Part shown: positions 1 through 44,525 of the stretch, piece by piece
Numbering within the stretch: the stretch's first letter is position 1
Layout: the number at the start of each line of letters is the position of its first letter
Virus record (IMG/VR): IMGVR_UViG_3300048074_000119
Direction: 5' to 3' (one strand)
Source of the DNA: a virus
Length of the DNA: 44,525 nt
Notes under the pieces: model-generated
The model's database searches: none
The model's input: only the letters and a program-made list of their open reading frames with translations
What the model was told of the DNA's origin: nothing
Made by a program: the position numbers and the translations under genes

Positions 1-613
1 TCGAGCAGGACAAGTGTAGGTGAGGGCGCTGGTTGTGCAGCAGCGCCGACACGACGTTCTGCTGCATCCAGCTCAAGGTCTCGAGCCACTCCGCCTTCTC
101 TTCGCTGGACATGTCACCATCCGGCTTCGTCCAAGGGCGCACCTTCGGGAACAGTTCGGCGCAGGCGTCGCGATGCTGGTCTGCTGTGCAGCGAGCTGTC
201 CTGACGTCGCCGATGGTCGCGAGCTCAGGGGCCGCCACGTAGCTGCACACTGGGCATGTCCACTTCGCTCCACGGTACAACCGGCCCGTCACATCGGCGC
301 CGACGATGTCGTGGTAGCCGCCGCGCGGCATGGACATCGCGTCGCGAGTGGCCTTCGCGTCCGCGCCCTCGAGCGAACGCTCCTCCCAGTAGAGGGCCTT
401 GGCGGGCGGCATCGCCGCCGCGTGCTCGACAGCTTGTGCAACGACGACCCCGACCGCGGCGGGGTCCCGATACGGGTGACCGACAGCGAGCACGGAGAGG
501 CGCCGCCGCTTGAGGCGGCGAAGCGTCCCGAGGATGCTGTCGTGGTAGACGACGCCGATGCAGAGGCCCACGACGGAGCCCGCACCAGCGACCAGCAGGA
601 GCAGGGCGCTCAT
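1..613 (-). CDS. Hypothetical protein with N-terminal TM helix and a CPVC motif (3' end runs off the window)
   Basis: Manual translation MSALLLLVAGAGSVVGLCIGVVY...WTCPVCSY...; ATG overlaps the TGA of the upstream gene (ATGA at 610-613); open to the window edge. Confidence 0.7.
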   Translation of the reverse strand, partial: MSALLLLVAGAGSVVGLCIGVVYHDSILGTLRRLKRRRLSVLAVGHPYRDPAAVGVVVAQAVEHAAAMPPAKALYWEERSLEGADAKATRDAMSMPRGGYHDIVGADVTGRLYRGAKWTCPVCSYVAAPELATIGDVRTARCTADQHRDACAELFPKVRPWTKPDGDMSSEEKAEWLETLSWMQQNVVSALLHNQRPHLHLSCS

Positions 614-1482
614 GCGGACAGCGCCCTCGCCGCTGCGACGACCGATTGGTCCCAGGTGTTGTAGGCGGCCTTGCGCACCCTGTAGAGGTCGTTGGCCCAG
701 TTGCCTGTGGGCACCGCGGTCACCACCACCCATTGAACTCGGAGGCTGCGGTCCTGATGTCGGAACGAAACTCCAGGCATCACGACGCCACACCGCTTGT
801 CACCATGCTGGAAGATGGCCGCGAAGTAGACGGGCGAGTCCCCCTCGTCCACCGACGCCTCGATGCGCTCGATGGACACCACCTCGACCGGTTGGCTGAC
901 GCCTCCGAGGATGACGACGTCGTGCCTGAACCATTGCAAGAGCAGGCGCGCGGCCGCAGCGGACGCGGAGTCCATCTCCTCGACCGACAGGTCGTCGGCA
1001 CGGGCACGTCGCGCCGTGCGCTTGCTGGCCACCTTCTTGGTCGCCCGAGCCGGACGCTTGCTGGCCGCCTTCTTGGTCGCCCCGCCCTTCTTGCCCTTCT
1101 TCTTGTCCTCGGGGGGCGGCACGGGCTGCAGGGCCTGCTTCGGGAGGGCCCCCGGATCGACGACCGCCACGCCGCGGAGAACCGATGCGCGTACCGCCTG
1201 GGTCGACCAAGCGACGCTGCCGTGCTTCGTCGCCCGGCTTGGCTTGCTCGGGAGCACGATCATCCAGCCTGTGCCTCCCTGAACCTGTGCCCGGACCACC
1301 CATCCGGTGACCGGATCCTTCGGGCTGAGGCGCAGCGGCACCGCCGCGAGCATGTGCCCGCAGTAGTGGTGATACGGCGCGCAGACACGACTCAGCCACG
1401 CCACGGGCTCGCCCGCGTCCAGCGCGGTGATGGTCATGTCACGAGCCACGGAGATGACGTCGGCGATGGTCGTGGTCGACAT
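610..1482 (-). CDS. Hypothetical protein with central Lys/Ala-rich histone-H1-like tract
   Basis: 290-aa ORF, high GC3; KKKGKKGGATKKAASKRPARATKKVASKR tract. Confidence 0.75.
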   Translation of the reverse strand: MSTTTIADVISVARDMTITALDAGEPVAWLSRVCAPYHHYCGHMLAAVPLRLSPKDPVTGWVVRAQVQGGTGWMIVLPSKPSRATKHGSVAWSTQAVRASVLRGVAVVDPGALPKQALQPVPPPEDKKKGKKGGATKKAASKRPARATKKVASKRTARRARADDLSVEEMDSASAAAARLLLQWFRHDVVILGGVSQPVEVVSIERIEASVDEGDSPVYFAAIFQHGDKRCGVVMPGVSFRHQDRSLRVQWVVVTAVPTGNWANDLYRVRKAAYNTWDQSVVAAARALSA

Positions 1483-1486
1483 GGGG

Positions 1487-1783
1487 TCAGCCTGGGACCA
1501 TGGCGACCTCTTCTGGGGTCGCGAGCCTGGTGTGGATCTCGGGGAGGAACGGTCCCCCGTTGGGGTTCCACCACTCGACTTGGGTCACCACCAAGAAGAG
1601 CGGCTTCGTGATGTCCGCGGGGATGGGGGAAGGGTAGCCGGCTGGCCGGACGTAGTGCTTCTGGTGTGGGAAGATGTGGAGCATCTCTCCTACGCGAGGG
1701 ATGAGGCCGTGGCAGAAGGAGAGTCCGATCACGTCCTCTCGGCCGGGCACGGTGACGGATACCTCGACGACGTTGCTGAGCAT
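1487..1783 (-). CDS. Hypothetical protein (98 aa)
   Basis: MLSNVVEVSV...; start coupled to the upstream stop (TGATG). Confidence 0.65.
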   Translation of the reverse strand: MLSNVVEVSVTVPGREDVIGLSFCHGLIPRVGEMLHIFPHQKHYVRPAGYPSPIPADITKPLFLVVTQVEWWNPNGGPFLPEIHTRLATPEEVAMVPG

Positions 1784-2910
1784 CAGCCACCGCCCTTCGG
1801 CTCGTAAGACGGCGCGGGGAGCGCGCGGATGTGCGCGGCTGCGTTGTGGACGACACCTCGCCCCGATGCGCCGCTGGCGACGTTCTCGCCGCTGGCGATC
1901 TCGCGCTTGGCCTGCTCGATGGCCTTGGCGCACCGCTCGCGCTCGCCCATCGCGATCTCCATCCACGCGCGTTCGCGGTCGAGGGCGAGGCGAATCGTGC
2001 TGGCGCACCGCTCACGCTCGTCCATCGCGATCTCCATCCACGAGGCGGGCCGCGTCGCGTCGACGGGCGCCTCGGGCTTGGCTGCTGTTTCGGCAGCTTC
2101 CTCCACGGGGGGCGACTTCCACCCGAGCTGCCGGTTGTCCCAGCAGAGCGGGGGCATGTGCGTCACACCGTTGCCGGCAGACTCGGAGCAGCCGGGGCAG
2201 TAGGCCATCCCTTCTGCGTCGAGCGGCGGGTCGAGCGTCGGGTCCGGAAGGTTGGCGAGGAACGTCGCCACATCCTTGGCTGCCGAGAGGTGCTGCTGCA
2301 CCGTCACGACCTGCCGCACGTTCGAGCGAGTGCGCAGTGCCAAGCTGCGAATCGCGCTGGCGCAGCGCTCGCGCTCTCGGAACGCGACGGCCTGCCAGCT
2401 GGTCGGGGTCTGCGCCTCGAGCCACCGGAGGATGCCGTGGTGGTAGCGACGGATCTGCCGAGCGTCGGAGACCGCCTCATGCTTCGCCAGCTCGCGTTCC
2501 TCGAACTGCTTGAGGTCGCCGGTGAAGCCGACGTTCTTGGCGAACTGCTTGACGTCGTTGCAGTAGTGGGGGAACGACTTCGGCAGGTCGACCATGCGGC
2601 CCCACATCTGGCAGAACAGGACCCAGTCGTAGGCGCTGTAGTAGCCGTAGAACTCGATGCGGTCGTCCTCGGCGAGGAACGCTTCGATGGCGTCGCGGGC
2701 GTGGGCTCGAGTCACCCACGTGTTGGTGGGCGGGAGGTGCGGCAGCACGTTCTCGACCAGCCAGTGGCTGGCGTGGGCGACGACCCACCCGTCCGAGAAG
2801 GTGAACGAGAGGCTCGCGCCGTCGTCGCGCACGAGCCCAAGGGAGATGAGCTCGATGGGGTAGTCGGCCCCCCGCTCGTTGAACTCGGTGTCGAGGTAGT
2901 ACCGGGCCAT
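1783..2910 (-). CDS. DEDDh 3'-5' exoribonuclease (RNase AS/Rv2179c-like) with C-terminal ERERCA repeats
   Basis: YYLDTEF (ExoI), IELISLGLV, YSAYDW (ExoII), HEAVSDA (ExoIII). Confidence 0.8.
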   Translation of the reverse strand: MARYYLDTEFNERGADYPIELISLGLVRDDGASLSFTFSDGWVVAHASHWLVENVLPHLPPTNTWVTRAHARDAIEAFLAEDDRIEFYGYYSAYDWVLFCQMWGRMVDLPKSFPHYCNDVKQFAKNVGFTGDLKQFEERELAKHEAVSDARQIRRYHHGILRWLEAQTPTSWQAVAFRERERCASAIRSLALRTRSNVRQVVTVQQHLSAAKDVATFLANLPDPTLDPPLDAEGMAYCPGCSESAGNGVTHMPPLCWDNRQLGWKSPPVEEAAETAAKPEAPVDATRPASWMEIAMDERERCASTIRLALDRERAWMEIAMGERERCAKAIEQAKREIASGENVASGASGRGVVHNAAAHIRALPAPSYEPKGGG

Positions 2911-3206
2911 CAGTCGATCCCGAGGTCGTCGGCGAGCTTGACGATCGCCTGGTAGGTGGGGGGGATGGCGGCGATGGCGGCGAGTGTCTCGGCGTGGTGG
3001 GCCTCCTCGCTGAGCGCCTCGATGTTGCGGTCGCGCTGCTCGAGCCGCATGAACGCCTCGACGTGCCGCGGGTCGGTCTTCTTGGCGGCCTTGCGCACGG
3101 CCTTGTCGATCGACTTGTCGTCGATGATGTCGCTGAGGGCGAGGATGATGCGGCGCTTGCGGTTGGTGACCGAGAGGATGTCGTCGTCGTCTTCGTCGTG
3201 GAGCAT
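2910..3206 (-). CDS. Hypothetical protein
   Basis: 98-aa ORF, coupled to the downstream gene. Confidence 0.65.
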   Translation of the reverse strand: MLHDEDDDDILSVTNRKRRIILALSDIIDDKSIDKAVRKAAKKTDPRHVEAFMRLEQRDRNIEALSEEAHHAETLAAIAAIPPTYQAIVKLADDLGID

Positions 3207-3234
3207 GGTGGTGAAGTCTCTCTTGGGCTGGTGG

Positions 3235-3636
3235 TCAGAAAGGTCGGCTGTCTTTTTCGACGATGGTGCCTCGCGGCACCTCGCCCGGCTCGAGGGGGGC
3301 GGTGCCTGGACGGAGCGGCCCGAAGGCCACCCACAGCCGCACCATGCCGCCCGGCTTGTTGCTGATGGAGCGGAGCGGCTCCCATGCGAGCCCCTCGGAC
3401 TTCATGCGCTCGCGGAGGAGATTCCAGGCGTCCGGGCCAGGGTCGTCGTCGTTGTAGCCACCCCCCTTGTCGATGTGCGCGATGTACTGGCCGTGCCCGG
3501 CCGCGTCCATGACGGCTGCATTCAGGCTCTGCCAGAGCGCCTCGGCCGCCGCGTGGACGCGCGCGTCGTCCTGCGTCTTGGCGCTGGCGTTGGTGTCGTC
3601 GGCCTTCTTCTTGGCCAGGTCGGCGAGCTTCTCCAT
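3235..3636 (-). CDS. Hypothetical protein
   Basis: 133-aa ORF, high GC3, TGATG coupling. Confidence 0.65.
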   Translation of the reverse strand: MEKLADLAKKKADDTNASAKTQDDARVHAAAEALWQSLNAAVMDAAGHGQYIAHIDKGGGYNDDDPGPDAWNLLRERMKSEGLAWEPLRSISNKPGGMVRLWVAFGPLRPGTAPLEPGEVPRGTIVEKDSRPF

Positions 3637-4547
3637 CAGTCACCCCCTCGACGGTGAGGGTCGATCGTTAGGTGTCGCGCGCCGCGAGCGTTCTCGCTGA
3701 TCCGTACGTCGATAACTCGACGGATCGTGTGGCCGCTGGTCTTGACGAGGCGTGCCATCGCGCCGAGCATGGCGTACAGTTCGGCTTCGGAGTAGCCGTC
3801 CGTCGTCGTGAGCCAGTCGAGGTAGTCAACGCGATCGGTGTCGGTGATCTCCCCGGTCTGAATCTCTTGGCGATGGGGCTCTTGGCGAAGAGGAAGGGGC
3901 CAGCGATCCCCTGGCCGCGCGGCGGATCGAGCCTGCGCCTCGCTGAGCGCCTGCGCCTGCGCCTGCTCCCCCGTCCGGATCTCTTGGTGCAGCGCCCTCG
4001 CCTGTGCCGCGCTGAGCGCCTGCACCTCGTCGAGGCTGCGGTCGGACAGGCCTGCGCCATCGCAGGCGCGGAGCTTGTCGTACAGAGGGGCACCGGTCAG
4101 AGCGGCGCCGGTCTTAGGATCCTCTCCGCTGGATGAGCGGAGAAGCGCGATGCCGATGGTGGTTCGTGCGATGTCGTGGGGCAGCTCGCCGAGGTAGATC
4201 GTGAGGGAGCCCGGGGGCGGCGGACGACCCACCAGCGCGCCGCTCCCCGGAGGAGGCGGCGGCGTGTTGGGGATGCAGAAGATGTGCTCCACCGCTAGCC
4301 GATGGACGATGCTCGAGATGTCGCCGCACGCATCCGCCTCCGCGCGGGTCAACGTGAACTCGGTGCGGTCGGGGAATTCGGCCGACTTGCTGGTGATCCA
4401 GCGCACGACGTTCTGGAAGCATTCGTCGTTGCGACTGTCCCTCGTCTCGAGGCGACGCTTGAGGGCCTCGTTGCGCAGCCGGGTGCCGAGCGGTTCGGTG
4501 GTCGGTTCTACCTTGCCGCTGATCGCGGCGTGCATAGCGTCACTCAT
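3636..4547 (-). CDS. Hypothetical protein
   Basis: Start re-called at MSDAMHAA (AGAAAGG SD, ATGA overlap). Confidence 0.6.
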   Translation of the reverse strand: MSDAMHAAISGKVEPTTEPLGTRLRNEALKRRLETRDSRNDECFQNVVRWITSKSAEFPDRTEFTLTRAEADACGDISSIVHRLAVEHIFCIPNTPPPPPGSGALVGRPPPPGSLTIYLGELPHDIARTTIGIALLRSSSGEDPKTGAALTGAPLYDKLRACDGAGLSDRSLDEVQALSAAQARALHQEIRTGEQAQAQALSEAQARSAARPGDRWPLPLRQEPHRQEIQTGEITDTDRVDYLDWLTTTDGYSEAELYAMLGAMARLVKTSGHTIRRVIDVRISENARGARHLTIDPHRRGGD

Positions 4548-5284
4548 CGTAGGTACCTTTCTGGTTCGTGGGCGGGACAGCCAACAGGACCGCCTGCGGC
4601 GGTGGACATGCGAGCGCAGGCGGGGCACGGCGCGCCATTGGGGGTCGTCCGCGCCTCGCGTGCATCCCTGAGCATCTGCTCGGCCCGCGTAGGACCGACC
4701 GCCTGCACGAGCGCTGCTCGCGCGTCCGCGGCGTCGTCGGCGTGGCCCGCTGCCACGCGCATGTGCTCGATGACGCGGCGAGCGGTGTCGGTGTAGGAGT
4801 CGGCCTCGTGGGCTGGGAAGCCCGCGCTCTCGAGGTCGGCGAAGGCGTTGACGGCGTCTTGGATGGGGTCGACCCTCCTCTCGCGCGACGACTTGAGCAC
4901 ATTCTCAGCCACACGCAGATGCTTCTCGAGGTTGTCTTGGTGAGGGTCGACGACGCCATCCAAGATGTTGTCCGCGAGCGCGCGGAGGTTGTACGCGAGC
5001 GCGACGCGGAGGTCTGACGGGATGCTTTGAAACCGCTCGTGCACGACCGTGAGGAGCGTCTCGAGCGGCACCCCGACGGCGAAGCGGAACGAGGCCCGCT
5101 CCCCCAGCGCGCCTCGCCGCCCCCCGCTCGCGTGAACCACGAAGAAGGCGTCGCCATGGCAGACGCCAGCGGCAGCGGCGTCGGCGGGCGTCATGTGGAT
5201 GGCGAACACCTGGTGGTCATCAAACGAGAGGAGGGTTGCGGTGCGCTGCGCGGCGTTGCGCATAGCGAACGATTCGGCGTTCAT
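4544..5284 (-). CDS. Hypothetical protein
   Basis: Start re-called at MNAESFAM; ATGA overlap. Confidence 0.6.
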   Translation of the reverse strand: MNAESFAMRNAAQRTATLLSFDDHQVFAIHMTPADAAAAGVCHGDAFFVVHASGGRRGALGERASFRFAVGVPLETLLTVVHERFQSIPSDLRVALAYNLRALADNILDGVVDPHQDNLEKHLRVAENVLKSSRERRVDPIQDAVNAFADLESAGFPAHEADSYTDTARRVIEHMRVAAGHADDAADARAALVQAVGPTRAEQMLRDAREARTTPNGAPCPACARMSTAAGGPVGCPAHEPERYLR

Positions 5285-5550
5285 GGGGTCACCTTGGGGT
5301 TGACGGAGGTTGCGGACGAAGCGGCCGCCTTCGCGGCCTCCGCGTCCTCGAGTTGCTTGCGCGCGGCCTTGAGCCGCAGCTCGATGCGCGCGTTCTCCTC
5401 GGTGAGCTCCTTGTTCAGCGCATCGAGGTGGGAGGCGAAACGATCGATCCTGCTCTGGACGTAGAAGGTGGCGAGCAGGACGGTGACGATCGTAACGATG
5501 CCCACGACCTGGATGGCCCGGAGAAACGTTCGCTGGTCTTGGCTCACCAT
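5281..5550 (-). CDS. Small TM + coiled-coil protein
   Basis: MVSQDQRTFLRAIQVVGIVTIVTVLLATFYV followed by heptad-like LDALNKELTEENARIELRLKAARKQLE. Confidence 0.65.
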   Translation of the reverse strand: MVSQDQRTFLRAIQVVGIVTIVTVLLATFYVQSRIDRFASHLDALNKELTEENARIELRLKAARKQLEDAEAAKAAASSATSVNPKVTP

Positions 5551-5888
5551 CGCCCCACCCTCGCCCCGATGACGCTGGTCTGCTCGCCAGGGACGAACAG
5601 CCAGAGCTGCCTCTGGGTGCACGCGCTGCCGATGCGGATGGCGAGCCCGCCAAGGACCTCCCCGCTGCGGACACGGATCTCCGCGACGTGCGCCGTCTTG
5701 TCCTTGGCGACCTCCTCGGGCGGATCGAAGCCCTTGTGGAGGAGCAGCTCGGCGGAGCTGCTGACCGGGACCTCCCGGACGTTGTTGTGGGCGAGCTTCG
5801 CCCAGTTCGACCCGAAGAGCTCGGTCATCAGCATGCCGACGTGAACGGTCAGGAACACCGCTCGGCCGACGTGAACGGTCAGGAACAC
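5544..5888 (-). CDS. Hypothetical protein with duplicated N-terminus
   Basis: FLTVHVG occurs twice because of a 30-bp tandem duplication. Confidence 0.55.
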   Translation of the reverse strand: MFLTVHVGRAVFLTVHVGMLMTELFGSNWAKLAHNNVREVPVSSSAELLLHKGFDPPEEVAKDKTAHVAEIRVRSGEVLGGLAIRIGSACTQRQLWLFVPGEQTSVIGARVGRW

Positions 5889-5894
5889 CGCTCG
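5835..5894. repeat. Perfect 2 x 30-bp tandem duplication
   Basis: gccgacgtgaacggtcaggaacaccgctcg at 5835-5864 and 5865-5894. Confidence 0.95.
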
Positions 5895-6556
5895 GCCTCC
5901 CGTGTGTAGACGGCCTTTTCAATAACCTGCTCGAGGTCATCGAGAGCCTCATCGGACGGTTGCGCACTCACCGTGAAGTCTGCGCCGAACACCACGTATC
6001 CGCGACTCCACATACTGGCGCGATAGCGAACGTTGTTGGAGGGCAGGATGTCCGTGCGGAACCCCGCCTGCCGAGCGCGGGCCATGAGCGCCTGATGGCG
6101 CTGGAGGCGCGCCTCGGCGAGCGCGGCAGCCTCGGCCTTCTGGACCGTGTCCCACCGGTCGATGAACTGCCGGAGCCACTCGATCGACTCGGGGTCCATG
6201 TCCTCGTGGAGGATGAGTTCGTCGGCCGAGATGTGCTCACGACCGTTCTTGAGGCACCACGCCTTCAACACGGCGGTCAGCGCCTCGGTGGTCAACGCCT
6301 CCTCGAGCGTGGGCACGGGGGGCGGCTCCGGGACCACCTCGGGCTTGGGCCCCGGCATCCAGTGGGTGACCCCACTGAGGGCGACGTTGTCCAGCTTCGC
6401 CTCGACGAAGGTCACGGTGTCCTTGCTCAGATCGATCTTCAGCTGGATGGACTTGGCCGAACGCTTCACGGCGCGCCGCAGTTCGGTGAGCATCGTGTCG
6501 AGCACCTCCCCCTCCCACTCCGAAACGTCGAACACGATGGCCTTCATGGCGGTCAC
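5879..6556 (-). CDS. Hypothetical protein
   Basis: 225-aa ORF, high GC3, GTGA overlap. Confidence 0.7.
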   Translation of the reverse strand: MTAMKAIVFDVSEWEGEVLDTMLTELRRAVKRSAKSIQLKIDLSKDTVTFVEAKLDNVALSGVTHWMPGPKPEVVPEPPPVPTLEEALTTEALTAVLKAWCLKNGREHISADELILHEDMDPESIEWLRQFIDRWDTVQKAEAAALAEARLQRHQALMARARQAGFRTDILPSNNVRYRASMWSRGYVVFGADFTVSAQPSDEALDDLEQVIEKAVYTREAERCS

Positions 6557-6807
6557 CCGGTCCCCTCCGCGCCCTTGCCGATGGCGGCGATGGCCTTGCT
6601 GATCTCGAGGCTGCCGTCGGTCGCCCGCAGGTAGGCCTGGTGGGCGAGCACCTCGCGCCCGTCCTTGTGCCGGACGACCACGTAGCTGCCATTGGCGATC
6701 GATGTGCGGTCCTGCTTGTCAGGGCGCCGCTTGTCGAGCGTCTTGACGTCCTCCAAGGTGCCCATCCGGACGATGGTCACCTCTCCACCGAATCGGTCGT
6801 AGATCAT
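6553..6807 (-). CDS. Hypothetical protein
   Basis: 84-aa ORF MIYDRFGGEV..., GAGGA SD. Confidence 0.7.
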   Translation of the reverse strand: MIYDRFGGEVTIVRMGTLEDVKTLDKRRPDKQDRTSIANGSYVVVRHKDGREVLAHQAYLRATDGSLEISKAIAAIGKGAEGTG

Positions 6808-6834
6808 GGTCCGTCCTCGCGTCCTTCTGGGCGG

Positions 6835-9800
6835 TCAGCCCGTGAGCCTCACGCTCGAGTCCTTCGTCGCGCCGAGCCTTTTCGGACGCGAGGCGCCACC
6901 TTCGAGCGCCTCGTTGTCCGTGAGCATGGCGTAGAGCTGCTTGCCGATGGAGAGGCCGACGAGGTAGCTGTCCTCGGCGACCCCGGCGGCTTGGAGGGCG
7001 GACTCGGGGTCGAGGCCGTCCGTCGCGACCGAGACGGCGACCTTCCGCATGAGGAGGTCGAGCGCCTGGGTCTGGATGGTGTTCGCGTACTTGGGGACGT
7101 AGATGGACGTCGGCCGGGTCTGCCCGATGCGGTCGACCCGGCCGATGGCCTGGCGGAACGTCAGCGGGTTGCACGCCGGGTTCTGCATCCACACCTCGGT
7201 CGAGAAGTGGACCAAGTTGTTGAGCCCCGTCTGCACCGTCACCGGGTTGGCCACGAGCACCCGCGACTTCTTGGCGATGACCTCCTTGTTGATCCAGTCC
7301 TGCCGCTTGGCGGTCGAGACCTTGTCGGCGTGGAGGATGGGGACCCGCTCGCCGATGCGTTCGGCGATGATCCGCGCGAGCCGGGGCATCAGCTTGGTGT
7401 GCCAGCCGAAGACCAGCACGTTGCGCCCCGCCTCGAGCTCGGCCTCCACGAGGTCGAGCATCCACTGCTCCTTCGGCAGGATGGTGCTCGCGGGCAGCAG
7501 GGGCACCGAGGCCACGATCCCACCGTCCTTCACGGTCGGCGGGTACTCGATGGCGAACTGGTCGCCGTGGTCGTTGCCGACGTCGAGGGTCGCCCGGTCG
7601 AGGTAGGAGGGCAGCTCGGCCAGCTGCCCCCACAGCTTGCCCGCCAAGTCCTTCTTGAAGCGGTCCGACCGGATCTGGGCGATGAGCTTGTTGCGCAGCG
7701 CCTGGTAGTGCTGGAACAGTTCCCCCTCCGCCTTGAGGTCGACGTTGCGCTGCTCGCACTTGGGCAGCTCGATCGAGAGGTCGGACTTGTGGAGGGTGAC
7801 CGACATGGGGAGCAGGTGGGTCATGAGGAAGAGCGGCAGCACCCCGGGGGCGTTGCCGAGGATCCGGTGGTTGCGCTCGACGCGGTCGGTCACGGAGCCG
7901 AAGGCGATGATCTCCCCGTCCTGCTTCTCCTCGACGAGGCGCTTGCGGAAGCCGTAGCGCTCGACGAACAGCGACCTGTGCTCCCGGAGGAACTCCCCAC
8001 GGAAGCGGCGACTGATGGCCCAGAAGTTGGAGAACAGGCTCTCGGCGTAGCCGTTCATGATGGTGCCGGTCATCAGGATGGTCGGCAGCCCCATGTTGGT
8101 CAGGCGGTGGGCCGAGCGCTCTTGGGCGCTCCCGTCGGTCGCGTACTCGTGCCCCTCGTCGACGATGAGGAAGTCGAAGAGCTTGCGGTGGCGGCGGGAG
8201 ATGAGCCGGGCGAGCGGGAGGCGGACGGGGTCGGCGACGCCCTGGTAGAGCGGCTCGTCGCAGACCGGGGAGTGCTTGAAGCGTGCGAGGGTGCAGGCGG
8301 CCCGGAACGCCCGGAGCGCCATGGCTGCGGTGCCGGGGGCGTCGTCCTCGATCTTGGTCTCCCCGCCCCGGTGCGAGGGGCTGAGGGTGAACGACCACTC
8401 GGGCAGCTTGTTGCCCTTGTCGACCTCGGCGAGGTGTTCGCGGAGCTTCGCGACGGGGTTGCCGTAGCTGTCGTACCAGCGGCCAGCCATCTGGACCCTC
8501 TTCTCGGCGACCAGCTTCTCGAAGACCACGAGCGCTTGGTCGCGCTCGGCCCCCGGGGGGAGCAGCAGCAGGCACTGGGCGGCGGGGCCCGTGTCCATGC
8601 CGTACTCCTTGAGCCCGAGGTGGTGGATGGTCTCGACGATCAGCCGGGGGTCGGCGAGCGCGAGGAGCGACAGGCAGAGGGCCCTCTCCGCCTTCTTCGT
8701 CACCTCGGGGATCGTGGACTCCACCTCGTTGCGCAGGAGCCGGGTGCACTCGAAGATGATGTGGTGGAAGGGGCTGGACCGGTCGGCGACGATCGGCAGG
8801 CCCGACCAACCCGTGGGCACGGTCCAAGCGGGCTTGCGCTTCCGCTTCTCGTTGCGCATCAGGTAGGCGTCGCCCCGGGTCTGGGCCATGCGGCCGTCGA
8901 GCAGCGACGCCACGTTGGGCTCCGCCGGGTAGTGGGGCTGCAACCGGATCGCGAGCTCCACGACCGACTCGGCGAGCCGGTCCTTGGGGTGCCGCGTCTG
9001 CGCCTTGCAGCGGGCTCGCGTCTTGGCGAAGTCGCCCCCGTGGAGGGGAGCCCCGCACTTGGGGCACCCGCTGCCCTGGACGCCCACGTAGGCGTGCCCG
9101 AGCTTGGCGGCCTCACGGGAGAGCAGGCCGACCACGGGGCGCTCCGGGGCGGCCTTGACGGCCTTGGCGAGGCGCTCGAGGTCGAGCACGTCTCGGAGGA
9201 CGTGGACGTCGACGTCGGGGGCGATGGCCTCGAACTGTTCCTGCCACGAGGCGAGGAGGTGCGGGGGGCAGAGGATGAGGAGCCGCTTGGCGCCGAGGCT
9301 CCGGGCGGCGACGACCGACACGGTGCTCTTGCCCGATCCGATCTCGCCGAGCAGGATGGCGGCCCGGTCGGGCTGCGCGAGCAGGCGCACGAGGGCGCGG
9401 GCGGCGTGGGCCTGGGCGGCGAAGAGCTTGCGGGGGGAGGGGTGGAGGGTGACGGCGTTCGCGTGGTAGCGCGGGTCGTAGAGCACCGGGCACTGCTGCT
9501 CCATGACGCGCATCAGCGAGGTCGAGTAGTGGGACAGGAGGTCGGCCGCGGTCATCTCGCAGACGGCGACCTTGCCCGGGGTGACGTCGGTGCCGGCCTT
9601 GAGGGTGTGGTAGGCGTAGGTCGAGAGGTCGAGGACGGTGGTGACCATCTTCGGCTGCTGCACCTGCACCTCGCCGACGACCTCGCCGTCCTTGTTGACC
9701 TTCTCCTCGATGGTCCGGTACTCGCGGTCGAAGACACCCTTGACCAGGAGCGGGGGGAGGTGGGAGCCGGGGTTGGGCTCGACGCGCGCCCCGTTGAAGA

Positions 9801-10713
9801 TCCCGGAGGCCATCCCGGCCGCGATGTGGGCGGGGCGGGGCGGCACGGCGACGGGATAGACCCGGCGCATGAGGTCGACGGGGGCGACGCTCGGGACGAA
9901 GGCCTCGAGATCCTGGGAGGCCCCGGCCTTGTTGGTGATCGACCAGGGGCGGAGCTTGGCGAGGAGCGCCTTGGTGTCGACGTGGTCGATCTCGAGGTCA
10001 GAACTCCTGCTGTAGAGCGAGGACGGGCTCAAGGCAGGGACCGCGGTGCGCGTGCGGCACGCATCGCCGAGGACGGGAAGGGAAGCGGGGTCCAACGCCC
10101 AGGTCCGTACGAGGAGGGCGACCGAGTTGTCGGGCGCAAGCGGCTCGTCGACGATGCGCTTGGCGACGAGGACGACCTGACGGTAGGCCTTGAAGTCGTC
10201 GTCCGGGAACCGGAAGCACCGGAGGTCGGTGTAGCTGCGGGCGAGGGTCTCGGCCGAGGCGGCGAGCGCGTAGTGGGGGACGACGAAGACGAGGACGCCG
10301 CCGCTGGCGAGCGAGTCGGTGAAGCGGGCGAGGAACCGTTCCTCGAGCCGCTCGTGCTCCCGGTCGAGGTCGTAGGGCGGGTTCAGGTACAGGAGCGAGG
10401 CGAAGGGCTTGGTCCAGCGGGCGCGGAAGGCGTCGGCGTGGTGCGCGTCGCTCACGGTGCGCGTGAGTGCGGTGAAGCGCGACTTCTCCATCTCGATGGC
10501 GACCCACTTGGGGGCCTTGGCACCCAGGCGGTTGGTGAGCTCGACGAGGGCAGCGCCGTCCCCGGCGCAGGGGTCGAACGCCACGACGCGGGGGCGAGAG
10601 TAGTTCTCGGCCTCCCGTTCCTCGGGCGGCACGAGCAGCTGCGCGATGAGGGGGATCAGGTGCGGCGGCGTCGGGTAGTACCCGGCGACGGCGACGCTCT
10701 CGAGACGAGCCAT
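6835..10713 (-). CDS. N6-adenine methyltransferase (DUF6094-like) fused to an SF2/SNF2-type helicase
   Basis: GYYPTP, FDPCAGDG (motif I), LYLNPPY (motif IV); LLGEIGSGKS (Walker A), IVDEGHE (DExH), MTGT, QAIGRVDRIGQ (motif VI). Confidence 0.9.
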   Translation of the reverse strand: MARLESVAVAGYYPTPPHLIPLIAQLLVPPEEREAENYSRPRVVAFDPCAGDGAALVELTNRLGAKAPKWVAIEMEKSRFTALTRTVSDAHHADAFRARWTKPFASLLYLNPPYDLDREHERLEERFLARFTDSLASGGVLVFVVPHYALAASAETLARSYTDLRCFRFPDDDFKAYRQVVLVAKRIVDEPLAPDNSVALLVRTWALDPASLPVLGDACRTRTAVPALSPSSLYSRSSDLEIDHVDTKALLAKLRPWSITNKAGASQDLEAFVPSVAPVDLMRRVYPVAVPPRPAHIAAGMASGIFNGARVEPNPGSHLPPLLVKGVFDREYRTIEEKVNKDGEVVGEVQVQQPKMVTTVLDLSTYAYHTLKAGTDVTPGKVAVCEMTAADLLSHYSTSLMRVMEQQCPVLYDPRYHANAVTLHPSPRKLFAAQAHAARALVRLLAQPDRAAILLGEIGSGKSTVSVVAARSLGAKRLLILCPPHLLASWQEQFEAIAPDVDVHVLRDVLDLERLAKAVKAAPERPVVGLLSREAAKLGHAYVGVQGSGCPKCGAPLHGGDFAKTRARCKAQTRHPKDRLAESVVELAIRLQPHYPAEPNVASLLDGRMAQTRGDAYLMRNEKRKRKPAWTVPTGWSGLPIVADRSSPFHHIIFECTRLLRNEVESTIPEVTKKAERALCLSLLALADPRLIVETIHHLGLKEYGMDTGPAAQCLLLLPPGAERDQALVVFEKLVAEKRVQMAGRWYDSYGNPVAKLREHLAEVDKGNKLPEWSFTLSPSHRGGETKIEDDAPGTAAMALRAFRAACTLARFKHSPVCDEPLYQGVADPVRLPLARLISRRHRKLFDFLIVDEGHEYATDGSAQERSAHRLTNMGLPTILMTGTIMNGYAESLFSNFWAISRRFRGEFLREHRSLFVERYGFRKRLVEEKQDGEIIAFGSVTDRVERNHRILGNAPGVLPLFLMTHLLPMSVTLHKSDLSIELPKCEQRNVDLKAEGELFQHYQALRNKLIAQIRSDRFKKDLAGKLWGQLAELPSYLDRATLDVGNDHGDQFAIEYPPTVKDGGIVASVPLLPASTILPKEQWMLDLVEAELEAGRNVLVFGWHTKLMPRLARIIAERIGERVPILHADKVSTAKRQDWINKEVIAKKSRVLVANPVTVQTGLNNLVHFSTEVWMQNPACNPLTFRQAIGRVDRIGQTRPTSIYVPKYANTIQTQALDLLMRKVAVSVATDGLDPESALQAAGVAEDSYLVGLSIGKQLYAMLTDNEALEGGASRPKRLGATKDSSVRLTG

Positions 10714-10746
10714 GGTGGTCGGGTCCTTTCGGGGGTTGGGGGTGGA

Positions 10747-11286
10747 CTACTTCTTCTTCCGGAGCCGGTAGGCGCCGCGCTTGTTCTTGTAGATGTCGTC
10801 GTCTCGGTTGACCGTCACCGCAGCAACCGCGTTCAGCCGCTTGCCAGCCAAAGTGGCGCGGCGGACCTTGCGGCCGTGCTCGCGATTCGCCTCGATGACA
10901 GCGCGCTTCGTGGCGGCCTCGTGCTTCCGCTGCATCTCCGCGAGGAGCGGGGCCATGTTGCAGCCGATGTCGGCGAAGAGGAGCATCGTCTGGCCAACCG
11001 TCAGCTCGAGCCCTTCCGCCACCTCGCGGATGCGCTGAACGTCCTCGCGGGTCGCGAAGAACTTGATGTGGGCCAGTTCAAAGGACTCGGCCTTCTCGGG
11101 CGTGCCGGACAACGGGAAGATCGAGTTCGACAGCTTCGTGCTCCGCGCCGTCCGGTCGCGCTCCAGCAGACCGTGCACGCGGCCGCCGCAGCGAAGGCAC
11201 ATGGCAGGGGTGCTGTCGCTCGCAGTCATGTGCGTCGGGCCCAGCGTGCGGTCGCACATGAAGCACGTGGGCTTCTTGGCGGTCAC
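10747..11286 (-). CDS. Hypothetical zinc-finger protein
   Basis: GTG start; CFMC...CLRC. Confidence 0.6.
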   Translation of the reverse strand: MTAKKPTCFMCDRTLGPTHMTASDSTPAMCLRCGGRVHGLLERDRTARSTKLSNSIFPLSGTPEKAESFELAHIKFFATREDVQRIREVAEGLELTVGQTMLLFADIGCNMAPLLAEMQRKHEAATKRAVIEANREHGRKVRRATLAGKRLNAVAAVTVNRDDDIYKNKRGAYRLRKKK

Positions 11287-11606
11287 GACCCGCTCCCCCG
11301 CTTCGCGCGCCCGGCCTCGTCGCGTAGGTGACGCACGACCTTCGGCGCGGGCTCGTCGAGACCGAAGGTGCGCATGACGGCCTCGCGCTCGGCCTTGAGC
11401 GGCGCGGCGTTCGGGTGACGCGACGGCGCGACCTCGCGCGCGGCGCTGAGCACGGTGACGAGCGCGTTGCGGATCGCGTTCGTGTTGACCGGGGTCGTCG
11501 TGCACGCGGCCTCGACGTGGGCGTGAAGGACGTGGGTGAGGCGGCTGTGCTCCGAGCGACGGATGGCGCGGAGGTTGCGACGATGGCGGCGGGCACGAGG
11601 GTTCAT
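11283..11606 (-). CDS. Hypothetical basic protein
   Basis: MNPRARRHRRNLRAIRR...; ATGA overlap. Confidence 0.55.
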   Translation of the reverse strand: MNPRARRHRRNLRAIRRSEHSRLTHVLHAHVEAACTTTPVNTNAIRNALVTVLSAAREVAPSRHPNAAPLKAEREAVMRTFGLDEPAPKVVRHLRDEAGRAKRGSGS

Positions 11607-12088
11607 GAGGAGAGTCCTTCTTGGTCGAGCGGGTTCTTGGTGGGCGGTGGGAGGAGCAGTTCTCGCCGACGCTTCATGTTGGCGTAGGCCTCGGCCGCAC
11701 CTCGATCGGCGTGGTCGACGAGGTCGCGGTGGACCTTGTCGATGTGCCGCGCTGCGTAGCGTTCGGCGATGTAGGCGGCGACGCCGCAGAGGCAGAAGAC
11801 GAAGATGATGTTCATGGCGATGTTCGTGCCGATGCCGAACCGTTGGCGCATGAAGTCGCTGAAGAAGATCGCGATGCCCACGCCCACGATGGCCGCGGAG
11901 AGGGGGGCGTAGACCTTGTTGTGCAGGCACTCGTTGGCTTTGAGGCGAACCACCCAGCTGAGGTACGTGCGATTCGCACGCTCGATCCCCTTGAGGTACT
12001 CCACCTCCGACTCGGCGATGATGAGGCGGCGCGACGACACGCTCAGGCCGTCGCTCAGGCTCGCGGCCAGGTCTTCGTCTAGGCTCAC
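11603..12088 (-). CDS. Two-TM membrane protein
   Basis: Hydrophobic LSAAIVGVGIAIFF and IAMNIIFVFCLCGVAAYI. Confidence 0.7.
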   Translation of the reverse strand: MSLDEDLAASLSDGLSVSSRRLIIAESEVEYLKGIERANRTYLSWVVRLKANECLHNKVYAPLSAAIVGVGIAIFFSDFMRQRFGIGTNIAMNIIFVFCLCGVAAYIAERYAARHIDKVHRDLVDHADRGAAEAYANMKRRRELLLPPPTKNPLDQEGLSS

Positions 12089-12156
12089 GGCCGCTTCTCA
12101 CGCTTCGCGGAGTAGGGCCAATACAGGATGCGAAAGAACACGTTCCAGAACAGCAT
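12085..12156 (-). CDS. 23-aa aromatic/basic micropeptide MLFWNVFFRILYWPYSAKREKRP
   Basis: AAGGAGG SD 5 nt before the ATG; TGA overlaps the GTG of the next gene; below the ORF-track cutoff. Confidence 0.6.
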   Translation of the reverse strand: MLFWNVFFRILYWPYSAKREKRP

Positions 12157-12172
12157 GGGGGCCTCCTTGTGC

Positions 12173-12188
12173 GCTAACGCATGTTAGC
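12173..12188. promoter_or_regulatory. Palindromic operator-like site GCTAAC-N4-GTTAGC (copy 1)
   Basis: GCTAAC GCAT GTTAGC, intergenic; second copy at 17389. Confidence 0.55.
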
Positions 12189-12206
12189 ACATGGGTCGAA
12201 CATGGG

Positions 12207-13079
12207 CTAGTGGCGACGGGCGAGTGGCCGGCCGGGGGTGCCGGTCTTCTGGACGAAGACGGTGGTCTCTGCGGCCAGCAGGGTCTCGAACTCCTCGTGC
12301 TTGGCCTTGAAGGCGATGGCGCCCCCGAAGCCAGCCTCTGTGGCGCCCTCGACCACGAACGAGTCGAACTCGGCGGCGTAGCCCAGCGGTCGCCGGTCGT
12401 GGTACCCGTACCCGCTCGGGCGCTTGTCGCGCGCGAACCCGGCGAGTCCATCGCGCAGGCAGGCGAGCAACAGGTGCAGGTAGAACCGTCCATCGGCGAG
12501 GATGGGGCAGCGGGTCCGCCGGTCGAGGAACGCGGCGAACAGGTACGAGAGCGGGGCGAGCCGCATCAGGTGGTCTTCGGTCAGCTGATCGAAGCCGATG
12601 CCGGTGACGTAGCGGACCATCATCCGGTAGGTGTCGCGCAGCTCGCTGGCCTCCGCGCGGTCTTCGGGCTCTTGGTGGAGCCAGGCTGCCCGCGGGAGGG
12701 TGACGAAGCGGATCGCGTCGGGGTCGACCATCCCCGGGTCGATGCGGAAGAGGTCGGGGATGCAGACCGTGGCGATGGCGCCCTCGGTCTCGCGCTGGGT
12801 GAACACCTGGTAGCCGCCCGACCGGAGGAACTCGACGCGGACCTTGTCGCGGCGTGAGCCACCATCGAACTCGGCCTTGCGGCCCAGCTGGAGGTTGGTG
12901 ACGAACGGTCGGAGCTCGGCGTCGCCCGCCGCGAACACGGCGAGCACGGGGCGCACGACGTCGCTGTTGGGCGCGAGCGGGGACAGGCAGTCGGCCTGCA
13001 CCATCGCCAGGCACATCGCCCGGAAGGAGCGGCCCTTGCCTTCCTCCTTGGGGGCGATGGTGATGCCGCGGGGCTCCAT
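12207..13079 (-). CDS. Hypothetical protein
   Basis: MEPRGITIAP..., 290 aa, high GC3. Confidence 0.75.
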   Translation of the reverse strand: MEPRGITIAPKEEGKGRSFRAMCLAMVQADCLSPLAPNSDVVRPVLAVFAAGDAELRPFVTNLQLGRKAEFDGGSRRDKVRVEFLRSGGYQVFTQRETEGAIATVCIPDLFRIDPGMVDPDAIRFVTLPRAAWLHQEPEDRAEASELRDTYRMMVRYVTGIGFDQLTEDHLMRLAPLSYLFAAFLDRRTRCPILADGRFYLHLLLACLRDGLAGFARDKRPSGYGYHDRRPLGYAAEFDSFVVEGATEAGFGGAIAFKAKHEEFETLLAAETTVFVQKTGTPGRPLARRH

Positions 13080-13270
13080 CAGGAGACCCCCCGCGGCGGG
13101 ACGTCGTTCCAGTCGACGATCCACCGCGCGAGCAGCTCGAGCGCCTTGGAGTCGGGGTCGAACCCCTGGTCGCTGAGGGTGACCTCGGCGTCGCCGGTGG
13201 TCTCGATGGGCTTGGTCTTACGGGTCCGCCTGCGGCGCATGATGGGTCCTTTCTTGGTGGTGAAGTTCAT
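13079..13270 (-). CDS. Small hypothetical protein
   Basis: 63-aa ORF; an internal start (MRRRR) behind GAAAGGA is also possible. Confidence 0.5.
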   Translation of the reverse strand: MNFTTKKGPIMRRRRTRKTKPIETTGDAEVTLSDQGFDPDSKALELLARWIVDWNDVPPRGVS

Positions 13271-13473
13271 GGCGAGTAGACGCTCAGATGTGGGACGTCT
13301 CGATCGACAGGCACGCTCGCCGACCAGTCCGTCCCAACGATCGGGGTGGCCGAGAAGCGCAGCCGGATGCTGTCGCGACGCTGGTAGTGAAGGACGACAC
13401 CCACGACGAAGCCGTAGGCCACGAACATGGAGCCATCGATCCAGTTGCCAACGTCGGTCTGCTCGATCTCCAT
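13267..13473 (-). CDS. Small hypothetical protein
   Basis: 68-aa ORF, GAGGGA SD. Confidence 0.5.
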   Translation of the reverse strand: MEIEQTDVGNWIDGSMFVAYGFVVGVVLHYQRRDSIRLRFSATPIVGTDWSASVPVDRDVPHLSVYSP

Positions 13474-13507
13474 AGGTCCCTCACGGTGGTCAGCGACTGT
13501 GGGAGTA

Positions 13508-13762
13508 TCAGAGGACCTTGACGCTCTTGGTGATGATGCCGTCGCGGACGACGTCGTCGGTCTCCGCGGGCCGCGTGCACCAAGTGCAGTGCTCGCGCGA
13601 GGCCAAGACGGTGTGCTTGCACACCTTCGGCCGATCGATGCCCCACCGTTCCATGAGGCCAGCGATCGAGTCGTTCGAGGCCCCGAGGGCCACGGCGTCC
13701 CGCACGGCGGCGATCAGTAGCGAAGCGTTCTTGCGGGTGATCTTGTTCTCGTTGCGGCTCAT
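13508..13762 (-). CDS. Small hypothetical protein with Cys/His motif
   Basis: MSRNENK...CKH...HCTWC. Confidence 0.55.
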   Translation of the reverse strand: MSRNENKITRKNASLLIAAVRDAVALGASNDSIAGLMERWGIDRPKVCKHTVLASREHCTWCTRPAETDDVVRDGIITKSVKVL

Positions 13763-13770
13763 GGGACCTC

Positions 13771-14787
13771 TCACGCGGCCTTCGACCGCTTGGTCTTCGG
13801 TTTGGTGGACGCCACCGGCTTCGCGACGGGCGCGGGGCCGACGCGCACGAGGTCAACGGCCCCCGTGAGGGCGCGCTGGGCCACGTTGGCGTTGCTCTGG
13901 CACAGGAAGCGGATGTGCCCCTTGCGGGTGGGGGCGTCGCTCCAGTGGAGGGTCAGGGCCGCCTTGTAGACGGGGGGCAGGCGGCGGACGGGGCCGTAGA
14001 GCGGGCGCATGTCGCGGGCCCGCACGGTCAGCCCCGCCCGCTGCTCGAGCTGCTCGGGCTCGTACTCCTCCCAGTCGGCCTCGTCGACGACGTCGGCGCG
14101 CTCTTGGAAGGGGAGGCTGGTCTTGGGGCGGACGATCCGCGCCTCTTGCACGACCTCCCAGGTGACCCGTCCCTTGAAGGTGGCGTCGACCCCGCAGGCC
14201 CGCATGTGGCTGCGCACGAGGCGCAGCGCGGCCACGACGTCGGTCCGGTGCAGCACGAGCACCGGGTCCATGGGGGCGACGGCCTCGCCGAAGTCGAGCG
14301 CGACGTCGGCGCAGCGCGCTTCCTCGAAGAGCTCGCCGAGGGCGACGATGGAGACGGCTACCTCGGGGGGCGGAGCGTCCAGGGTGCCCGGCTCGGGCTC
14401 GCGGACGATGACCCGCTGGACGATGCGCGGGGCGATGCAGGTGAGGCCCCACGTCGTGGCCTCGTGGCGCATCGTGGCCAGGTGGTCCTTGGTGGCGTCG
14501 CCGAGGAAGCGGGCGAATGTCCAGCGCTGCGCGCGGTCGAACGGGTCGAACGGTTCCCCGGCCTCCTCGGCCGCGGCGGAGGGGCAGAGCATGGCGTCGG
14601 GGGCGTGCTCGAGCGTCGCCCGGAACTGCCCCGGGGTCTTCGCGCAGAGGTCGGCCAGGGCCGCCTCGTGGTCCCTCAGAACCGCGCGGACGGCGTTGGG
14701 GCAGCCGTCCGGTCCGTTCATCGCGTTCTCGAGGGCGTCGACCGCCGCACGGGCGGCGTCGTAGCGGGCCGTGGGCGTCATGGTCAT
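13771..14787 (-). CDS. Hypothetical protein
   Basis: 338-aa ORF, GCTGAAAGG SD. Confidence 0.75.
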   Translation of the reverse strand: MTMTPTARYDAARAAVDALENAMNGPDGCPNAVRAVLRDHEAALADLCAKTPGQFRATLEHAPDAMLCPSAAAEEAGEPFDPFDRAQRWTFARFLGDATKDHLATMRHEATTWGLTCIAPRIVQRVIVREPEPGTLDAPPPEVAVSIVALGELFEEARCADVALDFGEAVAPMDPVLVLHRTDVVAALRLVRSHMRACGVDATFKGRVTWEVVQEARIVRPKTSLPFQERADVVDEADWEEYEPEQLEQRAGLTVRARDMRPLYGPVRRLPPVYKAALTLHWSDAPTRKGHIRFLCQSNANVAQRALTGAVDLVRVGPAPVAKPVASTKPKTKRSKAA

Positions 14788-14794
14788 GGTCCTT

Positions 14795-15190
14795 TCAGCC
14801 AGTCTCGCGAGTGGCTTCCTCTGTGAAGCGGATGTAGTCGGTGAGGCTGAGCCGCTTGAGCGACACGCCGCGGGTGTAGCCGATGACCTCGGCGCAGTAG
14901 AAGACGAGGTCGTAGCGCTCGGGGTTGGCGGCGACCTTCTCGCGCAGGGTGTCGGGCGTCGCCGCGTCGACCGCAGCGTTGAGGACGTCCTGCATGCGAT
15001 GCGGGCTGAGGGTGGTCATCCCCCCGGTGCCGCTGTTCGAGAAGGTGCCGATGAGGAGACCGGCCTTGTCGAAGATCGACCCCTGCCAGTAGGGGGTCTC
15101 CTCGCCACGGCCCCGCTGCTCGAAGCGGATGCCGTACTCGCCGACGGTGATGATCTTGGCGCGGCTGTACCGCGGTGCGGGCTTCGGCAT
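14795..15190 (-). CDS. Hypothetical protein
   Basis: 131-aa ORF, AAGGAG SD. Confidence 0.7.
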   Translation of the reverse strand: MPKPAPRYSRAKIITVGEYGIRFEQRGRGEETPYWQGSIFDKAGLLIGTFSNSGTGGMTTLSPHRMQDVLNAAVDAATPDTLREKVAANPERYDLVFYCAEVIGYTRGVSLKRLSLTDYIRFTEEATRETG

Positions 15191-15192
15191 GG

Positions 15193-15405
15193 TCAGTGCT
15201 CCTTCGGTTTGGCGAGGTCCGCGTCGACGATCTGCTTCTCGTACTTCGCGAGCATGGGGGCGGGCATCAGATCGACCGCGATTCGCAGCGCCTCTTGCAG
15301 GTCCCCGACCTCGTGGTCTGGGTCCTCACTTTCCTCGGCGTGGGCGTGGGCGTGGGCGAAGATGGCTTCTTGGACGCGGACGACTTCCCTGGTGGGTGCG
15401 GGCAT
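15193..15405 (-). CDS. Small hypothetical protein
   Basis: MPAPTREVV..., GAGG SD. Confidence 0.55.
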   Translation of the reverse strand: MPAPTREVVRVQEAIFAHAHAHAEESEDPDHEVGDLQEALRIAVDLMPAPMLAKYEKQIVDADLAKPKEH

Positions 15406-15412
15406 GGTTCCT

Positions 15413-15661
15413 CTACTTGGTGGGTCGCGCATCCCAGAACTGGATGACGCGCCGAACGGAGTCCGCGAGCTGGGCGGAGGTGAAGTCGCGTCCGGCGCGC
15501 CCGGGGTGCAGCTCGGCGAGCATGCCGCTCGCGAACCCGATGTCGACGTCGTCGCGGCCGAAGAGGTGAAGGTGACGGCGAGCGCCGTTGTGGAAGCCGG
15601 CCACCGCGTAGAGCGCGGTGACCTCTGCGCGGGTGGGCATGATGAGGCGTGGGAAGGACAT
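15413..15661 (-). CDS. Small hypothetical protein
   Basis: MSFPRLIMP..., GGAGGAG SD. Confidence 0.55.
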   Translation of the reverse strand: MSFPRLIMPTRAEVTALYAVAGFHNGARRHLHLFGRDDVDIGFASGMLAELHPGRAGRDFTSAQLADSVRRVIQFWDARPTK

Positions 15662-15663
15662 GG

Positions 15664-16596
15664 CTACTCCTCCACCCCGGTCCATCGCTTGCCGAGCTTG
15701 CCAGTGCCCAGGACCCAGTTGAGGATCCTCGCGTGGGTGGGGAGCTGCTCGTCCTCGCCCGCGTCGCGGATGTTGACCAAGAGCGCCTCGACCTCGGTCC
15801 GCGTCCGCATGCGGACCCGTTCCTCCTTCTCGTCGGCCTTGGCCTTGCCCTTGGTGGACTCCTTGTCCTTGCTCTTGGGGGGCTTGCCGGTGGCCTCGCG
15901 GACGAAGTCCATCGCGGCGGCGCCCGCCACGATGCCGCTCTCGTTCATCTTCGCGAGCGTTTCGACCTGCTTCTCGCGAGGGAGGTCGGCGAGCTCGATG
16001 GCGACGACCATGGGGATGCCGCCCCCGCGCTTGCCGGTGCGGTTGATCTGCTTGAGGATGGTCGGGTCGAGCTGCAGGACCCGCTGCCAGTTCTCGAGCG
16101 TGTCGCGGCTGACGCCGAAGACGATCTCGGCATCCTCCATCGTGTTGCCGAGGGCGACGTAGCGCTCGAGCTTCTGCGCCTTGATGACGATGTCGTCGTC
16201 CTGCCGCTGCTCGTTCTCCGTGATCATGACCGCGGTCATCGTGGAATCGTTCCCGCGAACGATCTTGGCGGGGACCTTGATCAGTTCGGCGGAGTTGCCC
16301 TCCTCGCGCAGCCGACGGTTGGCCTCGCGGGCCGCCTTGACGCGCTGGCGCCCGTAGACGCACTCGACGATGCAGTGGCCAGTCGTGGGGTCGGTTCCGT
16401 TCTGGCGCACCTCGATGGGCTCGCGCACGCCGAACTTCATGATGTTCTTGACGAGCCACTCCCTGACGGGGAGGTTCACGCGCTCGTCGTAGAGCGGGTG
16501 GGTCTTCTCCGTGACGAGGACGATGTCGTCCGGGTCGAACAAGAACAGGTCCTGACGGCCCTTGGCGCGGTACTTCGTGAGCTGGTCGCTTCCCAT
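15664..16596 (-). CDS. ParB/Srx-like N-terminal domain protein (phage ParB-like)
   Basis: NIMKFGVREPIEVR...YGRQRVKAA (GxxR motif), ITENEQRQD, then an HTH-like segment. Confidence 0.8.
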   Translation of the reverse strand: MGSDQLTKYRAKGRQDLFLFDPDDIVLVTEKTHPLYDERVNLPVREWLVKNIMKFGVREPIEVRQNGTDPTTGHCIVECVYGRQRVKAAREANRRLREEGNSAELIKVPAKIVRGNDSTMTAVMITENEQRQDDDIVIKAQKLERYVALGNTMEDAEIVFGVSRDTLENWQRVLQLDPTILKQINRTGKRGGGIPMVVAIELADLPREKQVETLAKMNESGIVAGAAAMDFVREATGKPPKSKDKESTKGKAKADEKEERVRMRTRTEVEALLVNIRDAGEDEQLPTHARILNWVLGTGKLGKRWTGVEE

Positions 16597-16612
16597 GGTG
16601 GGGGTGTCCTTT

Positions 16613-17371
16613 CTACGTGGCGGTGTCGCCCTCGACATGGCGAAGGCTTGGGTCGATGGGAGGGGTGTCGGCCTTCTGGCGCGCGGGGATCTTGCTCGCC
16701 TCCTCGCGCAGCCGGGGCTCGAGGCCGGAGAGACTCACGTCGCGGATGCCGCCCCCGCTGACGGCGATGGCACCCCCGTAGAGGGTGTCCTCATCCTGGG
16801 CGAACCAGGTGACGAAGGAGACGCTGCGCATGTACTCGCTGAACGCGCCCTGCGTCGCGAAGGTGTCGGGGCGGGGGACAGGCGGCCGCCACTCGCGGTA
16901 GAACTCGTGGAGCAGTTCGGCGACCAGTTGCGGCGCGGTGTGGCGCTGGAACTTGCGGAACTCCGGCCACGAGAACCGGCAGTAGGCCTTGCGGCCAGGA
17001 GCGTTCGTGTCCCACGCCTCCCATGCGAACGCGAGGAACGGTTCCTCGAGCCGCTCACAGAGTTCGTCGAGCACGGGCACCACCTTGGGGAGCCACTTGA
17101 CCAGCCGCTCGTCCTCGCCGGTCATGTACTCGACCCGCTGGGCCATCGTGAACTCGGGGGAGTGGCGGTACGAGTCCGCGGCGTGGTTCGCGGTGGTGGC
17201 GAGCGCGTCGAGCCAGTCCAGCTCATCCCGCGAGAGGCCGATGAGTTCGGCGCTCAGGGCGCGGGGCTTGAGCAGGTGCTGTCGGCTGATGAGCTCGTTC
17301 TCCGCGCTCCACCAGCTCGCGGGCTTCGGCTTCATGAGGGGATCGGGAGCGAAGGTGAGGCGTCCAGGCAT
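16613..17371 (-). CDS. Hypothetical protein
   Basis: 252-aa ORF, AAGGA SD. Confidence 0.7.
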   Translation of the reverse strand: MPGRLTFAPDPLMKPKPASWWSAENELISRQHLLKPRALSAELIGLSRDELDWLDALATTANHAADSYRHSPEFTMAQRVEYMTGEDERLVKWLPKVVPVLDELCERLEEPFLAFAWEAWDTNAPGRKAYCRFSWPEFRKFQRHTAPQLVAELLHEFYREWRPPVPRPDTFATQGAFSEYMRSVSFVTWFAQDEDTLYGGAIAVSGGGIRDVSLSGLEPRLREEASKIPARQKADTPPIDPSLRHVEGDTAT

Positions 17372-17388
17372 GGCGGGTCCTTGGTGAT

Positions 17389-17404
17389 GCTAACAGGTGT
17401 TAGC
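17389..17404. promoter_or_regulatory. Palindromic operator-like site GCTAAC-N4-GTTAGC (copy 2)
   Basis: GCTAAC AGGT GTTAGC at a gene junction. Confidence 0.55.
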
Positions 17405-18011
17405 GCATGATGACGGAGCCGTCCAGCGGCAGCTCGTGTTGGTTGGTCTGGCGCAGCGTATCGGCGAGCGTCAGGGCCTCGTTCGTGGCGACCTGCTCGA
17501 GCGTGACCAGCTCCGCGTCGCAGATGCCCGCGATCGTGACCGCGTAGATCCCGGCCGCGATGTCGCCATCGGAGACCGTGGTCCACGAGACCTTGACGAC
17601 CGTGCGGTAGGCGTCGTCACCGAGCAGGGCCGGGGAGCGCCACTTCACCAAGAACCGGTGAAGGACGCGGGCGACCAGCTCGGGCTGTTCGATGCCGTGG
17701 TCGTCGATCACGTCGGACCAGTAGAAGTGCACGGTGTGGCTGAGCGGAGCGCCACGGAGGTGGACCGTCTCGGCGGCGAAGACCGACTCGTCGAAGGCGA
17801 CGGTCGCGAACCCGTAGGACGGAAGGAACGCCCCGCCAGCATCCGATCGCTTCTTGGCGTCGTACAGCTCGTCGAGCAGCTCGACGGCCTCGGGGATGGG
17901 GTCCGCGCAGTCCTCGGGTGCCGCCAGCGTGTCGACAAACCGACAGAGCCAGCGGTGTTCGAGTTCGGTCAGCGCGACGTTCGCCTGCAAGGCCTGGATG
18001 GTGGTGCTCAT
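17400..18011 (-). CDS. Hypothetical protein
   Basis: MSTTIQALQ..., ATGA overlap. Confidence 0.65.
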   Translation of the reverse strand: MSTTIQALQANVALTELEHRWLCRFVDTLAAPEDCADPIPEAVELLDELYDAKKRSDAGGAFLPSYGFATVAFDESVFAAETVHLRGAPLSHTVHFYWSDVIDDHGIEQPELVARVLHRFLVKWRSPALLGDDAYRTVVKVSWTTVSDGDIAAGIYAVTIAGICDAELVTLEQVATNEALTLADTLRQTNQHELPLDGSVIMR

Positions 18012-18220
18012 CGCGCCGCCATCCATGCGAGCAGTTCGTCGATCATCTTGTCGGCGTCGGGGCTCGGGGCGCCGTGGTGCAGCCCGTGCGAGACCTGGCA
18101 GAACGGCTCGCCGCGGCTGTCGCGGAGCGTGGCTCCAGCGGCGGCCAGACGGTCGACCTGCTCAGGCGTCAGGTCGATCTTGTTGCCGCCCGGGGTGCTG
18201 TAGGTGACGACGCGCGACAT
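18008..18220 (-). CDS. Small hypothetical protein
   Basis: MSRVVTYSTPGG..., GGAGG SD. Confidence 0.6.
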   Translation of the reverse strand: MSRVVTYSTPGGNKIDLTPEQVDRLAAAGATLRDSRGEPFCQVSHGLHHGAPSPDADKMIDELLAWMAAR

Positions 18221-18408
18221 CACAGCACCTCCATGAGCCGGTCGGCCATCTGATCGGCCTCGGTGGCCTGCGTGGCGAACTGCTCCGACATGCGCGTGTC
18301 GCCGCTCTTGGCGAACCCGTCGCGGTCACGCTCGTACGCCGTCTTGGCGGTGAGGAGCGCGTTGACGACGGAGAGCAGTTCGGATTCGGTCAGCGTGACG
18401 TTGGGCAT
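18220..18408 (-). CDS. Small hypothetical protein
   Basis: MPNVTLTESELL..., AGGAGG SD. Confidence 0.6.
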   Translation of the reverse strand: MPNVTLTESELLSVVNALLTAKTAYERDRDGFAKSGDTRMSEQFATQATEADQMADRLMEVL

Positions 18409-18887
18409 GAGGCCTCCTGCGGTTGGGCCGAGGGGGTCGCCCCGGCGTCTGCCATTCGCTTCCGAGCGCCCGCCATGAGCGCCTCGAACACTTCCGGCTC
18501 GAGCACCTCCTGCGCCTCCGTGATGAAGTGGTGGCGCAGGTCGGCGGCCGCCAAGTGACGCGGGTGGGTGCGTGTGGCCTGGATGGCCTGCGAGAACTCG
18601 CGTTCCATCGCGAGCTTGACGCCCGCGGTCCGCGACAGAGCGGTCCGGCAGTGCGTGAGCAGGTCGTTGGGTTGCCCCCCCTCGCCCGCCGCAAAGCGAG
18701 CTGAGGCCTTGCTGACGAGCGCGGACAGTCGCTTGGTCGCCCCGGACAGACCTTGGATGTGCGCCTCGAACGCCAAGCGATCGTGGCTCGGCTGCGTGAT
18801 CTGCATCCGATGGAGCTCGTGGAGCGCGGACTCGAGCTGACGAGTCAGAAGCTCCGTGGGCGGCTCGACGACACGCAGGCGGCTCAT
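18390..18887 (-). CDS. Hypothetical protein
   Basis: MSRLRVVEPP..., ATGA overlap with the MTase stop. Confidence 0.6.
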   Translation of the reverse strand: MSRLRVVEPPTELLTRQLESALHELHRMQITQPSHDRLAFEAHIQGLSGATKRLSALVSKASARFAAGEGGQPNDLLTHCRTALSRTAGVKLAMEREFSQAIQATRTHPRHLAAADLRHHFITEAQEVLEPEVFEALMAGARKRMADAGATPSAQPQEASCPTSR

Positions 18888-20776
18888 TGCAGGGCGGCCT
18901 CCTCGGCCGCTGCCCCGGAGATGATCCACTCGGACTCGCGCTCCTCGTCCGCGGAGAGGAAGCGGGCCCAGCCGGGCGCGATGGCGTCGGGCGCGTCCAC
19001 CCAGACGCCGGTGTCCCCGTTGAGGCTCCACGCGCCCGTGGCACCTCCCACGAGGGTGACCAGCATCCGCGTGGCGATGGCCTTGGCGGTGGGGGGCGGC
19101 ACGGCGTTGCCGATGCGTTCGCGCCACGCCGAGGACGACTTGCCGTGGAAGCACAGCGGCTTGCCGTCGACGTGCGAGGGCATACCTTGCAGCATGGCCA
19201 GCTCGTAGGTGGTGAGCGGGCGGTGCCAGCACCCGTCCTCGGCGAGGATGATGGGCACGACCTCGGGGGCGTCCTTCGGGTTCGCCGGAGGAACGAACAC
19301 CTGATGGTCGGGGACCCGAGGGTCGGCCACGGAGTAGGCCCCCTGGCCGGGGTGGGAGCCCGCGGCGACGGTGGGGCTGGGCTCGCGCCAGTGCAGGACC
19401 CCGTAGCCGTGGTCGTAGGCCTTGGAGACGCACAGGATGGGTCGCCCTTCCTCGATCCGAGGGTCGGCGACCGCCGCGGTGGCGTTGTCGATCTTCATGT
19501 GGCCGGTGATCGTGCGCGCGGCCTCGCGCCACCCGAGGAGCCCGTAGGCCCCCGCGCGCGGCTCGCACCCGAGGCGCACGTCGGCGACCGCGAACCGGCC
19601 GGTGCTGATGCCCGCCCGACCAGTGATGGTGTCCGAGGGCTCGTCCCACCCGTTGACGCCGTACACGCCGTTGAAGGCGCCATCGAGCGTGAGGCGGGGG
19701 TCGGCGACGCTGACGGCCCCGCTGCTCGGAGCAGGGGAGGACGTGACCGTGGGGGCAGCCTGATCCCACCCGGTGACCCGGTCGACGTTGCCGAAGGCGT
19801 TGTCCTTCCCGCCGACCAAGAGGTCCCTGCTCGCGCCATCGAACTCGAGCCGCGGGTCGGCGATGTTGTTGACCGCGTTCGAGCCGGAGCCCGCGATGGT
19901 GGCGGCGGGCTCGTTCCAGCTCTCGATGCGGTGTCGACGGTGAAGCGTTCGGCGCGCCTGCCCTTCGGCGAGGACGCCCGGGATGTCCCGCCAGTCGCCC
20001 CCGGCGGGGATGAGCGCGAGGCGCACCCAGTTCAGCCAAGAGATGGTGGGCAGCCGGTGCATCGGCCCCCCTGCGGCGTCCTCGGGCATCGGCAGCTCGC
20101 GGAGCACGGCGCCGCACGGACGGACCTTGAGCTTGGGGGGCTCGTACAGGAGCGCGGGGGCACGCTTCGGGAGGCGAGCGACGAGCAGGTAGCGCTGGCG
20201 GTGCTGGGCCAGAGCCCCGATCTCCCCGCAGTCGTGGAACCCGTCGCTGAACACGTAGCCCTTGGCGCGCAGGACGGAGCGCAGCTCGCGCACCATGTCG
20301 GCGGCGCGCTTGCGCAGGCGGGGGACGTTCTCGAGCAGGATGAGGGCGGGCCCTTCCGACCAGGCCTCGAACATGAGCTTGGTCCAGACGACCGCGAGGC
20401 GGTTCATGTCCTTGTACTTCTTCGTCTTGGCCTTCTCGGCCGAGAGGAGCCCCGACGCGCCCTTGCAGGGCGGGCTCATGAACACGACGTCGGGGGCCTT
20501 GTCCCCGGCGAACGCGCGGAGCATCTTGGCGGTGAGCTTGGGCACCTTGCGGCGGACCCAGTGCGGGGGCGGGGCGTCGCCGACGTAGGCGTTCAGCGAC
20601 GGGCTCTTGGTGAGGTACTCGAAGTCGTGGCACCCCGCGGTGTCACCATCGATGCCACCCACAGAGCGGAAGCTCGCGGTGACCCCGCAGACGGTCACCT
20701 GGGCGTTGAGGAAGCCGAGCGCCCCGGCGCCGAGACCGCAGAAAGGGAACAACGCCGTGAAAACATGGTGGTTCAT
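18884..20776 (-). CDS. C5 DNA cytosine methyltransferase with five W-x-P-x-T...ADPR repeats
   Basis: FCGLGAG (motif I), SPPCKG (IV), ENV (VI), QHRQRY (VIII), RPLT...LQG (IX), IGNAVPP (X). Confidence 0.92.
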   Translation of the reverse strand: MNHHVFTALFPFCGLGAGALGFLNAQVTVCGVTASFRSVGGIDGDTAGCHDFEYLTKSPSLNAYVGDAPPPHWVRRKVPKLTAKMLRAFAGDKAPDVVFMSPPCKGASGLLSAEKAKTKKYKDMNRLAVVWTKLMFEAWSEGPALILLENVPRLRKRAADMVRELRSVLRAKGYVFSDGFHDCGEIGALAQHRQRYLLVARLPKRAPALLYEPPKLKVRPCGAVLRELPMPEDAAGGPMHRLPTISWLNWVRLALIPAGGDWRDIPGVLAEGQARRTLHRRHRIESWNEPAATIAGSGSNAVNNIADPRLEFDGASRDLLVGGKDNAFGNVDRVTGWDQAAPTVTSSPAPSSGAVSVADPRLTLDGAFNGVYGVNGWDEPSDTITGRAGISTGRFAVADVRLGCEPRAGAYGLLGWREAARTITGHMKIDNATAAVADPRIEEGRPILCVSKAYDHGYGVLHWREPSPTVAAGSHPGQGAYSVADPRVPDHQVFVPPANPKDAPEVVPIILAEDGCWHRPLTTYELAMLQGMPSHVDGKPLCFHGKSSSAWRERIGNAVPPPTAKAIATRMLVTLVGGATGAWSLNGDTGVWVDAPDAIAPGWARFLSADEERESEWIISGAAAEEAALQ

Positions 20777-20867
20777 GGTGTCCTTGCAAGGGGCAGCGGC
20801 ATGCCGCCCCGAGGTGGATGTTGAAGGGTGCAGCATGGCCATGTCCGGACCATGCTGCAAGGGCTAT

Positions 20868-21098
20868 TCAGTCCTCGACTTCGCAGCCCTGCTTGACGGC
20901 GGCGTCGGACACGCCGTGCACGACGGAAGCGAAGTGGAGCTTGGCGATGAGCGAGGATGTCATGGACTCGTCGGCGACCACGGGCCATCCGTTGCCGAAC
21001 AGTACCCCCGCGTCCTCGAGCAACTGCTCCTCGCTGCGACAGTGGACCGGCTCGCAGACCTCGATGACCGCGAGGACGGTGATGTACTTCTTGGTCAT
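20868..21098 (-). CDS. Small hypothetical protein
   Basis: MTKKYITVL..., GGAGG SD. Confidence 0.55.
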   Translation of the reverse strand: MTKKYITVLAVIEVCEPVHCRSEEQLLEDAGVLFGNGWPVVADESMTSSLIAKLHFASVVHGVSDAAVKQGCEVED

Positions 21099-21340
21099 CG
21101 GGACCTCCGATCGCGCCGCGCGCGGCGAGCCAAGTCGTGCTTGGCGAGCATGAAGCCTTGCAGCCACGAGTTGGCTCGCGCGCTGCCTGGCACGTAGTCA
21201 CAGGCGTCCTTCGTGGCCCCGTCGACTGCAGCCCGGTACCCCTTGAGCAGGTGCGCGAGATGCCGATAGTTGGAATCGTCGCCGACCGTGGGGTCGTGCC
21301 CGAGCATGAGGTCGATCTGGGTCTTGGTCAGGTGCGACAT
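21095..21340 (-). CDS. Rmf/CrpP-fold-like small protein
   Basis: GYRAAVDGATKDACDYVPGSARANSWLQGF resembles the RMF pattern GYxAGxxGxxxxxCPY...WLxGW. Confidence 0.55.
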   Translation of the reverse strand: MSHLTKTQIDLMLGHDPTVGDDSNYRHLAHLLKGYRAAVDGATKDACDYVPGSARANSWLQGFMLAKHDLARRARRDRRSR

Positions 21341-21528
21341 CAGGCCTCCGCGCTCTTGACGAGCTCAAGGTGCACGATGTCGGTCAGTTCTTGGACGATC
21401 TCCGCCCGGATCTCGTCGTCGATCTCGTCCCATGTCTGCCGGTAGCCGCGACGATCGTGCAGGTTGTCGAGGACACCATCGACGATCCTCTTGGCTAAGG
21501 TTCGTCGTCGAAGAGGCTCGGTCGACAT
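21340..21528 (-). CDS. Small hypothetical protein
   Basis: MSTEPLRRR...; TGATG coupling. Confidence 0.6.
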   Translation of the reverse strand: MSTEPLRRRTLAKRIVDGVLDNLHDRRGYRQTWDEIDDEIRAEIVQELTDIVHLELVKSAEA

Positions 21529-21764
21529 CAGTTCTTCCTGATCGTCTCGACGAAGGCCGCGATCCCGTCGGCGAGCTTGGCTTCGTCGGCGCCCTCTTTG
21601 AGCAACCGGTGGCCCTCGGCGGACACCTTGGACATGTCCATGATGTCGATCTGGATGTTGGCGCACCGCTGGCGGTACACCTTGTCGATGAGGGCCTGGG
21701 CGGCATTGTGGGCACGCTTGGCGGCGCGGTCGGAGGTCGTGGCGGTCTTCGTGGTGGTCTTCAT
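21528..21764 (-). CDS. Small hypothetical protein
   Basis: MKTTTKT..., GAAAGGA SD. Confidence 0.6.
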   Translation of the reverse strand: MKTTTKTATTSDRAAKRAHNAAQALIDKVYRQRCANIQIDIMDMSKVSAEGHRLLKEGADEAKLADGIAAFVETIRKN

Positions 21765-21784
21765 GGCGAACGGTTCCTTTCGGG

Positions 21785-22420
21785 TCAGCGGGTCTTCCAC
21801 CAAGGCGTCCAGCCCTCGAGCATCGCCTTGGACTTGCGGACCTCGGCACCGGAGGCGTCCAAGGCGTTGACGGACGCCATGCGCGCGACGGTGGCGATGG
21901 CGTCGGGGCCGTCCTTGGTCTCGCCGCACCCGACAGCGATGCCGTCTCGGCGGATGTAGACCGCTTGGGCCTTCCCGTCTCGAACGCGGTAGCGGATCTC
22001 GTCCTCCTTGTCGTGCATCGGCACCGGCTTGGAGGGTGCCGCCACCGGACCGCGGCCGTCGACGACGCCCTGGGCGTAGGCCATGGCGAGCGCGAACGAG
22101 GGGCCGTCGATGGACCAGTCGGGCGCGTCGCCTTGCAGGTTGAGGCCGCCGCCGTCATACGGCTGCAAGGCGTGGGGCTTGGCCTGGTGCGCGGTGAGGG
22201 TCGAGAGGTAGTAGCGCGAGACAAACTGTCCGCGCAGGTTCTCCCCGACGGGGTCGTGTGGGTACCGACCGTCGTAGAACTCGACCATCGGCTCGTCCTC
22301 GTTGTGGACGCAGGCATGCTTGCCATCGCGGTAGAGGCCGTAGCCGTCTCCGCGGAAGACGACCCGCACGTGGAACGGGATCCGCTTCCCGTTGGTCTCG
22401 GAGGTGACGGTGAGGGTCAT
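21785..22420 (-). CDS. Hypothetical protein
   Basis: MTLTVTSETNG...PMVEFYDGRY...GQFVSRYY...GLNLQGDAPDW. Confidence 0.7.
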   Translation of the reverse strand: MTLTVTSETNGKRIPFHVRVVFRGDGYGLYRDGKHACVHNEDEPMVEFYDGRYPHDPVGENLRGQFVSRYYLSTLTAHQAKPHALQPYDGGGLNLQGDAPDWSIDGPSFALAMAYAQGVVDGRGPVAAPSKPVPMHDKEDEIRYRVRDGKAQAVYIRRDGIAVGCGETKDGPDAIATVARMASVNALDASGAEVRKSKAMLEGWTPWWKTR

Positions 22421-22683
22421 GCGATCACCCGCTTGCGCAGGTCGCGCACGTTGGCGATGCGCGAGACGACCTTGGCGCGCGCCGCCTCGAACAGCGCGGC
22501 GGACTCCATGTCCTCTTGGTCGACGGCGATGGTGTGACCGCGGCCCGCGCGGCGTGCGTTGCTCTCGAGCGCGAGCACGTGGTCGTGCAGCGCGGCTTGC
22601 AACATGCGGATGTCCGCGGGCGAGAGGAAGACGGCGAGGAGCCGTCGGTTGCGCTTGGTGGACGACGTCTTGGAAGTGGCCAT
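22417..22683 (-). CDS. Small hypothetical protein
   Basis: 88-aa ORF, AAGGAG SD. Confidence 0.65.
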   Translation of the reverse strand: MATSKTSSTKRNRRLLAVFLSPADIRMLQAALHDHVLALESNARRAGRGHTIAVDQEDMESAALFEAARAKVVSRIANVRDLRKRVIA

Positions 22684-22785
22684 GGTGTTCTGCTCCTTGG
22701 CGGCACCGGGTCGGCGCCGCGGTTGGTTTGAATGATTCCGTGCGCTTGCGTCGTGCAGTTGCTACTGAACGCGCAAGTAGCAACT

Positions 22786-23154
22786 TCAGACCCGGCCGAG
22801 GGCCCGGCGGATCTTGATGCCGAGTTCGGGCGAGGCCTTCGCGGTGGCGTCGAGCACGGTCTCCAGCTCCTCCGTCGTGAGGCCGAGGAAGGCCTGCATG
22901 CGGACGTGGATCGCGTTGAACTCGGCCATGGTCGGCCGGAGCATGGGGTGGTCGTTGCTCACGGCGGTGATGTGCAGCAAGTCGGGGCTCCGCCGCCCGT
23001 CGGCGTTCACGCCGATGACCGCAGTGGACCCGTCGGTGAAGCACTCGATGATGTAGTGCGCGTATGGCCGCGACTGCCACCCCTCGGCGCAGCGGACGCA
23101 GACGAAGTGGCGTTCGATGGCGGCGCCGCAGTTGGCGCACTTGCGCGGGCTCAC
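22786..23154 (-). CDS. Hypothetical zinc-ribbon protein
   Basis: GTG start; CANC...CVRC. Confidence 0.6.
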   Translation of the reverse strand: MSPRKCANCGAAIERHFVCVRCAEGWQSRPYAHYIIECFTDGSTAVIGVNADGRRSPDLLHITAVSNDHPMLRPTMAEFNAIHVRMQAFLGLTTEELETVLDATAKASPELGIKIRRALGRV

Positions 23155-23810
23155 GAGCCGCCTCGCTTGACGAGCTTGTGGCGCGTCCCCTTTGGGGTGG
23201 ACCCCGCGTGTGTCACGAGGAGCGTGTCGTCGCTGATCTGTTCGACCTGCGGCGCTATCGCGAGCGAGGGAGCCTCCTTCGGCCATTCCCTCTTCGTGCG
23301 CACCTGCAAGGTGCCGTCTCCGTTGCTGATGGCGCCCTCGTCGACAGGGTTCCGGAGGTTCGGGCGCTTGGAGAACGGATCGGTGGTCTCCTCGACGTAG
23401 ACGATGACCGTCTGGTCGTGGAGGCGGTAGAGCTTGCGCGGATCGATCCACAGGTCCTTGGCGCGATCCTTCGGGGCCAGGAAGATGTCGGGCTTCCCAT
23501 CCCAGCCGGGGAGGCTCCCGAGTTCGCCGACCCCGAGGTCGACGATGTCGCCGACCTTCGGACGTTGCGGGACGATCTTCAGGAAGGCGTCGCCGATGTG
23601 GCCGCTGTCGCGGACCTCGACGACCTCGACGGTGAGCCGCACGCGCTTGCCCTCCAAGCGCTTGAGGAGCGCCTTGTCGTACTTGACGACAGCGGAGCCT
23701 GCCTTGGGGTTGAAGGGCGTGTCCGAGAGATGGATCGAGCCGTAGCGCGAGGTGCGCCGCTCGGTGCCGTCCCACCCGAAGATACCCTTGGCGAGAATCT
23801 GCTTGCTCAT
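23151..23810 (-). CDS. Hypothetical protein
   Basis: MSKQILAKGIFGWDG..., AAGGAG SD. Confidence 0.7.
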   Translation of the reverse strand: MSKQILAKGIFGWDGTERRTSRYGSIHLSDTPFNPKAGSAVVKYDKALLKRLEGKRVRLTVEVVEVRDSGHIGDAFLKIVPQRPKVGDIVDLGVGELGSLPGWDGKPDIFLAPKDRAKDLWIDPRKLYRLHDQTVIVYVEETTDPFSKRPNLRNPVDEGAISNGDGTLQVRTKREWPKEAPSLAIAPQVEQISDDTLLVTHAGSTPKGTRHKLVKRGGS

Positions 23811-23977
23811 GCGGTCTCCTTCGTGGCGGCGCGCCGCCGGTGGGTCTTGAGGGTGAGCGCCTCGGCGGCGTCCGCCTCGGCCTTGAGCGCCGCGAGCCAC
23901 CGCGGGTCGTCGTACGCGATGGACTCGTCCTTGAGCAGGGCGTCGACCTCGAGCCTTGCCTTCTGGAGCGCGGTCAC
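23807..23977 (-). CDS. Small hypothetical protein (56 aa)
   Basis: Manual translation MTALQKARLEVDALL...; overlaps both neighbours by 4 nt. Confidence 0.55.
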   Translation of the reverse strand: MTALQKARLEVDALLKDESIAYDDPRWLAALKAEADAAEALTLKTHRRRAATKETA

Positions 23978-25386
23978 GAGTCCCCCTTCGCCAGCGCCAC
24001 GGGGCGTTCGGCGAGGAGCGCTCGCTCCTCCTCCTCAGGGCTCGTCCCTCCCGGCGTGGCCTCGTTGAGCATGGCGATCGTGTCCTTGACCGAGAGAGGC
24101 CGCGCCTGCCAGCCCTCGCCGGAGCGGACACCGTGGCGCTTGAAAGCCGCGCCGCTGGTCCATTCGTGGATGAGCGCGCGCTGCCGCCACACGTGAGCGA
24201 CCCGTTCGCGAGCCAACGCCACCTCGGCCGGGGTACAGGCCCCCGGCACGGGGACGTGGAAGAGCGGGAAGTGGTGCTGGAAGCGCTGGACCCGAACGAC
24301 GGCCGAGGGCCGGTCGTGCTCGAACGTGGCCACGACGTTCGCCGGGTTGGTCGGGAGCCGCAGCTCGATGTTGTAGCTGGTCATCTCGCCCTGACGCAGC
24401 AGTTGAAACGCGCTCTCGAGCCCCGGGCGGCGAAACTCGTCGAGCTGGTCGAGGAGCAGCACCCCCCGATGGGCCAAGGAGACCTCGCCGAGGCGCATCG
24501 CGCGCGCCGCGAGGTTCCCGACGAGGCCCTGGTCACTGACGGTGTGGTGGGGCGCCCGGAAGGGCCTGGACGAGACCGCACCGTTCTCGAGCCCCATCGC
24601 CGCCGAGTGCACGGAGGTGACCTCGGTCATCTCCTGCACCGAGAGAGGGGGCAGGAGGTGCGTCAGGCGCCGCGCGCAGAAGACACTCATCCGTCCGCTG
24701 AGCAACAGGCCTGCCCCGGAGGCGGCCGCGATCTCGAGCACCCGGAGGGTCCGCGGGCTGATGTGGGCGTGACCGTAGAACGACGAGTCGTCGTCGGGCA
24801 GCGTCATGGGCGGGGGCGGCGGGAACATGAAGCCCTCGGGGATCCCCTCGTGGCGCCGCAGTTCGGTCAGGAGGTCCTGCACCGAGGCGACGTCGAGGAA
24901 CCGAGACCCCGTCGGCTCCGCAGACCAGGCCTCCGCGGCGTTTCCGCGGGGGATGATCCAGAGGGCCCGGAGCGCCGACCCGAGGGGGATGTTGTGCATC
25001 CGGCAGTAGGCGCCGCGGACGGGCTGGATGGCCCCGCTGAGGCTGACCGATCCGAACGAAGCGATCTTCTCGAGGGCCGGTCCGATGCTGGTGGTCGGGT
25101 TGGGGATCTTGCCGAGGTGGGCGAGCACGCCGATCAGGACCGGGAGGTCGAGGCCGTGTCCGCCGCCGTCGGTGGAGAGCGTGGGGATGGAGATCCCGAT
25201 GCGCTCCGGGTCGATCTCCAAGCAGTGGAGGACGGAGCGGATGCGGATGCGCAGCTCCCCGGCCGCGTTCTCCGAGAGGCCGGTGATCTGCATCGCGGGG
25301 CCGTTCTCGGGGGTGAAGATCAGGATGGGGACGAGCTTGGCCTGGATGCCAACGAGCTCGACGCCGTACACACGGGTGGTAGTCAT
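23974..25386 (-). CDS. comM: ComM/YifB Mg-chelatase-like AAA+ homologue with degenerate Walker A/B
   Basis: Lon-like N-terminus (ITGL...RIRS, DLPV.IG.L, G.I.PVRG), RPFRAPHHT, GEVSLAHRGVL; GPPGxGKT replaced by GRMSV; Walker B reads LLLDQ. Confidence 0.8.
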   Translation of the reverse strand: MTTTRVYGVELVGIQAKLVPILIFTPENGPAMQITGLSENAAGELRIRIRSVLHCLEIDPERIGISIPTLSTDGGGHGLDLPVLIGVLAHLGKIPNPTTSIGPALEKIASFGSVSLSGAIQPVRGAYCRMHNIPLGSALRALWIIPRGNAAEAWSAEPTGSRFLDVASVQDLLTELRRHEGIPEGFMFPPPPPMTLPDDDSSFYGHAHISPRTLRVLEIAAASGAGLLLSGRMSVFCARRLTHLLPPLSVQEMTEVTSVHSAAMGLENGAVSSRPFRAPHHTVSDQGLVGNLAARAMRLGEVSLAHRGVLLLDQLDEFRRPGLESAFQLLRQGEMTSYNIELRLPTNPANVVATFEHDRPSAVVRVQRFQHHFPLFHVPVPGACTPAEVALARERVAHVWRQRALIHEWTSGAAFKRHGVRSGEGWQARPLSVKDTIAMLNEATPGGTSPEEEERALLAERPVALAKGDS

Positions 25387-25442
25387 GGTGCTCTTTCTGC
25401 TGCCCTTGCCTGGGCAACGTCAGGGATGGTGGTCGTGGTCGG

Positions 25443-25781
25443 TCACAGTTGAGCGAGGAGCGCCTCCAAGGTGGGGCGTAGGGTCGTGTCCTCCGCGAGG
25501 TACTCGTCGGGGTCTTCGTCGAGGTAGAACGTGGCGGCGTCCCGGGCGAGGTCTCGGACGGCTTCGGGCAGCACGCTGGGTGCCTTCATGCCGTTGCACC
25601 AGTCGATCGCCTCTCGGCACGTGGCGATGGCCTCGACCGAGGGAGGGTCGTCGGCGCCAGGGTCCATGACGAACCCGTTGGACCGGTAGTGGGAGTCGGC
25701 GAGGCGCCAGTACATGTAGCTGTCCAAGGCCTCCGCGAGGGCGGGGGCATCGTTCGTGGTCAGGGTGATGGGCTTGGGCAT
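25443..25781 (-). CDS. Hypothetical protein
   Basis: MPKPITLTT..., AGGAGG SD. Confidence 0.65.
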   Translation of the reverse strand: MPKPITLTTNDAPALAEALDSYMYWRLADSHYRSNGFVMDPGADDPPSVEAIATCREAIDWCNGMKAPSVLPEAVRDLARDAATFYLDEDPDEYLAEDTTLRPTLEALLAQL

Positions 25782-25789
25782 GAGGCCTC

Positions 25790-26449
25790 CTAGTTGCACA
25801 GCTGCTTCTTGGTGGTGGTCGTGATCACGCACGACCCGGTGCAAGAGGCCACCCACTTGCCCGTGCTTCCGCACGGAGGGACGACGCCATCCAGCCACCC
25901 GGCCGAGCTGGGGGTGAGCGAACAGGAGCCGCTGCAGCTGACGAGAGACGAGACCCAGAGGTCCGCCTTGCCGTTGCAGTTGTAGTCCCAAGACGACCCG
26001 CCCCCGACGATGGTGTACGGGCTCGAGAAGACGGCGGTCTGCCCCACGAACACGTCCTTGTTGCCATCGTGGCAGTCGGTGCCACCGCAGCGGATGTCGG
26101 TCTGCCCGTCGCCGTCGAGGTCGGGGCAGGGGCCGTCGGGCACGTCGGCGCCGGAATCGATCGGCGGCACGCCAGTGTCGGGCGTTCCCGTGTCGAGCGT
26201 CCCGGTGTCGATCCCGGTGTCCGGGGCGATGCCCGTGTCCGGGGCGATCCCGGTGTCGGGCTTGCCGGTGTCGGTCGGGAGGGCGTCGGGCGCGTCGGCG
26301 GCGTCCGCGTCGGCGCTCACGGTGCCGGTGTCGTCGGAGGTCTCTTCGGCGTCGTCGTCGCCGGTGTCGCCCCGCGCGGTGCCCACGTTGAAGTCAGCGC
26401 CGCCGCAACCCACGAGCAGGAGCATGGTCAGGATCATGGTGGTCTTCAT
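25790..26449 (-). CDS. Cys-rich lipoprotein with DTG repeats and a DxDGDG...DC.D metal-binding-type motif
   Basis: Lipobox LVGC; repeated PDTG/IDTG; CPDLDGDG..CGGTDCHD; DYNCNG. Confidence 0.75.
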   Translation of the reverse strand: MKTTMILTMLLLVGCGGADFNVGTARGDTGDDDAEETSDDTGTVSADADAADAPDALPTDTGKPDTGIAPDTGIAPDTGIDTGTLDTGTPDTGVPPIDSGADVPDGPCPDLDGDGQTDIRCGGTDCHDGNKDVFVGQTAVFSSPYTIVGGGSSWDYNCNGKADLWVSSLVSCSGSCSLTPSSAGWLDGVVPPCGSTGKWVASCTGSCVITTTTKKQLCN

Positions 26450-26452
26450 GGG

Positions 26453-27025
26453 TCACTCCTCGGAAGTCAGGAAGGGGCGGGCCTTGTCGGGATCCTCGAC
26501 GTAGATCGCCGAGTACCAGTGGGTGCAGGCCTCACTGTAGAGGCCAACGGAGGTCAGCGCACGTTGGAGGGCTGCCGCGCGTTGGCTCGAGAACTTGTCC
26601 TCGGGCTCGAAGAAGGAGCGGAGGTTGCCGCCGTCGTAGACGACGATGAGCAGGGAGGTGCCCCCGTACTGCTCGCCCCGCTCGCGCCAGCGCTTGGGCG
26701 AGTAGAAGCTGGTGCAGCCGCCCGTCCAGAACTTGGAGACGGGATCCGTGTGGGAGGCCATCTGCTCGATGATGGTGCGCCAGGCGAGCTTGCCGAGCGG
26801 ATCGAGGTCGGTGGGCATCGCGCTGGTGGTCTCGGCCATGTCGCGCACGAGCGACAGGTGGCGCTTCAGGACGCCCCACTCGCGATCGTTCTCGTCGAGC
26901 ATCTCGCGGAGGCTCTTGACGGTGGTGTTCATCTCCTCCGCGACGTCGGCCAGCAGGCCGCTGCCGCGCGGCAACGAGGCGCGCAGCGTGGAGACGAACC
27001 GGACCAGATCCTTGCGCGCGTTCAT
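26453..27025 (-). CDS. Hypothetical protein
   Basis: MNARKDLVRF..., ATGA overlap. Confidence 0.65.
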   Translation of the reverse strand: MNARKDLVRFVSTLRASLPRGSGLLADVAEEMNTTVKSLREMLDENDREWGVLKRHLSLVRDMAETTSAMPTDLDPLGKLAWRTIIEQMASHTDPVSKFWTGGCTSFYSPKRWRERGEQYGGTSLLIVVYDGGNLRSFFEPEDKFSSQRAAALQRALTSVGLYSEACTHWYSAIYVEDPDKARPFLTSEE

Positions 27026-27441
27026 GACCGACCCCCGAGGCGGAAGGTGGGGTGCGTGTCGAACGCTTCGCCGAGGGGCGACGACGTGGAGAACGTGAGC
27101 CCGAGCGGCCACGGATCGTCCACGGCGAACGTGACCTTGACCGCGGTCCGCGGCTGGGCCTCGTCGCCGAGGAGTGCAAAAGCGTCTTGGACGCACTGGG
27201 CCTTCAGCGTCTCGATGCGCTTGGCGCGCCGGTCGCTGGCCCACGACCGCTGGCCCACGACGAGGTCGGCCAACGTCTGGCCGTTGCGGTGGATCCGCAT
27301 GATGATCTCGGCGACCTGCTGGGCCTGTTCGGCGGCGAGGAAGTCGGCCCGAGCTTCGGGACCAGTCTCGGCCTTGGTGCGGATTCGGGCGACGTAGGCG
27401 GCGAGCGTCGACATGGCGACGCACTGGGCTGCGCTGGGCAT
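27022..27441 (-). CDS. Hypothetical protein
   Basis: MPSAAQCVAM... behind CGCAGAAAGG. Confidence 0.65.
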   Translation of the reverse strand: MPSAAQCVAMSTLAAYVARIRTKAETGPEARADFLAAEQAQQVAEIIMRIHRNGQTLADLVVGQRSWASDRRAKRIETLKAQCVQDAFALLGDEAQPRTAVKVTFAVDDPWPLGLTFSTSSPLGEAFDTHPTFRLGGRS

Positions 27442-27491
27442 GATGTGGCCTTTCTGCGGGGTACGGCCCGCGTCCGATGTGGCAGGAAGTG

Positions 27492-27725
27492 TCAGGAGTT
27501 GAGGAACGCGCGAACCGCCGTGAGGGTGGGGCTGATCCCGCAGGCCTTGGCGGCGCGCTTCATGGCGGGGCCGGTGCTGGCGTTGCCCTTGGCGTACGCA
27601 GGGATCATCTTGGCGACGACCTGCGGCACGCCGTCCACCGTGTAGGCGTAGTCGTCGGGCTTGGTGGTGACGTAGTGGGTCAGCGCCTCGGTGTAGGCGG
27701 CGGCGAATCGTTCGGTGTTGGTCAT
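27492..27725 (-). CDS. Small hypothetical protein
   Basis: 77-aa ORF, GAGGA SD. Confidence 0.7.
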   Translation of the reverse strand: MTNTERFAAAYTEALTHYVTTKPDDYAYTVDGVPQVVAKMIPAYAKGNASTGPAMKRAAKACGISPTLTAVRAFLNS

Positions 27726-27740
27726 GTGGACGGGATCCTC

Positions 27741-28268
27741 TCAGGGTTTGACGAACTCGCGTTCCGCCACCGTCAGCGTGGCCCACCCGGGGCGCAGGTG
27801 ACGGTCGTCGCCGAGCAGGACCGTCTGGCCACACCCGGAGACCACGTACTGCTCGCCGCGCCGCGCCTGGACTTCGGCGGCGTTCTTGCGGATGCGCTCG
27901 ACGAGGTCGGCCCGGATGTCAGGCTCCTCCTCCAGCTTGAGCGTGGCGAAGCTCAGGAACGCGAGGTGCTTGTAGTCGCCGTTCACCTCGACGGTGCGAT
28001 CGGCGTACCCAAGGCCAGTGCTGAACACGCCGATGAACAGCGGGTCGACCTCCGGCTCGGGCTCGGCCGGGCGGGACTGCCAGCTGATGGTCTGCCCTTC
28101 CGAGAGCCGCTTGGTCTCGGCGCGCGTGAGCTTGCGGCACGGTGTGCCCCCGGCCTTGCGCTTCGCGCTGCACTTCGTGCAGTACACGAAGCCCTTGTTG
28201 TCGATGTGCGTCACGGCGCCCTTGCAGGTCTTCTCCATGTCGCACTGGAGCTTGTCGGTGGTGATCAC
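27741..28268 (-). CDS. Hypothetical protein with N-terminal Cys motif
   Basis: GTG start; CDMEKTC...THIDNKGFVYCTKC. Confidence 0.65.
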   Translation of the reverse strand: MITTDKLQCDMEKTCKGAVTHIDNKGFVYCTKCSAKRKAGGTPCRKLTRAETKRLSEGQTISWQSRPAEPEPEVDPLFIGVFSTGLGYADRTVEVNGDYKHLAFLSFATLKLEEEPDIRADLVERIRKNAAEVQARRGEQYVVSGCGQTVLLGDDRHLRPGWATLTVAEREFVKP

Positions 28269-28807
28269 GGGATGTCCTCCACGTCTTCCAGTTCGAGCTG
28301 CGCCGCCGTCTCGGCCCGCGCGATCTCTTCGTTGTCGAAGCGGACCGCGGCCTCGCGCGCTTCGGCGCAGCCGGACGAGCAGAAGCGCTCGTCCTCCAAG
28401 TCCTGCATCATGTAGCTCTCGACGGGGAGCAGCTCGCCGCACTGGTCACACTTCGGCATGCCGTCGCGGATCTTCTGGGCCCGCTCGAGCGCGTTCTCTT
28501 CGGTGACGTCCGGGAAGGGACAGGTGGCCCCGGCCGTGAAGCCGAAGCCGAGCTCGATCGGTTCGTCCGGGTCACCCCCGGCCTTGCGGAGCGAGACCCA
28601 CGCCTTGCGCACCGCGATGGCGGCCTCGACGGCCTCCACGGGATCGCGGAAGGTGCGGCCCTCCCCAAGCGCCTTGAGAGCGCGGTGTGGCGTGAGTTCC
28701 CCGGGGTTGGAGTAGTTGGGCCCGCCTTGGGCGACCTCGACGGAGAGCGTGCCTTCCGGCCAGGCGCGCTGGCGGGAGACGTAGAACTGCATGATGTCCT
28801 TGCTCAT
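28265..28807 (-). CDS. Hypothetical protein with C-terminal zinc finger
   Basis: CDQCG...FCSSGC. Confidence 0.65.
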   Translation of the reverse strand: MSKDIMQFYVSRQRAWPEGTLSVEVAQGGPNYSNPGELTPHRALKALGEGRTFRDPVEAVEAAIAVRKAWVSLRKAGGDPDEPIELGFGFTAGATCPFPDVTEENALERAQKIRDGMPKCDQCGELLPVESYMMQDLEDERFCSSGCAEAREAAVRFDNEEIARAETAAQLELEDVEDIP

Positions 28808-28815
28808 GGTGGACC

Positions 28816-29025
28816 TCACGTGTGGATGTAGCCGTCGTCCTCGACGCCGACATACATCCCGTGCCGGTAGAAGAACCAGTTGCAGTTCAGGGTGTCGTAC
28901 TTGAGGTCCGCGAGGATCGCCTCGGCATCGTCGGGGTACGCCTTGCGGATCGCGGCCTTGATGGCCTCGTTGGGGATCAGCGGACTACCGGCCTTGATGG
29001 CCTCGACAAGCTGTGCGTGTTGCAT
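28816..29025 (-). CDS. Small hypothetical protein
   Basis: 69-aa ORF behind leader copy A. Confidence 0.7.
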   Translation of the reverse strand: MQHAQLVEAIKAGSPLIPNEAIKAAIRKAYPDDAEAILADLKYDTLNCNWFFYRHGMYVGVEDDGYIHT

Positions 29026-29036
29026 GGGAACCGTTG

Positions 29037-29157
29037 CCTTTCTGCGGGTGTTGACCGCGCCGAAGCACCCGACGCCGCCCGGGGGGGGGGATGGAACGAC
29101 GTCGAGTGCTTCGGTGCGGTGGCGAGCGGGAAGAACACCATGAGCAGACCGCTCGCC
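29037..29157 (-). repeat. Structured leader element, copy A
   Basis: Hairpin 1 + ~24-bp hairpin 2 (loop with GTTCC and C10) + CGCAGAAAGG. Confidence 0.8.
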
Positions 29158-29193
29158 CCGAGACCGTAAGCACCTCCTTTCAGCGTGTTGGAA

Positions 29194-29514
29194 TCACGAC
29201 TCCGTGTAGTCGTCGACCAGCCGACCGCGTGGCATCCCTTCGGTGTCGACGCGCAGTTCAGCCTTCTCGATGTGTCCAGATCCGCAGGCCGCGTCGAAGA
29301 ACACGCGCGCCCCGTCGAGGCTCGCAAAGCCCAGTTCGACCGTGCCGACCGATCCGCGGGCCACGTCGTAAGGCGTTCCGAGGTAGGGCAGATACCAGAC
29401 CATCGCCTTGGCGGTCTTGCAGTCGACCGCGTTCTCGGCGCCCGGCGGCAGGACCTGTTCGGTCCGTGCACCTGGACCGACGACGCGGGCGACGAAGGTG
29501 CGGCGGCCCATCAT
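29194..29514 (-). CDS. Hypothetical protein
   Basis: MMGRRTFVARV..., TGATG coupling. Confidence 0.55.
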   Translation of the reverse strand: MMGRRTFVARVVGPGARTEQVLPPGAENAVDCKTAKAMVWYLPYLGTPYDVARGSVGTVELGFASLDGARVFFDAACGSGHIEKAELRVDTEGMPRGRLVDDYTES

Positions 29515-29828
29515 CACTCGGCCGCCTGGTCGACGGGCTGGTTCGCCCTGACCACGGACCCGAGAAGGTCGAAGAGCCCGGCCAGCGCGTGCCCGGCCTT
29601 GACCGCGTCCATGAGTTCGGACCAATGGTCGTCGACGTCGCCCGTGCGGGCGAGGAACGCGAGCTGGTGGACGATGAGCCGCACCGCGGGATCCTTGGCG
29701 GGCTGGACGCCCTCGTCGCGGGCGGCGTTGGCCGCGCTCACGAGCGCATGGGCGATGCCGCTGATGTTGCAGGCACCGCCTTGGATGCCCTCGGCGGCGT
29801 AGAAACGACTGCGGGTGAACTGGATCAT
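29514..29828 (-). CDS. Hypothetical protein
   Basis: MIQFTRSRF...GACNISGIAH...DPAVRLIVHQLAFL. Confidence 0.7.
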   Translation of the reverse strand: MIQFTRSRFYAAEGIQGGACNISGIAHALVSAANAARDEGVQPAKDPAVRLIVHQLAFLARTGDVDDHWSELMDAVKAGHALAGLFDLLGSVVRANQPVDQAAE

Positions 29829-29836
29829 GATCGTGG

Positions 29837-29944
29837 CCTTTCTGCGGGATGGGCCCGCGACGAAGCACGCGACCCCGCTACCCCGGGGGGGTGTGGGGAA
29901 CAGACGGTCGCGTGCTTCGTCGCGAGGGCGACCCAAGGTCGCCC
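29837..29944 (-). repeat. Structured leader element, copy B
   Basis: GGGCGACC-ttg-GGTCGCCC + 20-bp stem TCGCGACGAAGCACGCGACC/GGTCGCGTGCTTCGTCGCGG + CGCAGAAAGG. Confidence 0.85.
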
Positions 29945-29951
29945 CCACCGG

Positions 29952-30446
29952 TCAGGCGTCAGTTGCAGCTTGGAGCTGCGCCCCGAGCGCTTGGACGGCC
30001 TCGGCGGCCGACTTCGCAGCCTTCGCGGCCGCCTCCTTCGCGAGCCGCACCTTGACCACCTTGATGATCGTCTGGAGTTCCTGCACCTGCTCCGGGCGGA
30101 GACCCGCCGCGAAGCGCTCGAGGAACAGTTCGGCCTTGTCGAAGTCGTATCCCGAGAGGCCGTGCCAGTGGACGTGGCCCTTCTCGTCCTTGAACATCGC
30201 CCCGAAGGGGTTGTACGTCGAGGCGTGGGGCTTGTTCCAGAACTCGCCCTCGCGCTTCGGATTCGTGGTCTGCGAGACGAACCGAGTCCCCTTGCGGGGG
30301 TGGACGTCCAGCCAGTAGCGGATCTTGCACCGGAGCGAGCGCCCGTACGGGTAGTCCTCCACCAGCAGGGCGGTCTCGGGCGAGTAGTGCCCGGAGAGGA
30401 CTTCGACGACGTTCGCGAATGGATTGGGCTTGTCTCCGATGAACAT
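29952..30446 (-). CDS. Hypothetical protein
   Basis: 164-aa ORF (VEDYPYG..LRC...WNKP..STY) behind CGCAGAAAGG. Confidence 0.75.
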   Translation of the reverse strand: MFIGDKPNPFANVVEVLSGHYSPETALLVEDYPYGRSLRCKIRYWLDVHPRKGTRFVSQTTNPKREGEFWNKPHASTYNPFGAMFKDEKGHVHWHGLSGYDFDKAELFLERFAAGLRPEQVQELQTIIKVVKVRLAKEAAAKAAKSAAEAVQALGAQLQAATDA

Positions 30447-30476
30447 GACGTGGGCCTTTCTGCGGCGGAGCCGCGC

Positions 30477-31184
30477 TCAGAACTGGGGCCGAGCAGGCAA
30501 CGGCGCCTGCTCGATCATGGCGAGCACCTCGGCGGCGCTCGCGGGGGGAACGGGGAGCGCGCCGACCTTCGGGCGCCCGTAGGCACACGACACGGCGGTG
30601 TCGACGTCAGCGAGGCAGCTCGGGTGTCCCGAGCACCGCGCGAGGCCGACGTAGTGCCGATCGCGGTACAGGCCCTCGGCCTTCTGCGTCGCGGCGCGGG
30701 CCGCGTGAACGTTCGTGGCCGCATCCCACTGCCTCCGCGAGAGGGGCGAGGGGTACTTGCGGTCCTCTGGCGGGGTCTCGATCCAGGCGAGGATCTGATC
30801 GCGGAGCTTCATGCGAAACTCCGACTTGAGCTTGGCGCCGAGGAGGGCGCAGGCGGTGGCGCGCTCGACGCTGCCGCCGATCCGCTTCAGGCCGCGCTGC
30901 CACGCCTCGGGCCAGCGGGGGTCGGCCCAGGCCCACACGTACTTCCAGTCCACCACGGAGCCGACCCACTCCTCGGGCTTGAGCCACGAGGGGAGGACGA
31001 CGTCGTGGCGCTCGTACTTGTGGCACTCGACGGGCATGTCGAAGTCGAAGCCCGCGCAGCAGGTCGCCATGACCTTGAGCAGCGGCTCGTCCTCCGCACG
31101 CCAAGGGCGCAGGGGACTCGCGGGCGTGGGGGCGTTCTCCCCGTCCTTCACGAAGAGGAACGGGGTCGCCGTGAACAGAGCCAC
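30477..31184 (-). CDS. Hypothetical protein
   Basis: 235-aa ORF, high GC3. Confidence 0.7.
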   Translation of the reverse strand: MALFTATPFLFVKDGENAPTPASPLRPWRAEDEPLLKVMATCCAGFDFDMPVECHKYERHDVVLPSWLKPEEWVGSVVDWKYVWAWADPRWPEAWQRGLKRIGGSVERATACALLGAKLKSEFRMKLRDQILAWIETPPEDRKYPSPLSRRQWDAATNVHAARAATQKAEGLYRDRHYVGLARCSGHPSCLADVDTAVSCAYGRPKVGALPVPPASAAEVLAMIEQAPLPARPQF

Positions 31185-31194
31185 GGCGACGCCC

Positions 31195-31746
31195 TCAGTG
31201 CCCCGCCGAGCGGTCGACCCGCTCCGCGAAGTAGCGGCCCTTGTTCGCCCGGTCGGGCCAGAACGCGACGATGGGGACGTTGTCGCCCTCGCCCTCGACG
31301 ATGCCGAAGGTCGCGTAGATGGTCTCGCCGCCGACGAGCTTCACCGTCCGGTGCATGAAGGCCGGGGGGAGCATGTCGAGGAACTCGTCGGCGAGCCCCT
31401 CCGTGACCTCCACCCGCTCTCCCTTGTGGACCGCCTCGTAGAACGCCTTACGGTCGCCATCGCCGGTGAACATGGTGGGCCTTTCTGCGGGACTCTCCCC
31501 GCGTGGTTCTGCGTCGGAAGGGGAGCACCCCCACGCCTTGAAGGCCAGACCGTAGTCTGTCCCCTCGGCCTTGAGGATCGTGGCGAGCGTGTTCCAGCAC
31601 GCCGCGTTCACGTCGCCGCCGTCGTCGGTGTCGACGTAGACGTGTTCGGTGCCAGCGCGGGCGATGAGCCCGGCCCGCTGGCATGCATCGGTGATCTGGC
31701 CGACGAGGGTCGGGCCGGTCCACGCGCGGATGCGGAAGCGGGCCAT
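31195..31746 (-). CDS. Hypothetical protein, probably two genes fused in frame (internal start at 31473, DUF1419-like second half)
   Basis: Internal CGCAGAAAGG-N6-ATG at 31473; EVTEGLADEFLDMLPP. Confidence 0.55.
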   Translation of the reverse strand: MARFRIRAWTGPTLVGQITDACQRAGLIARAGTEHVYVDTDDGGDVNAACWNTLATILKAEGTDYGLAFKAWGCSPSDAEPRGESPAERPTMFTGDGDRKAFYEAVHKGERVEVTEGLADEFLDMLPPAFMHRTVKLVGGETIYATFGIVEGEGDNVPIVAFWPDRANKGRYFAERVDRSAGH

Positions 31747-32042
31747 CAGCTGGCCCTCTGCGCGTTCTCGACCTCGGCCTCGCGGCGGGCCGTGGCGACC
31801 GTGACGACCGCGACCGGGGACACCTTGCGGATGTCGACCCAGAGCGATCGTGCGTCACCCAGCGTGTGGCTGTTCCCCGTCGAGAAGTAGACGGCCTGGG
31901 TTTTGAACCAGAGCCGCGTGACCCCGTCCGGGGACGTGGCGTGCGGCACCTTGAGGGGGCCCGAGATGGCCCACCCGGTCGCACGGAGGTGCGCGATCAG
32001 TTCCTCGCGCGCCGTTGCAAACGTCTTCGTCTTCTGCGACAT
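31746..32042 (-). CDS. Hypothetical protein
   Basis: MSQKTKTF... behind leader copy E. Confidence 0.7.
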   Translation of the reverse strand: MSQKTKTFATAREELIAHLRATGWAISGPLKVPHATSPDGVTRLWFKTQAVYFSTGNSHTLGDARSLWVDIRKVSPVAVVTVATARREAEVENAQRAS

Positions 32043-32049
32043 GACGTGT

Positions 32050-32128
32050 CCTTTCTGCGGCGAAGCCGCGCCGAAAGGCCCCACGAGGTGGAACCCTTCG
32101 GTGCGGGGGCGAGCGCTGGGCTCGCCCC
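32050..32128 (-). repeat. Structured leader element, copy E
   Basis: GGGGCGAGC/GCTCGCCCC hairpin + CGCACCGAAGGG/CCTTTCGGCGCG stem + CGCAGAAAGG. Confidence 0.8.
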
Positions 32129-32134
32129 ACCGTG

Positions 32135-32503
32135 TCAGGCAGCCCGAACCGTGGCCGCGAGCGCGACCACGAGCGCGGCCAGCTCGCGTTCATACACGTT
32201 CAGCGTGCGCTGGATGCTCGGCATGATGTGTTCCGAGACGATGAGGCTGCGACAGAGGTTCCCGATCGTGTTCGCGATCAGGTACTGCGTCGACATGTAC
32301 GGGCTGCCGAGGCGCGCCATGTCGGCGGCCCCCGTCAGGTAGGACAGCCTTCGGCAGAGTTCGGCGTCGGGATCGTCTTCGTCATCGCCGATCGGCCGAT
32401 GCACAGCCGACCACTCGACGGGGTCGGAGAACCCGAGGTCGTACCAGTCCGTGCGGAAGCGATCGAGGAAGACTCGGATCACTTCGCGTTCGTCATGCGT
32501 CAT
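32135..32503 (-). CDS. Hypothetical protein
   Basis: MTHDEREVI..., ATGA overlap. Confidence 0.6.
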   Translation of the reverse strand: MTHDEREVIRVFLDRFRTDWYDLGFSDPVEWSAVHRPIGDDEDDPDAELCRRLSYLTGAADMARLGSPYMSTQYLIANTIGNLCRSLIVSEHIMPSIQRTLNVYERELAALVVALAATVRAA

Positions 32504-32901
32504 CGGAAGGCCCTTCCTGCCGCGCTCCGCGCGCGGCGCTTGCCCTTGGGCGCTTCGCGCACCGGGGGCGATGGGGTCGGCTGCGTCGCGTCGTACGCGA
32601 GGGTGGCCGACATGTAGAGGTAGCCGTAGGACCGCCGCGGGCTGTACCGCAGCCGATAGAGGTCGCCCTCGATCGAGTAGGTGTTGCTGTCCGACGGATC
32701 GGGCAGGTTCGCGCGGAGCAGCGGCAGGGCCTTGCTGTTCAGCCAGGCCGCCATGGACTCGCGTTCCGCTTGGGAGGCTTCGCCCTCGACGCCGCTCCGA
32801 TCCCACAGGAGATCGAGCGCACCATCCCGAAGGATGCCGCGCGCCGACCAGTGGAACCGAGGGTCGCCCTCGGGCTCGAGCCCCCAACCCTTGGGAGGCA
32901 T
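32500..32901 (-). CDS. Hypothetical protein
   Basis: 133-aa ORF with SPRRSYGYLY. Confidence 0.65.
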   Translation of the reverse strand: MPPKGWGLEPEGDPRFHWSARGILRDGALDLLWDRSGVEGEASQAERESMAAWLNSKALPLLRANLPDPSDSNTYSIEGDLYRLRYSPRRSYGYLYMSATLAYDATQPTPSPPVREAPKGKRRARSAAGRAFR

Positions 32902-33104
32902 CAGTAGCCCCCGCGCTCGTCACGATCGGCGCAACGGTCGCACTGGTAGCCGCGCGCCTTGTCGGCGGGCGTCAACCGGTTCGGTGCCTTGCACGTGGGG
33001 CACGGCAGGTTCCGGGGGTTGGACTTCGTCGCCGCGCGAAGGGCCGAACGGCCACCGGGGTCCGCGAATTCGAGATCCCCGTCGTCATCGTCATCGTAGT
33101 ACAT
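32901..33104 (-). CDS. Small zinc-ribbon protein
   Basis: CPTC...CDRC; behind leader copy F. Confidence 0.75.
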   Translation of the reverse strand: MYYDDDDDGDLEFADPGGRSALRAATKSNPRNLPCPTCKAPNRLTPADKARGYQCDRCADRDERGGY

Positions 33105-33109
33105 GGCTT

Positions 33110-33202
33110 CCTTTCAGCGAGCCGAATGCCCGCGCCTCGACCCCGGAACCGGATGGTGTCCAGGGTCGAGGTGCGAGGGCGAACAGGGGTCGCCTGTTCG
33201 CC
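33110..33202 (-). repeat. Structured leader element, copy F
   Basis: GGCGAACAGG/CCTGTTCGCC hairpin + CTCGCACCTCGACCC/GGGTCGAGGCGCGGG stem + CGCTGAAAGG. Confidence 0.85.
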
Positions 33203-33275
33203 TCGGAACCATGCGCGGCCGTCAGCCGCGTGTGTCTTCTGCGGTAGAGCATGAGTCCTCCGCTTGGGTGGTCGG

Positions 33276-33434
33276 TCACTCGATCGAATTGAACGCTTCG
33301 CGCAGCTCGCGCCGCGCCTCGTGCCGCTCGCGACGTCGCTGCGCCGCGCCGTGCCAAGCCAGGCACGGATCCTGATGACGCAGCCGAACCGAACGATCGC
33401 GCCGACGGTGGCGCGGCTTCTCACTGTGGAACAT
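33276..33434 (-). CDS. Arg-rich 52-aa peptide
   Basis: Manual translation MFHSEKPRHRRRDRSVRLRH...; behind leader copy G. Confidence 0.5.
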   Translation of the reverse strand: MFHSEKPRHRRRDRSVRLRHQDPCLAWHGAAQRRRERHEARRELREAFNSIE

Positions 33435-33439
33435 GGGTG

Positions 33440-33734
33440 CCTTTCAGCGGAGCAGTGGAGCCCCGCGTGAGACACCCCGAGACGTTGTCGGCGTCCGGCC
33501 GGACCCACCGACGGAGCGACTGGAGAACCGTTCGACGGCGAAGGCTTCCTCAGTTTCCACACGTTGGGCTGCTCGTCCCATCGCCCCATGCCGCGGCACG
33601 GTTTGATTGTTGGGAGTCGCCAAGGCCACGATGGGCATGAGGAAGAGGAAACCCCTTCCGTGTCATGAACGGCGCTCGCTTGCGCCCACTACGTCTCAGG
33701 ATGTCTCACGCGAGGGGGAGCGCGAACGCTCCCC
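33440..33734 (-). ncRNA. Structured leader copy G enclosing a ~205-nt candidate structured RNA
   Basis: 24-bp closing stem (33462-33485/33691-33714) with three G.U pairs on the minus strand; nested internal helices. Confidence 0.6.
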
Positions 33735-33739
33735 ACCCG

Positions 33740-33988
33740 CTACGCCTTGTCGTGCCCAGGGCGGCTCAGGGCGCGATGACGCCGCGCCTCCCGAAGATGG
33801 GCCTGTGCGACCGCGAGGGAGGCGTCGACGAGGCGACTGTACGCCCTCCCGACGAGACCATTCGCCCCGGCCGAGCGGCGCAGGTGACGCCGCGCATCGG
33901 CCAGAAACCGGGCCGCCGTGCGCTCCACGCGCGCCGCGTACCCCACACGGTCGACCTTCCGAAGCGACTTTCGCTGTGCTCGTGCCAT
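33740..33988 (-). CDS. Small basic hypothetical protein
   Basis: 82-aa ORF behind leader copy H. Confidence 0.6.
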   Translation of the reverse strand: MARAQRKSLRKVDRVGYAARVERTAARFLADARRHLRRSAGANGLVGRAYSRLVDASLAVAQAHLREARRHRALSRPGHDKA

Positions 33989-33993
33989 TGTTG

Positions 33994-34089
33994 CCTTTCA
34001 GCGTTGCCCACAACGGGCCCCGCGCCACGACCCCGGAACCGACAGGCGGATCCAGGGTCGAGGTGCGAGGGGGAGCGCGAACGCTCCCC
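33994..34089 (-). repeat. Structured leader element, copy H
   Basis: GGGGAGCG-TTCG-CGCTCCCC + long stem + CGCTGAAAGG; ~70 bp nearly identical to copy J. Confidence 0.9.
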
Positions 34090-34093
34090 ACTC

Positions 34094-34435
34094 CTACGTG
34101 GACTGCTCGATTTCCGTCAGGAAGGGCAATGCCCACCCCGGAATTGCCCGCGCGGTGTAGAACGCATCGGCTTCGACGCGCTTGCCCTCGCGGAAACACT
34201 TGGAGACTTCGTTCGGGGTGCTCTCGTCATACACGGCGACGTCGAGTTGCCCGTTCGACATGACTCGCACCGAGATACACCCCGGCGTGTTGGGTCGGCC
34301 GATGACGGCCAACGTGGCGCTTTCGGCGCGTAGACGCCACCCCCGCCCCAAAGGGTCGGTTTCGCGCGTGTGCCCCCCGCCCCATGGGAACGTGCCCTCC
34401 CACGACTGCTTGGCGGAGATCGAAAACTCCATCAT
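34094..34435 (-). CDS. Hypothetical protein
   Basis: 113-aa ORF behind leader copy I. Confidence 0.65.
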   Translation of the reverse strand: MMEFSISAKQSWEGTFPWGGGHTRETDPLGRGWRLRAESATLAVIGRPNTPGCISVRVMSNGQLDVAVYDESTPNEVSKCFREGKRVEADAFYTARAIPGWALPFLTEIEQST

Positions 34436-34440
34436 GGCTG

Positions 34441-34527
34441 CCTTTCAGCGGGCCCACCACGGGCCCCGCGCCACGACCCAGGAACGGATCCAGGGTCGAG
34501 GTGCGAGGGGGAGCGCGAACGCTCCCC
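34441..34527 (-). repeat. Structured leader element, copy I
   Basis: Same architecture with a shortened loop. Confidence 0.9.
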
Positions 34528-34550
34528 GCACGCTTCTAGGTGCATGCAGT

Positions 34551-34654
34551 CCTTTCCGCGGCCCTTCGCATATCTTGGCGAGTCCCGCGCCTCGACCCCG
34601 GAACCGACAGGCGGATCCAGGGTCGAGGTGCGAGGGGGAGCGCGAACGCTCCCC
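34551..34654 (-). repeat. Structured leader element, copy J (no full gene downstream)
   Basis: Same architecture; only ~23 nt separate it from copy I. Confidence 0.9.
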
Positions 34655-34660
34655 GCCACA

Positions 34661-35500
34661 CTACTTGCGACGCAGCCAGCGCTGGCCCGCGCCGAACGAA
34701 TCGTCGCGCGCCTTGCCTTCCAAGTTGGCAGGCCGGTTCGGGGCGAGAACCACCCCGCCGCGCCGTTGCATCATGTCGGCGCCCGGGCGCAGCTTGCCGA
34801 ATTGCTCGCCATGTTCGTTCGACCATGCGAGGTTCGCGGCATTCGCATCCAGCGCCGCTTGCGCGACGTTGTGGCGCACCGACTGATACATGATCTCGAC
34901 GTCCCGAAGCGAGCCGCCACGTTCCATCCGAAGCCGCGCCCGAAGCGCGGTGTCGGGGTCGTGTTCCGCCATGAATTTGAACATGGCGTCGAGACTCACC
35001 CCGACCGCTTCGCGCTCCGGCTTCGGCTCCTCGCCGATCGGGAGCATGGTCGTGTGATAGACCGGTCGCGACTGAACGCTTCCGACGGATGCGCACGTCT
35101 GACCGACGAGAGCCCCGGGCCTGTAGGCCGACGCGCTACCGCGCCGACAGACGCCCAGTTGCTGAACGGACACCGCGTAGGCGAGCCGTTCGAGCGGTGT
35201 CGCGCCGTGGCCGAGGAGACGGATCCCGCAACGCGAGCCGCCCCGCCGACACCCGACGCGGACCGTGGTCCGCACGTAGACTTGCCGCATGACGCCGCCC
35301 GGTTTCACCTCGCGATCGGTCGCTTCCGCGACGACCGGGGTCACCGTGGCCACGACCGCGACCGGGACAGGCGGAGGTTTGACCTCGACCTTCGGCGCCT
35401 TGGGCGCCTTGCGCTTGACCGGTTCGACCGGCGGGGGCGCCACGACGATGCTGGGCATCGAAGCCGCGGCCCCTTGCACAATTCTGCGCATGGTTCGCAT
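34661..35500 (-). CDS. Hypothetical protein (first gene of the leftward block)
   Basis: 279-aa ORF behind leader copy K; Pro/Lys-rich N-terminus. Confidence 0.65.
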   Translation of the reverse strand: MRTMRRIVQGAAASMPSIVVAPPPVEPVKRKAPKAPKVEVKPPPVPVAVVATVTPVVAEATDREVKPGGVMRQVYVRTTVRVGCRRGGSRCGIRLLGHGATPLERLAYAVSVQQLGVCRRGSASAYRPGALVGQTCASVGSVQSRPVYHTTMLPIGEEPKPEREAVGVSLDAMFKFMAEHDPDTALRARLRMERGGSLRDVEIMYQSVRHNVAQAALDANAANLAWSNEHGEQFGKLRPGADMMQRRGGVVLAPNRPANLEGKARDDSFGAGQRWLRRK

Positions 35501-35505
35501 GGTTT

Positions 35506-35601
35506 CCTTTCGCGGTACCCGCTATGGGTCTCGCACCAAAACCCCGGTACTGCGCTTGCAGTCCAGGGCTTTGGCACGAGGGCGAATCTTGCGATTCGCC
35601 C
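35506..35601 (-). repeat. Structured leader element, copy K
   Basis: GGGCGAATC-GCAA-GATTCGCCC + 18-bp stem with four G.U pairs + CGCGAAAGG. Confidence 0.8.
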
Positions 35602-36349
35602 CCGCACCGATCGAGGCTCACAACCTCGACAGGCCGGGGCACGTTACCGTGCAGACATGGGCCTTTGCTCTCGCGTTACCGCCCCCGTAGGGTTCACATA
35701 CCAGCGACCCGCGACGCTTGCGCATCTAGCAGGCTCGCCGCTGTGATTTTGCGGCACCCGGGGCTCACAACCCCTTTCCAATCGTCAGAGCACGTCACCG
35801 TGCAACATAGACGCTTTCGCGACCGCCTCTTACGAGCGATTGCCTTGCGGCAACCCTTTGCGGTACCCGGCCTGTTCGACCGTTCCCGGACTCCCGCTAG
35901 GCCGGCCAGGGCTCGCAACCCTGACTTCCTAGCGGACCGTGCCTGTAGCGCGCCGACCTTTGGCGTTTCCATGCTGCTAACACAAGCGCTCGTTTCCGAG
36001 GGGCGCGGGTGAAGCATGGCCCGGAACGATTCCGGGTGAAGCGTTGCACACCATATGCAACCGGTCGACGCGACGTGACGTATGTAGCCTGTACGTAGGC
36101 CAGTCGCTATCCGCGTTGCTCGCGTTGTGAGAGGCCGCGGGGTAATCCCGTGGCATCGCGCCGCTTGCTTCGCTTGCGCACCGTAGGACCGGGCCCCTGT
36201 CACGGGGGGCCGAGTCTTCTAGGACGGAACCAAACCGCCCTAGATGTGCCTGTATTGCCGCCGCATTACCCCTATGGCGGGGGGGAGACGCCTAGTCGGA
36301 AACCGACAGTCAACGTCTACCAACTAGCGTTCCGCCGAACCAAACCCTC

Positions 36350-36444
36350 AAAGCAGAGCTTCTAACTCTGCAATGCAAAGCCAAAGCAGAGCTTGACAAA
36401 GCTCTGCCATGACCAAAGCAGAGGTTCTTGCGAAAGCAGAGCTA
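36350..36444. repeat. Cluster of AAAGCAGAG direct/inverted repeats
   Basis: Direct copies at 36350, 36383, 36415 and 36433; inverted CTCTGC at 36366 and 36402. Confidence 0.8.
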
Positions 36445-36596
36445 CTGGTCGGGCGGTTAGGTAGTATGCGCGTTCAGGCACACGCTAGCGGAACGCGAGG
36501 CGTGCGGCAAGTGTCGAATCGTTCGCGCTCGATCGTGCGAGTGTCGCGCGGCGCATCGGCTCGCACGTGGCGCGCGTGGTCGGCTACCATGTTCGC

Positions 36597-37922
36597 ATGC
36601 GTACGTGGCAGAAAGTAGCAATCGGTCTCGGAACCCTCGCCATGATCGGCGTGGCCGTGACGTGGACGAACGATGCGCGCGCGATGGAGATCGGCAAGCT
36701 CCTGCGCACGGGCGGGTACGCGCCCGCGCCCAACGTGCTCACGTACGCGAACGCGGTCGACGTGGTCACGCACGAGAGCGGCAAGCCGTTCGCGATCGAC
36801 TGGTGCTTGCAGGAGCAGGCGGCCGGACGCGCGGTGCTCATCCCCACGAGCATGTACCAGGGCAAGCTCCCGAAGCCCGGCTACCCCTCGAGTCTCATCT
36901 CCGTCCCACCCGAGCGCGTGGGGGAGGCGACCAAGAGCGGCTTGTTCGTGCGGCTGCCCGATGCCTCGGTGAAGGCGGCGACCTCCACGGGGGACGATGG
37001 CGCGGTGTCTGAGCTCACGCCCGAGGAGGCGCGCCTGCTCACGCCCGCGTGGGCGGACACGGACTTCGTGCAGCTCATCGAGGTGTGCAAGGACATCCGG
37101 TGCAAGCCCGAGGACTTGCTGCTCGTCCTCTGCTCGGAGTCGAACCTGCGCCCGGACGCCCGCAACCCCAAGGACATGAAGGTCCAGTGGCCGTTCGCCG
37201 TCGGGCTGAACCAGCTGACGTTCGACGCCCTGGTGATGCTCGGCCGCTTCACGCCCGACCAGCGCGGGGAGTGGCCGCCCGTCGCCCAGCAGATCCTCGA
37301 CACGCCCGTGGGGGCGCAGCTCGAGATGGTGCGCCAGTATTTCAACGCCACGCCGTGGGGCAAGGACGGGCACGAGTGGACCTCGGCCGCCAAGCTCTAC
37401 CAGGCGAACGCGGCCCCCTCGACGCTCTACACCGGGGACGCGATGACCTCGGTCATCTACCCCGAGGGATCGAAGTCGTACGACCTCAACAAGGGCCTGG
37501 ACGTCAACGGCGACGGGCAGGTGACCCTCGGCGACCTCGCGGGCGCGGTGAACTACTACAAGGGCACCCCGCTCTACAAGGCGGCCATCGTGCGCCTCAA
37601 CGAGGCTCGAGCCCGCCTCGGGATGAGCAGCTCGAGCACGAGCGGCGTCTCCTACAACGCCGCGCGCCACGCCAAGGCGCTGGTGTTGCAGCACGCGCAC
37701 CGGATGCCCTGGCTCCGGTCGGTCTCCATCCGGCCGACGGTGGGTGGGCACGCGCTCGCGATTACCACGGCCCCTGGCTACGAGCTGCACCTGCCCGTGG
37801 TCCAAGGCGTGCCGGTCATCGCTGCGGGCGCGCCCGCGCGCGCGTCCGCCCGGCGCGACCCCAGCACGATGTGGGTCCTGATGCGCGACGGTTCGTGTGT
37901 CCCCGTTCCCCTCTCGGAGTAG
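36597..37922 (+). CDS. Membrane-anchored lysozyme-like/lytic transglycosylase protein
   Basis: N-terminal TM; SESNLRPDARN (catalytic ES), AVGLNQL, YDLNKGLDVNGDGQVT. Confidence 0.7.
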   Translation: MRTWQKVAIGLGTLAMIGVAVTWTNDARAMEIGKLLRTGGYAPAPNVLTYANAVDVVTHESGKPFAIDWCLQEQAAGRAVLIPTSMYQGKLPKPGYPSSLISVPPERVGEATKSGLFVRLPDASVKAATSTGDDGAVSELTPEEARLLTPAWADTDFVQLIEVCKDIRCKPEDLLLVLCSESNLRPDARNPKDMKVQWPFAVGLNQLTFDALVMLGRFTPDQRGEWPPVAQQILDTPVGAQLEMVRQYFNATPWGKDGHEWTSAAKLYQANAAPSTLYTGDAMTSVIYPEGSKSYDLNKGLDVNGDGQVTLGDLAGAVNYYKGTPLYKAAIVRLNEARARLGMSSSSTSGVSYNAARHAKALVLQHAHRMPWLRSVSIRPTVGGHALAITTAPGYELHLPVVQGVPVIAAGAPARASARRDPSTMWVLMRDGSCVPVPLSE

Positions 37923-37923
37923 C

Positions 37924-38658
37924 ATGCCCCCCTTCCAGTCCCCCGCGTTCGCCCGCACCCCCGCCCCCACCCGCTCGCGCGCGCCCGCGCCCGCGAGCTC
38001 GCCCGTGCTCATGCGCGCGCCCACGCCCATGTCGGCGTGCGTGTTCACCCGGGTGGACGCGAGCCCCCTCGAGATGCACGGGGCGCTGACGCTGCTCCAC
38101 TGGGTCAACCGCGGTCCGACCGACGCGATGATCCAGTACGTCCAAGGCGAGGGCGCGGTGATCGTGAGCGTGGAGGTCAACGGTCGCCTGGTCCGCTCGA
38201 GCACCGAGGGCGACGCCCGGATGCGCTTCGACGACAAGATGCCGGTCGTCCCTCCCCAGGGAGAGGTCCGCATCATGGTCAAGCGCGTGAGCGCCTCGAG
38301 CGCGCCCGGGGCGCAGCTCGGGGTGTTCGGTGCCTCGCTCCCCCGCACGGGCGGCGCGCACACGGGCGGGGGCCTGGACGCCCCCGCGTACGCGGGCGCG
38401 GACGCGACCCCGGTCGCGACGCCGTTCCTCGACACCGTGAAGCTGGTGGCGATTGCCGGCCTCGTGGGCGCGGGCGCGGGCGCGCTCGGGACGTACCTGC
38501 TCATGCGCAGGAGGGTGACGCGATCGTTCGACGATGGGTACATCAAAGGGATGCGAGCCCAGCGAGACATCGCACCGCCCTACCGGACGAACTATCAGAC
38601 GAACACGGGCCGCTTGGGCGAGTTCGCGTTCTACCCGAAGGGGATCCCGCGGTCATGA
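37924..38658 (+). CDS. Hypothetical protein with C-terminal TM helix
   Basis: LVAIAGLVGAGAGALGTYLLMRRR. Confidence 0.65.
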   Translation: MPPFQSPAFARTPAPTRSRAPAPASSPVLMRAPTPMSACVFTRVDASPLEMHGALTLLHWVNRGPTDAMIQYVQGEGAVIVSVEVNGRLVRSSTEGDARMRFDDKMPVVPPQGEVRIMVKRVSASSAPGAQLGVFGASLPRTGGAHTGGGLDAPAYAGADATPVATPFLDTVKLVAIAGLVGAGAGALGTYLLMRRRVTRSFDDGYIKGMRAQRDIAPPYRTNYQTNTGRLGEFAFYPKGIPRS

Positions 38659-39155
38659 GCGCGTACGGCAACTGCCCGACCTGCAACGAGCCCGGCGTCA
38701 CCACGTGTCGCTGCCGCGCGGGCGACACCCGCTGCAAGAACGGCCACCACTGGCACCGCTTCAACGGCGAGATCCACTTCGGCCCGTGGGACCACGGCAA
38801 GGACCCGACGAACGCTCACTCGCACGCTGCGTGCGTGCGCGCCCACGCGCGCGAGCGCCTGCACACGGGCGCGGACGTGGCCACCGCGCTGCCCCCGGTC
38901 GCGTCCAGCCAACCCGTTCCCGTCGCGCCAGCCCCCGCCGTCCAGTCGGGGCCTGGCATGGTCGCGAAGGCGATGGACGTGCTCTGGATGGGATGCTTCG
39001 TCGCGGTGCCGGTCGGTGGCGTCATGTACCTGGCGGGCAGGAAGGAACTCGGCAAGAAGGTGGCGAAGGTCGGAGCGATCGGTGCTCTCGCTCCGGTCGC
39101 TGTGGCGGTGGGGTACGTCTCTCTCTGGGCTCTGTCAGGGATGGTGAAGAAATGA
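38655..39155 (+). CDS. Cys/His-rich N-terminal domain + TM protein
   Basis: CPTC...CRC...CKNGHHWH; two hydrophobic helices; ATGA overlaps. Confidence 0.65.
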   Translation: MSAYGNCPTCNEPGVTTCRCRAGDTRCKNGHHWHRFNGEIHFGPWDHGKDPTNAHSHAACVRAHARERLHTGADVATALPPVASSQPVPVAPAPAVQSGPGMVAKAMDVLWMGCFVAVPVGGVMYLAGRKELGKKVAKVGAIGALAPVAVAVGYVSLWALSGMVKK

Positions 39156-39841
39156 AGGCGCTGTCGCTGCTGCTGATCCTCGCCACGGTCCTCTGTGGCT
39201 GCCACCCCTGCTCGCCCACGCCCGGGCCCACGCGCGCGGACGCGCCTGCGCCCGACGCGAGCGCCGACACGCCCGTGGGCACGTCGGTGACGGTGGAGAA
39301 CGCGACGGCCAAGGACACGGTGGTGTTCCTGGCGTTCGGGTCGGACTCGGTCGTCCTCCCGTCCTCGTGGACGTTCTGCCCCCCGAGCTCGACCCTCACC
39401 TGCTCCTTCCCCTTGAAGGCGAAGACGAAGCAGGCGCTGCCCACGGGGGGGAGCTACCTGAACGTCACCATCAGCTTCGACAGCCCGGTGACCTGTGGCA
39501 CGACGAAGGCCGAGGTGAACGCCAACAACCCGAGCTGGTACGACGTGACCGACATCTCCCTGGTCGATGGCTTCTCGAACTACATCGTCGTCGACGCGAA
39601 CGGGACGAAGCTCTTCACGCGCGGCAAGTCGAACAACGAGAAGTCGTTCGGCGTCTACCCGCTGGGCTGTGACGCCTGCACCTCTCGGCTCAAGCCGCCG
39701 TGCGGGTTCCCCGCGGGCACCACGACCGGCTGCAAGACGGGCACCCAGTACAAGCCGGATGTTCCGTGCCAGTACCAGGGTCCGACCAAGGGTGGTGGCG
39801 GTTCCATCGTCGTCACGCTGGTGCAGCCCGAGCCAGCCTGA
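39152..39841 (+). CDS. Lipoprotein with thaumatin-like motif
   Basis: Lipobox LCGC; YDVTDISLVDGFS resembles thaumatin YDVSLVDGFN; Cys-rich. Confidence 0.6.
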   Translation: MKALSLLLILATVLCGCHPCSPTPGPTRADAPAPDASADTPVGTSVTVENATAKDTVVFLAFGSDSVVLPSSWTFCPPSSTLTCSFPLKAKTKQALPTGGSYLNVTISFDSPVTCGTTKAEVNANNPSWYDVTDISLVDGFSNYIVVDANGTKLFTRGKSNNEKSFGVYPLGCDACTSRLKPPCGFPAGTTTGCKTGTQYKPDVPCQYQGPTKGGGGSIVVTLVQPEPA

Positions 39842-39852
39842 CCGTCCGCGCG

Positions 39853-39881
39853 TTGCCGCTCGGACATGGTCCGGGTATGGT
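39853..39881 (+). promoter_or_regulatory. Sigma70-type promoter for a leaderless gene
   Basis: TTGCCG-N17-TATGGT, ATG 6 nt downstream. Confidence 0.5.
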
Positions 39882-39887
39882 CTGTGT

Positions 39888-40148
39888 ATGAGCCTGTATC
39901 CGGACCAGATCACGCCCGGCAGTGGTTACGACCACCCCGCCTACTTCGACGAGGGCATGTTCGTCATGGTGCCGTGCACGAAGGCGCATGCCGAGGCGAT
40001 CGGTGCGGGCGATCGCTGGAGCGCGACGTGCGGCATCCGGTGCAAGGTGGTGGTCGCCGCGGGTGAGCACGCGCGCGTCGTGCACGAGCGCGCGGGAATC
40101 GATCGCTGGGTCTCGAAGTACGGGTGTCTGGTCAAGGTGGCCGCCTGA
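39888..40148 (+). CDS. Small hypothetical protein
   Basis: MSLYPDQITPG..., TGATG coupling to the phosphatase. Confidence 0.6.
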   Translation: MSLYPDQITPGSGYDHPAYFDEGMFVMVPCTKAHAEAIGAGDRWSATCGIRCKVVVAAGEHARVVHERAGIDRWVSKYGCLVKVAA

Positions 40149-40699
40149 TGTCGGCCGAGGTGCACTTCTACGTGTGCGGTCGGATGCTCGCGCGCGAGTA
40201 CCAGATCGAGTTCGCGCCTTCGGTCATCGTGAGCATCACCGATCCGAAGAGCCACCCCGTGCGCTTCAACGACGCGCCGCAGGCGAAGATCGTGCGGCTC
40301 GAGTTCCACGACTACTGCGACCAGATGCCCCAAGACGTGATCGACGGGCTCCTCAAGGACGGGCATCCGACGCACCTGTTCGATCGGGCGGCCGCGAGGA
40401 CGATCCTGGACGAGGTGCTGCCCGTGGTGATCAACGCGCCGCGCGGCCCGATGCTCATCGTGGTGCATTGCGAGGCGGGCCTCTCTCGTTCGGTGGGCGT
40501 CGCCCGCGCGCTCAGCCGCATCCTCGGCGACAACGGCATCGAGACGGTCGTGCACGGGGTGCACGCAGAGAACACTGGCAACTCGAGGGTCGTGCGCGAG
40601 CTGCTCGAGGAAGCGGAGCGCCGCGGGGTGTACCGCAAGCCGTTCACGCAGGACCCGCCACTGTCGCTGCCGAAGCCCAAGTTGCGCTTCACGGATTGA
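40148..40699 (+). CDS. Cys-dependent (CX5R) tyrosine/dual-specificity phosphatase-like protein
   Basis: VSITDP, LEFHD, VHCEAGLSRS. Confidence 0.85.
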   Translation: MSAEVHFYVCGRMLAREYQIEFAPSVIVSITDPKSHPVRFNDAPQAKIVRLEFHDYCDQMPQDVIDGLLKDGHPTHLFDRAAARTILDEVLPVVINAPRGPMLIVVHCEAGLSRSVGVARALSRILGDNGIETVVHGVHAENTGNSRVVRELLEEAERRGVYRKPFTQDPPLSLPKPKLRFTD

Positions 40700-40715
40700 G
40701 TCCGAAAAATAGTTC

Positions 40716-40744
40716 TTGACAGGTCGGCGATGCCCCATCATCGT
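40716..40744 (+). promoter_or_regulatory. Putative promoter of the tRNA operon
   Basis: A-rich upstream tract GAAAAATAG, perfect TTGACA, N17, weak -10 CATCGT. Confidence 0.55.
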
Positions 40745-40754
40745 GGGAGACAAG

Positions 40755-40904
40755 ATGTTGTGCCCGTCAGCCACCAGCTCCATTCGCACCGCGGCCCACA
40801 GGGGTCACGGCGGCGTGTGGGCTGCGGTCGGCTATGCGGCGGAGTGCACCCAGGATCCCCGAGCCCCCTTCTTCGGGAATACGCGCAAGCCGGAGGAGGG
40901 ATAG
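40755..40904 (+). CDS. Leader peptide (49 aa, all 20 amino acids) of a putative attenuator
   Basis: GGGAGA SD; MLCPSATSSIRTAAHRGHGGVWAAVGYAAECTQDPRAPFFGNTRKPEEG; lies between promoter and terminator. Confidence 0.6.
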   Translation: MLCPSATSSIRTAAHRGHGGVWAAVGYAAECTQDPRAPFFGNTRKPEEG

Positions 40905-40940
40905 GGGCGGACCAAGACGAGCAGCAGCAAGCTCCGTTCG

Positions 40941-40978
40941 AGGCCGCCCAGGGAAACCCAGGCGGCCTTTCTCGTTTC
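40941..40978 (+). terminator. Intrinsic terminator immediately upstream of the first tRNA
   Basis: AGGCCGCC-caGGGaaaCCCa-GGCGGCCT followed by TTCTCGTTTC. Confidence 0.75.
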
Positions 40979-40981
40979 TGA

Positions 40982-41063
40982 CCCGGTGAAGTTCGGCTGG
41001 GACCGATGGGTGGTTGTAACCCACTCGCCGCAGGCTAGTCAGGTTCGATTCCTGGCACCGGGA
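40982..41063 (+). tRNA. tRNA-Tyr(GTA)
   Basis: Cloverleaf; anticodon loop TTGTAAC; long variable arm; GGTTCGATTCC. Confidence 0.8.
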
Positions 41064-41108
41064 CGAAAGGCATCAGATGAAGCGCAAACCAACAAGCCGC
41101 ATCGACGA

Positions 41109-41180
41109 GGAGGCGTAGTGTAGCGGCTGCACAGTGGGCTTTTACCCCATCAGGCGAGAGTTCGAGCCTCTCCGCCTCCA
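41109..41180 (+). tRNA. tRNA-Lys(TTT)
   Basis: Loop CTTTTAC; GGAGGCG/CGCCTCC acceptor. Confidence 0.85.
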
Positions 41181-41188
41181 CGGCACAC

Positions 41189-41261
41189 GGGTCCGAGGTG
41201 TAATGGTCGGCATAGCGAGCTCTTACCTCGACAGGAGGGGGTTCAATTCCCCCCGGACCCA
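41189..41261 (+). tRNA. tRNA-Lys(CTT)
   Basis: Loop CTCTTAC; GGGTCCG/CGGACCC acceptor. Confidence 0.85.
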
Positions 41262-41268
41262 CGATCAT

Positions 41269-41343
41269 TGGGGATTCGCCAAACGGCTAAGGCACCGGTT
41301 TCTGAGTCCGGCACTGGTGGTTCGAGTCCACCATCCCCAACCA
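41269..41343 (+). tRNA. tRNA-Gln(CTG)
   Basis: Loop TTCTGAG; encoded CCA. Confidence 0.9.
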
Positions 41344-41344
41344 C

Positions 41345-41373
41345 TCCCGCAAGGGAACCTGCTCTCTGACAAC
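41345..41373 (+). promoter_or_regulatory. boxB-like hairpin + boxA-like antitermination signal
   Basis: TCCC-GCAA-GGGA then TGCTCTCTGACAAC (rrn boxA approx. TGCTCTTTAACA). Confidence 0.5.
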
Positions 41374-41417
41374 CTGAACTTTCATCCGATCGGCGTTGCA
41401 AGCGCCGCTCGGAAACT

Positions 41418-41494
41418 GTGGCCCTCGCACCTCTGGTGAGTGCAACCGGCTGTTAACCGGTCCAAGCAGGGTTCGATCCCCTGGGGCTACGCCA
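41418..41494 (+). tRNA. tRNA-Asn(GTT)
   Basis: Loop CTGTTAA; G73 + CCA. Confidence 0.85.
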
Positions 41495-41495
41495 C

Positions 41496-41567
41496 GTCCC
41501 CTACGCCTACATGGTGAGGTGCCGCTTTCGTACTGCGGAGAAGCCGGTTCGATTCCGGCAGGGGGCT
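41496..41567 (+). tRNA. tRNA-Thr(CGT)
   Basis: Loop TTCGTAC. Confidence 0.8.
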
Positions 41568-41573
41568 CTACAC

Positions 41574-41645
41574 GGTCCGGAGGCGCAACGGGTTGCGCGC
41601 CTGGTTGAAACCCAGGAGGAGTCGGTTCGAGTCCGACCTGGACCA
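41574..41645 (+). tRNA. tRNA-Phe(GAA)
   Basis: Loop TTGAAAC. Confidence 0.85.
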
Positions 41646-41646
41646 C

Positions 41647-41718
41647 CGGGGTGTCGCACAGCGGTAGTGCTCGTGCTTTGGGTGCACGATGTTGCTGGTT
41701 CGATTCCAGTCACCCCGA
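41647..41718 (+). tRNA. tRNA-Pro(TGG)
   Basis: Loop TTTGGGT; CGGGGTG/CACCCCG acceptor. Confidence 0.85.
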
Positions 41719-41725
41719 CGATCAT

Positions 41726-41802
41726 GGTGGTGTGAGGGAGCAAGAGAACCCGGCCGATTGTGGATCGGTCTTCGACGGGGGCAGTACCCGTACACCACCC
41801 CA
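41726..41802 (+). tRNA. tRNA-His(GTG)
   Basis: G-1:C73; loop TTGTGGA; atypical T-loop GGCAGTA; CCA. Confidence 0.8.
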
Positions 41803-41805
41803 ACT

Positions 41806-41876
41806 GTCCTTGCCGAAGGTCGGCGCTGGCACTCCTAAGGCCAAGCGACGCGGTTCGATTCCGCGCAGGGACGCCA
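41806..41876 (+). tRNA. tRNA-Arg(CCT), short D-arm
   Basis: Loop CTCCTAA; CCA. Confidence 0.7.
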
Positions 41877-41877
41877 T

Positions 41878-41949
41878 GCCTCGTGATGCGACTGGGGTCG
41901 CAGGCCGCCTGTCTCGCGGTTGAGACGGGTTCAATCCCCGTACGAGGCG
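41878..41949 (+). tRNA. tRNA-Asp(GTC)
   Basis: Loop CTGTCTC; G73. Confidence 0.8.
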
Positions 41950-42025
41950 CTGGCTCCCGTGAGCCTCAACACGGGTGGTGCTCCGCCGGATCAGCACCGC
42001 GTGAAATCGCGACACCCCGGCCCAT

Positions 42026-42112
42026 GGAAGATGAATCGCTCAAGGGAGCGAGCCCGGTTGCTAGCCGGTGCGGTGCTTCGGCACTGGGGTTCGAGCCCTC
42101 CGTCTTCCGCCA
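42026..42112 (+). tRNA. tRNA-Ser(GCT)
   Basis: Loop TTGCTAG; long variable arm; G73 + CCA. Confidence 0.85.
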
Positions 42113-42113
42113 C

Positions 42114-42185
42114 ACGGACGAGGCCATGGCGGCCGAGCGGTTTCCAACTCCGCGGGACCAGGTTCGATTCCTGGCGTCCGTGCCA
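42114..42185 (+). tRNA. tRNA-Trp(CCA)
   Basis: Loop TTCCAAC; G73 + CCA. Confidence 0.8.
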
Positions 42186-42274
42186 GCGCATGCCGAGGCT
42201 GCGTGACAGAGCGAGCGGCACCATCAAGGTCGCGAACGTGGGATCGCCAGCACGAGCCGCGCTCTGGTGATGAC

Positions 42275-42348
42275 GGGCTCGTAGCTTGAAGGGCAAGCAC
42301 TTCGCTGGCAGCGAGGAGTCAGGGGTTCGATTCCCCTCGGGTCCACCA
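42275..42348 (+). tRNA. tRNA-Ala(GGC)
   Basis: G3:U70; loop CTGGCAG; CCA. Confidence 0.9.
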
Positions 42349-42353
42349 ACCTT

Positions 42354-42435
42354 GCCGAGGTGGCGGAACGGCAGACGCAGCGAGCTCAAACCTCGCCGCC
42401 CACGTGGCATGCGGGTTCAACTCCCGCTCTCGGCA
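42354..42435 (+). tRNA. tRNA-Leu(CAA)
   Basis: Loop CTCAAAC; variable arm. Confidence 0.9.
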
Positions 42436-42439
42436 CTTC

Positions 42440-42510
42440 GGGGAAGTCGTACAACGGAAGTACCACCGCTTTGCGAGCGGATGATGCCAGTTCGACTCTG
42501 GTCTTCTCCA
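42440..42510 (+). tRNA. tRNA-Ala(TGC)
   Basis: G3:U70; loop TTTGCGA. Confidence 0.8.
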
Positions 42511-42574
42511 CCGCGACTTCGGTGAGCGGCCACGCGCGTTTCGCGCGTCGCTGCCTCATCGCTGTCGCGATCCC

Positions 42575-42645
42575 GGGCTCGTAGCTTGAAGGGCAAGCAC
42601 CTCGTTCGCAATGAGGAGTTGGGGGTTCGATTCCCCTCGGGTCCA
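42575..42645 (+). tRNA. tRNA-Ala(CGC)
   Basis: Near-duplicate of the 42275 copy; loop TTCGCAA. Confidence 0.85.
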
Positions 42646-42721
42646 CCCAGCTGGCGTGACCTCTTCGTTCGCGGGCGCCAACGTGCCGAAGAGCGGAGTG
42701 GTGGCGTCAGCTGGACCACAT

Positions 42722-42793
42722 GCCGGTCAGGTCCCCGTGGGGGGGCGCGTCCTTGGTACGGACGAGGGGCGGGTTCGACTCCCGCGACTGGCT
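42722..42793 (+). tRNA. tRNA-Thr(GGT)
   Basis: Loop TTGGTAC. Confidence 0.8.
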
Positions 42794-42810
42794 CTACCCG
42801 AAAGGGGAAC

Positions 42811-42882
42811 GCGGGTGCGGCGCGATGGTCGCGCGCGGGCCTTCCAAGCCCTGAGGTGCCGGTTCGAGTCCGGTCACTCGCT
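42811..42882 (+). tRNA. tRNA-Gly(TCC)
   Basis: Loop CTTCCAA; U73. Confidence 0.85.
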
Positions 42883-42934
42883 CTGATGTTGACGGTCACT
42901 TGACGGCATGGCCCGCACATGGGTAACTTCGGGC

Positions 42935-43525
42935 ATGTCCGAACCGAAGGTCCTGGGAGAAGTCATCGGCGACGTCATGGAGAAGATGGACGCTCCGCCG
43001 AGCCTCGTCGCAGCGCTCCGTGCGGCGGGGCAGCAGCACTGCGGTGCGCCGCCGTCCACCATGCGGACCACGGTCGTGGGCTTGGACAAGAAGGACGGCA
43101 TGCCCAACATGATCACGAGGCCGCTCGAGCGCCCGTTCCGGATGGAGCGGGTCGTCGTCAGTCTCGATGTCGCACGCGCCGACCTGACGCCCGAGGAGCA
43201 GCTCGAGCAGATCACGATCGGCAAGAGGGAGTTGCTGGCGAATCCGATTCCGCTCAAGGTCGTCGTCAACCCGACGACCGCGATCCGGATGCTTCTCACG
43301 GAAGAGGAGGACGCGCTCTACGCCGCGGGCCTCCCCATCCCCCACTGGAACGAGTTGGCGGCGAAGGTCGACGCAGAGGTGGGCGTGATGCTCGACATGA
43401 TGATCGACGGCGACTGGTCGGAGAAGGGGGACTCGATCGAGTTCCGCTTCAGCGAGAAGGCGGCGGCCCGAATCGTCAACATGGCGATGTTCGGCGCGGT
43501 GGTGGTGGAGGATTCTGGAGGGTAA
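42935..43525 (+). CDS. Hypothetical protein inside the tRNA array
   Basis: MSEPKVLGEV..., high GC3; TTGACG-N18-TAACTT upstream; stop lies inside tRNA-Ser. Confidence 0.7.
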   Translation: MSEPKVLGEVIGDVMEKMDAPPSLVAALRAAGQQHCGAPPSTMRTTVVGLDKKDGMPNMITRPLERPFRMERVVVSLDVARADLTPEEQLEQITIGKRELLANPIPLKVVVNPTTAIRMLLTEEEDALYAAGLPIPHWNELAAKVDAEVGVMLDMMIDGDWSEKGDSIEFRFSEKAAARIVNMAMFGAVVVEDSGG

Positions 43526-43599
43526 TGCTCAGTGGCGGGCAACCGGTCTCGAAAACCGGGTCACGGTGAAACGTGGGGGTTCGACTCCTCTACCCTCCG
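43517..43599 (+). tRNA. tRNA-Ser(CGA)
   Basis: Loop CTCGAAA; variable arm; G73. Confidence 0.85.
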
Positions 43600-43603
43600 C
43601 AAT

Positions 43604-43676
43604 GCGTGTGAGGCCGACTGGTGAGGCACTTCCTTGCCAAGGAAGGACAGGACGGGTTCGATTCCCGCCACACGCT
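43604..43676 (+). tRNA. tRNA-Gly(GCC)
   Basis: Loop TTGCCAA; U73. Confidence 0.85.
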
Positions 43677-43678
43677 CG

Positions 43679-43954
43679 ATGGCCAACAAGTCCGATGGGT
43701 TGCTGCGCGACCTCGTGAACGTGCTCGACTCGATCGAGCGGTGCAAGAGCTGCCAGCACCTGCTCAACGAGGAGGCGGCCGACGAGTGCCACCATGGGTC
43801 GCTCGAGCGGGCGCTGGGGCGCGCGAGAACGCACCTGGCGAGCGGCGTCCTGCGCGAGCTCGCCCCGGTAGACTCCTCCACGCTGGACGAGGCTGGGCCT
43901 TCTAAGCCCGCGCCGCCGGGTTCGATTCCTGGGGAGGGGGCGACGCACCCATAG
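43679..43954 (+). CDS. Small hypothetical protein overlapping tRNA-Arg and the start of tRNA-Glu
   Basis: MANKSDGLLRDLVNVLDSIERCKSC...; coding-like GC3 over the first ~60 codons. Confidence 0.5.
   Translation: MANKSDGLLRDLVNVLDSIERCKSCQHLLNEEAADECHHGSLERALGRARTHLASGVLRELAPVDSSTLDEAGPSKPAPPGSIPGEGATHP
43873..43940 (+). tRNA. tRNA-Arg(TCT), short D-arm (possibly pseudo)
   Basis: Loop CTTCTAA; GGTTCGATTCC; CTCCTCC/GGAGGGG acceptor. Confidence 0.6.
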
Positions 43955-44018
43955 GCTAGGTGGTAAGGCCACGCGCCTTTCAAGCGCGGGATGCTGGGTT
44001 CGACTCCCGCTGGGTGCA
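43945..44018 (+). tRNA. tRNA-Glu(TTC)
   Basis: Loop CTTTCAA. Confidence 0.85.
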
Positions 44019-44022
44019 CAAC

Positions 44023-44095
44023 GACGTGGTGCTCCAGAGAGCGCCGCGGTCTGCAAAACCGCGTAGATGGGGTGCAACTCCCCTCCACGTCTCCA
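44023..44095 (+). tRNA. tRNA-Cys(GCA)
   Basis: Loop CTGCAAA; U73 + CCA. Confidence 0.8.
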
Positions 44096-44096
44096 C

Positions 44097-44171
44097 GGTC
44101 CCGTCGGCTAAGGGTTAGGCCGCCGCTCTCTCACAGCGGAAATGGGGGTTCGACTCCCCTCGGGATCACCA
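44097..44171 (+). tRNA. tRNA-Glu(CTC)
   Basis: Loop CTCTCAC; CCA. Confidence 0.9.
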
Positions 44172-44386
44172 GCTCCTGCTCCGGTGCAAGAGGCACCTAC
44201 CAGGAACCGTTCGGCCGAGCGGTTCTTGGACCAGGTCCCGAGCAGGCATGGTCTGAACATGAGGCGGCGATGGCCGTTTCCGTGGACAGCATGGCACCAT
44301 TTGCCCCCACCGGTGGATCCGGCGCCGACACTACGAATGTTGGTTGCGGTCGTTCAATTCGACCTGGGGGTGCTACGATGCCGGGG

Positions 44387-44525
44387 ATGGCCACCATGCC
44401 CGCCACCCCCGCTGCCCCCTCTGCTGCTCTCGCCAAGAAGCCGATCCCGTGGGGGACCATCGCCCTCGTGGGTGGGTTCGCCGTCGGTGGCATCGTGCTC
44501 TACCGGGCCTACAAGAAGAAGCAGG
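44387..44525 (+). CDS. Membrane protein (truncated by the window end)
   Basis: MATMPATPAAP...WGTIALVGGFAVGGIVLYRAYKKK; TACGAT -10-like box upstream. Confidence 0.5.
   Translation, partial: MATMPATPAAPSAALAKKPIPWGTIALVGGFAVGGIVLYRAYKKKQ

Follow-up and report, generated by a model that had tools for sequence, protein, structure and literature searches.

The early precursor RNA of phage T7 is about 7,000 nt long and is cut at five sites (PMC4858673). An ideal helix for RNase III spans 22 bp, and substrates found in cells measure about 20 bp at most; where mismatches are present one strand is cut, and a hairpin at the 3' end makes the product more stable (PMC3867540). For the promoter-early stem-loops (PeSLs) of T4-type phages, a part in gene shuffling has been either proposed or demonstrated (PMC2839356, PMC4122927). 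In Cluster K mycobacteriophages, about half of the start-associated sequences (SAS) are directly preceded by an inverted repeat whose spacer is variable. A translational role is suspected for these sites; departures in the arms of the extended form (ESAS) do not support RNA pairing, and the authors favoured a DNA-binding protein (PMC3203893). Here we describe an array in a large GC-rich phage, lying in the 44,525-nt stretch of DNA that was analysed (the window), in which nine three-hairpin modules on the minus strand separate small early genes (Table 1). A sequence-only reading had reported nine such elements, and on re-inspection all were present where it had placed them.

Table 1. Modules, clamp sites and the orphan SD of the array, in window coordinates.
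Feature	Position	Strand	Elements	Further features
Module A (first in array)	35498..35602	-	H1 35602-35581; H2 35580-35530; SD GAAAGG 35511-35506; ATG 35500	H1 GGGCGAAUC-GCAA-GAUUCGCCC; small hairpin ACCC/GGGU; z = -9.1; H2 position 6 G.U (A.C in five to six other copies)
Module B	34543..34654	-	H1 34654-34635 (UUCG loop); H2 34634-34584; SD 34556-34551; ATG 34545	Clamp GCGG...CCGC
Module C	34433..34527	-	H1 34527-34508; H2 34507-34465; SD 34446-34441; ATG 34435	Clamp GCGGG...CCCGC; 99 bits (covariance model); ATG begins 113-aa gene
Module D	33986..34089	-	H1 34089-34070; H2 34069-34019; SD 33999-33994; ATG 33988	H3 GCCC/GGGC; 115.8 bits (covariance model); ATG begins 82-aa Arg-rich gene
Module E	33432..33734	-	H1 33734-33715; H2 arms from 33714 and 33462; SD 33445-33440; ATG 33434	H2 23-bp stem with three U.G pairs; clamp GCGGGGC/GCUCCGC
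Module F	33102..33202	-	H1 33202-33178; H2 33177-33129; SD 33115-33110; ATG 33104	Clamp GCGGGC/GCUCGC; z = -6.8
Module G	32040..32128	-	H1 32128-32106; H2 32107-32065; SD 32055-32050; ATG 32042	Clamp GCGGC-UUC-GCCGC, its GCGG shared with H2 3' end; clamp and H2 pairing differ by 0.8 kcal/mol; 29.3 bits, outside training set
Module H	29826..29946	-	H1 ~29946-29927; H2 29926-29854; SD 29842-29837; ATG 29828	H2 with 21 perfect bp and another helix distal to them; clamp GCGGG-CCCAU-CCCGC; 38.1 bits, outside training set
Module K	29023..29159	-	H1 29159-29121; H2 29120-29054; SD 29042-29037; ATG 29025	Large-loop H1; 27-bp H2, position 6 A.C, five G.U pairs; clamp GCGG/CCGC; 36 bits, outside training set
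Clamp + SD alone	31470..31500	-	GCGGGG-AGAG-UCCCGC-A-GAAAGG; ATG 31473
Clamp + SD alone	30444..30478	-	GCGGC-UCC-GCCGC-A-GAAAGG; ATG 30446	ATG starts 164-aa gene of a family widespread in unrelated phages
Clamp + SD alone	27430..27472	-	GCGGG-CCGUAC-CCCGC-A-GAAAGG
Orphan SD	29176..29185	-	CGCTGAAAGG(AGG)	Between stop 29194 and module K H1

From 5' to 3', each module has, after a stop codon, a GC hairpin (H1), a long hairpin (H2), a small hairpin (H3) and the block CGCWGAAAGG before an ATG; with its three abutting hairpins it fills the whole gap from one stop to the next ATG. The orientation is identical in all copies, and the nine modules lie within 6.6 kb. Seven modules follow a gene, and in five of them H1 begins 4-7 nt past the stop; H1 loops include GNRA and UUCG tetraloops. 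A covariance model trained on copies A, B, C, D and F recovered those left out (H at 38, K at 36, G at 29 and the 5' half of E at 24 bits) and gave no match in the window outside 29,023-35,606 better than E = 0.1, in agreement with the earlier proposal of a single shared architecture. No Rfam family matched, and the full module was absent from all other accessible genomes searched. Eight copies gave folding z-scores of -4.1 to -9.1, with none of 200 shuffles as stable, and copy E folded across its insert gave -6.1; folding energies were -0.52 to -0.63 kcal/mol per nt, compared with -0.38 (sd 0.07) in coding control windows. Copies B, C, D and F are near-duplicates, as is H1 of E, and identity drops with distance along the array (76-86% among B, C and D; 49% for A versus K). 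Copies B and C adjoin back to back, no gene separating them, and module B is an "empty cassette" because its ATG opens a mere 36-codon frame through module C, in which GC3 is flat.

H2 forms, from its base, an ungapped helix of 18-19 bp in all nine copies, within a total stem of 18-27 bp; the sequence-only reading had recognised the long stem in every copy and underestimated its length at 12-24 bp. In the ungapped register 93.6% of 171 cells are paired, compared with just 33-50% in slid registers, compensatory changes on both sides occur at 12 of the 19 positions, and none of 1000 column shuffles reached any of the pairing or covariation measures. The stems thus diverge while keeping their pairing, as had been claimed, with the qualification that the near-duplicates leave about six independent H2 sequences, all from one genome. 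Given this small sample, the conserved pairs at both ends of the helix (positions 1-5, 8, 15, 18 and 19, around a variable middle) may reflect common descent rather than constraint. Position 6 is A.C, G.U or G-C depending on the copy, A.C and G.U both being wobble-type pairs, and position 19 is an invariant A-U. The tip is freely variable, and the spacing between the arms ranges from 4 nt to the ~205 nt of module E, where H2 encloses a structured non-coding insert with a GC3 of 0.60-0.68 in all six frames, compared with 0.8-0.97 in genes. Such a range is in keeping with a processing stem and excludes a promoter whose spacing is fixed. There are no extrahelical bases in H2, and the SD and AUG lie outside it, 13-35 nt from H2 to the SD. 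The previously noted GTTCC is indeed enriched in H2, near the apex (7 in 681 nt compared with 0.9 expected), although its register is not fixed and the arm that carries it differs between copies.

Non-Watson-Crick positions are mostly G.U (29, compared with 5 A.C, every one at stem position 6), as described earlier, although H2 of copies B, C and D also contains U.U mismatches. Because G.U pairs far outnumber A.C mismatches, the folding strand is the sense strand; the excess says nothing about RNA versus single-stranded DNA. Subtracting antisense from sense folding energy leaves an average of about -5 kcal/mol for the modules, whereas 219 coding control windows are biased the opposite way (+3.7, sd 7.4). 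Sense-strand folding fits, and so supports, the RNA-level role first suggested from the sequence.

CGCWGAAAGG occurs 12 times in the window compared with 0.21 expected, 11 of these on the minus strand, and the spacing from GAAAGG to the ATG is 5 nt in six copies and 7, 8 and 11 nt in the remaining three, within the 5-11 nt already reported. The GAAAGG core is not specific to the module; it is this phage's usual SD and is also common in other phage contigs. A new finding of the present analysis is that the GCGG(G) at the 3' end of H2 can pair alternatively with (C)CCGC just 5' of the SD, forming a "clamp" hairpin. This pairing is present in seven modules and at three sites that have the SD alone, and the clamp and the closed base of H2 are near-isoenergetic, with a difference of -0.8 to +5.7 kcal/mol. 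At least 118 IMG/VR contigs carry the clamp together with GAAAGG. The sequence-only reading had listed the three lone SD sites (27449, 30455 and 31480), to which we add a fourth at 29176, an orphan with neither a usable start codon nor a clamp that is probably a decayed site. The clamp site at 31470..31500 is in frame inside a 183-codon ORF (31195-31746), where it forms a linker joining two coding halves (GC3 0.86 and 0.96).

An array of similar design is found in the huge-phage fragment IMGVR_UViG_3300018050_001860 (loci L208, L258 and L260; handle G001), with 15 same-strand modules in 11 kb of small genes. The parts follow the order seen in the window (stop, GC hairpin, second hairpin, clamp hairpin, AGAAAGG, ATG), and both clamp variants are shared: GCGGC encloses a 3-nt loop, and GCGGG one of 5 nt (5-6 nt in the window). 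In contrast to the window, the first hairpin there has a terminator-like U-rich tail, and the second is short (7-12 bp) and sequence-conserved with a CCCGAAAAC loop, then an 11-nt TTAGRGYGTAA spacer. The two phages had no protein in common when window and fragment were compared, and the window covariance model found no match in the second array. The U-rich tail and conserved block of that array point to a terminator plus promoter and against processing.

The spacer fold is most likely a signal to cut, stabilise and translate one long early transcript. More fully, we consider it about an even chance that the nine elements are an RNA module that punctuates a polycistronic early transcript as RNase III sites do in T7 and serves secondarily, like PeSLs, as homology patches for gene shuffling. 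The elements would be copies of one module within a long leftward transcript, which we infer to begin within the non-coding 0.9 kb at 35.6-36.5 kb. H2 is the likely target of a double-strand-specific endoribonuclease, host RNase III being the obvious candidate; with 18-19 bp or more and a wobble or mismatch at one position, the dimensions of H2 are RNase III-like, a fit that is easily obtained because the sequence rules of RNase III are weak. The window yielded no identifiable nuclease or RNA-binding protein, which counts against this reading. Once H2 was cut or opened, H1 would be left as a 3' cap protecting the upstream message, and the GCGG(G) 3' end would re-pair with (C)CCGC to form the clamp H3 as a 5' cap, leaving (A/U)GAAAGG single-stranded 5-11 nt before the ATG. 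One polycistronic RNA would thereby yield stable messages, each translated individually, and processing of copy E would additionally free the ~205-nt structured RNA. As the copies are alike and in the same orientation, they could provide homology through which the intervening small genes are duplicated, lost or exchanged; the B/C adjacency, the distance-decaying identity, the fused gene pair and the orphan SD, as possible traces of repeat-driven change, would indirectly support this and the recombination handle suggested by the sequence-only reading.

The modules could instead be PeSL-type composite terminator or attenuator cassettes, in which H1, alone or together with H2, halts or dampens transcription behind each small gene, and later genes need read-through, an N-like antiterminator acting from the structured leader or a phage-specific promoter hidden within the module. 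This is possible but unlikely. The placement, from stop through hairpins and SD to the start of a small unknown gene, is that of PeSLs (PMC2839356), and H1 in the sister array has U-rich tails followed by a sequence-conserved block. The leader 5' of module A has three boxB-resembling hairpins whose UUG(U/C)GAG loop is conserved on different stems, and two early genes encode small arginine-rich proteins. However, a U-tract follows H1 in none of the window copies, where H2 directly adjoins it, and neither a sigma-70-like promoter nor a U-tract terminator was found in 27-37 kb, nor any TA-rich -10 candidate within the modules. The variable arm spacing and compensated middle of H2 are also unlike a promoter read by its sequence, and the gap from H2 to the SD is short. 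Those arginine-rich proteins, being encoded in the array itself, would also suit an operator on the base or apex of H2 that co-regulates all array genes through a phage-encoded RNA-binding regulator (an arginine-rich peptide, or a protein that represses or activates translation), a reading we regard as improbable. A wobble or mismatch in a stem, such as that at position 6, is a typical feature of protein recognition, and conserved ends around a variable middle and GUUCC near the apex are in keeping with a binding site. Against this, H2 leaves the SD and AUG uncovered, the arm and register of GUUCC shift between copies, the conserved positions may be mere inheritance, and no RNA-binding domain was detected among the window proteins.

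A DNA hairpin promoter or recombination site had been offered as the alternative to an RNA role. The sense strand would then fold as single-stranded DNA, either as an attC-like cassette recombination site or as an N4/Frpo-like hairpin promoter; this fits poorly, and we judge it slightly less probable still. The strand bias is compatible with it, since G.T wobbles stabilise DNA hairpins too, and the array looks cassette-like, with two copies adjoining and H2 an imperfect palindrome of conserved base and highly variable tip length. But attC core sites (RYYYAAC / GTTRRRY) are missing at the stem base, as are extrahelical bases and any promoter consensus, and RNA is favoured by the UUCG and GNRA loops and by the constant connection of the module to an SD and start. 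Pfam detected no tyrosine or other recombinase in 30 window ORFs, array-flanking ones included, and PHROGs scans named none. N4-type promoter hairpins have 5-7 bp and 3-nt loops and form on the template strand, whereas the sense strand is favoured here. The least probable reading is a selfish or neutral repeat (MITE- or REP-like) that multiplied among the intergenic spacers here with no role beyond its working SD. The near-identity of B, C, D and H1 of E, the confinement to one region and the lack of the full module in the other accessible genomes would suit such a repeat; its borders, though, lack terminal inverted repeats and target-site duplications, every copy makes an exact stop-to-start fit in a single orientation, pairing persists through the 12 compensated positions, the G.U bias shows selection on one strand, and an unrelated huge phage has an analogous three-part design.

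The module type is undescribed, yet it resembles known phage devices. Like integron attC sites, H2 elements are imperfect palindromes between promoterless small genes, with a conserved stem base and a highly variable tip, but the modules have no core sites, extrahelical bases or nearby integrase and are tied to the downstream SD and start. SAS and extended SAS similarly place an SD-containing conserved block a few bases before the ATG of non-structural genes in one orientation; the sequence differs (GGGATAGGAGCCC in SAS, CGCWGAAAGG here), and module pairing, unlike that of ESAS, is maintained by compensatory changes. PeSLs share the short repeated cassette running from the stop of a small unknown gene to the next SD and start, the stable stem-loop with G.T pairs and the plastic region of a large phage genome, but are defined by a strong sigma-70 promoter with an AT-rich upstream region, something absent from the modules, which have three hairpins, one of them long and covarying. 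The T7 RNase III sites (R0.3-R1.3, with R1.1 as the model substrate) are likewise intergenic hairpins in an early region of ~7 kb, with a double-stranded stem of about two turns broken, as in H2, by a non-Watson-Crick position, and the expected outcome is alike, namely stable messages of one or two cistrons that end in hairpins (PMC4858673, PMC3867540). In contrast to T7, the window has nine predicted sites rather than five, the copies are mutually homologous, each is flanked by two more hairpins and fused to a conserved SD block, and one stem holds a structured RNA.

Nine gaps between genes on the minus strand (modules A to H and K) share one common layout, confirming a description that had been made from the sequence alone. 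A GC hairpin of 8-11 bp (H1) is directly adjoined by a long hairpin (H2), then by a small hairpin (H3) and the SD motif CGCWGAAAGG; the ATG lies 5 nt after this motif in six copies and 7, 8, or 11 nt after it in the others. Seven modules follow a gene, and in five of these H1 begins 4-7 nt past that gene's stop. The motif occurs 12 times in the window against an expectation of 0.21, and GAAAGG is the usual SD type of this phage. Folding z-scores were -4.1 to -9.1 for eight of the copies, and the modules gave folding energies of -0.52 to -0.63 kcal/mol per nt, compared with -0.38 (s.d. 0.07) in 219 coding windows. A covariance model, which had been proposed as a check on the family, was built from copies A, B, C, D, and F; it recovered H, K, G, and the 5' half of E and gave no match below E = 0.1 in the window outside 29,023-35,606, so the family numbers nine, all of them within the 6.6 kb with which the leftward block begins. 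Identity between modules drops with their distance in the array (B/C/D 76-86%, H versus K 66%, and A versus K 49%).

The window has a GC content of 68%, with genes running leftward from ~35,500 to 600 and rightward from 36,489, and the sign of the GC skew changes at ~33-36 kb, within the array. In the leftward block beyond the array, most genes overlap or abut without spacers. Recognizable proteins of the window are a methyltransferase-helicase, a C5 DNA methylase, a ParB-like protein, and a ComM/Mg-chelatase-like protein; the array proteins gave no Pfam match above the curated cut-offs (two weak matches fell below threshold) and no PHROG match. ARAGORN located tRNA genes in a single cluster only. 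The non-coding region between the array and the rightward genes contains several repeated features (see the table). Hairpins of the form GCACG-GURA-CGUGC precede two of the three hairpins with the UUG(U/C)GAG loop, the last of which abuts module A, and the region looks like a structured leader with boxB-like, putative protein-binding hairpins.

Features of the array, its surroundings, and related contigs
Feature	Coordinates	Details
tRNA genes	40,982-44,171	n = 20
Non-coding region between leftward array and rightward genes	35,606-36,490	minus strand, 0.9 kb
GCTCTGCTTTG direct repeat, four copies	36,349-36,442	0.45 expected
Terminator-like hairpin	36,408-36,385	in non-coding region upstream of array
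Three hairpins with common 7-nt loop UUG(U/C)GAG, different stems	35,616; 35,763; 35,911	spacing 147 and 148 nt
Gene after module D	33,740-33,988	82 aa
Insert of copy E	within 33,462-33,714	~205 nt
Gene after module E	33,276-33,434	52 aa
Frame through module F	33,091-33,251	53 codons
ORF of two coding halves	31195-31746	183 codons; in-frame ATG at 31,473
SD-only sites	31480; 30455; 27449	
Gene for 164-aa protein	29952-30446	
Orphan SD	29176	
Sister-array module, IMGVR_UViG_3300018050_001860		stop; GC hairpin with U-rich tail; second hairpin; TTAGRGYGTAA; clamp; AGAAAGG; 7-11 nt; ATG
CCUUUCC after upstream stop	L208:481-613; L208:2663-2802	locus of sister array
Minimal form, TAG-CGGCACAGCCGC-AGAAAGG	L147:8,600-9,400	three times
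Fragment like tRNA T-arm, GGTTCGAGTCC	L147:~8,605-8,640	just upstream of minimal motifs

The H2 stems vary in length, and MAFFT was unable to align them; we therefore used a model-based alignment together with a register counted ungapped from the base of the stem, numbered from the C of CUCGC as position 1. In this register, none of the nine copies has fewer than 18-19 consecutive pairs, the stems reach up to 27 bp, and 93.6% of the 171 cells are paired. Positions 3 and 4 are invariant, position 19 is A-U in nine of nine copies (in copy A only with a one-base bulge in the 3' arm, on our reading), and three or four pair types occur at each of positions 7, 9-14, 16, and 17. Changes on both sides are found at 12 of 19 positions, and none of 1000 column shuffles matched any of four pairing measures, which upholds the claim of the sequence-only reading that strongly differing stems keep pairing. 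When the partner strand was slid by 1-3 bases, pairing reached only 33-50%. Copies B, C, D, and F carry one H2 sequence and thus add little independent evidence; the outcome was unchanged with six independent sequences. Position 6 is A.C in six copies of the base-anchored register, G.U in A, and G-C in E and H. The minimum-energy folds contain 29 G.U pairs, five U.U mismatches, and five A.C mismatches that all lie at position 6, so the excess of G.U and the restriction of A.C to that position also hold as first seen. The stem of copy E is 23 bp long and has three U.G pairs and no mismatch.

The sense strand of the modules folds better by ~5 kcal/mol on average; in coding windows of the same operon (1,000-35,400), it is the antisense strand that folds better, by 3.7 kcal/mol (s.d. 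7.4) per 110 nt, as fits a G-rich plus strand. The energy of the antisense "mirror structure" is unreliable for non-canonical pairs and was left out of the evidence. This strand bias counts against a cruciform, which needs both strands, and agrees with a sense strand that folds, be it as RNA or as single-stranded DNA of that polarity. Between these two, RNA is favored by the H1 loops (UUCG in B, C, D, and E and GCAA in A), by the fixed link to stop and start, and by the structured non-coding insert in copy E.

To the original description we add a further pairing. The last bases of the H2 3' arm, GCGG(G/C), are complementary to (G/C)CCGC one base before GAAAGG, and the resulting small hairpin, the clamp, occurs in seven of nine modules. 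At three sites where the SD motif had been noticed standing alone, the clamp accompanies it and is the sole structure. The CGC before GAAAGG is conserved because the clamp pairing uses it. In six modules tested, the clamp and the closed H2 base differ by -0.8 to +5.7 kcal/mol. The wobble or mismatch at position 6 separates a 5-bp H2 base from the upper stem and would ease exchange between base and clamp.

A scan of IMG/VR found the clamp followed by WGAAAGG in at least 118 contigs. Among the matches listed, 68% of 119 distinct clamp-SD sites are followed 4-13 nt later by a start codon with a frame of 40 codons or more, whereas random positions reach 19% and GAAAGG of any kind in the clamp-SD loci 46%; the free fifth clamp pair is complementary at 99 of 132 of the sites listed. 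One contig (IMGVR_UViG_3300018050_001860; 74.9 kb, 19% complete by CheckV) has 15 clamp-SD sites on the same strand within 11 kb. The second hairpin of this sister array is conserved (CCCCGCUCC...GGAGCGGGG, loop CCCGAAAAC); GCAAC-AUA-GUUGC is a compensated clamp variant there, and both clamp variants of the window are also found in the contig. It has no proteins in common with the window, and the window covariance model gave no score in it. The order of parts is the same, but the sister array looks more like a terminator-plus-promoter cassette. In its locus L208, two CCUUUCC stretches directly after an upstream stop pair with the GGAAAGG SD across the whole module, and a terminating ribosome could open this pairing and so couple translation of the two genes. 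In another IMG/VR contig (L147, 47% GC), a minimal form occurs in which the stop overlaps the clamp, and a fragment resembling a tRNA T-arm lies nearby.

No further copy of the full module came out of the following searches. The array gave no nucleotide match by blastn in phage and plasmid collections, and tblastn of the ComM-like and 164-aa proteins against phages returned distant matches or none. IMG/VR scans seeded with the 279-aa, 451-aa, ComM-like, and 183-aa proteins found no relative or one weak one, the latter with 29% identity over ~150 residues. The full module was not found in a metagenome scan, where three short contigs matched with a low-complexity peptide pattern dominating. A DNA pattern for the whole module matched 8 IMG/VR and 120 GTDB loci, all as single matches, which we discard as chance because their covariance-model E values were 0.76 or worse; model R1 had no match among the clamp-SD loci.

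Indirect traces in the sequence suggest that genes may have been shuffled by way of the modules. Modules B and C stand back to back with a spacing of ~23 nt, and the ATG after module B opens only a 36-codon frame that runs through C with flat codon-position GC. The 183-codon ORF consists of two coding halves with an in-frame clamp-SD linker between them and an in-frame ATG after the linker; it may represent two fused cassette genes or one gene that also starts internally, and several other contigs carry the 182-183-aa form at >90% identity. An orphan SD and the finding that the most similar modules are neighbors in the array belong to the same set of traces. The 164-aa gene has ~900 homologues (E <= 0.001) on phage-like contigs of very different GC, and on seven viral contigs (42-66% GC), it is the only gene in common with the window; neither a Pfam nor a PHROG model covers its family, and a search of the ESM Atlas gave no match. 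Protein clusters point to close relatives, among them contigs of 105,464 and 125,688 bp and a 199,967-bp contig from ENA.

H2 of copy E encloses an insert with a folding z-score of -6.1. Its GC3 of 0.60-0.68 in all six frames, against 0.8-0.97 in genes, led us to reject a coding insert, and it is a candidate for a stable RNA released if the H2 stem is cut. The genes after modules D and E would encode very arginine-rich proteins, with stretches KPRHRRRDRSVRLRH and AAQRRRERHEARRELRE, that recall RNA-binding peptides such as lambda N; their GC3 of 0.74-0.78 is below that of other genes, which makes them uncertain as real genes. The frame through module F has a GGAGGA-type SD and an ATG and is probably non-coding, given its flat codon-position GC (0.65 in all three positions).

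We consider the chances evenly balanced that the modules serve RNA-level processing, stability, and translation; within such a role, cleavage of H2 specifically by RNase III is a more doubtful proposal. We infer one polycistronic transcript because no promoter-like sites were found in 27,000-37,000 and no terminator-like ones within the modules, and the three abutting hairpins would form a processing-and-capping unit of this long early RNA. H2 is by its size a candidate RNase III substrate; substrates of this enzyme are idealized as 22 bp, with cellular ones often ~20 bp or less, mismatches may limit it to a single-strand cut, and the hairpin ends left after cutting stabilize the product (PMC3867540). 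After cutting, H1 would stay as the 3' end of the upstream message, and the 3' arm of H2, once released, would form the clamp at the 5' end of the downstream message, leaving the SD directly after it unpaired. The architecture predicts a cut site in H2, protective hairpin ends on both products, and a switch between H2 base and clamp.

A wider reading, unlikely when taken as a whole, credits large phages with a portable "expression adaptor," in which three hairpins punctuate the RNA as a 3' cap, a double-stranded cut site, and a 5' clamp with GAAAGG. Such an adaptor would let any newly acquired small gene be cut from a long early transcript, stabilized, and translated, and its clamp-SD end would be common to unrelated phages of 41-71% GC. 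Its stems could also deliver non-coding RNAs such as the insert of copy E, and its repeats would cause early genes, possibly anti-defence ones, to be gained, lost, and exchanged. If true, the adaptor would be the RNA-level counterpart of integron cassettes. The early regions of large phages are dense in small unknown genes, many probably for host takeover or anti-defence, whose expression and exchange are known only for a few model phages (T7 and T4); the clamp with GAAAGG and the 15-module array suggest that the design is more general. In metagenomic phage genomes, recognizing the modules could help to annotate true gene starts, the structure of operons, and gene units that are mobile.

Several known element types were weighed against the modules. 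Rfam, searched with the whole window at gathering thresholds, returned tRNAs only, and across 28,800-36,600 there was no match even at E <= 1, which excludes the known ribozymes, riboswitches, and tRNA-like families that it covers. An intrinsic (rho-independent) terminator would share the GC hairpin; H1 is followed by CUCGCAC rather than by U residues, and a consensus scan found no terminator-like site inside any module. A sigma-54 or sigma-70 promoter inside H2 was considered and rejected: the arms of H2 are spaced by 4 to ~205 nt, which makes a promoter spanning them implausible, and a consensus scan of 27,000-37,000 detected no sigma-70-like promoter. Integron attC sites have the core sites RYYYAAC ... 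GTTRRRY at the stem base plus extrahelical bases; the H2 base reads CUCGC(A)CC / GG(C)GCGGG and lacks bulges, and no recombinase domain was found in 30 window ORFs searched against Pfam (20 also against PHROGs), those flanking the array included, so attC was rejected for want of core sites, extrahelical bases, and a nearby recombinase. REP/BIME elements have a GTAG-type 5' tetranucleotide by the palindrome, a RAYT transposase, and dispersed copies in both orientations, and were rejected because the modules keep a single orientation in one region, with no GTAG beside the stems and no transposase match. A CRISPR-like array was considered and rejected, as was T-loop mimicry by GUUCC, which fits two copies only.

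Phage elements come closer. The likeness to the RNase III sites of T7, whose early precursor of ~7,000 nt has five cut sites (PMC4858673), lies in a double-stranded stem of about two helical turns (~20-22 bp) between genes; H2 provides 18-19 bp ungapped, between stop and next start, in nine of nine copies. Like the PeSLs of T4-type phages (PMC2839356 and PMC4122927), the modules occupy a plastic region and place a stem-loop between a stop codon and the SD/start of small unknown genes, and a PeSL-like nature is kept alive by the terminator-plus-promoter look of the sister array; the sigma-70-type -35/-10 promoter that defines PeSLs was not found in the modules. The SAS of Cluster K mycobacteriophages embodies the same idea with a different sequence, the 13-bp GGGATAGGAGCCC typically 3-7 bp before the start, where the modules place CGCWGAAAGG 5-11 nt before the ATG (PMC3203893). 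The 17-bp inverted repeats of the associated ESAS show departures that lend RNA pairing no support (PMC3203893), in contrast to H2, which changes on both sides and still pairs. Having no PeSL promoter, no SAS sequence, and no ESAS-like non-pairing arms, the modules stand outside the named families and belong among the phage intercistronic regulatory cassettes.

Follow-up and report, generated by a model that had tools for sequence, protein, structure and literature searches.

A long array of tRNA genes lies towards the end of a 44.5-kb window (the whole stretch of DNA analysed, 44,525 nt, numbered from its first nucleotide) from a large, soil-type phage, and the segment directly in front of it raises the question of how entry of RNA polymerase into the array is controlled. 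Read 5' to 3' on the plus strand, the locus consists of a putative promoter, a 49-codon mini-gene, a predicted terminator hairpin and then 22–25 tRNA genes. The topology looks like that of a leader-peptide attenuator and resembles a trp-style switch by which tRNAs would be produced under slow decoding. We tentatively favour the reading that the leader is a transcription attenuator controlling the main tRNA operon of the phage, most likely a ribosome-mediated one driven by translation of the ORF. An earlier note had proposed such an attenuator. What stands of that proposal is the topology, the rarity of the joint layout, a terminator that stands out and an analogue in the Caulobacter phage phiCbK; its pan-codon scope, its simple pairing of promoter with Shine–Dalgarno (SD) sequence and its antiterminator signal do not hold up. 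The elements that it had listed (TTGACA, GGGAG, the ORF, the hairpin with U-rich tail and the 1:2, 2:3 and 3:4 pairings) were all recovered in place.

The tRNA array and the elements in front of it

The array (40982..44171) is split by two small protein genes with coding signal (42935-43525 and about 43679-43954). ARAGORN identified 20 array tRNAs, to which Phe-GAA at 41574-41645 (Rfam) and Asp-GTC (relaxed ARAGORN) are added, and two to three more non-canonical units carry T-loop motifs. The previous count of 25 tRNAs can be put at 22 firm ones, with 24–25 possible. No second leader was found before the next tRNA block.

The sole sigma-70-like candidate heading the array on the plus strand has its −35 hexamer, TTGACA, at 40716..40721, upstream of the terminator hairpin; the window contains two copies of this hexamer, compared with 8.4 expected. 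A weak −10-like hexamer, CATCGT (40739..40744), follows 17 nt past the −35, and an A-rich stretch just 5' of the −35 (40703..40715) is possibly an UP element. Among six natural variants of the leader, both hexamers are unchanged while the spacer between them differs at five positions, the block from the −10 to the ATG is conserved, and the A-run is kept in 6/6 variants with variable flanks. A near-consensus TTGACG-17-TATAAT at another site shows, at the level of sequence, that such promoters are used by the phage. The motif GGGAG (40745..40749), also invariant in the six variants, lies 5 nt before the ATG at 40755 and could be SD-like or the promoter's G+C-rich discriminator. With a 17-nt spacer and CATCGT as the −10, the RNA is predicted to start near 40750-40752, so that an SD at this site would lie upstream of the start and be left out. 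Promoter and SD are thus both present, as previously described, but in the simplest form they cannot both serve one transcript.

The leader ORF (40755..40904, with TAG at 40902-40904) has 49 sense codons and is annotated by gene callers on many public contigs; its translation is proposed here. It contains all 20 amino acids, a property found in 0.24% of the 49-residue windows without a stop in the same DNA, in 0.15–0.46% of simulated ORFs and in 0/72 real ORFs of 40–60 codons, which bears out the earlier emphasis on it. The accompanying claim of codon diversity fares less well: the 32 distinct codons are there, but such a count is ordinary, occurring in 43–62% of simulations.

Between the ORF and the tRNA genes, a hairpin at 40940..40968 (regions 3 and 4; −21.7 kcal/mol; unchanged in six variants) is followed by the U-rich tail TTTCTCGTTTCT (40968..40979), which is broken by CTCG. 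This predicted intrinsic terminator is the best terminator-like site on either strand of the whole window, and it ends 3 nt 5' of tRNA-Tyr (start 40982).

Alternative pairings and a possible kinetic switch

The MFE fold of the leader starts with SL1 (40759..40848), a long, imperfect and conserved hairpin of about 35 bp that covers codons ~2–31. SL1 begins 4 nt past the AUG, and initiation should be poor because this stable stem adjoins the start codon. The second hairpin, SL2 (40853..40913; −27.7 kcal/mol), is the 1:2 hairpin and comprises a basal helix (40853-40860 with 40906-40913) and an apical 11-bp stem (40866-40876 with 40890-40900). Region 2, GGGCGGACC (40905..40913), abuts the stop codon and is an alternative partner of the terminator 5' arm: it pairs either with GGCCGCCC at 40942-40949 or, within the 1:2 hairpin, with GGAUCCCC at 40853-40860. 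A small hairpin of the MFE fold, SL3 (40919..40939), lies between regions 2 and 3. All three helices, 1:2, 2:3 and 3:4, are present and mutually exclusive, with the TAG placed directly before region 2.

The antiterminator duplex of region 2 with 40940-40953 has an energy of −17.4 kcal/mol, which is equalled in 8%, 34% and 79% of shuffles of 41, 85 and 181 nt upstream, respectively. Taken alone, this pairing is therefore at chance level, and, being invariant among the variants, it shows no covariation. The combination of elements is rarer. To count as a generic attenuator, a sequence had to have a start codon preceded by an SD, an open frame of 20 codons or more and, in the 15 nt after its stop codon, a partner able to pair with the terminator 5' arm at −15 kcal/mol or better. 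Dinucleotide shuffling of 40722-40939 yields this layout in 1.2% of cases, in 0.5% if only ATG is accepted, and in 0.1% if ATG and at least 40 codons are required.

The 2:3 pairing is the MFE structure of nascent RNA whose 3' end is at 40955 or 40960, and the terminator takes over once its 3' arm is made; in these folding models, this is the kinetic order needed for attenuation. Since the terminator exceeds the antiterminator in stability, as in trp, control must be kinetic. Folding with ribosome-footprint constraints points the same way: at equilibrium the terminator was formed at every ribosome position, so the switch could work only kinetically.

RNA from the TTGACA promoter or from an upstream operon would have to cross the hairpin at 40940-40968 to reach tRNA-Tyr. 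By default, untranslated RNA would fold into SL1, SL2 (1:2), SL3 and the terminator (3:4), leaving the array off. During fast translation, a ribosome at the TAG would mask region 2, the terminator would form and the array would again be off. When decoding is slow, an A site delayed at about codons 29–46 would keep SL2 open and region 2 free, and region 2 could then pair with the terminator 5' arm before the 3' arm is made, allowing polymerase to enter the array. We infer from this geometry a link between stalling and readthrough by which, if the mechanism is true, delayed decoding over a broad set of codons would lead to more synthesis of the phage's own tRNAs. The term "pan-codon" used for the switch in the earlier note is overstated: readthrough could result only from stalls at about codons 29–46 (A E C T Q D P R A P F F G N T R K P), because a stall in codons 1–28 leaves the 1:2 hairpin free. 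Array tRNAs read 14 of these 18 sensable codons, or 16/18 if Pro-UGG reads CCC. Over the whole leader, 35/48 codons are matched by array tRNAs, which is not significant (P about 0.05–0.08); the comparison has low power because the array already reads 61% of all phage gene codons and because one leader holding all 20 residues stands before a tRNA set that is almost complete.

Relation to known leaders

Leader-peptide attenuators are found in amino-acid operons of E. coli and Salmonella and include trpL, hisL, leuL, thrL and the multivalent ilvGMEDA leader. Like trpL- and hisL-type leaders, the present one has a short ORF close to the promoter, with the stop codon directly against region 2; its 1:2, 2:3 and 3:4 helices exclude one another, and a predicted intrinsic terminator stands before the genes. 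It differs in that the genes to be regulated are tRNAs rather than biosynthetic enzymes, and in that it has no run of a single codon, its sensable codons mixing about 12 amino acids. Furthermore, its ORF is long (49 codons), the first ~30 codons lie in the conserved 35-bp hairpin, and the leader is known from sequence alone.

Leaders in which a uORF senses general translation stress include the uORF–terminator leaders of whiB7/wblC in Actinobacteria (PMC10274678) and toiL–topAI of E. coli, where toiL acts via Rho (PMC12121999); mycobacteria contain leaderless poly-Cys sORF attenuators (bioRxiv 10.1101/834739). As described in the portions of these reports considered here, they share with our leader a short ORF at which a stalled ribosome alters, or here would alter, downstream expression in response to broad signals. 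Leader ORFs that are leaderless, or nearly so, have a precedent in the mycobacterial sORFs, a point that bears on the promoter–ATG geometry described above. In the same portions, all these leaders control bacterial protein-coding stress genes, and none is reported in a phage or as gating tRNA genes.

T-box leaders (RF00230) are comparable in their length of ~230 nt, their extended first stem and a choice between terminator and antiterminator that is linked to tRNA status, and the post-stop segment AGGGGCGGACC loosely resembles the T-box motif. Membership in this family was rejected: Rfam gave no T-box match, either in 4 kb searched at E ≤ 1 or in the leader by itself at E ≤ 10, and SL1 is a near-continuous duplex that has neither a specifier loop nor a K-turn.

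The closest parallel comes from phiCbK (NC_019405), in which annotated terminators at 49745-49769 and 51465-51502 (depositors' predictions) stand directly before tRNA blocks. The 45-codon gp335 precedes the block Pro-Pro-Lys-Lys-Leu-Leu-Leu-Ser-Ser, and Ser, Leu, Pro and Lys make up 23/45 of its codons against a background of 0.22 (P = 1.6e-5). The terminator before Phe-Val-Ile-Ile-Val-Gln-Gln-Gly is in turn preceded by an ORF of 32 codons whose core is QFVRQIQVVRNI. This independent, cultured phage thus appears to have an analogous mini-ORF/terminator/tRNA design, and its units are candidate attenuators too. As here, a short ORF is followed by a predicted intrinsic terminator and then by tRNA genes within about 10–130 nt, and in phiCbK the make-up of the ORF matches the tRNAs downstream of it. 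There, each leader serves a small block and is enriched in its few amino acids, whereas in the present phage one leader containing all 20 precedes a near-complete set. The phiCbK leaders have no homology to the present leader at the sequence level, and a literature search found no paper describing phage attenuators of the phiCbK type.

Natural variants and rival readings

The comparison of homologous leaders that had been proposed as a check supports the attenuator reading in one respect: in all six natural variants, the ORF is open and in frame, its stop is kept and all 20 residues are retained despite 11 non-synonymous changes. The sole indel within the ORF is 3 nt long. Three 1-nt indels lie outside, one of them in the G run right after the TAG, where variant L015 has one G fewer between the stop codon and GCGGACC (gap placed at ~40904-40905); L018 has one extra T in the U-rich tail, and the SL3 loop varies by a 3-nt GCA indel. 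Searches found no relatives more distant than the lineage of the six variants.

The 13 substitution events in the ORF fall 6/5/2 on the three codon positions, compared with 39/27/48 in the neighbouring gene, and 11 of them alter the residue, often radically. In SL1, all six substitutions at paired positions retain pairing, including a series from G-C to G-U to A-U at 40791:40808, and five further ones fall in loops or bulges. Since the substitutions keep pairing and show this codon-position pattern, selection in the SL1 region acts on the RNA, preserving pairs rather than residues. The same pattern argues against a conserved small protein gene, as do the radical changes and the confinement of relatives to one lineage: among 5.8 billion proteins, the peptide forms only three clusters, all in the phage's own lineage, and it has no Pfam match. 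SL2 hardly varies (a single terminal pair is disrupted in L010, and L015 has one change in a loop), and regions 1–4 show no covariation, their pairings being invariant among the six variants. In the 3' half, loops and stems alike are unchanged; this half sits in a ~650-nt stretch that is only ~1% diverged, spacers included, so that recent exchange, and not constraint, may explain why it is conserved.

RNA-level selection in SL1 also fits a possible but less probable alternative, in which the leader is a non-coding structured RNA and the ORF is incidental. SL1–SL3 would then serve processing (for example, as an RNase III-type duplex), stability or the binding of a phage or host antitermination factor, and the hairpin would be a leaky constitutive or factor-controlled terminator that sets the timing and amount of array expression. 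The composition of the ORF agrees with this reading: its G+C content by codon position is 0.60/0.64/0.82, with position 2 at 0.42 in real genes, and 11/48 of its codons (TTG, TCA, ATT, AGG, GGT, GCT, TAT, GAT, CGA, AAT and GGA) are rare, their relative synonymous usage among the genes of the phage being no higher than 0.10. An open frame this long is, moreover, expected from base composition in about one quarter of sequences of like composition, the SD overlaps the −10-to-start region of the promoter, and the antiterminator is at chance level. It leaves unexplained, however, the presence of all 20 residues, the rarity of the joint layout and the recurrence of mini-ORF/terminator/tRNA units with matching composition in phiCbK; nor does any known RNA family match, with neither a T-box nor any other Rfam hit even at E ≤ 10.

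It is improbable that the leader forms a separate small transcription unit whose ~225-nt RNA is a stable sRNA or encodes a protein of 49 residues and which simply adjoins the tRNAs; the tRNAs would then come from the readthrough fraction of transcripts. Promoter, structured RNA and strong terminator are the usual anatomy of an sRNA gene, and the constancy of loops as well as stems in the 3' half would suit such an RNA. The peptide, however, lacks protein-like selection (radical changes; third positions 2/13) and relatives beyond the lineage. Because no other array promoter was found, more than 20 tRNAs would go unexpressed if the terminator were efficient, and a unit of this kind would itself be an attenuator in effect.

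The least probable reading, an ordinary G+C-rich intergenic leader whose hairpin merely ends the upstream protein operon, can appeal to the frequency of long ORFs and GC-rich complementarity at the local G+C content of 65–68%, to an unexceptional whole-leader fold (z = −1.5) and to the choice of striking features after the fact, but it is opposed by a joint layout seen in 0.1–1.2% of shuffles, by an all-20 property at about 0.3%, by SL1 substitutions that preserve structure and by a −35 and a −10-to-ATG block that are conserved around a variable spacer.

Elements of the leader

The array of tRNA genes that begins at 40982 contains two small protein genes and runs past the end of the window, in which all genes from about 36630 onward lie on the + strand. 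The G+C content of the window is 65–71%, and DNA and protein searches found no close relative of it among cultured phages. The same DNA is present on many metagenomic contigs, the longest among those listed having 125,688 bases. Protein-based look-ups revealed five further variants of the locus (contigs L008, L010, L011, L015–L017, and L018). The sixth of the variants compared here is that of the window and of contigs L001–L006 and L012–L014, which are identical to it.

The earlier note had placed an intrinsic terminator just before the first tRNA, and a hairpin is indeed present there on the + strand (40940–40968; −21.7 kcal/mol), followed by TTTCTCGTTTCT and by tRNA-Tyr from 40982. Hairpin and tail together form the best terminator-like site on either strand of the entire 44.5 kb. 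A T-loop-like GTTCGAGGC at 40936–40944, immediately upstream of the hairpin and extending into its 5′ arm, could be a coincidence or a tRNA remnant.

The leader ORF (40755–40904, + strand) comprises 49 sense codons and, as claimed, specifies every one of the 20 amino acids and uses 32 different codons. The full set of residues is rare: its frequency is 0.24% among stop-free 49-residue windows from all six frames of the window DNA and 0.15–0.46% among simulated ORFs, and each of 72 ORFs with 40–60 codons lacks it, whereas a count of 32 distinct codons is ordinary. Many of the amino acids are specified by codons that the phage's own genes seldom use (relative usage at most 0.10).

Upstream of the ORF, the + strand carries a −35 element, TTGACA (40716–40721), a 17-nt spacer, the −10-like CATCGT (40739–40744), and an SD-like GGGAG (40745–40749), which ends 5 nt before the ATG at 40755. 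The window contains just two copies of TTGACA, where 8.4 would be expected, and no other sigma-70-like candidate precedes the array on the + strand. The −35 element and the whole stretch from CCCATCATCGT to the ATG are invariant in the six variants, while five positions vary in the spacer between −35 and −10 and the upstream A-run is retained. These features support a genuine promoter at 40716. An alternative upstream promoter, TTGCGC-17-AAAAAT, was rejected, as the T of its −10 element is missing in three variants. Elsewhere in the same phage, about 5.9 kb 3′ of the leader ORF, there is a near-consensus promoter in which TTGACG is followed by 17 nt and TATAAT, and the ATG of a gene for 280 residues comes 6 nt later (15852–15889 of L012, a contig with an identical leader). 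This arrangement has the signature of a leaderless mRNA and suggests a host that recognizes sigma-70-type promoters and can translate leaderless mRNAs; such promoters are thus plausibly in use. The proposed promoter and SD motifs of the earlier note are both present, but the 17-nt spacer and CATCGT predict an RNA start near 40750–40752, which would leave GGGAG untranscribed. The ORF may instead be translated from readthrough transcripts of the upstream operon or in a near-leaderless manner, or GGGAG may be the G+C-rich discriminator of a stable-RNA promoter.

The elements of the leader are all genuine, and it is unlikely that they came together by accident. Since the best terminator of the region separates the array from its only recognizable promoter, attenuation of some kind is likely. 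The leading candidate for its trigger is translation of the leader ORF, a tentative assignment to which we give slightly less than an even chance.

Variation and constraint in the leader

The six variants all retain the reading frame, the stop position, and the 20 residue types. The ORF contains a single indel, of 3 nt, and the three 1-nt indels all fall outside it, one of them in the G run just 3′ of the TAG. Such retention and indel placement, which involve few events, lend weak support to attenuation through translation.

The 13 substitution events in the ORF are distributed 6/5/2 over the codon positions, and 11 of them alter the residue, often radically, which argues that the peptide is not conserved as a protein; the corresponding numbers in the neighboring gene are 39/27/48. 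No relatives of the peptide outside this lineage and no domain match were found. A real small protein is contradicted by this substitution pattern, by the codon usage, and by the absence of relatives.

Codons 2–31 form a long, nearly continuous hairpin, SL1 (40759–40848). All six substitutions at its paired positions leave pairing intact, and one series of them, at 40791:40808, leads from G-C through G-U to A-U; five further substitutions fall in loops or bulges. For the six sequences a formal covariation score did not exceed that of a column-shuffle control, but the pattern points to constraint at the RNA level. SL1 starts 4 nt after the AUG and should therefore impede initiation, except where a ribosome binds while the RNA is still being made. 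The main rival to leader translation is a non-coding structured leader whose terminator is leaky or controlled by a factor; we consider it somewhat unlikely. That the leader is a small-RNA unit separate from the array is improbable.

Comparison of the window with L011, the contig of another variant, showed nucleotide identities of 83% in the neighboring protein gene, 87% in the spacer to the ATG, and 92.5% in the first half of the ORF, and no substitution at all between 40851 and the last base of the U tract. Identity is also high (97.6–100% over about 650 nt) in the first tRNAs and the spacers between them, and the invariant 3′ half of the leader may thus reflect a stretch of low divergence rather than a special constraint. 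More distant relatives of the locus were found neither in viral contigs queried by two proteins and two DNA motifs, nor in metagenome contigs queried by a tRNA-Tyr motif, nor in cultured phages at the DNA and protein level. A profile-free HMMER search of 1.8 billion proteins yielded only remote relatives (30–49% identity), and P0003, the single closer relative inspected (45–46% identity), has no adjoining tRNA array. Relatives of the intra-array protein come from the same two lineages only, on contigs that break inside the array.

Alternative pairings and a candidate mechanism

Directly after the TAG, region 2 (40905–40913, + strand) can pair either with the 5′ arm of the terminator, as an antiterminator, or with 40853–40860 to close the 1:2 hairpin SL2 (40853–40913, + strand). 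All pairings of the 1:2 / 2:3 / 3:4 layout described in the earlier note are therefore possible, but the antiterminator alone is at chance level: its duplex (−17.4 kcal/mol) is matched by 8, 34, and 79% of shuffles of 41, 85, and 181 nt of upstream sequence, respectively, and we rejected it as stand-alone evidence. A generic attenuator, defined by an SD-like motif ahead of a start codon, an open frame of 20 codons or more, and a stop codon followed by 15 nt able to pair with the terminator 5′ arm at −15 kcal/mol or better, arose in 1.2% of dinucleotide shuffles of 40722–40939 (ATG starts only, 0.5%; ATG and at least 40 codons, 0.1%). Sheer coincidence is improbable and the least likely of the explanations weighed here.

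In folds computed for growing transcripts, SL1 and SL2 come first, RNA ending at 40955–40960 has region 2 paired with region 3 (the terminator 5′ arm), and the terminator wins once its 3′ arm is made. This predicted folding shows the order needed for attenuation. At equilibrium, ribosome footprints at 16 positions never prevented the terminator from forming, so control could only be kinetic; the equilibrium result is neither support for nor an exclusion of a kinetic switch. In the trp leader, as in the one described here, the 3:4 terminator is likewise the most stable helix.

Under attenuation triggered by translation, a ribosome at the stop would cover region 2 and keep the array off, and one stalled in codons 1–28 would leave SL2 intact, with the same outcome. 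A stall at about codons 29–46 would open SL2, free region 2, and turn the array on. "Pan-codon" sensing is thus too strong a term, as the footprint geometry permits about 18 codons for about 12 amino acids. Array tRNAs read 14 of these 18 codons (16 if CCC is decoded by Pro-UGG). For the leader as a whole the count is 35 of 48 codons, which is not significant (P about 0.05–0.08), and this codon roster was discarded as evidence; such a test has little power, given that 61% of all codons across the phage's genes are read by the array.

The leader has no Rfam match, and a T-box or other known RNA family was rejected. Two studies describe uORF-terminator leaders that sense broad translation stress, whiB7 (PMC10274678) and toiL (PMC12121999), and a third describes leaderless sORF attenuators in mycobacteria (bioRxiv 10.1101/834739). 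Full-text literature searches returned no report in which a leader peptide controls tRNA genes of a phage.

The mini-ORF/terminator/tRNA design is found again in the unrelated cultured Caulobacter phage phiCbK (NC_019405 48120–48166, 49540–49769, and 51465–51502), where, as here, terminators (predicted by the depositors) directly precede tRNA blocks. Its mini-ORFs ahead of terminators are enriched in amino acids of the tRNAs that follow. The 45-codon gp335 ends 68 nt before the terminator preceding Pro-Pro-Lys-Lys-Leu-Leu-Leu-Ser-Ser, and 23 of its 45 residues are Ser, Leu, Pro, or Lys (background 0.22; P = 1.6e-5). Another ORF, of 32 codons and with a QFVRQIQVVRNI core, stops 26 nt short of the terminator preceding Phe-Val-Ile-Ile-Val-Gln-Gln-Gly, with a whole-ORF enrichment of only P = 0.05. 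This recurrence raises the odds of ribosome-mediated control in the present phage.

Because the leader samples all 20 amino acids, many through rare codons, any shortage or damage of host tRNAs would slow its ribosome. The leader might thus act as a general sensor of decoding capacity that switches on a near-complete set of replacement tRNAs from the phage, a reading that we consider unlikely. Its triggers could include starvation, host shut-off, and anticodon-nuclease defense; the link to tRNA damage or anticodon nucleases that the earlier note proposed is speculation. Genes for tRNAs are usually viewed as constitutive or controlled by growth rate, and the tRNA sets of phages are attributed to codon usage or to evasion of tRNA-targeting defenses. 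To our knowledge, little has been established about the regulation of such sets, ribosome-sensing attenuation is so far confined to amino-acid, synthetase, and stress genes, and no feedback loop between translation and tRNA supply has been described for any tRNA operon. A ribosome-sensing attenuator before a tRNA array would, if true, provide direct feedback from decoding speed to tRNA supply, through which the phage reads the state of host translation and responds with its own tRNAs. While the present phage is represented by metagenomes only, phiCbK is cultured and genetically tractable and shares the design, which makes the idea testable there.

The tRNA array and neighboring regions

The count of 25 tRNAs in the earlier note is a fair upper value, but the tally varies by tool. 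ARAGORN with default settings reports 20 and misses both a clear Phe-GAA (41574–41645), added by Rfam at 60.7 bits, and an Asp-GTC (about 41877–41949), added by relaxed ARAGORN and folding. It also overlooks non-canonical tRNA-like units (about 41800–41876, 43863–43941, and 44303–44373), which have T-loop motifs at 41853, 43920, and 44352 and irregular D or anticodon arms; the first of these units has an Arg-CCU-like anticodon loop, CUCCUAA. In one strain (L012:10228–10304), tRNA-Tyr has a 6-nt deletion in the variable arm compared with window 40982–41064, and the leader is identical. No second similar leader precedes the next tRNA block (L012 14273–14419). The spacer 3′ of tRNA-Gln contains TGCTCTCTGACAAC (41361–41374; first base C in L008), which resembles the E. 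coli rrn boxA; as polymerase meets this element only after the leader terminator, it cannot aid passage through that terminator.

The upstream neighbor gene (40148–40699) encodes a 183-residue protein that matches phrog_5614 and, weakly, dual-specificity phosphatase and RapZ C-terminal families. This protein evolves fast (69% residue identity between lineages) and adjoins the nearly invariant leader. PHROG and Pfam matches of the neighboring ORFs were uninformative about the affiliation of the phage and its host. Finally, the divergent intergenic region that heads the + strand operon (36340–36445) contains about five copies of AAAGCAGAGC(T) and a 10-bp inverted repeat (36385–36408), whose loop carries the only other TTGACA of the window; this repeat cluster may be operator- or origin-like.
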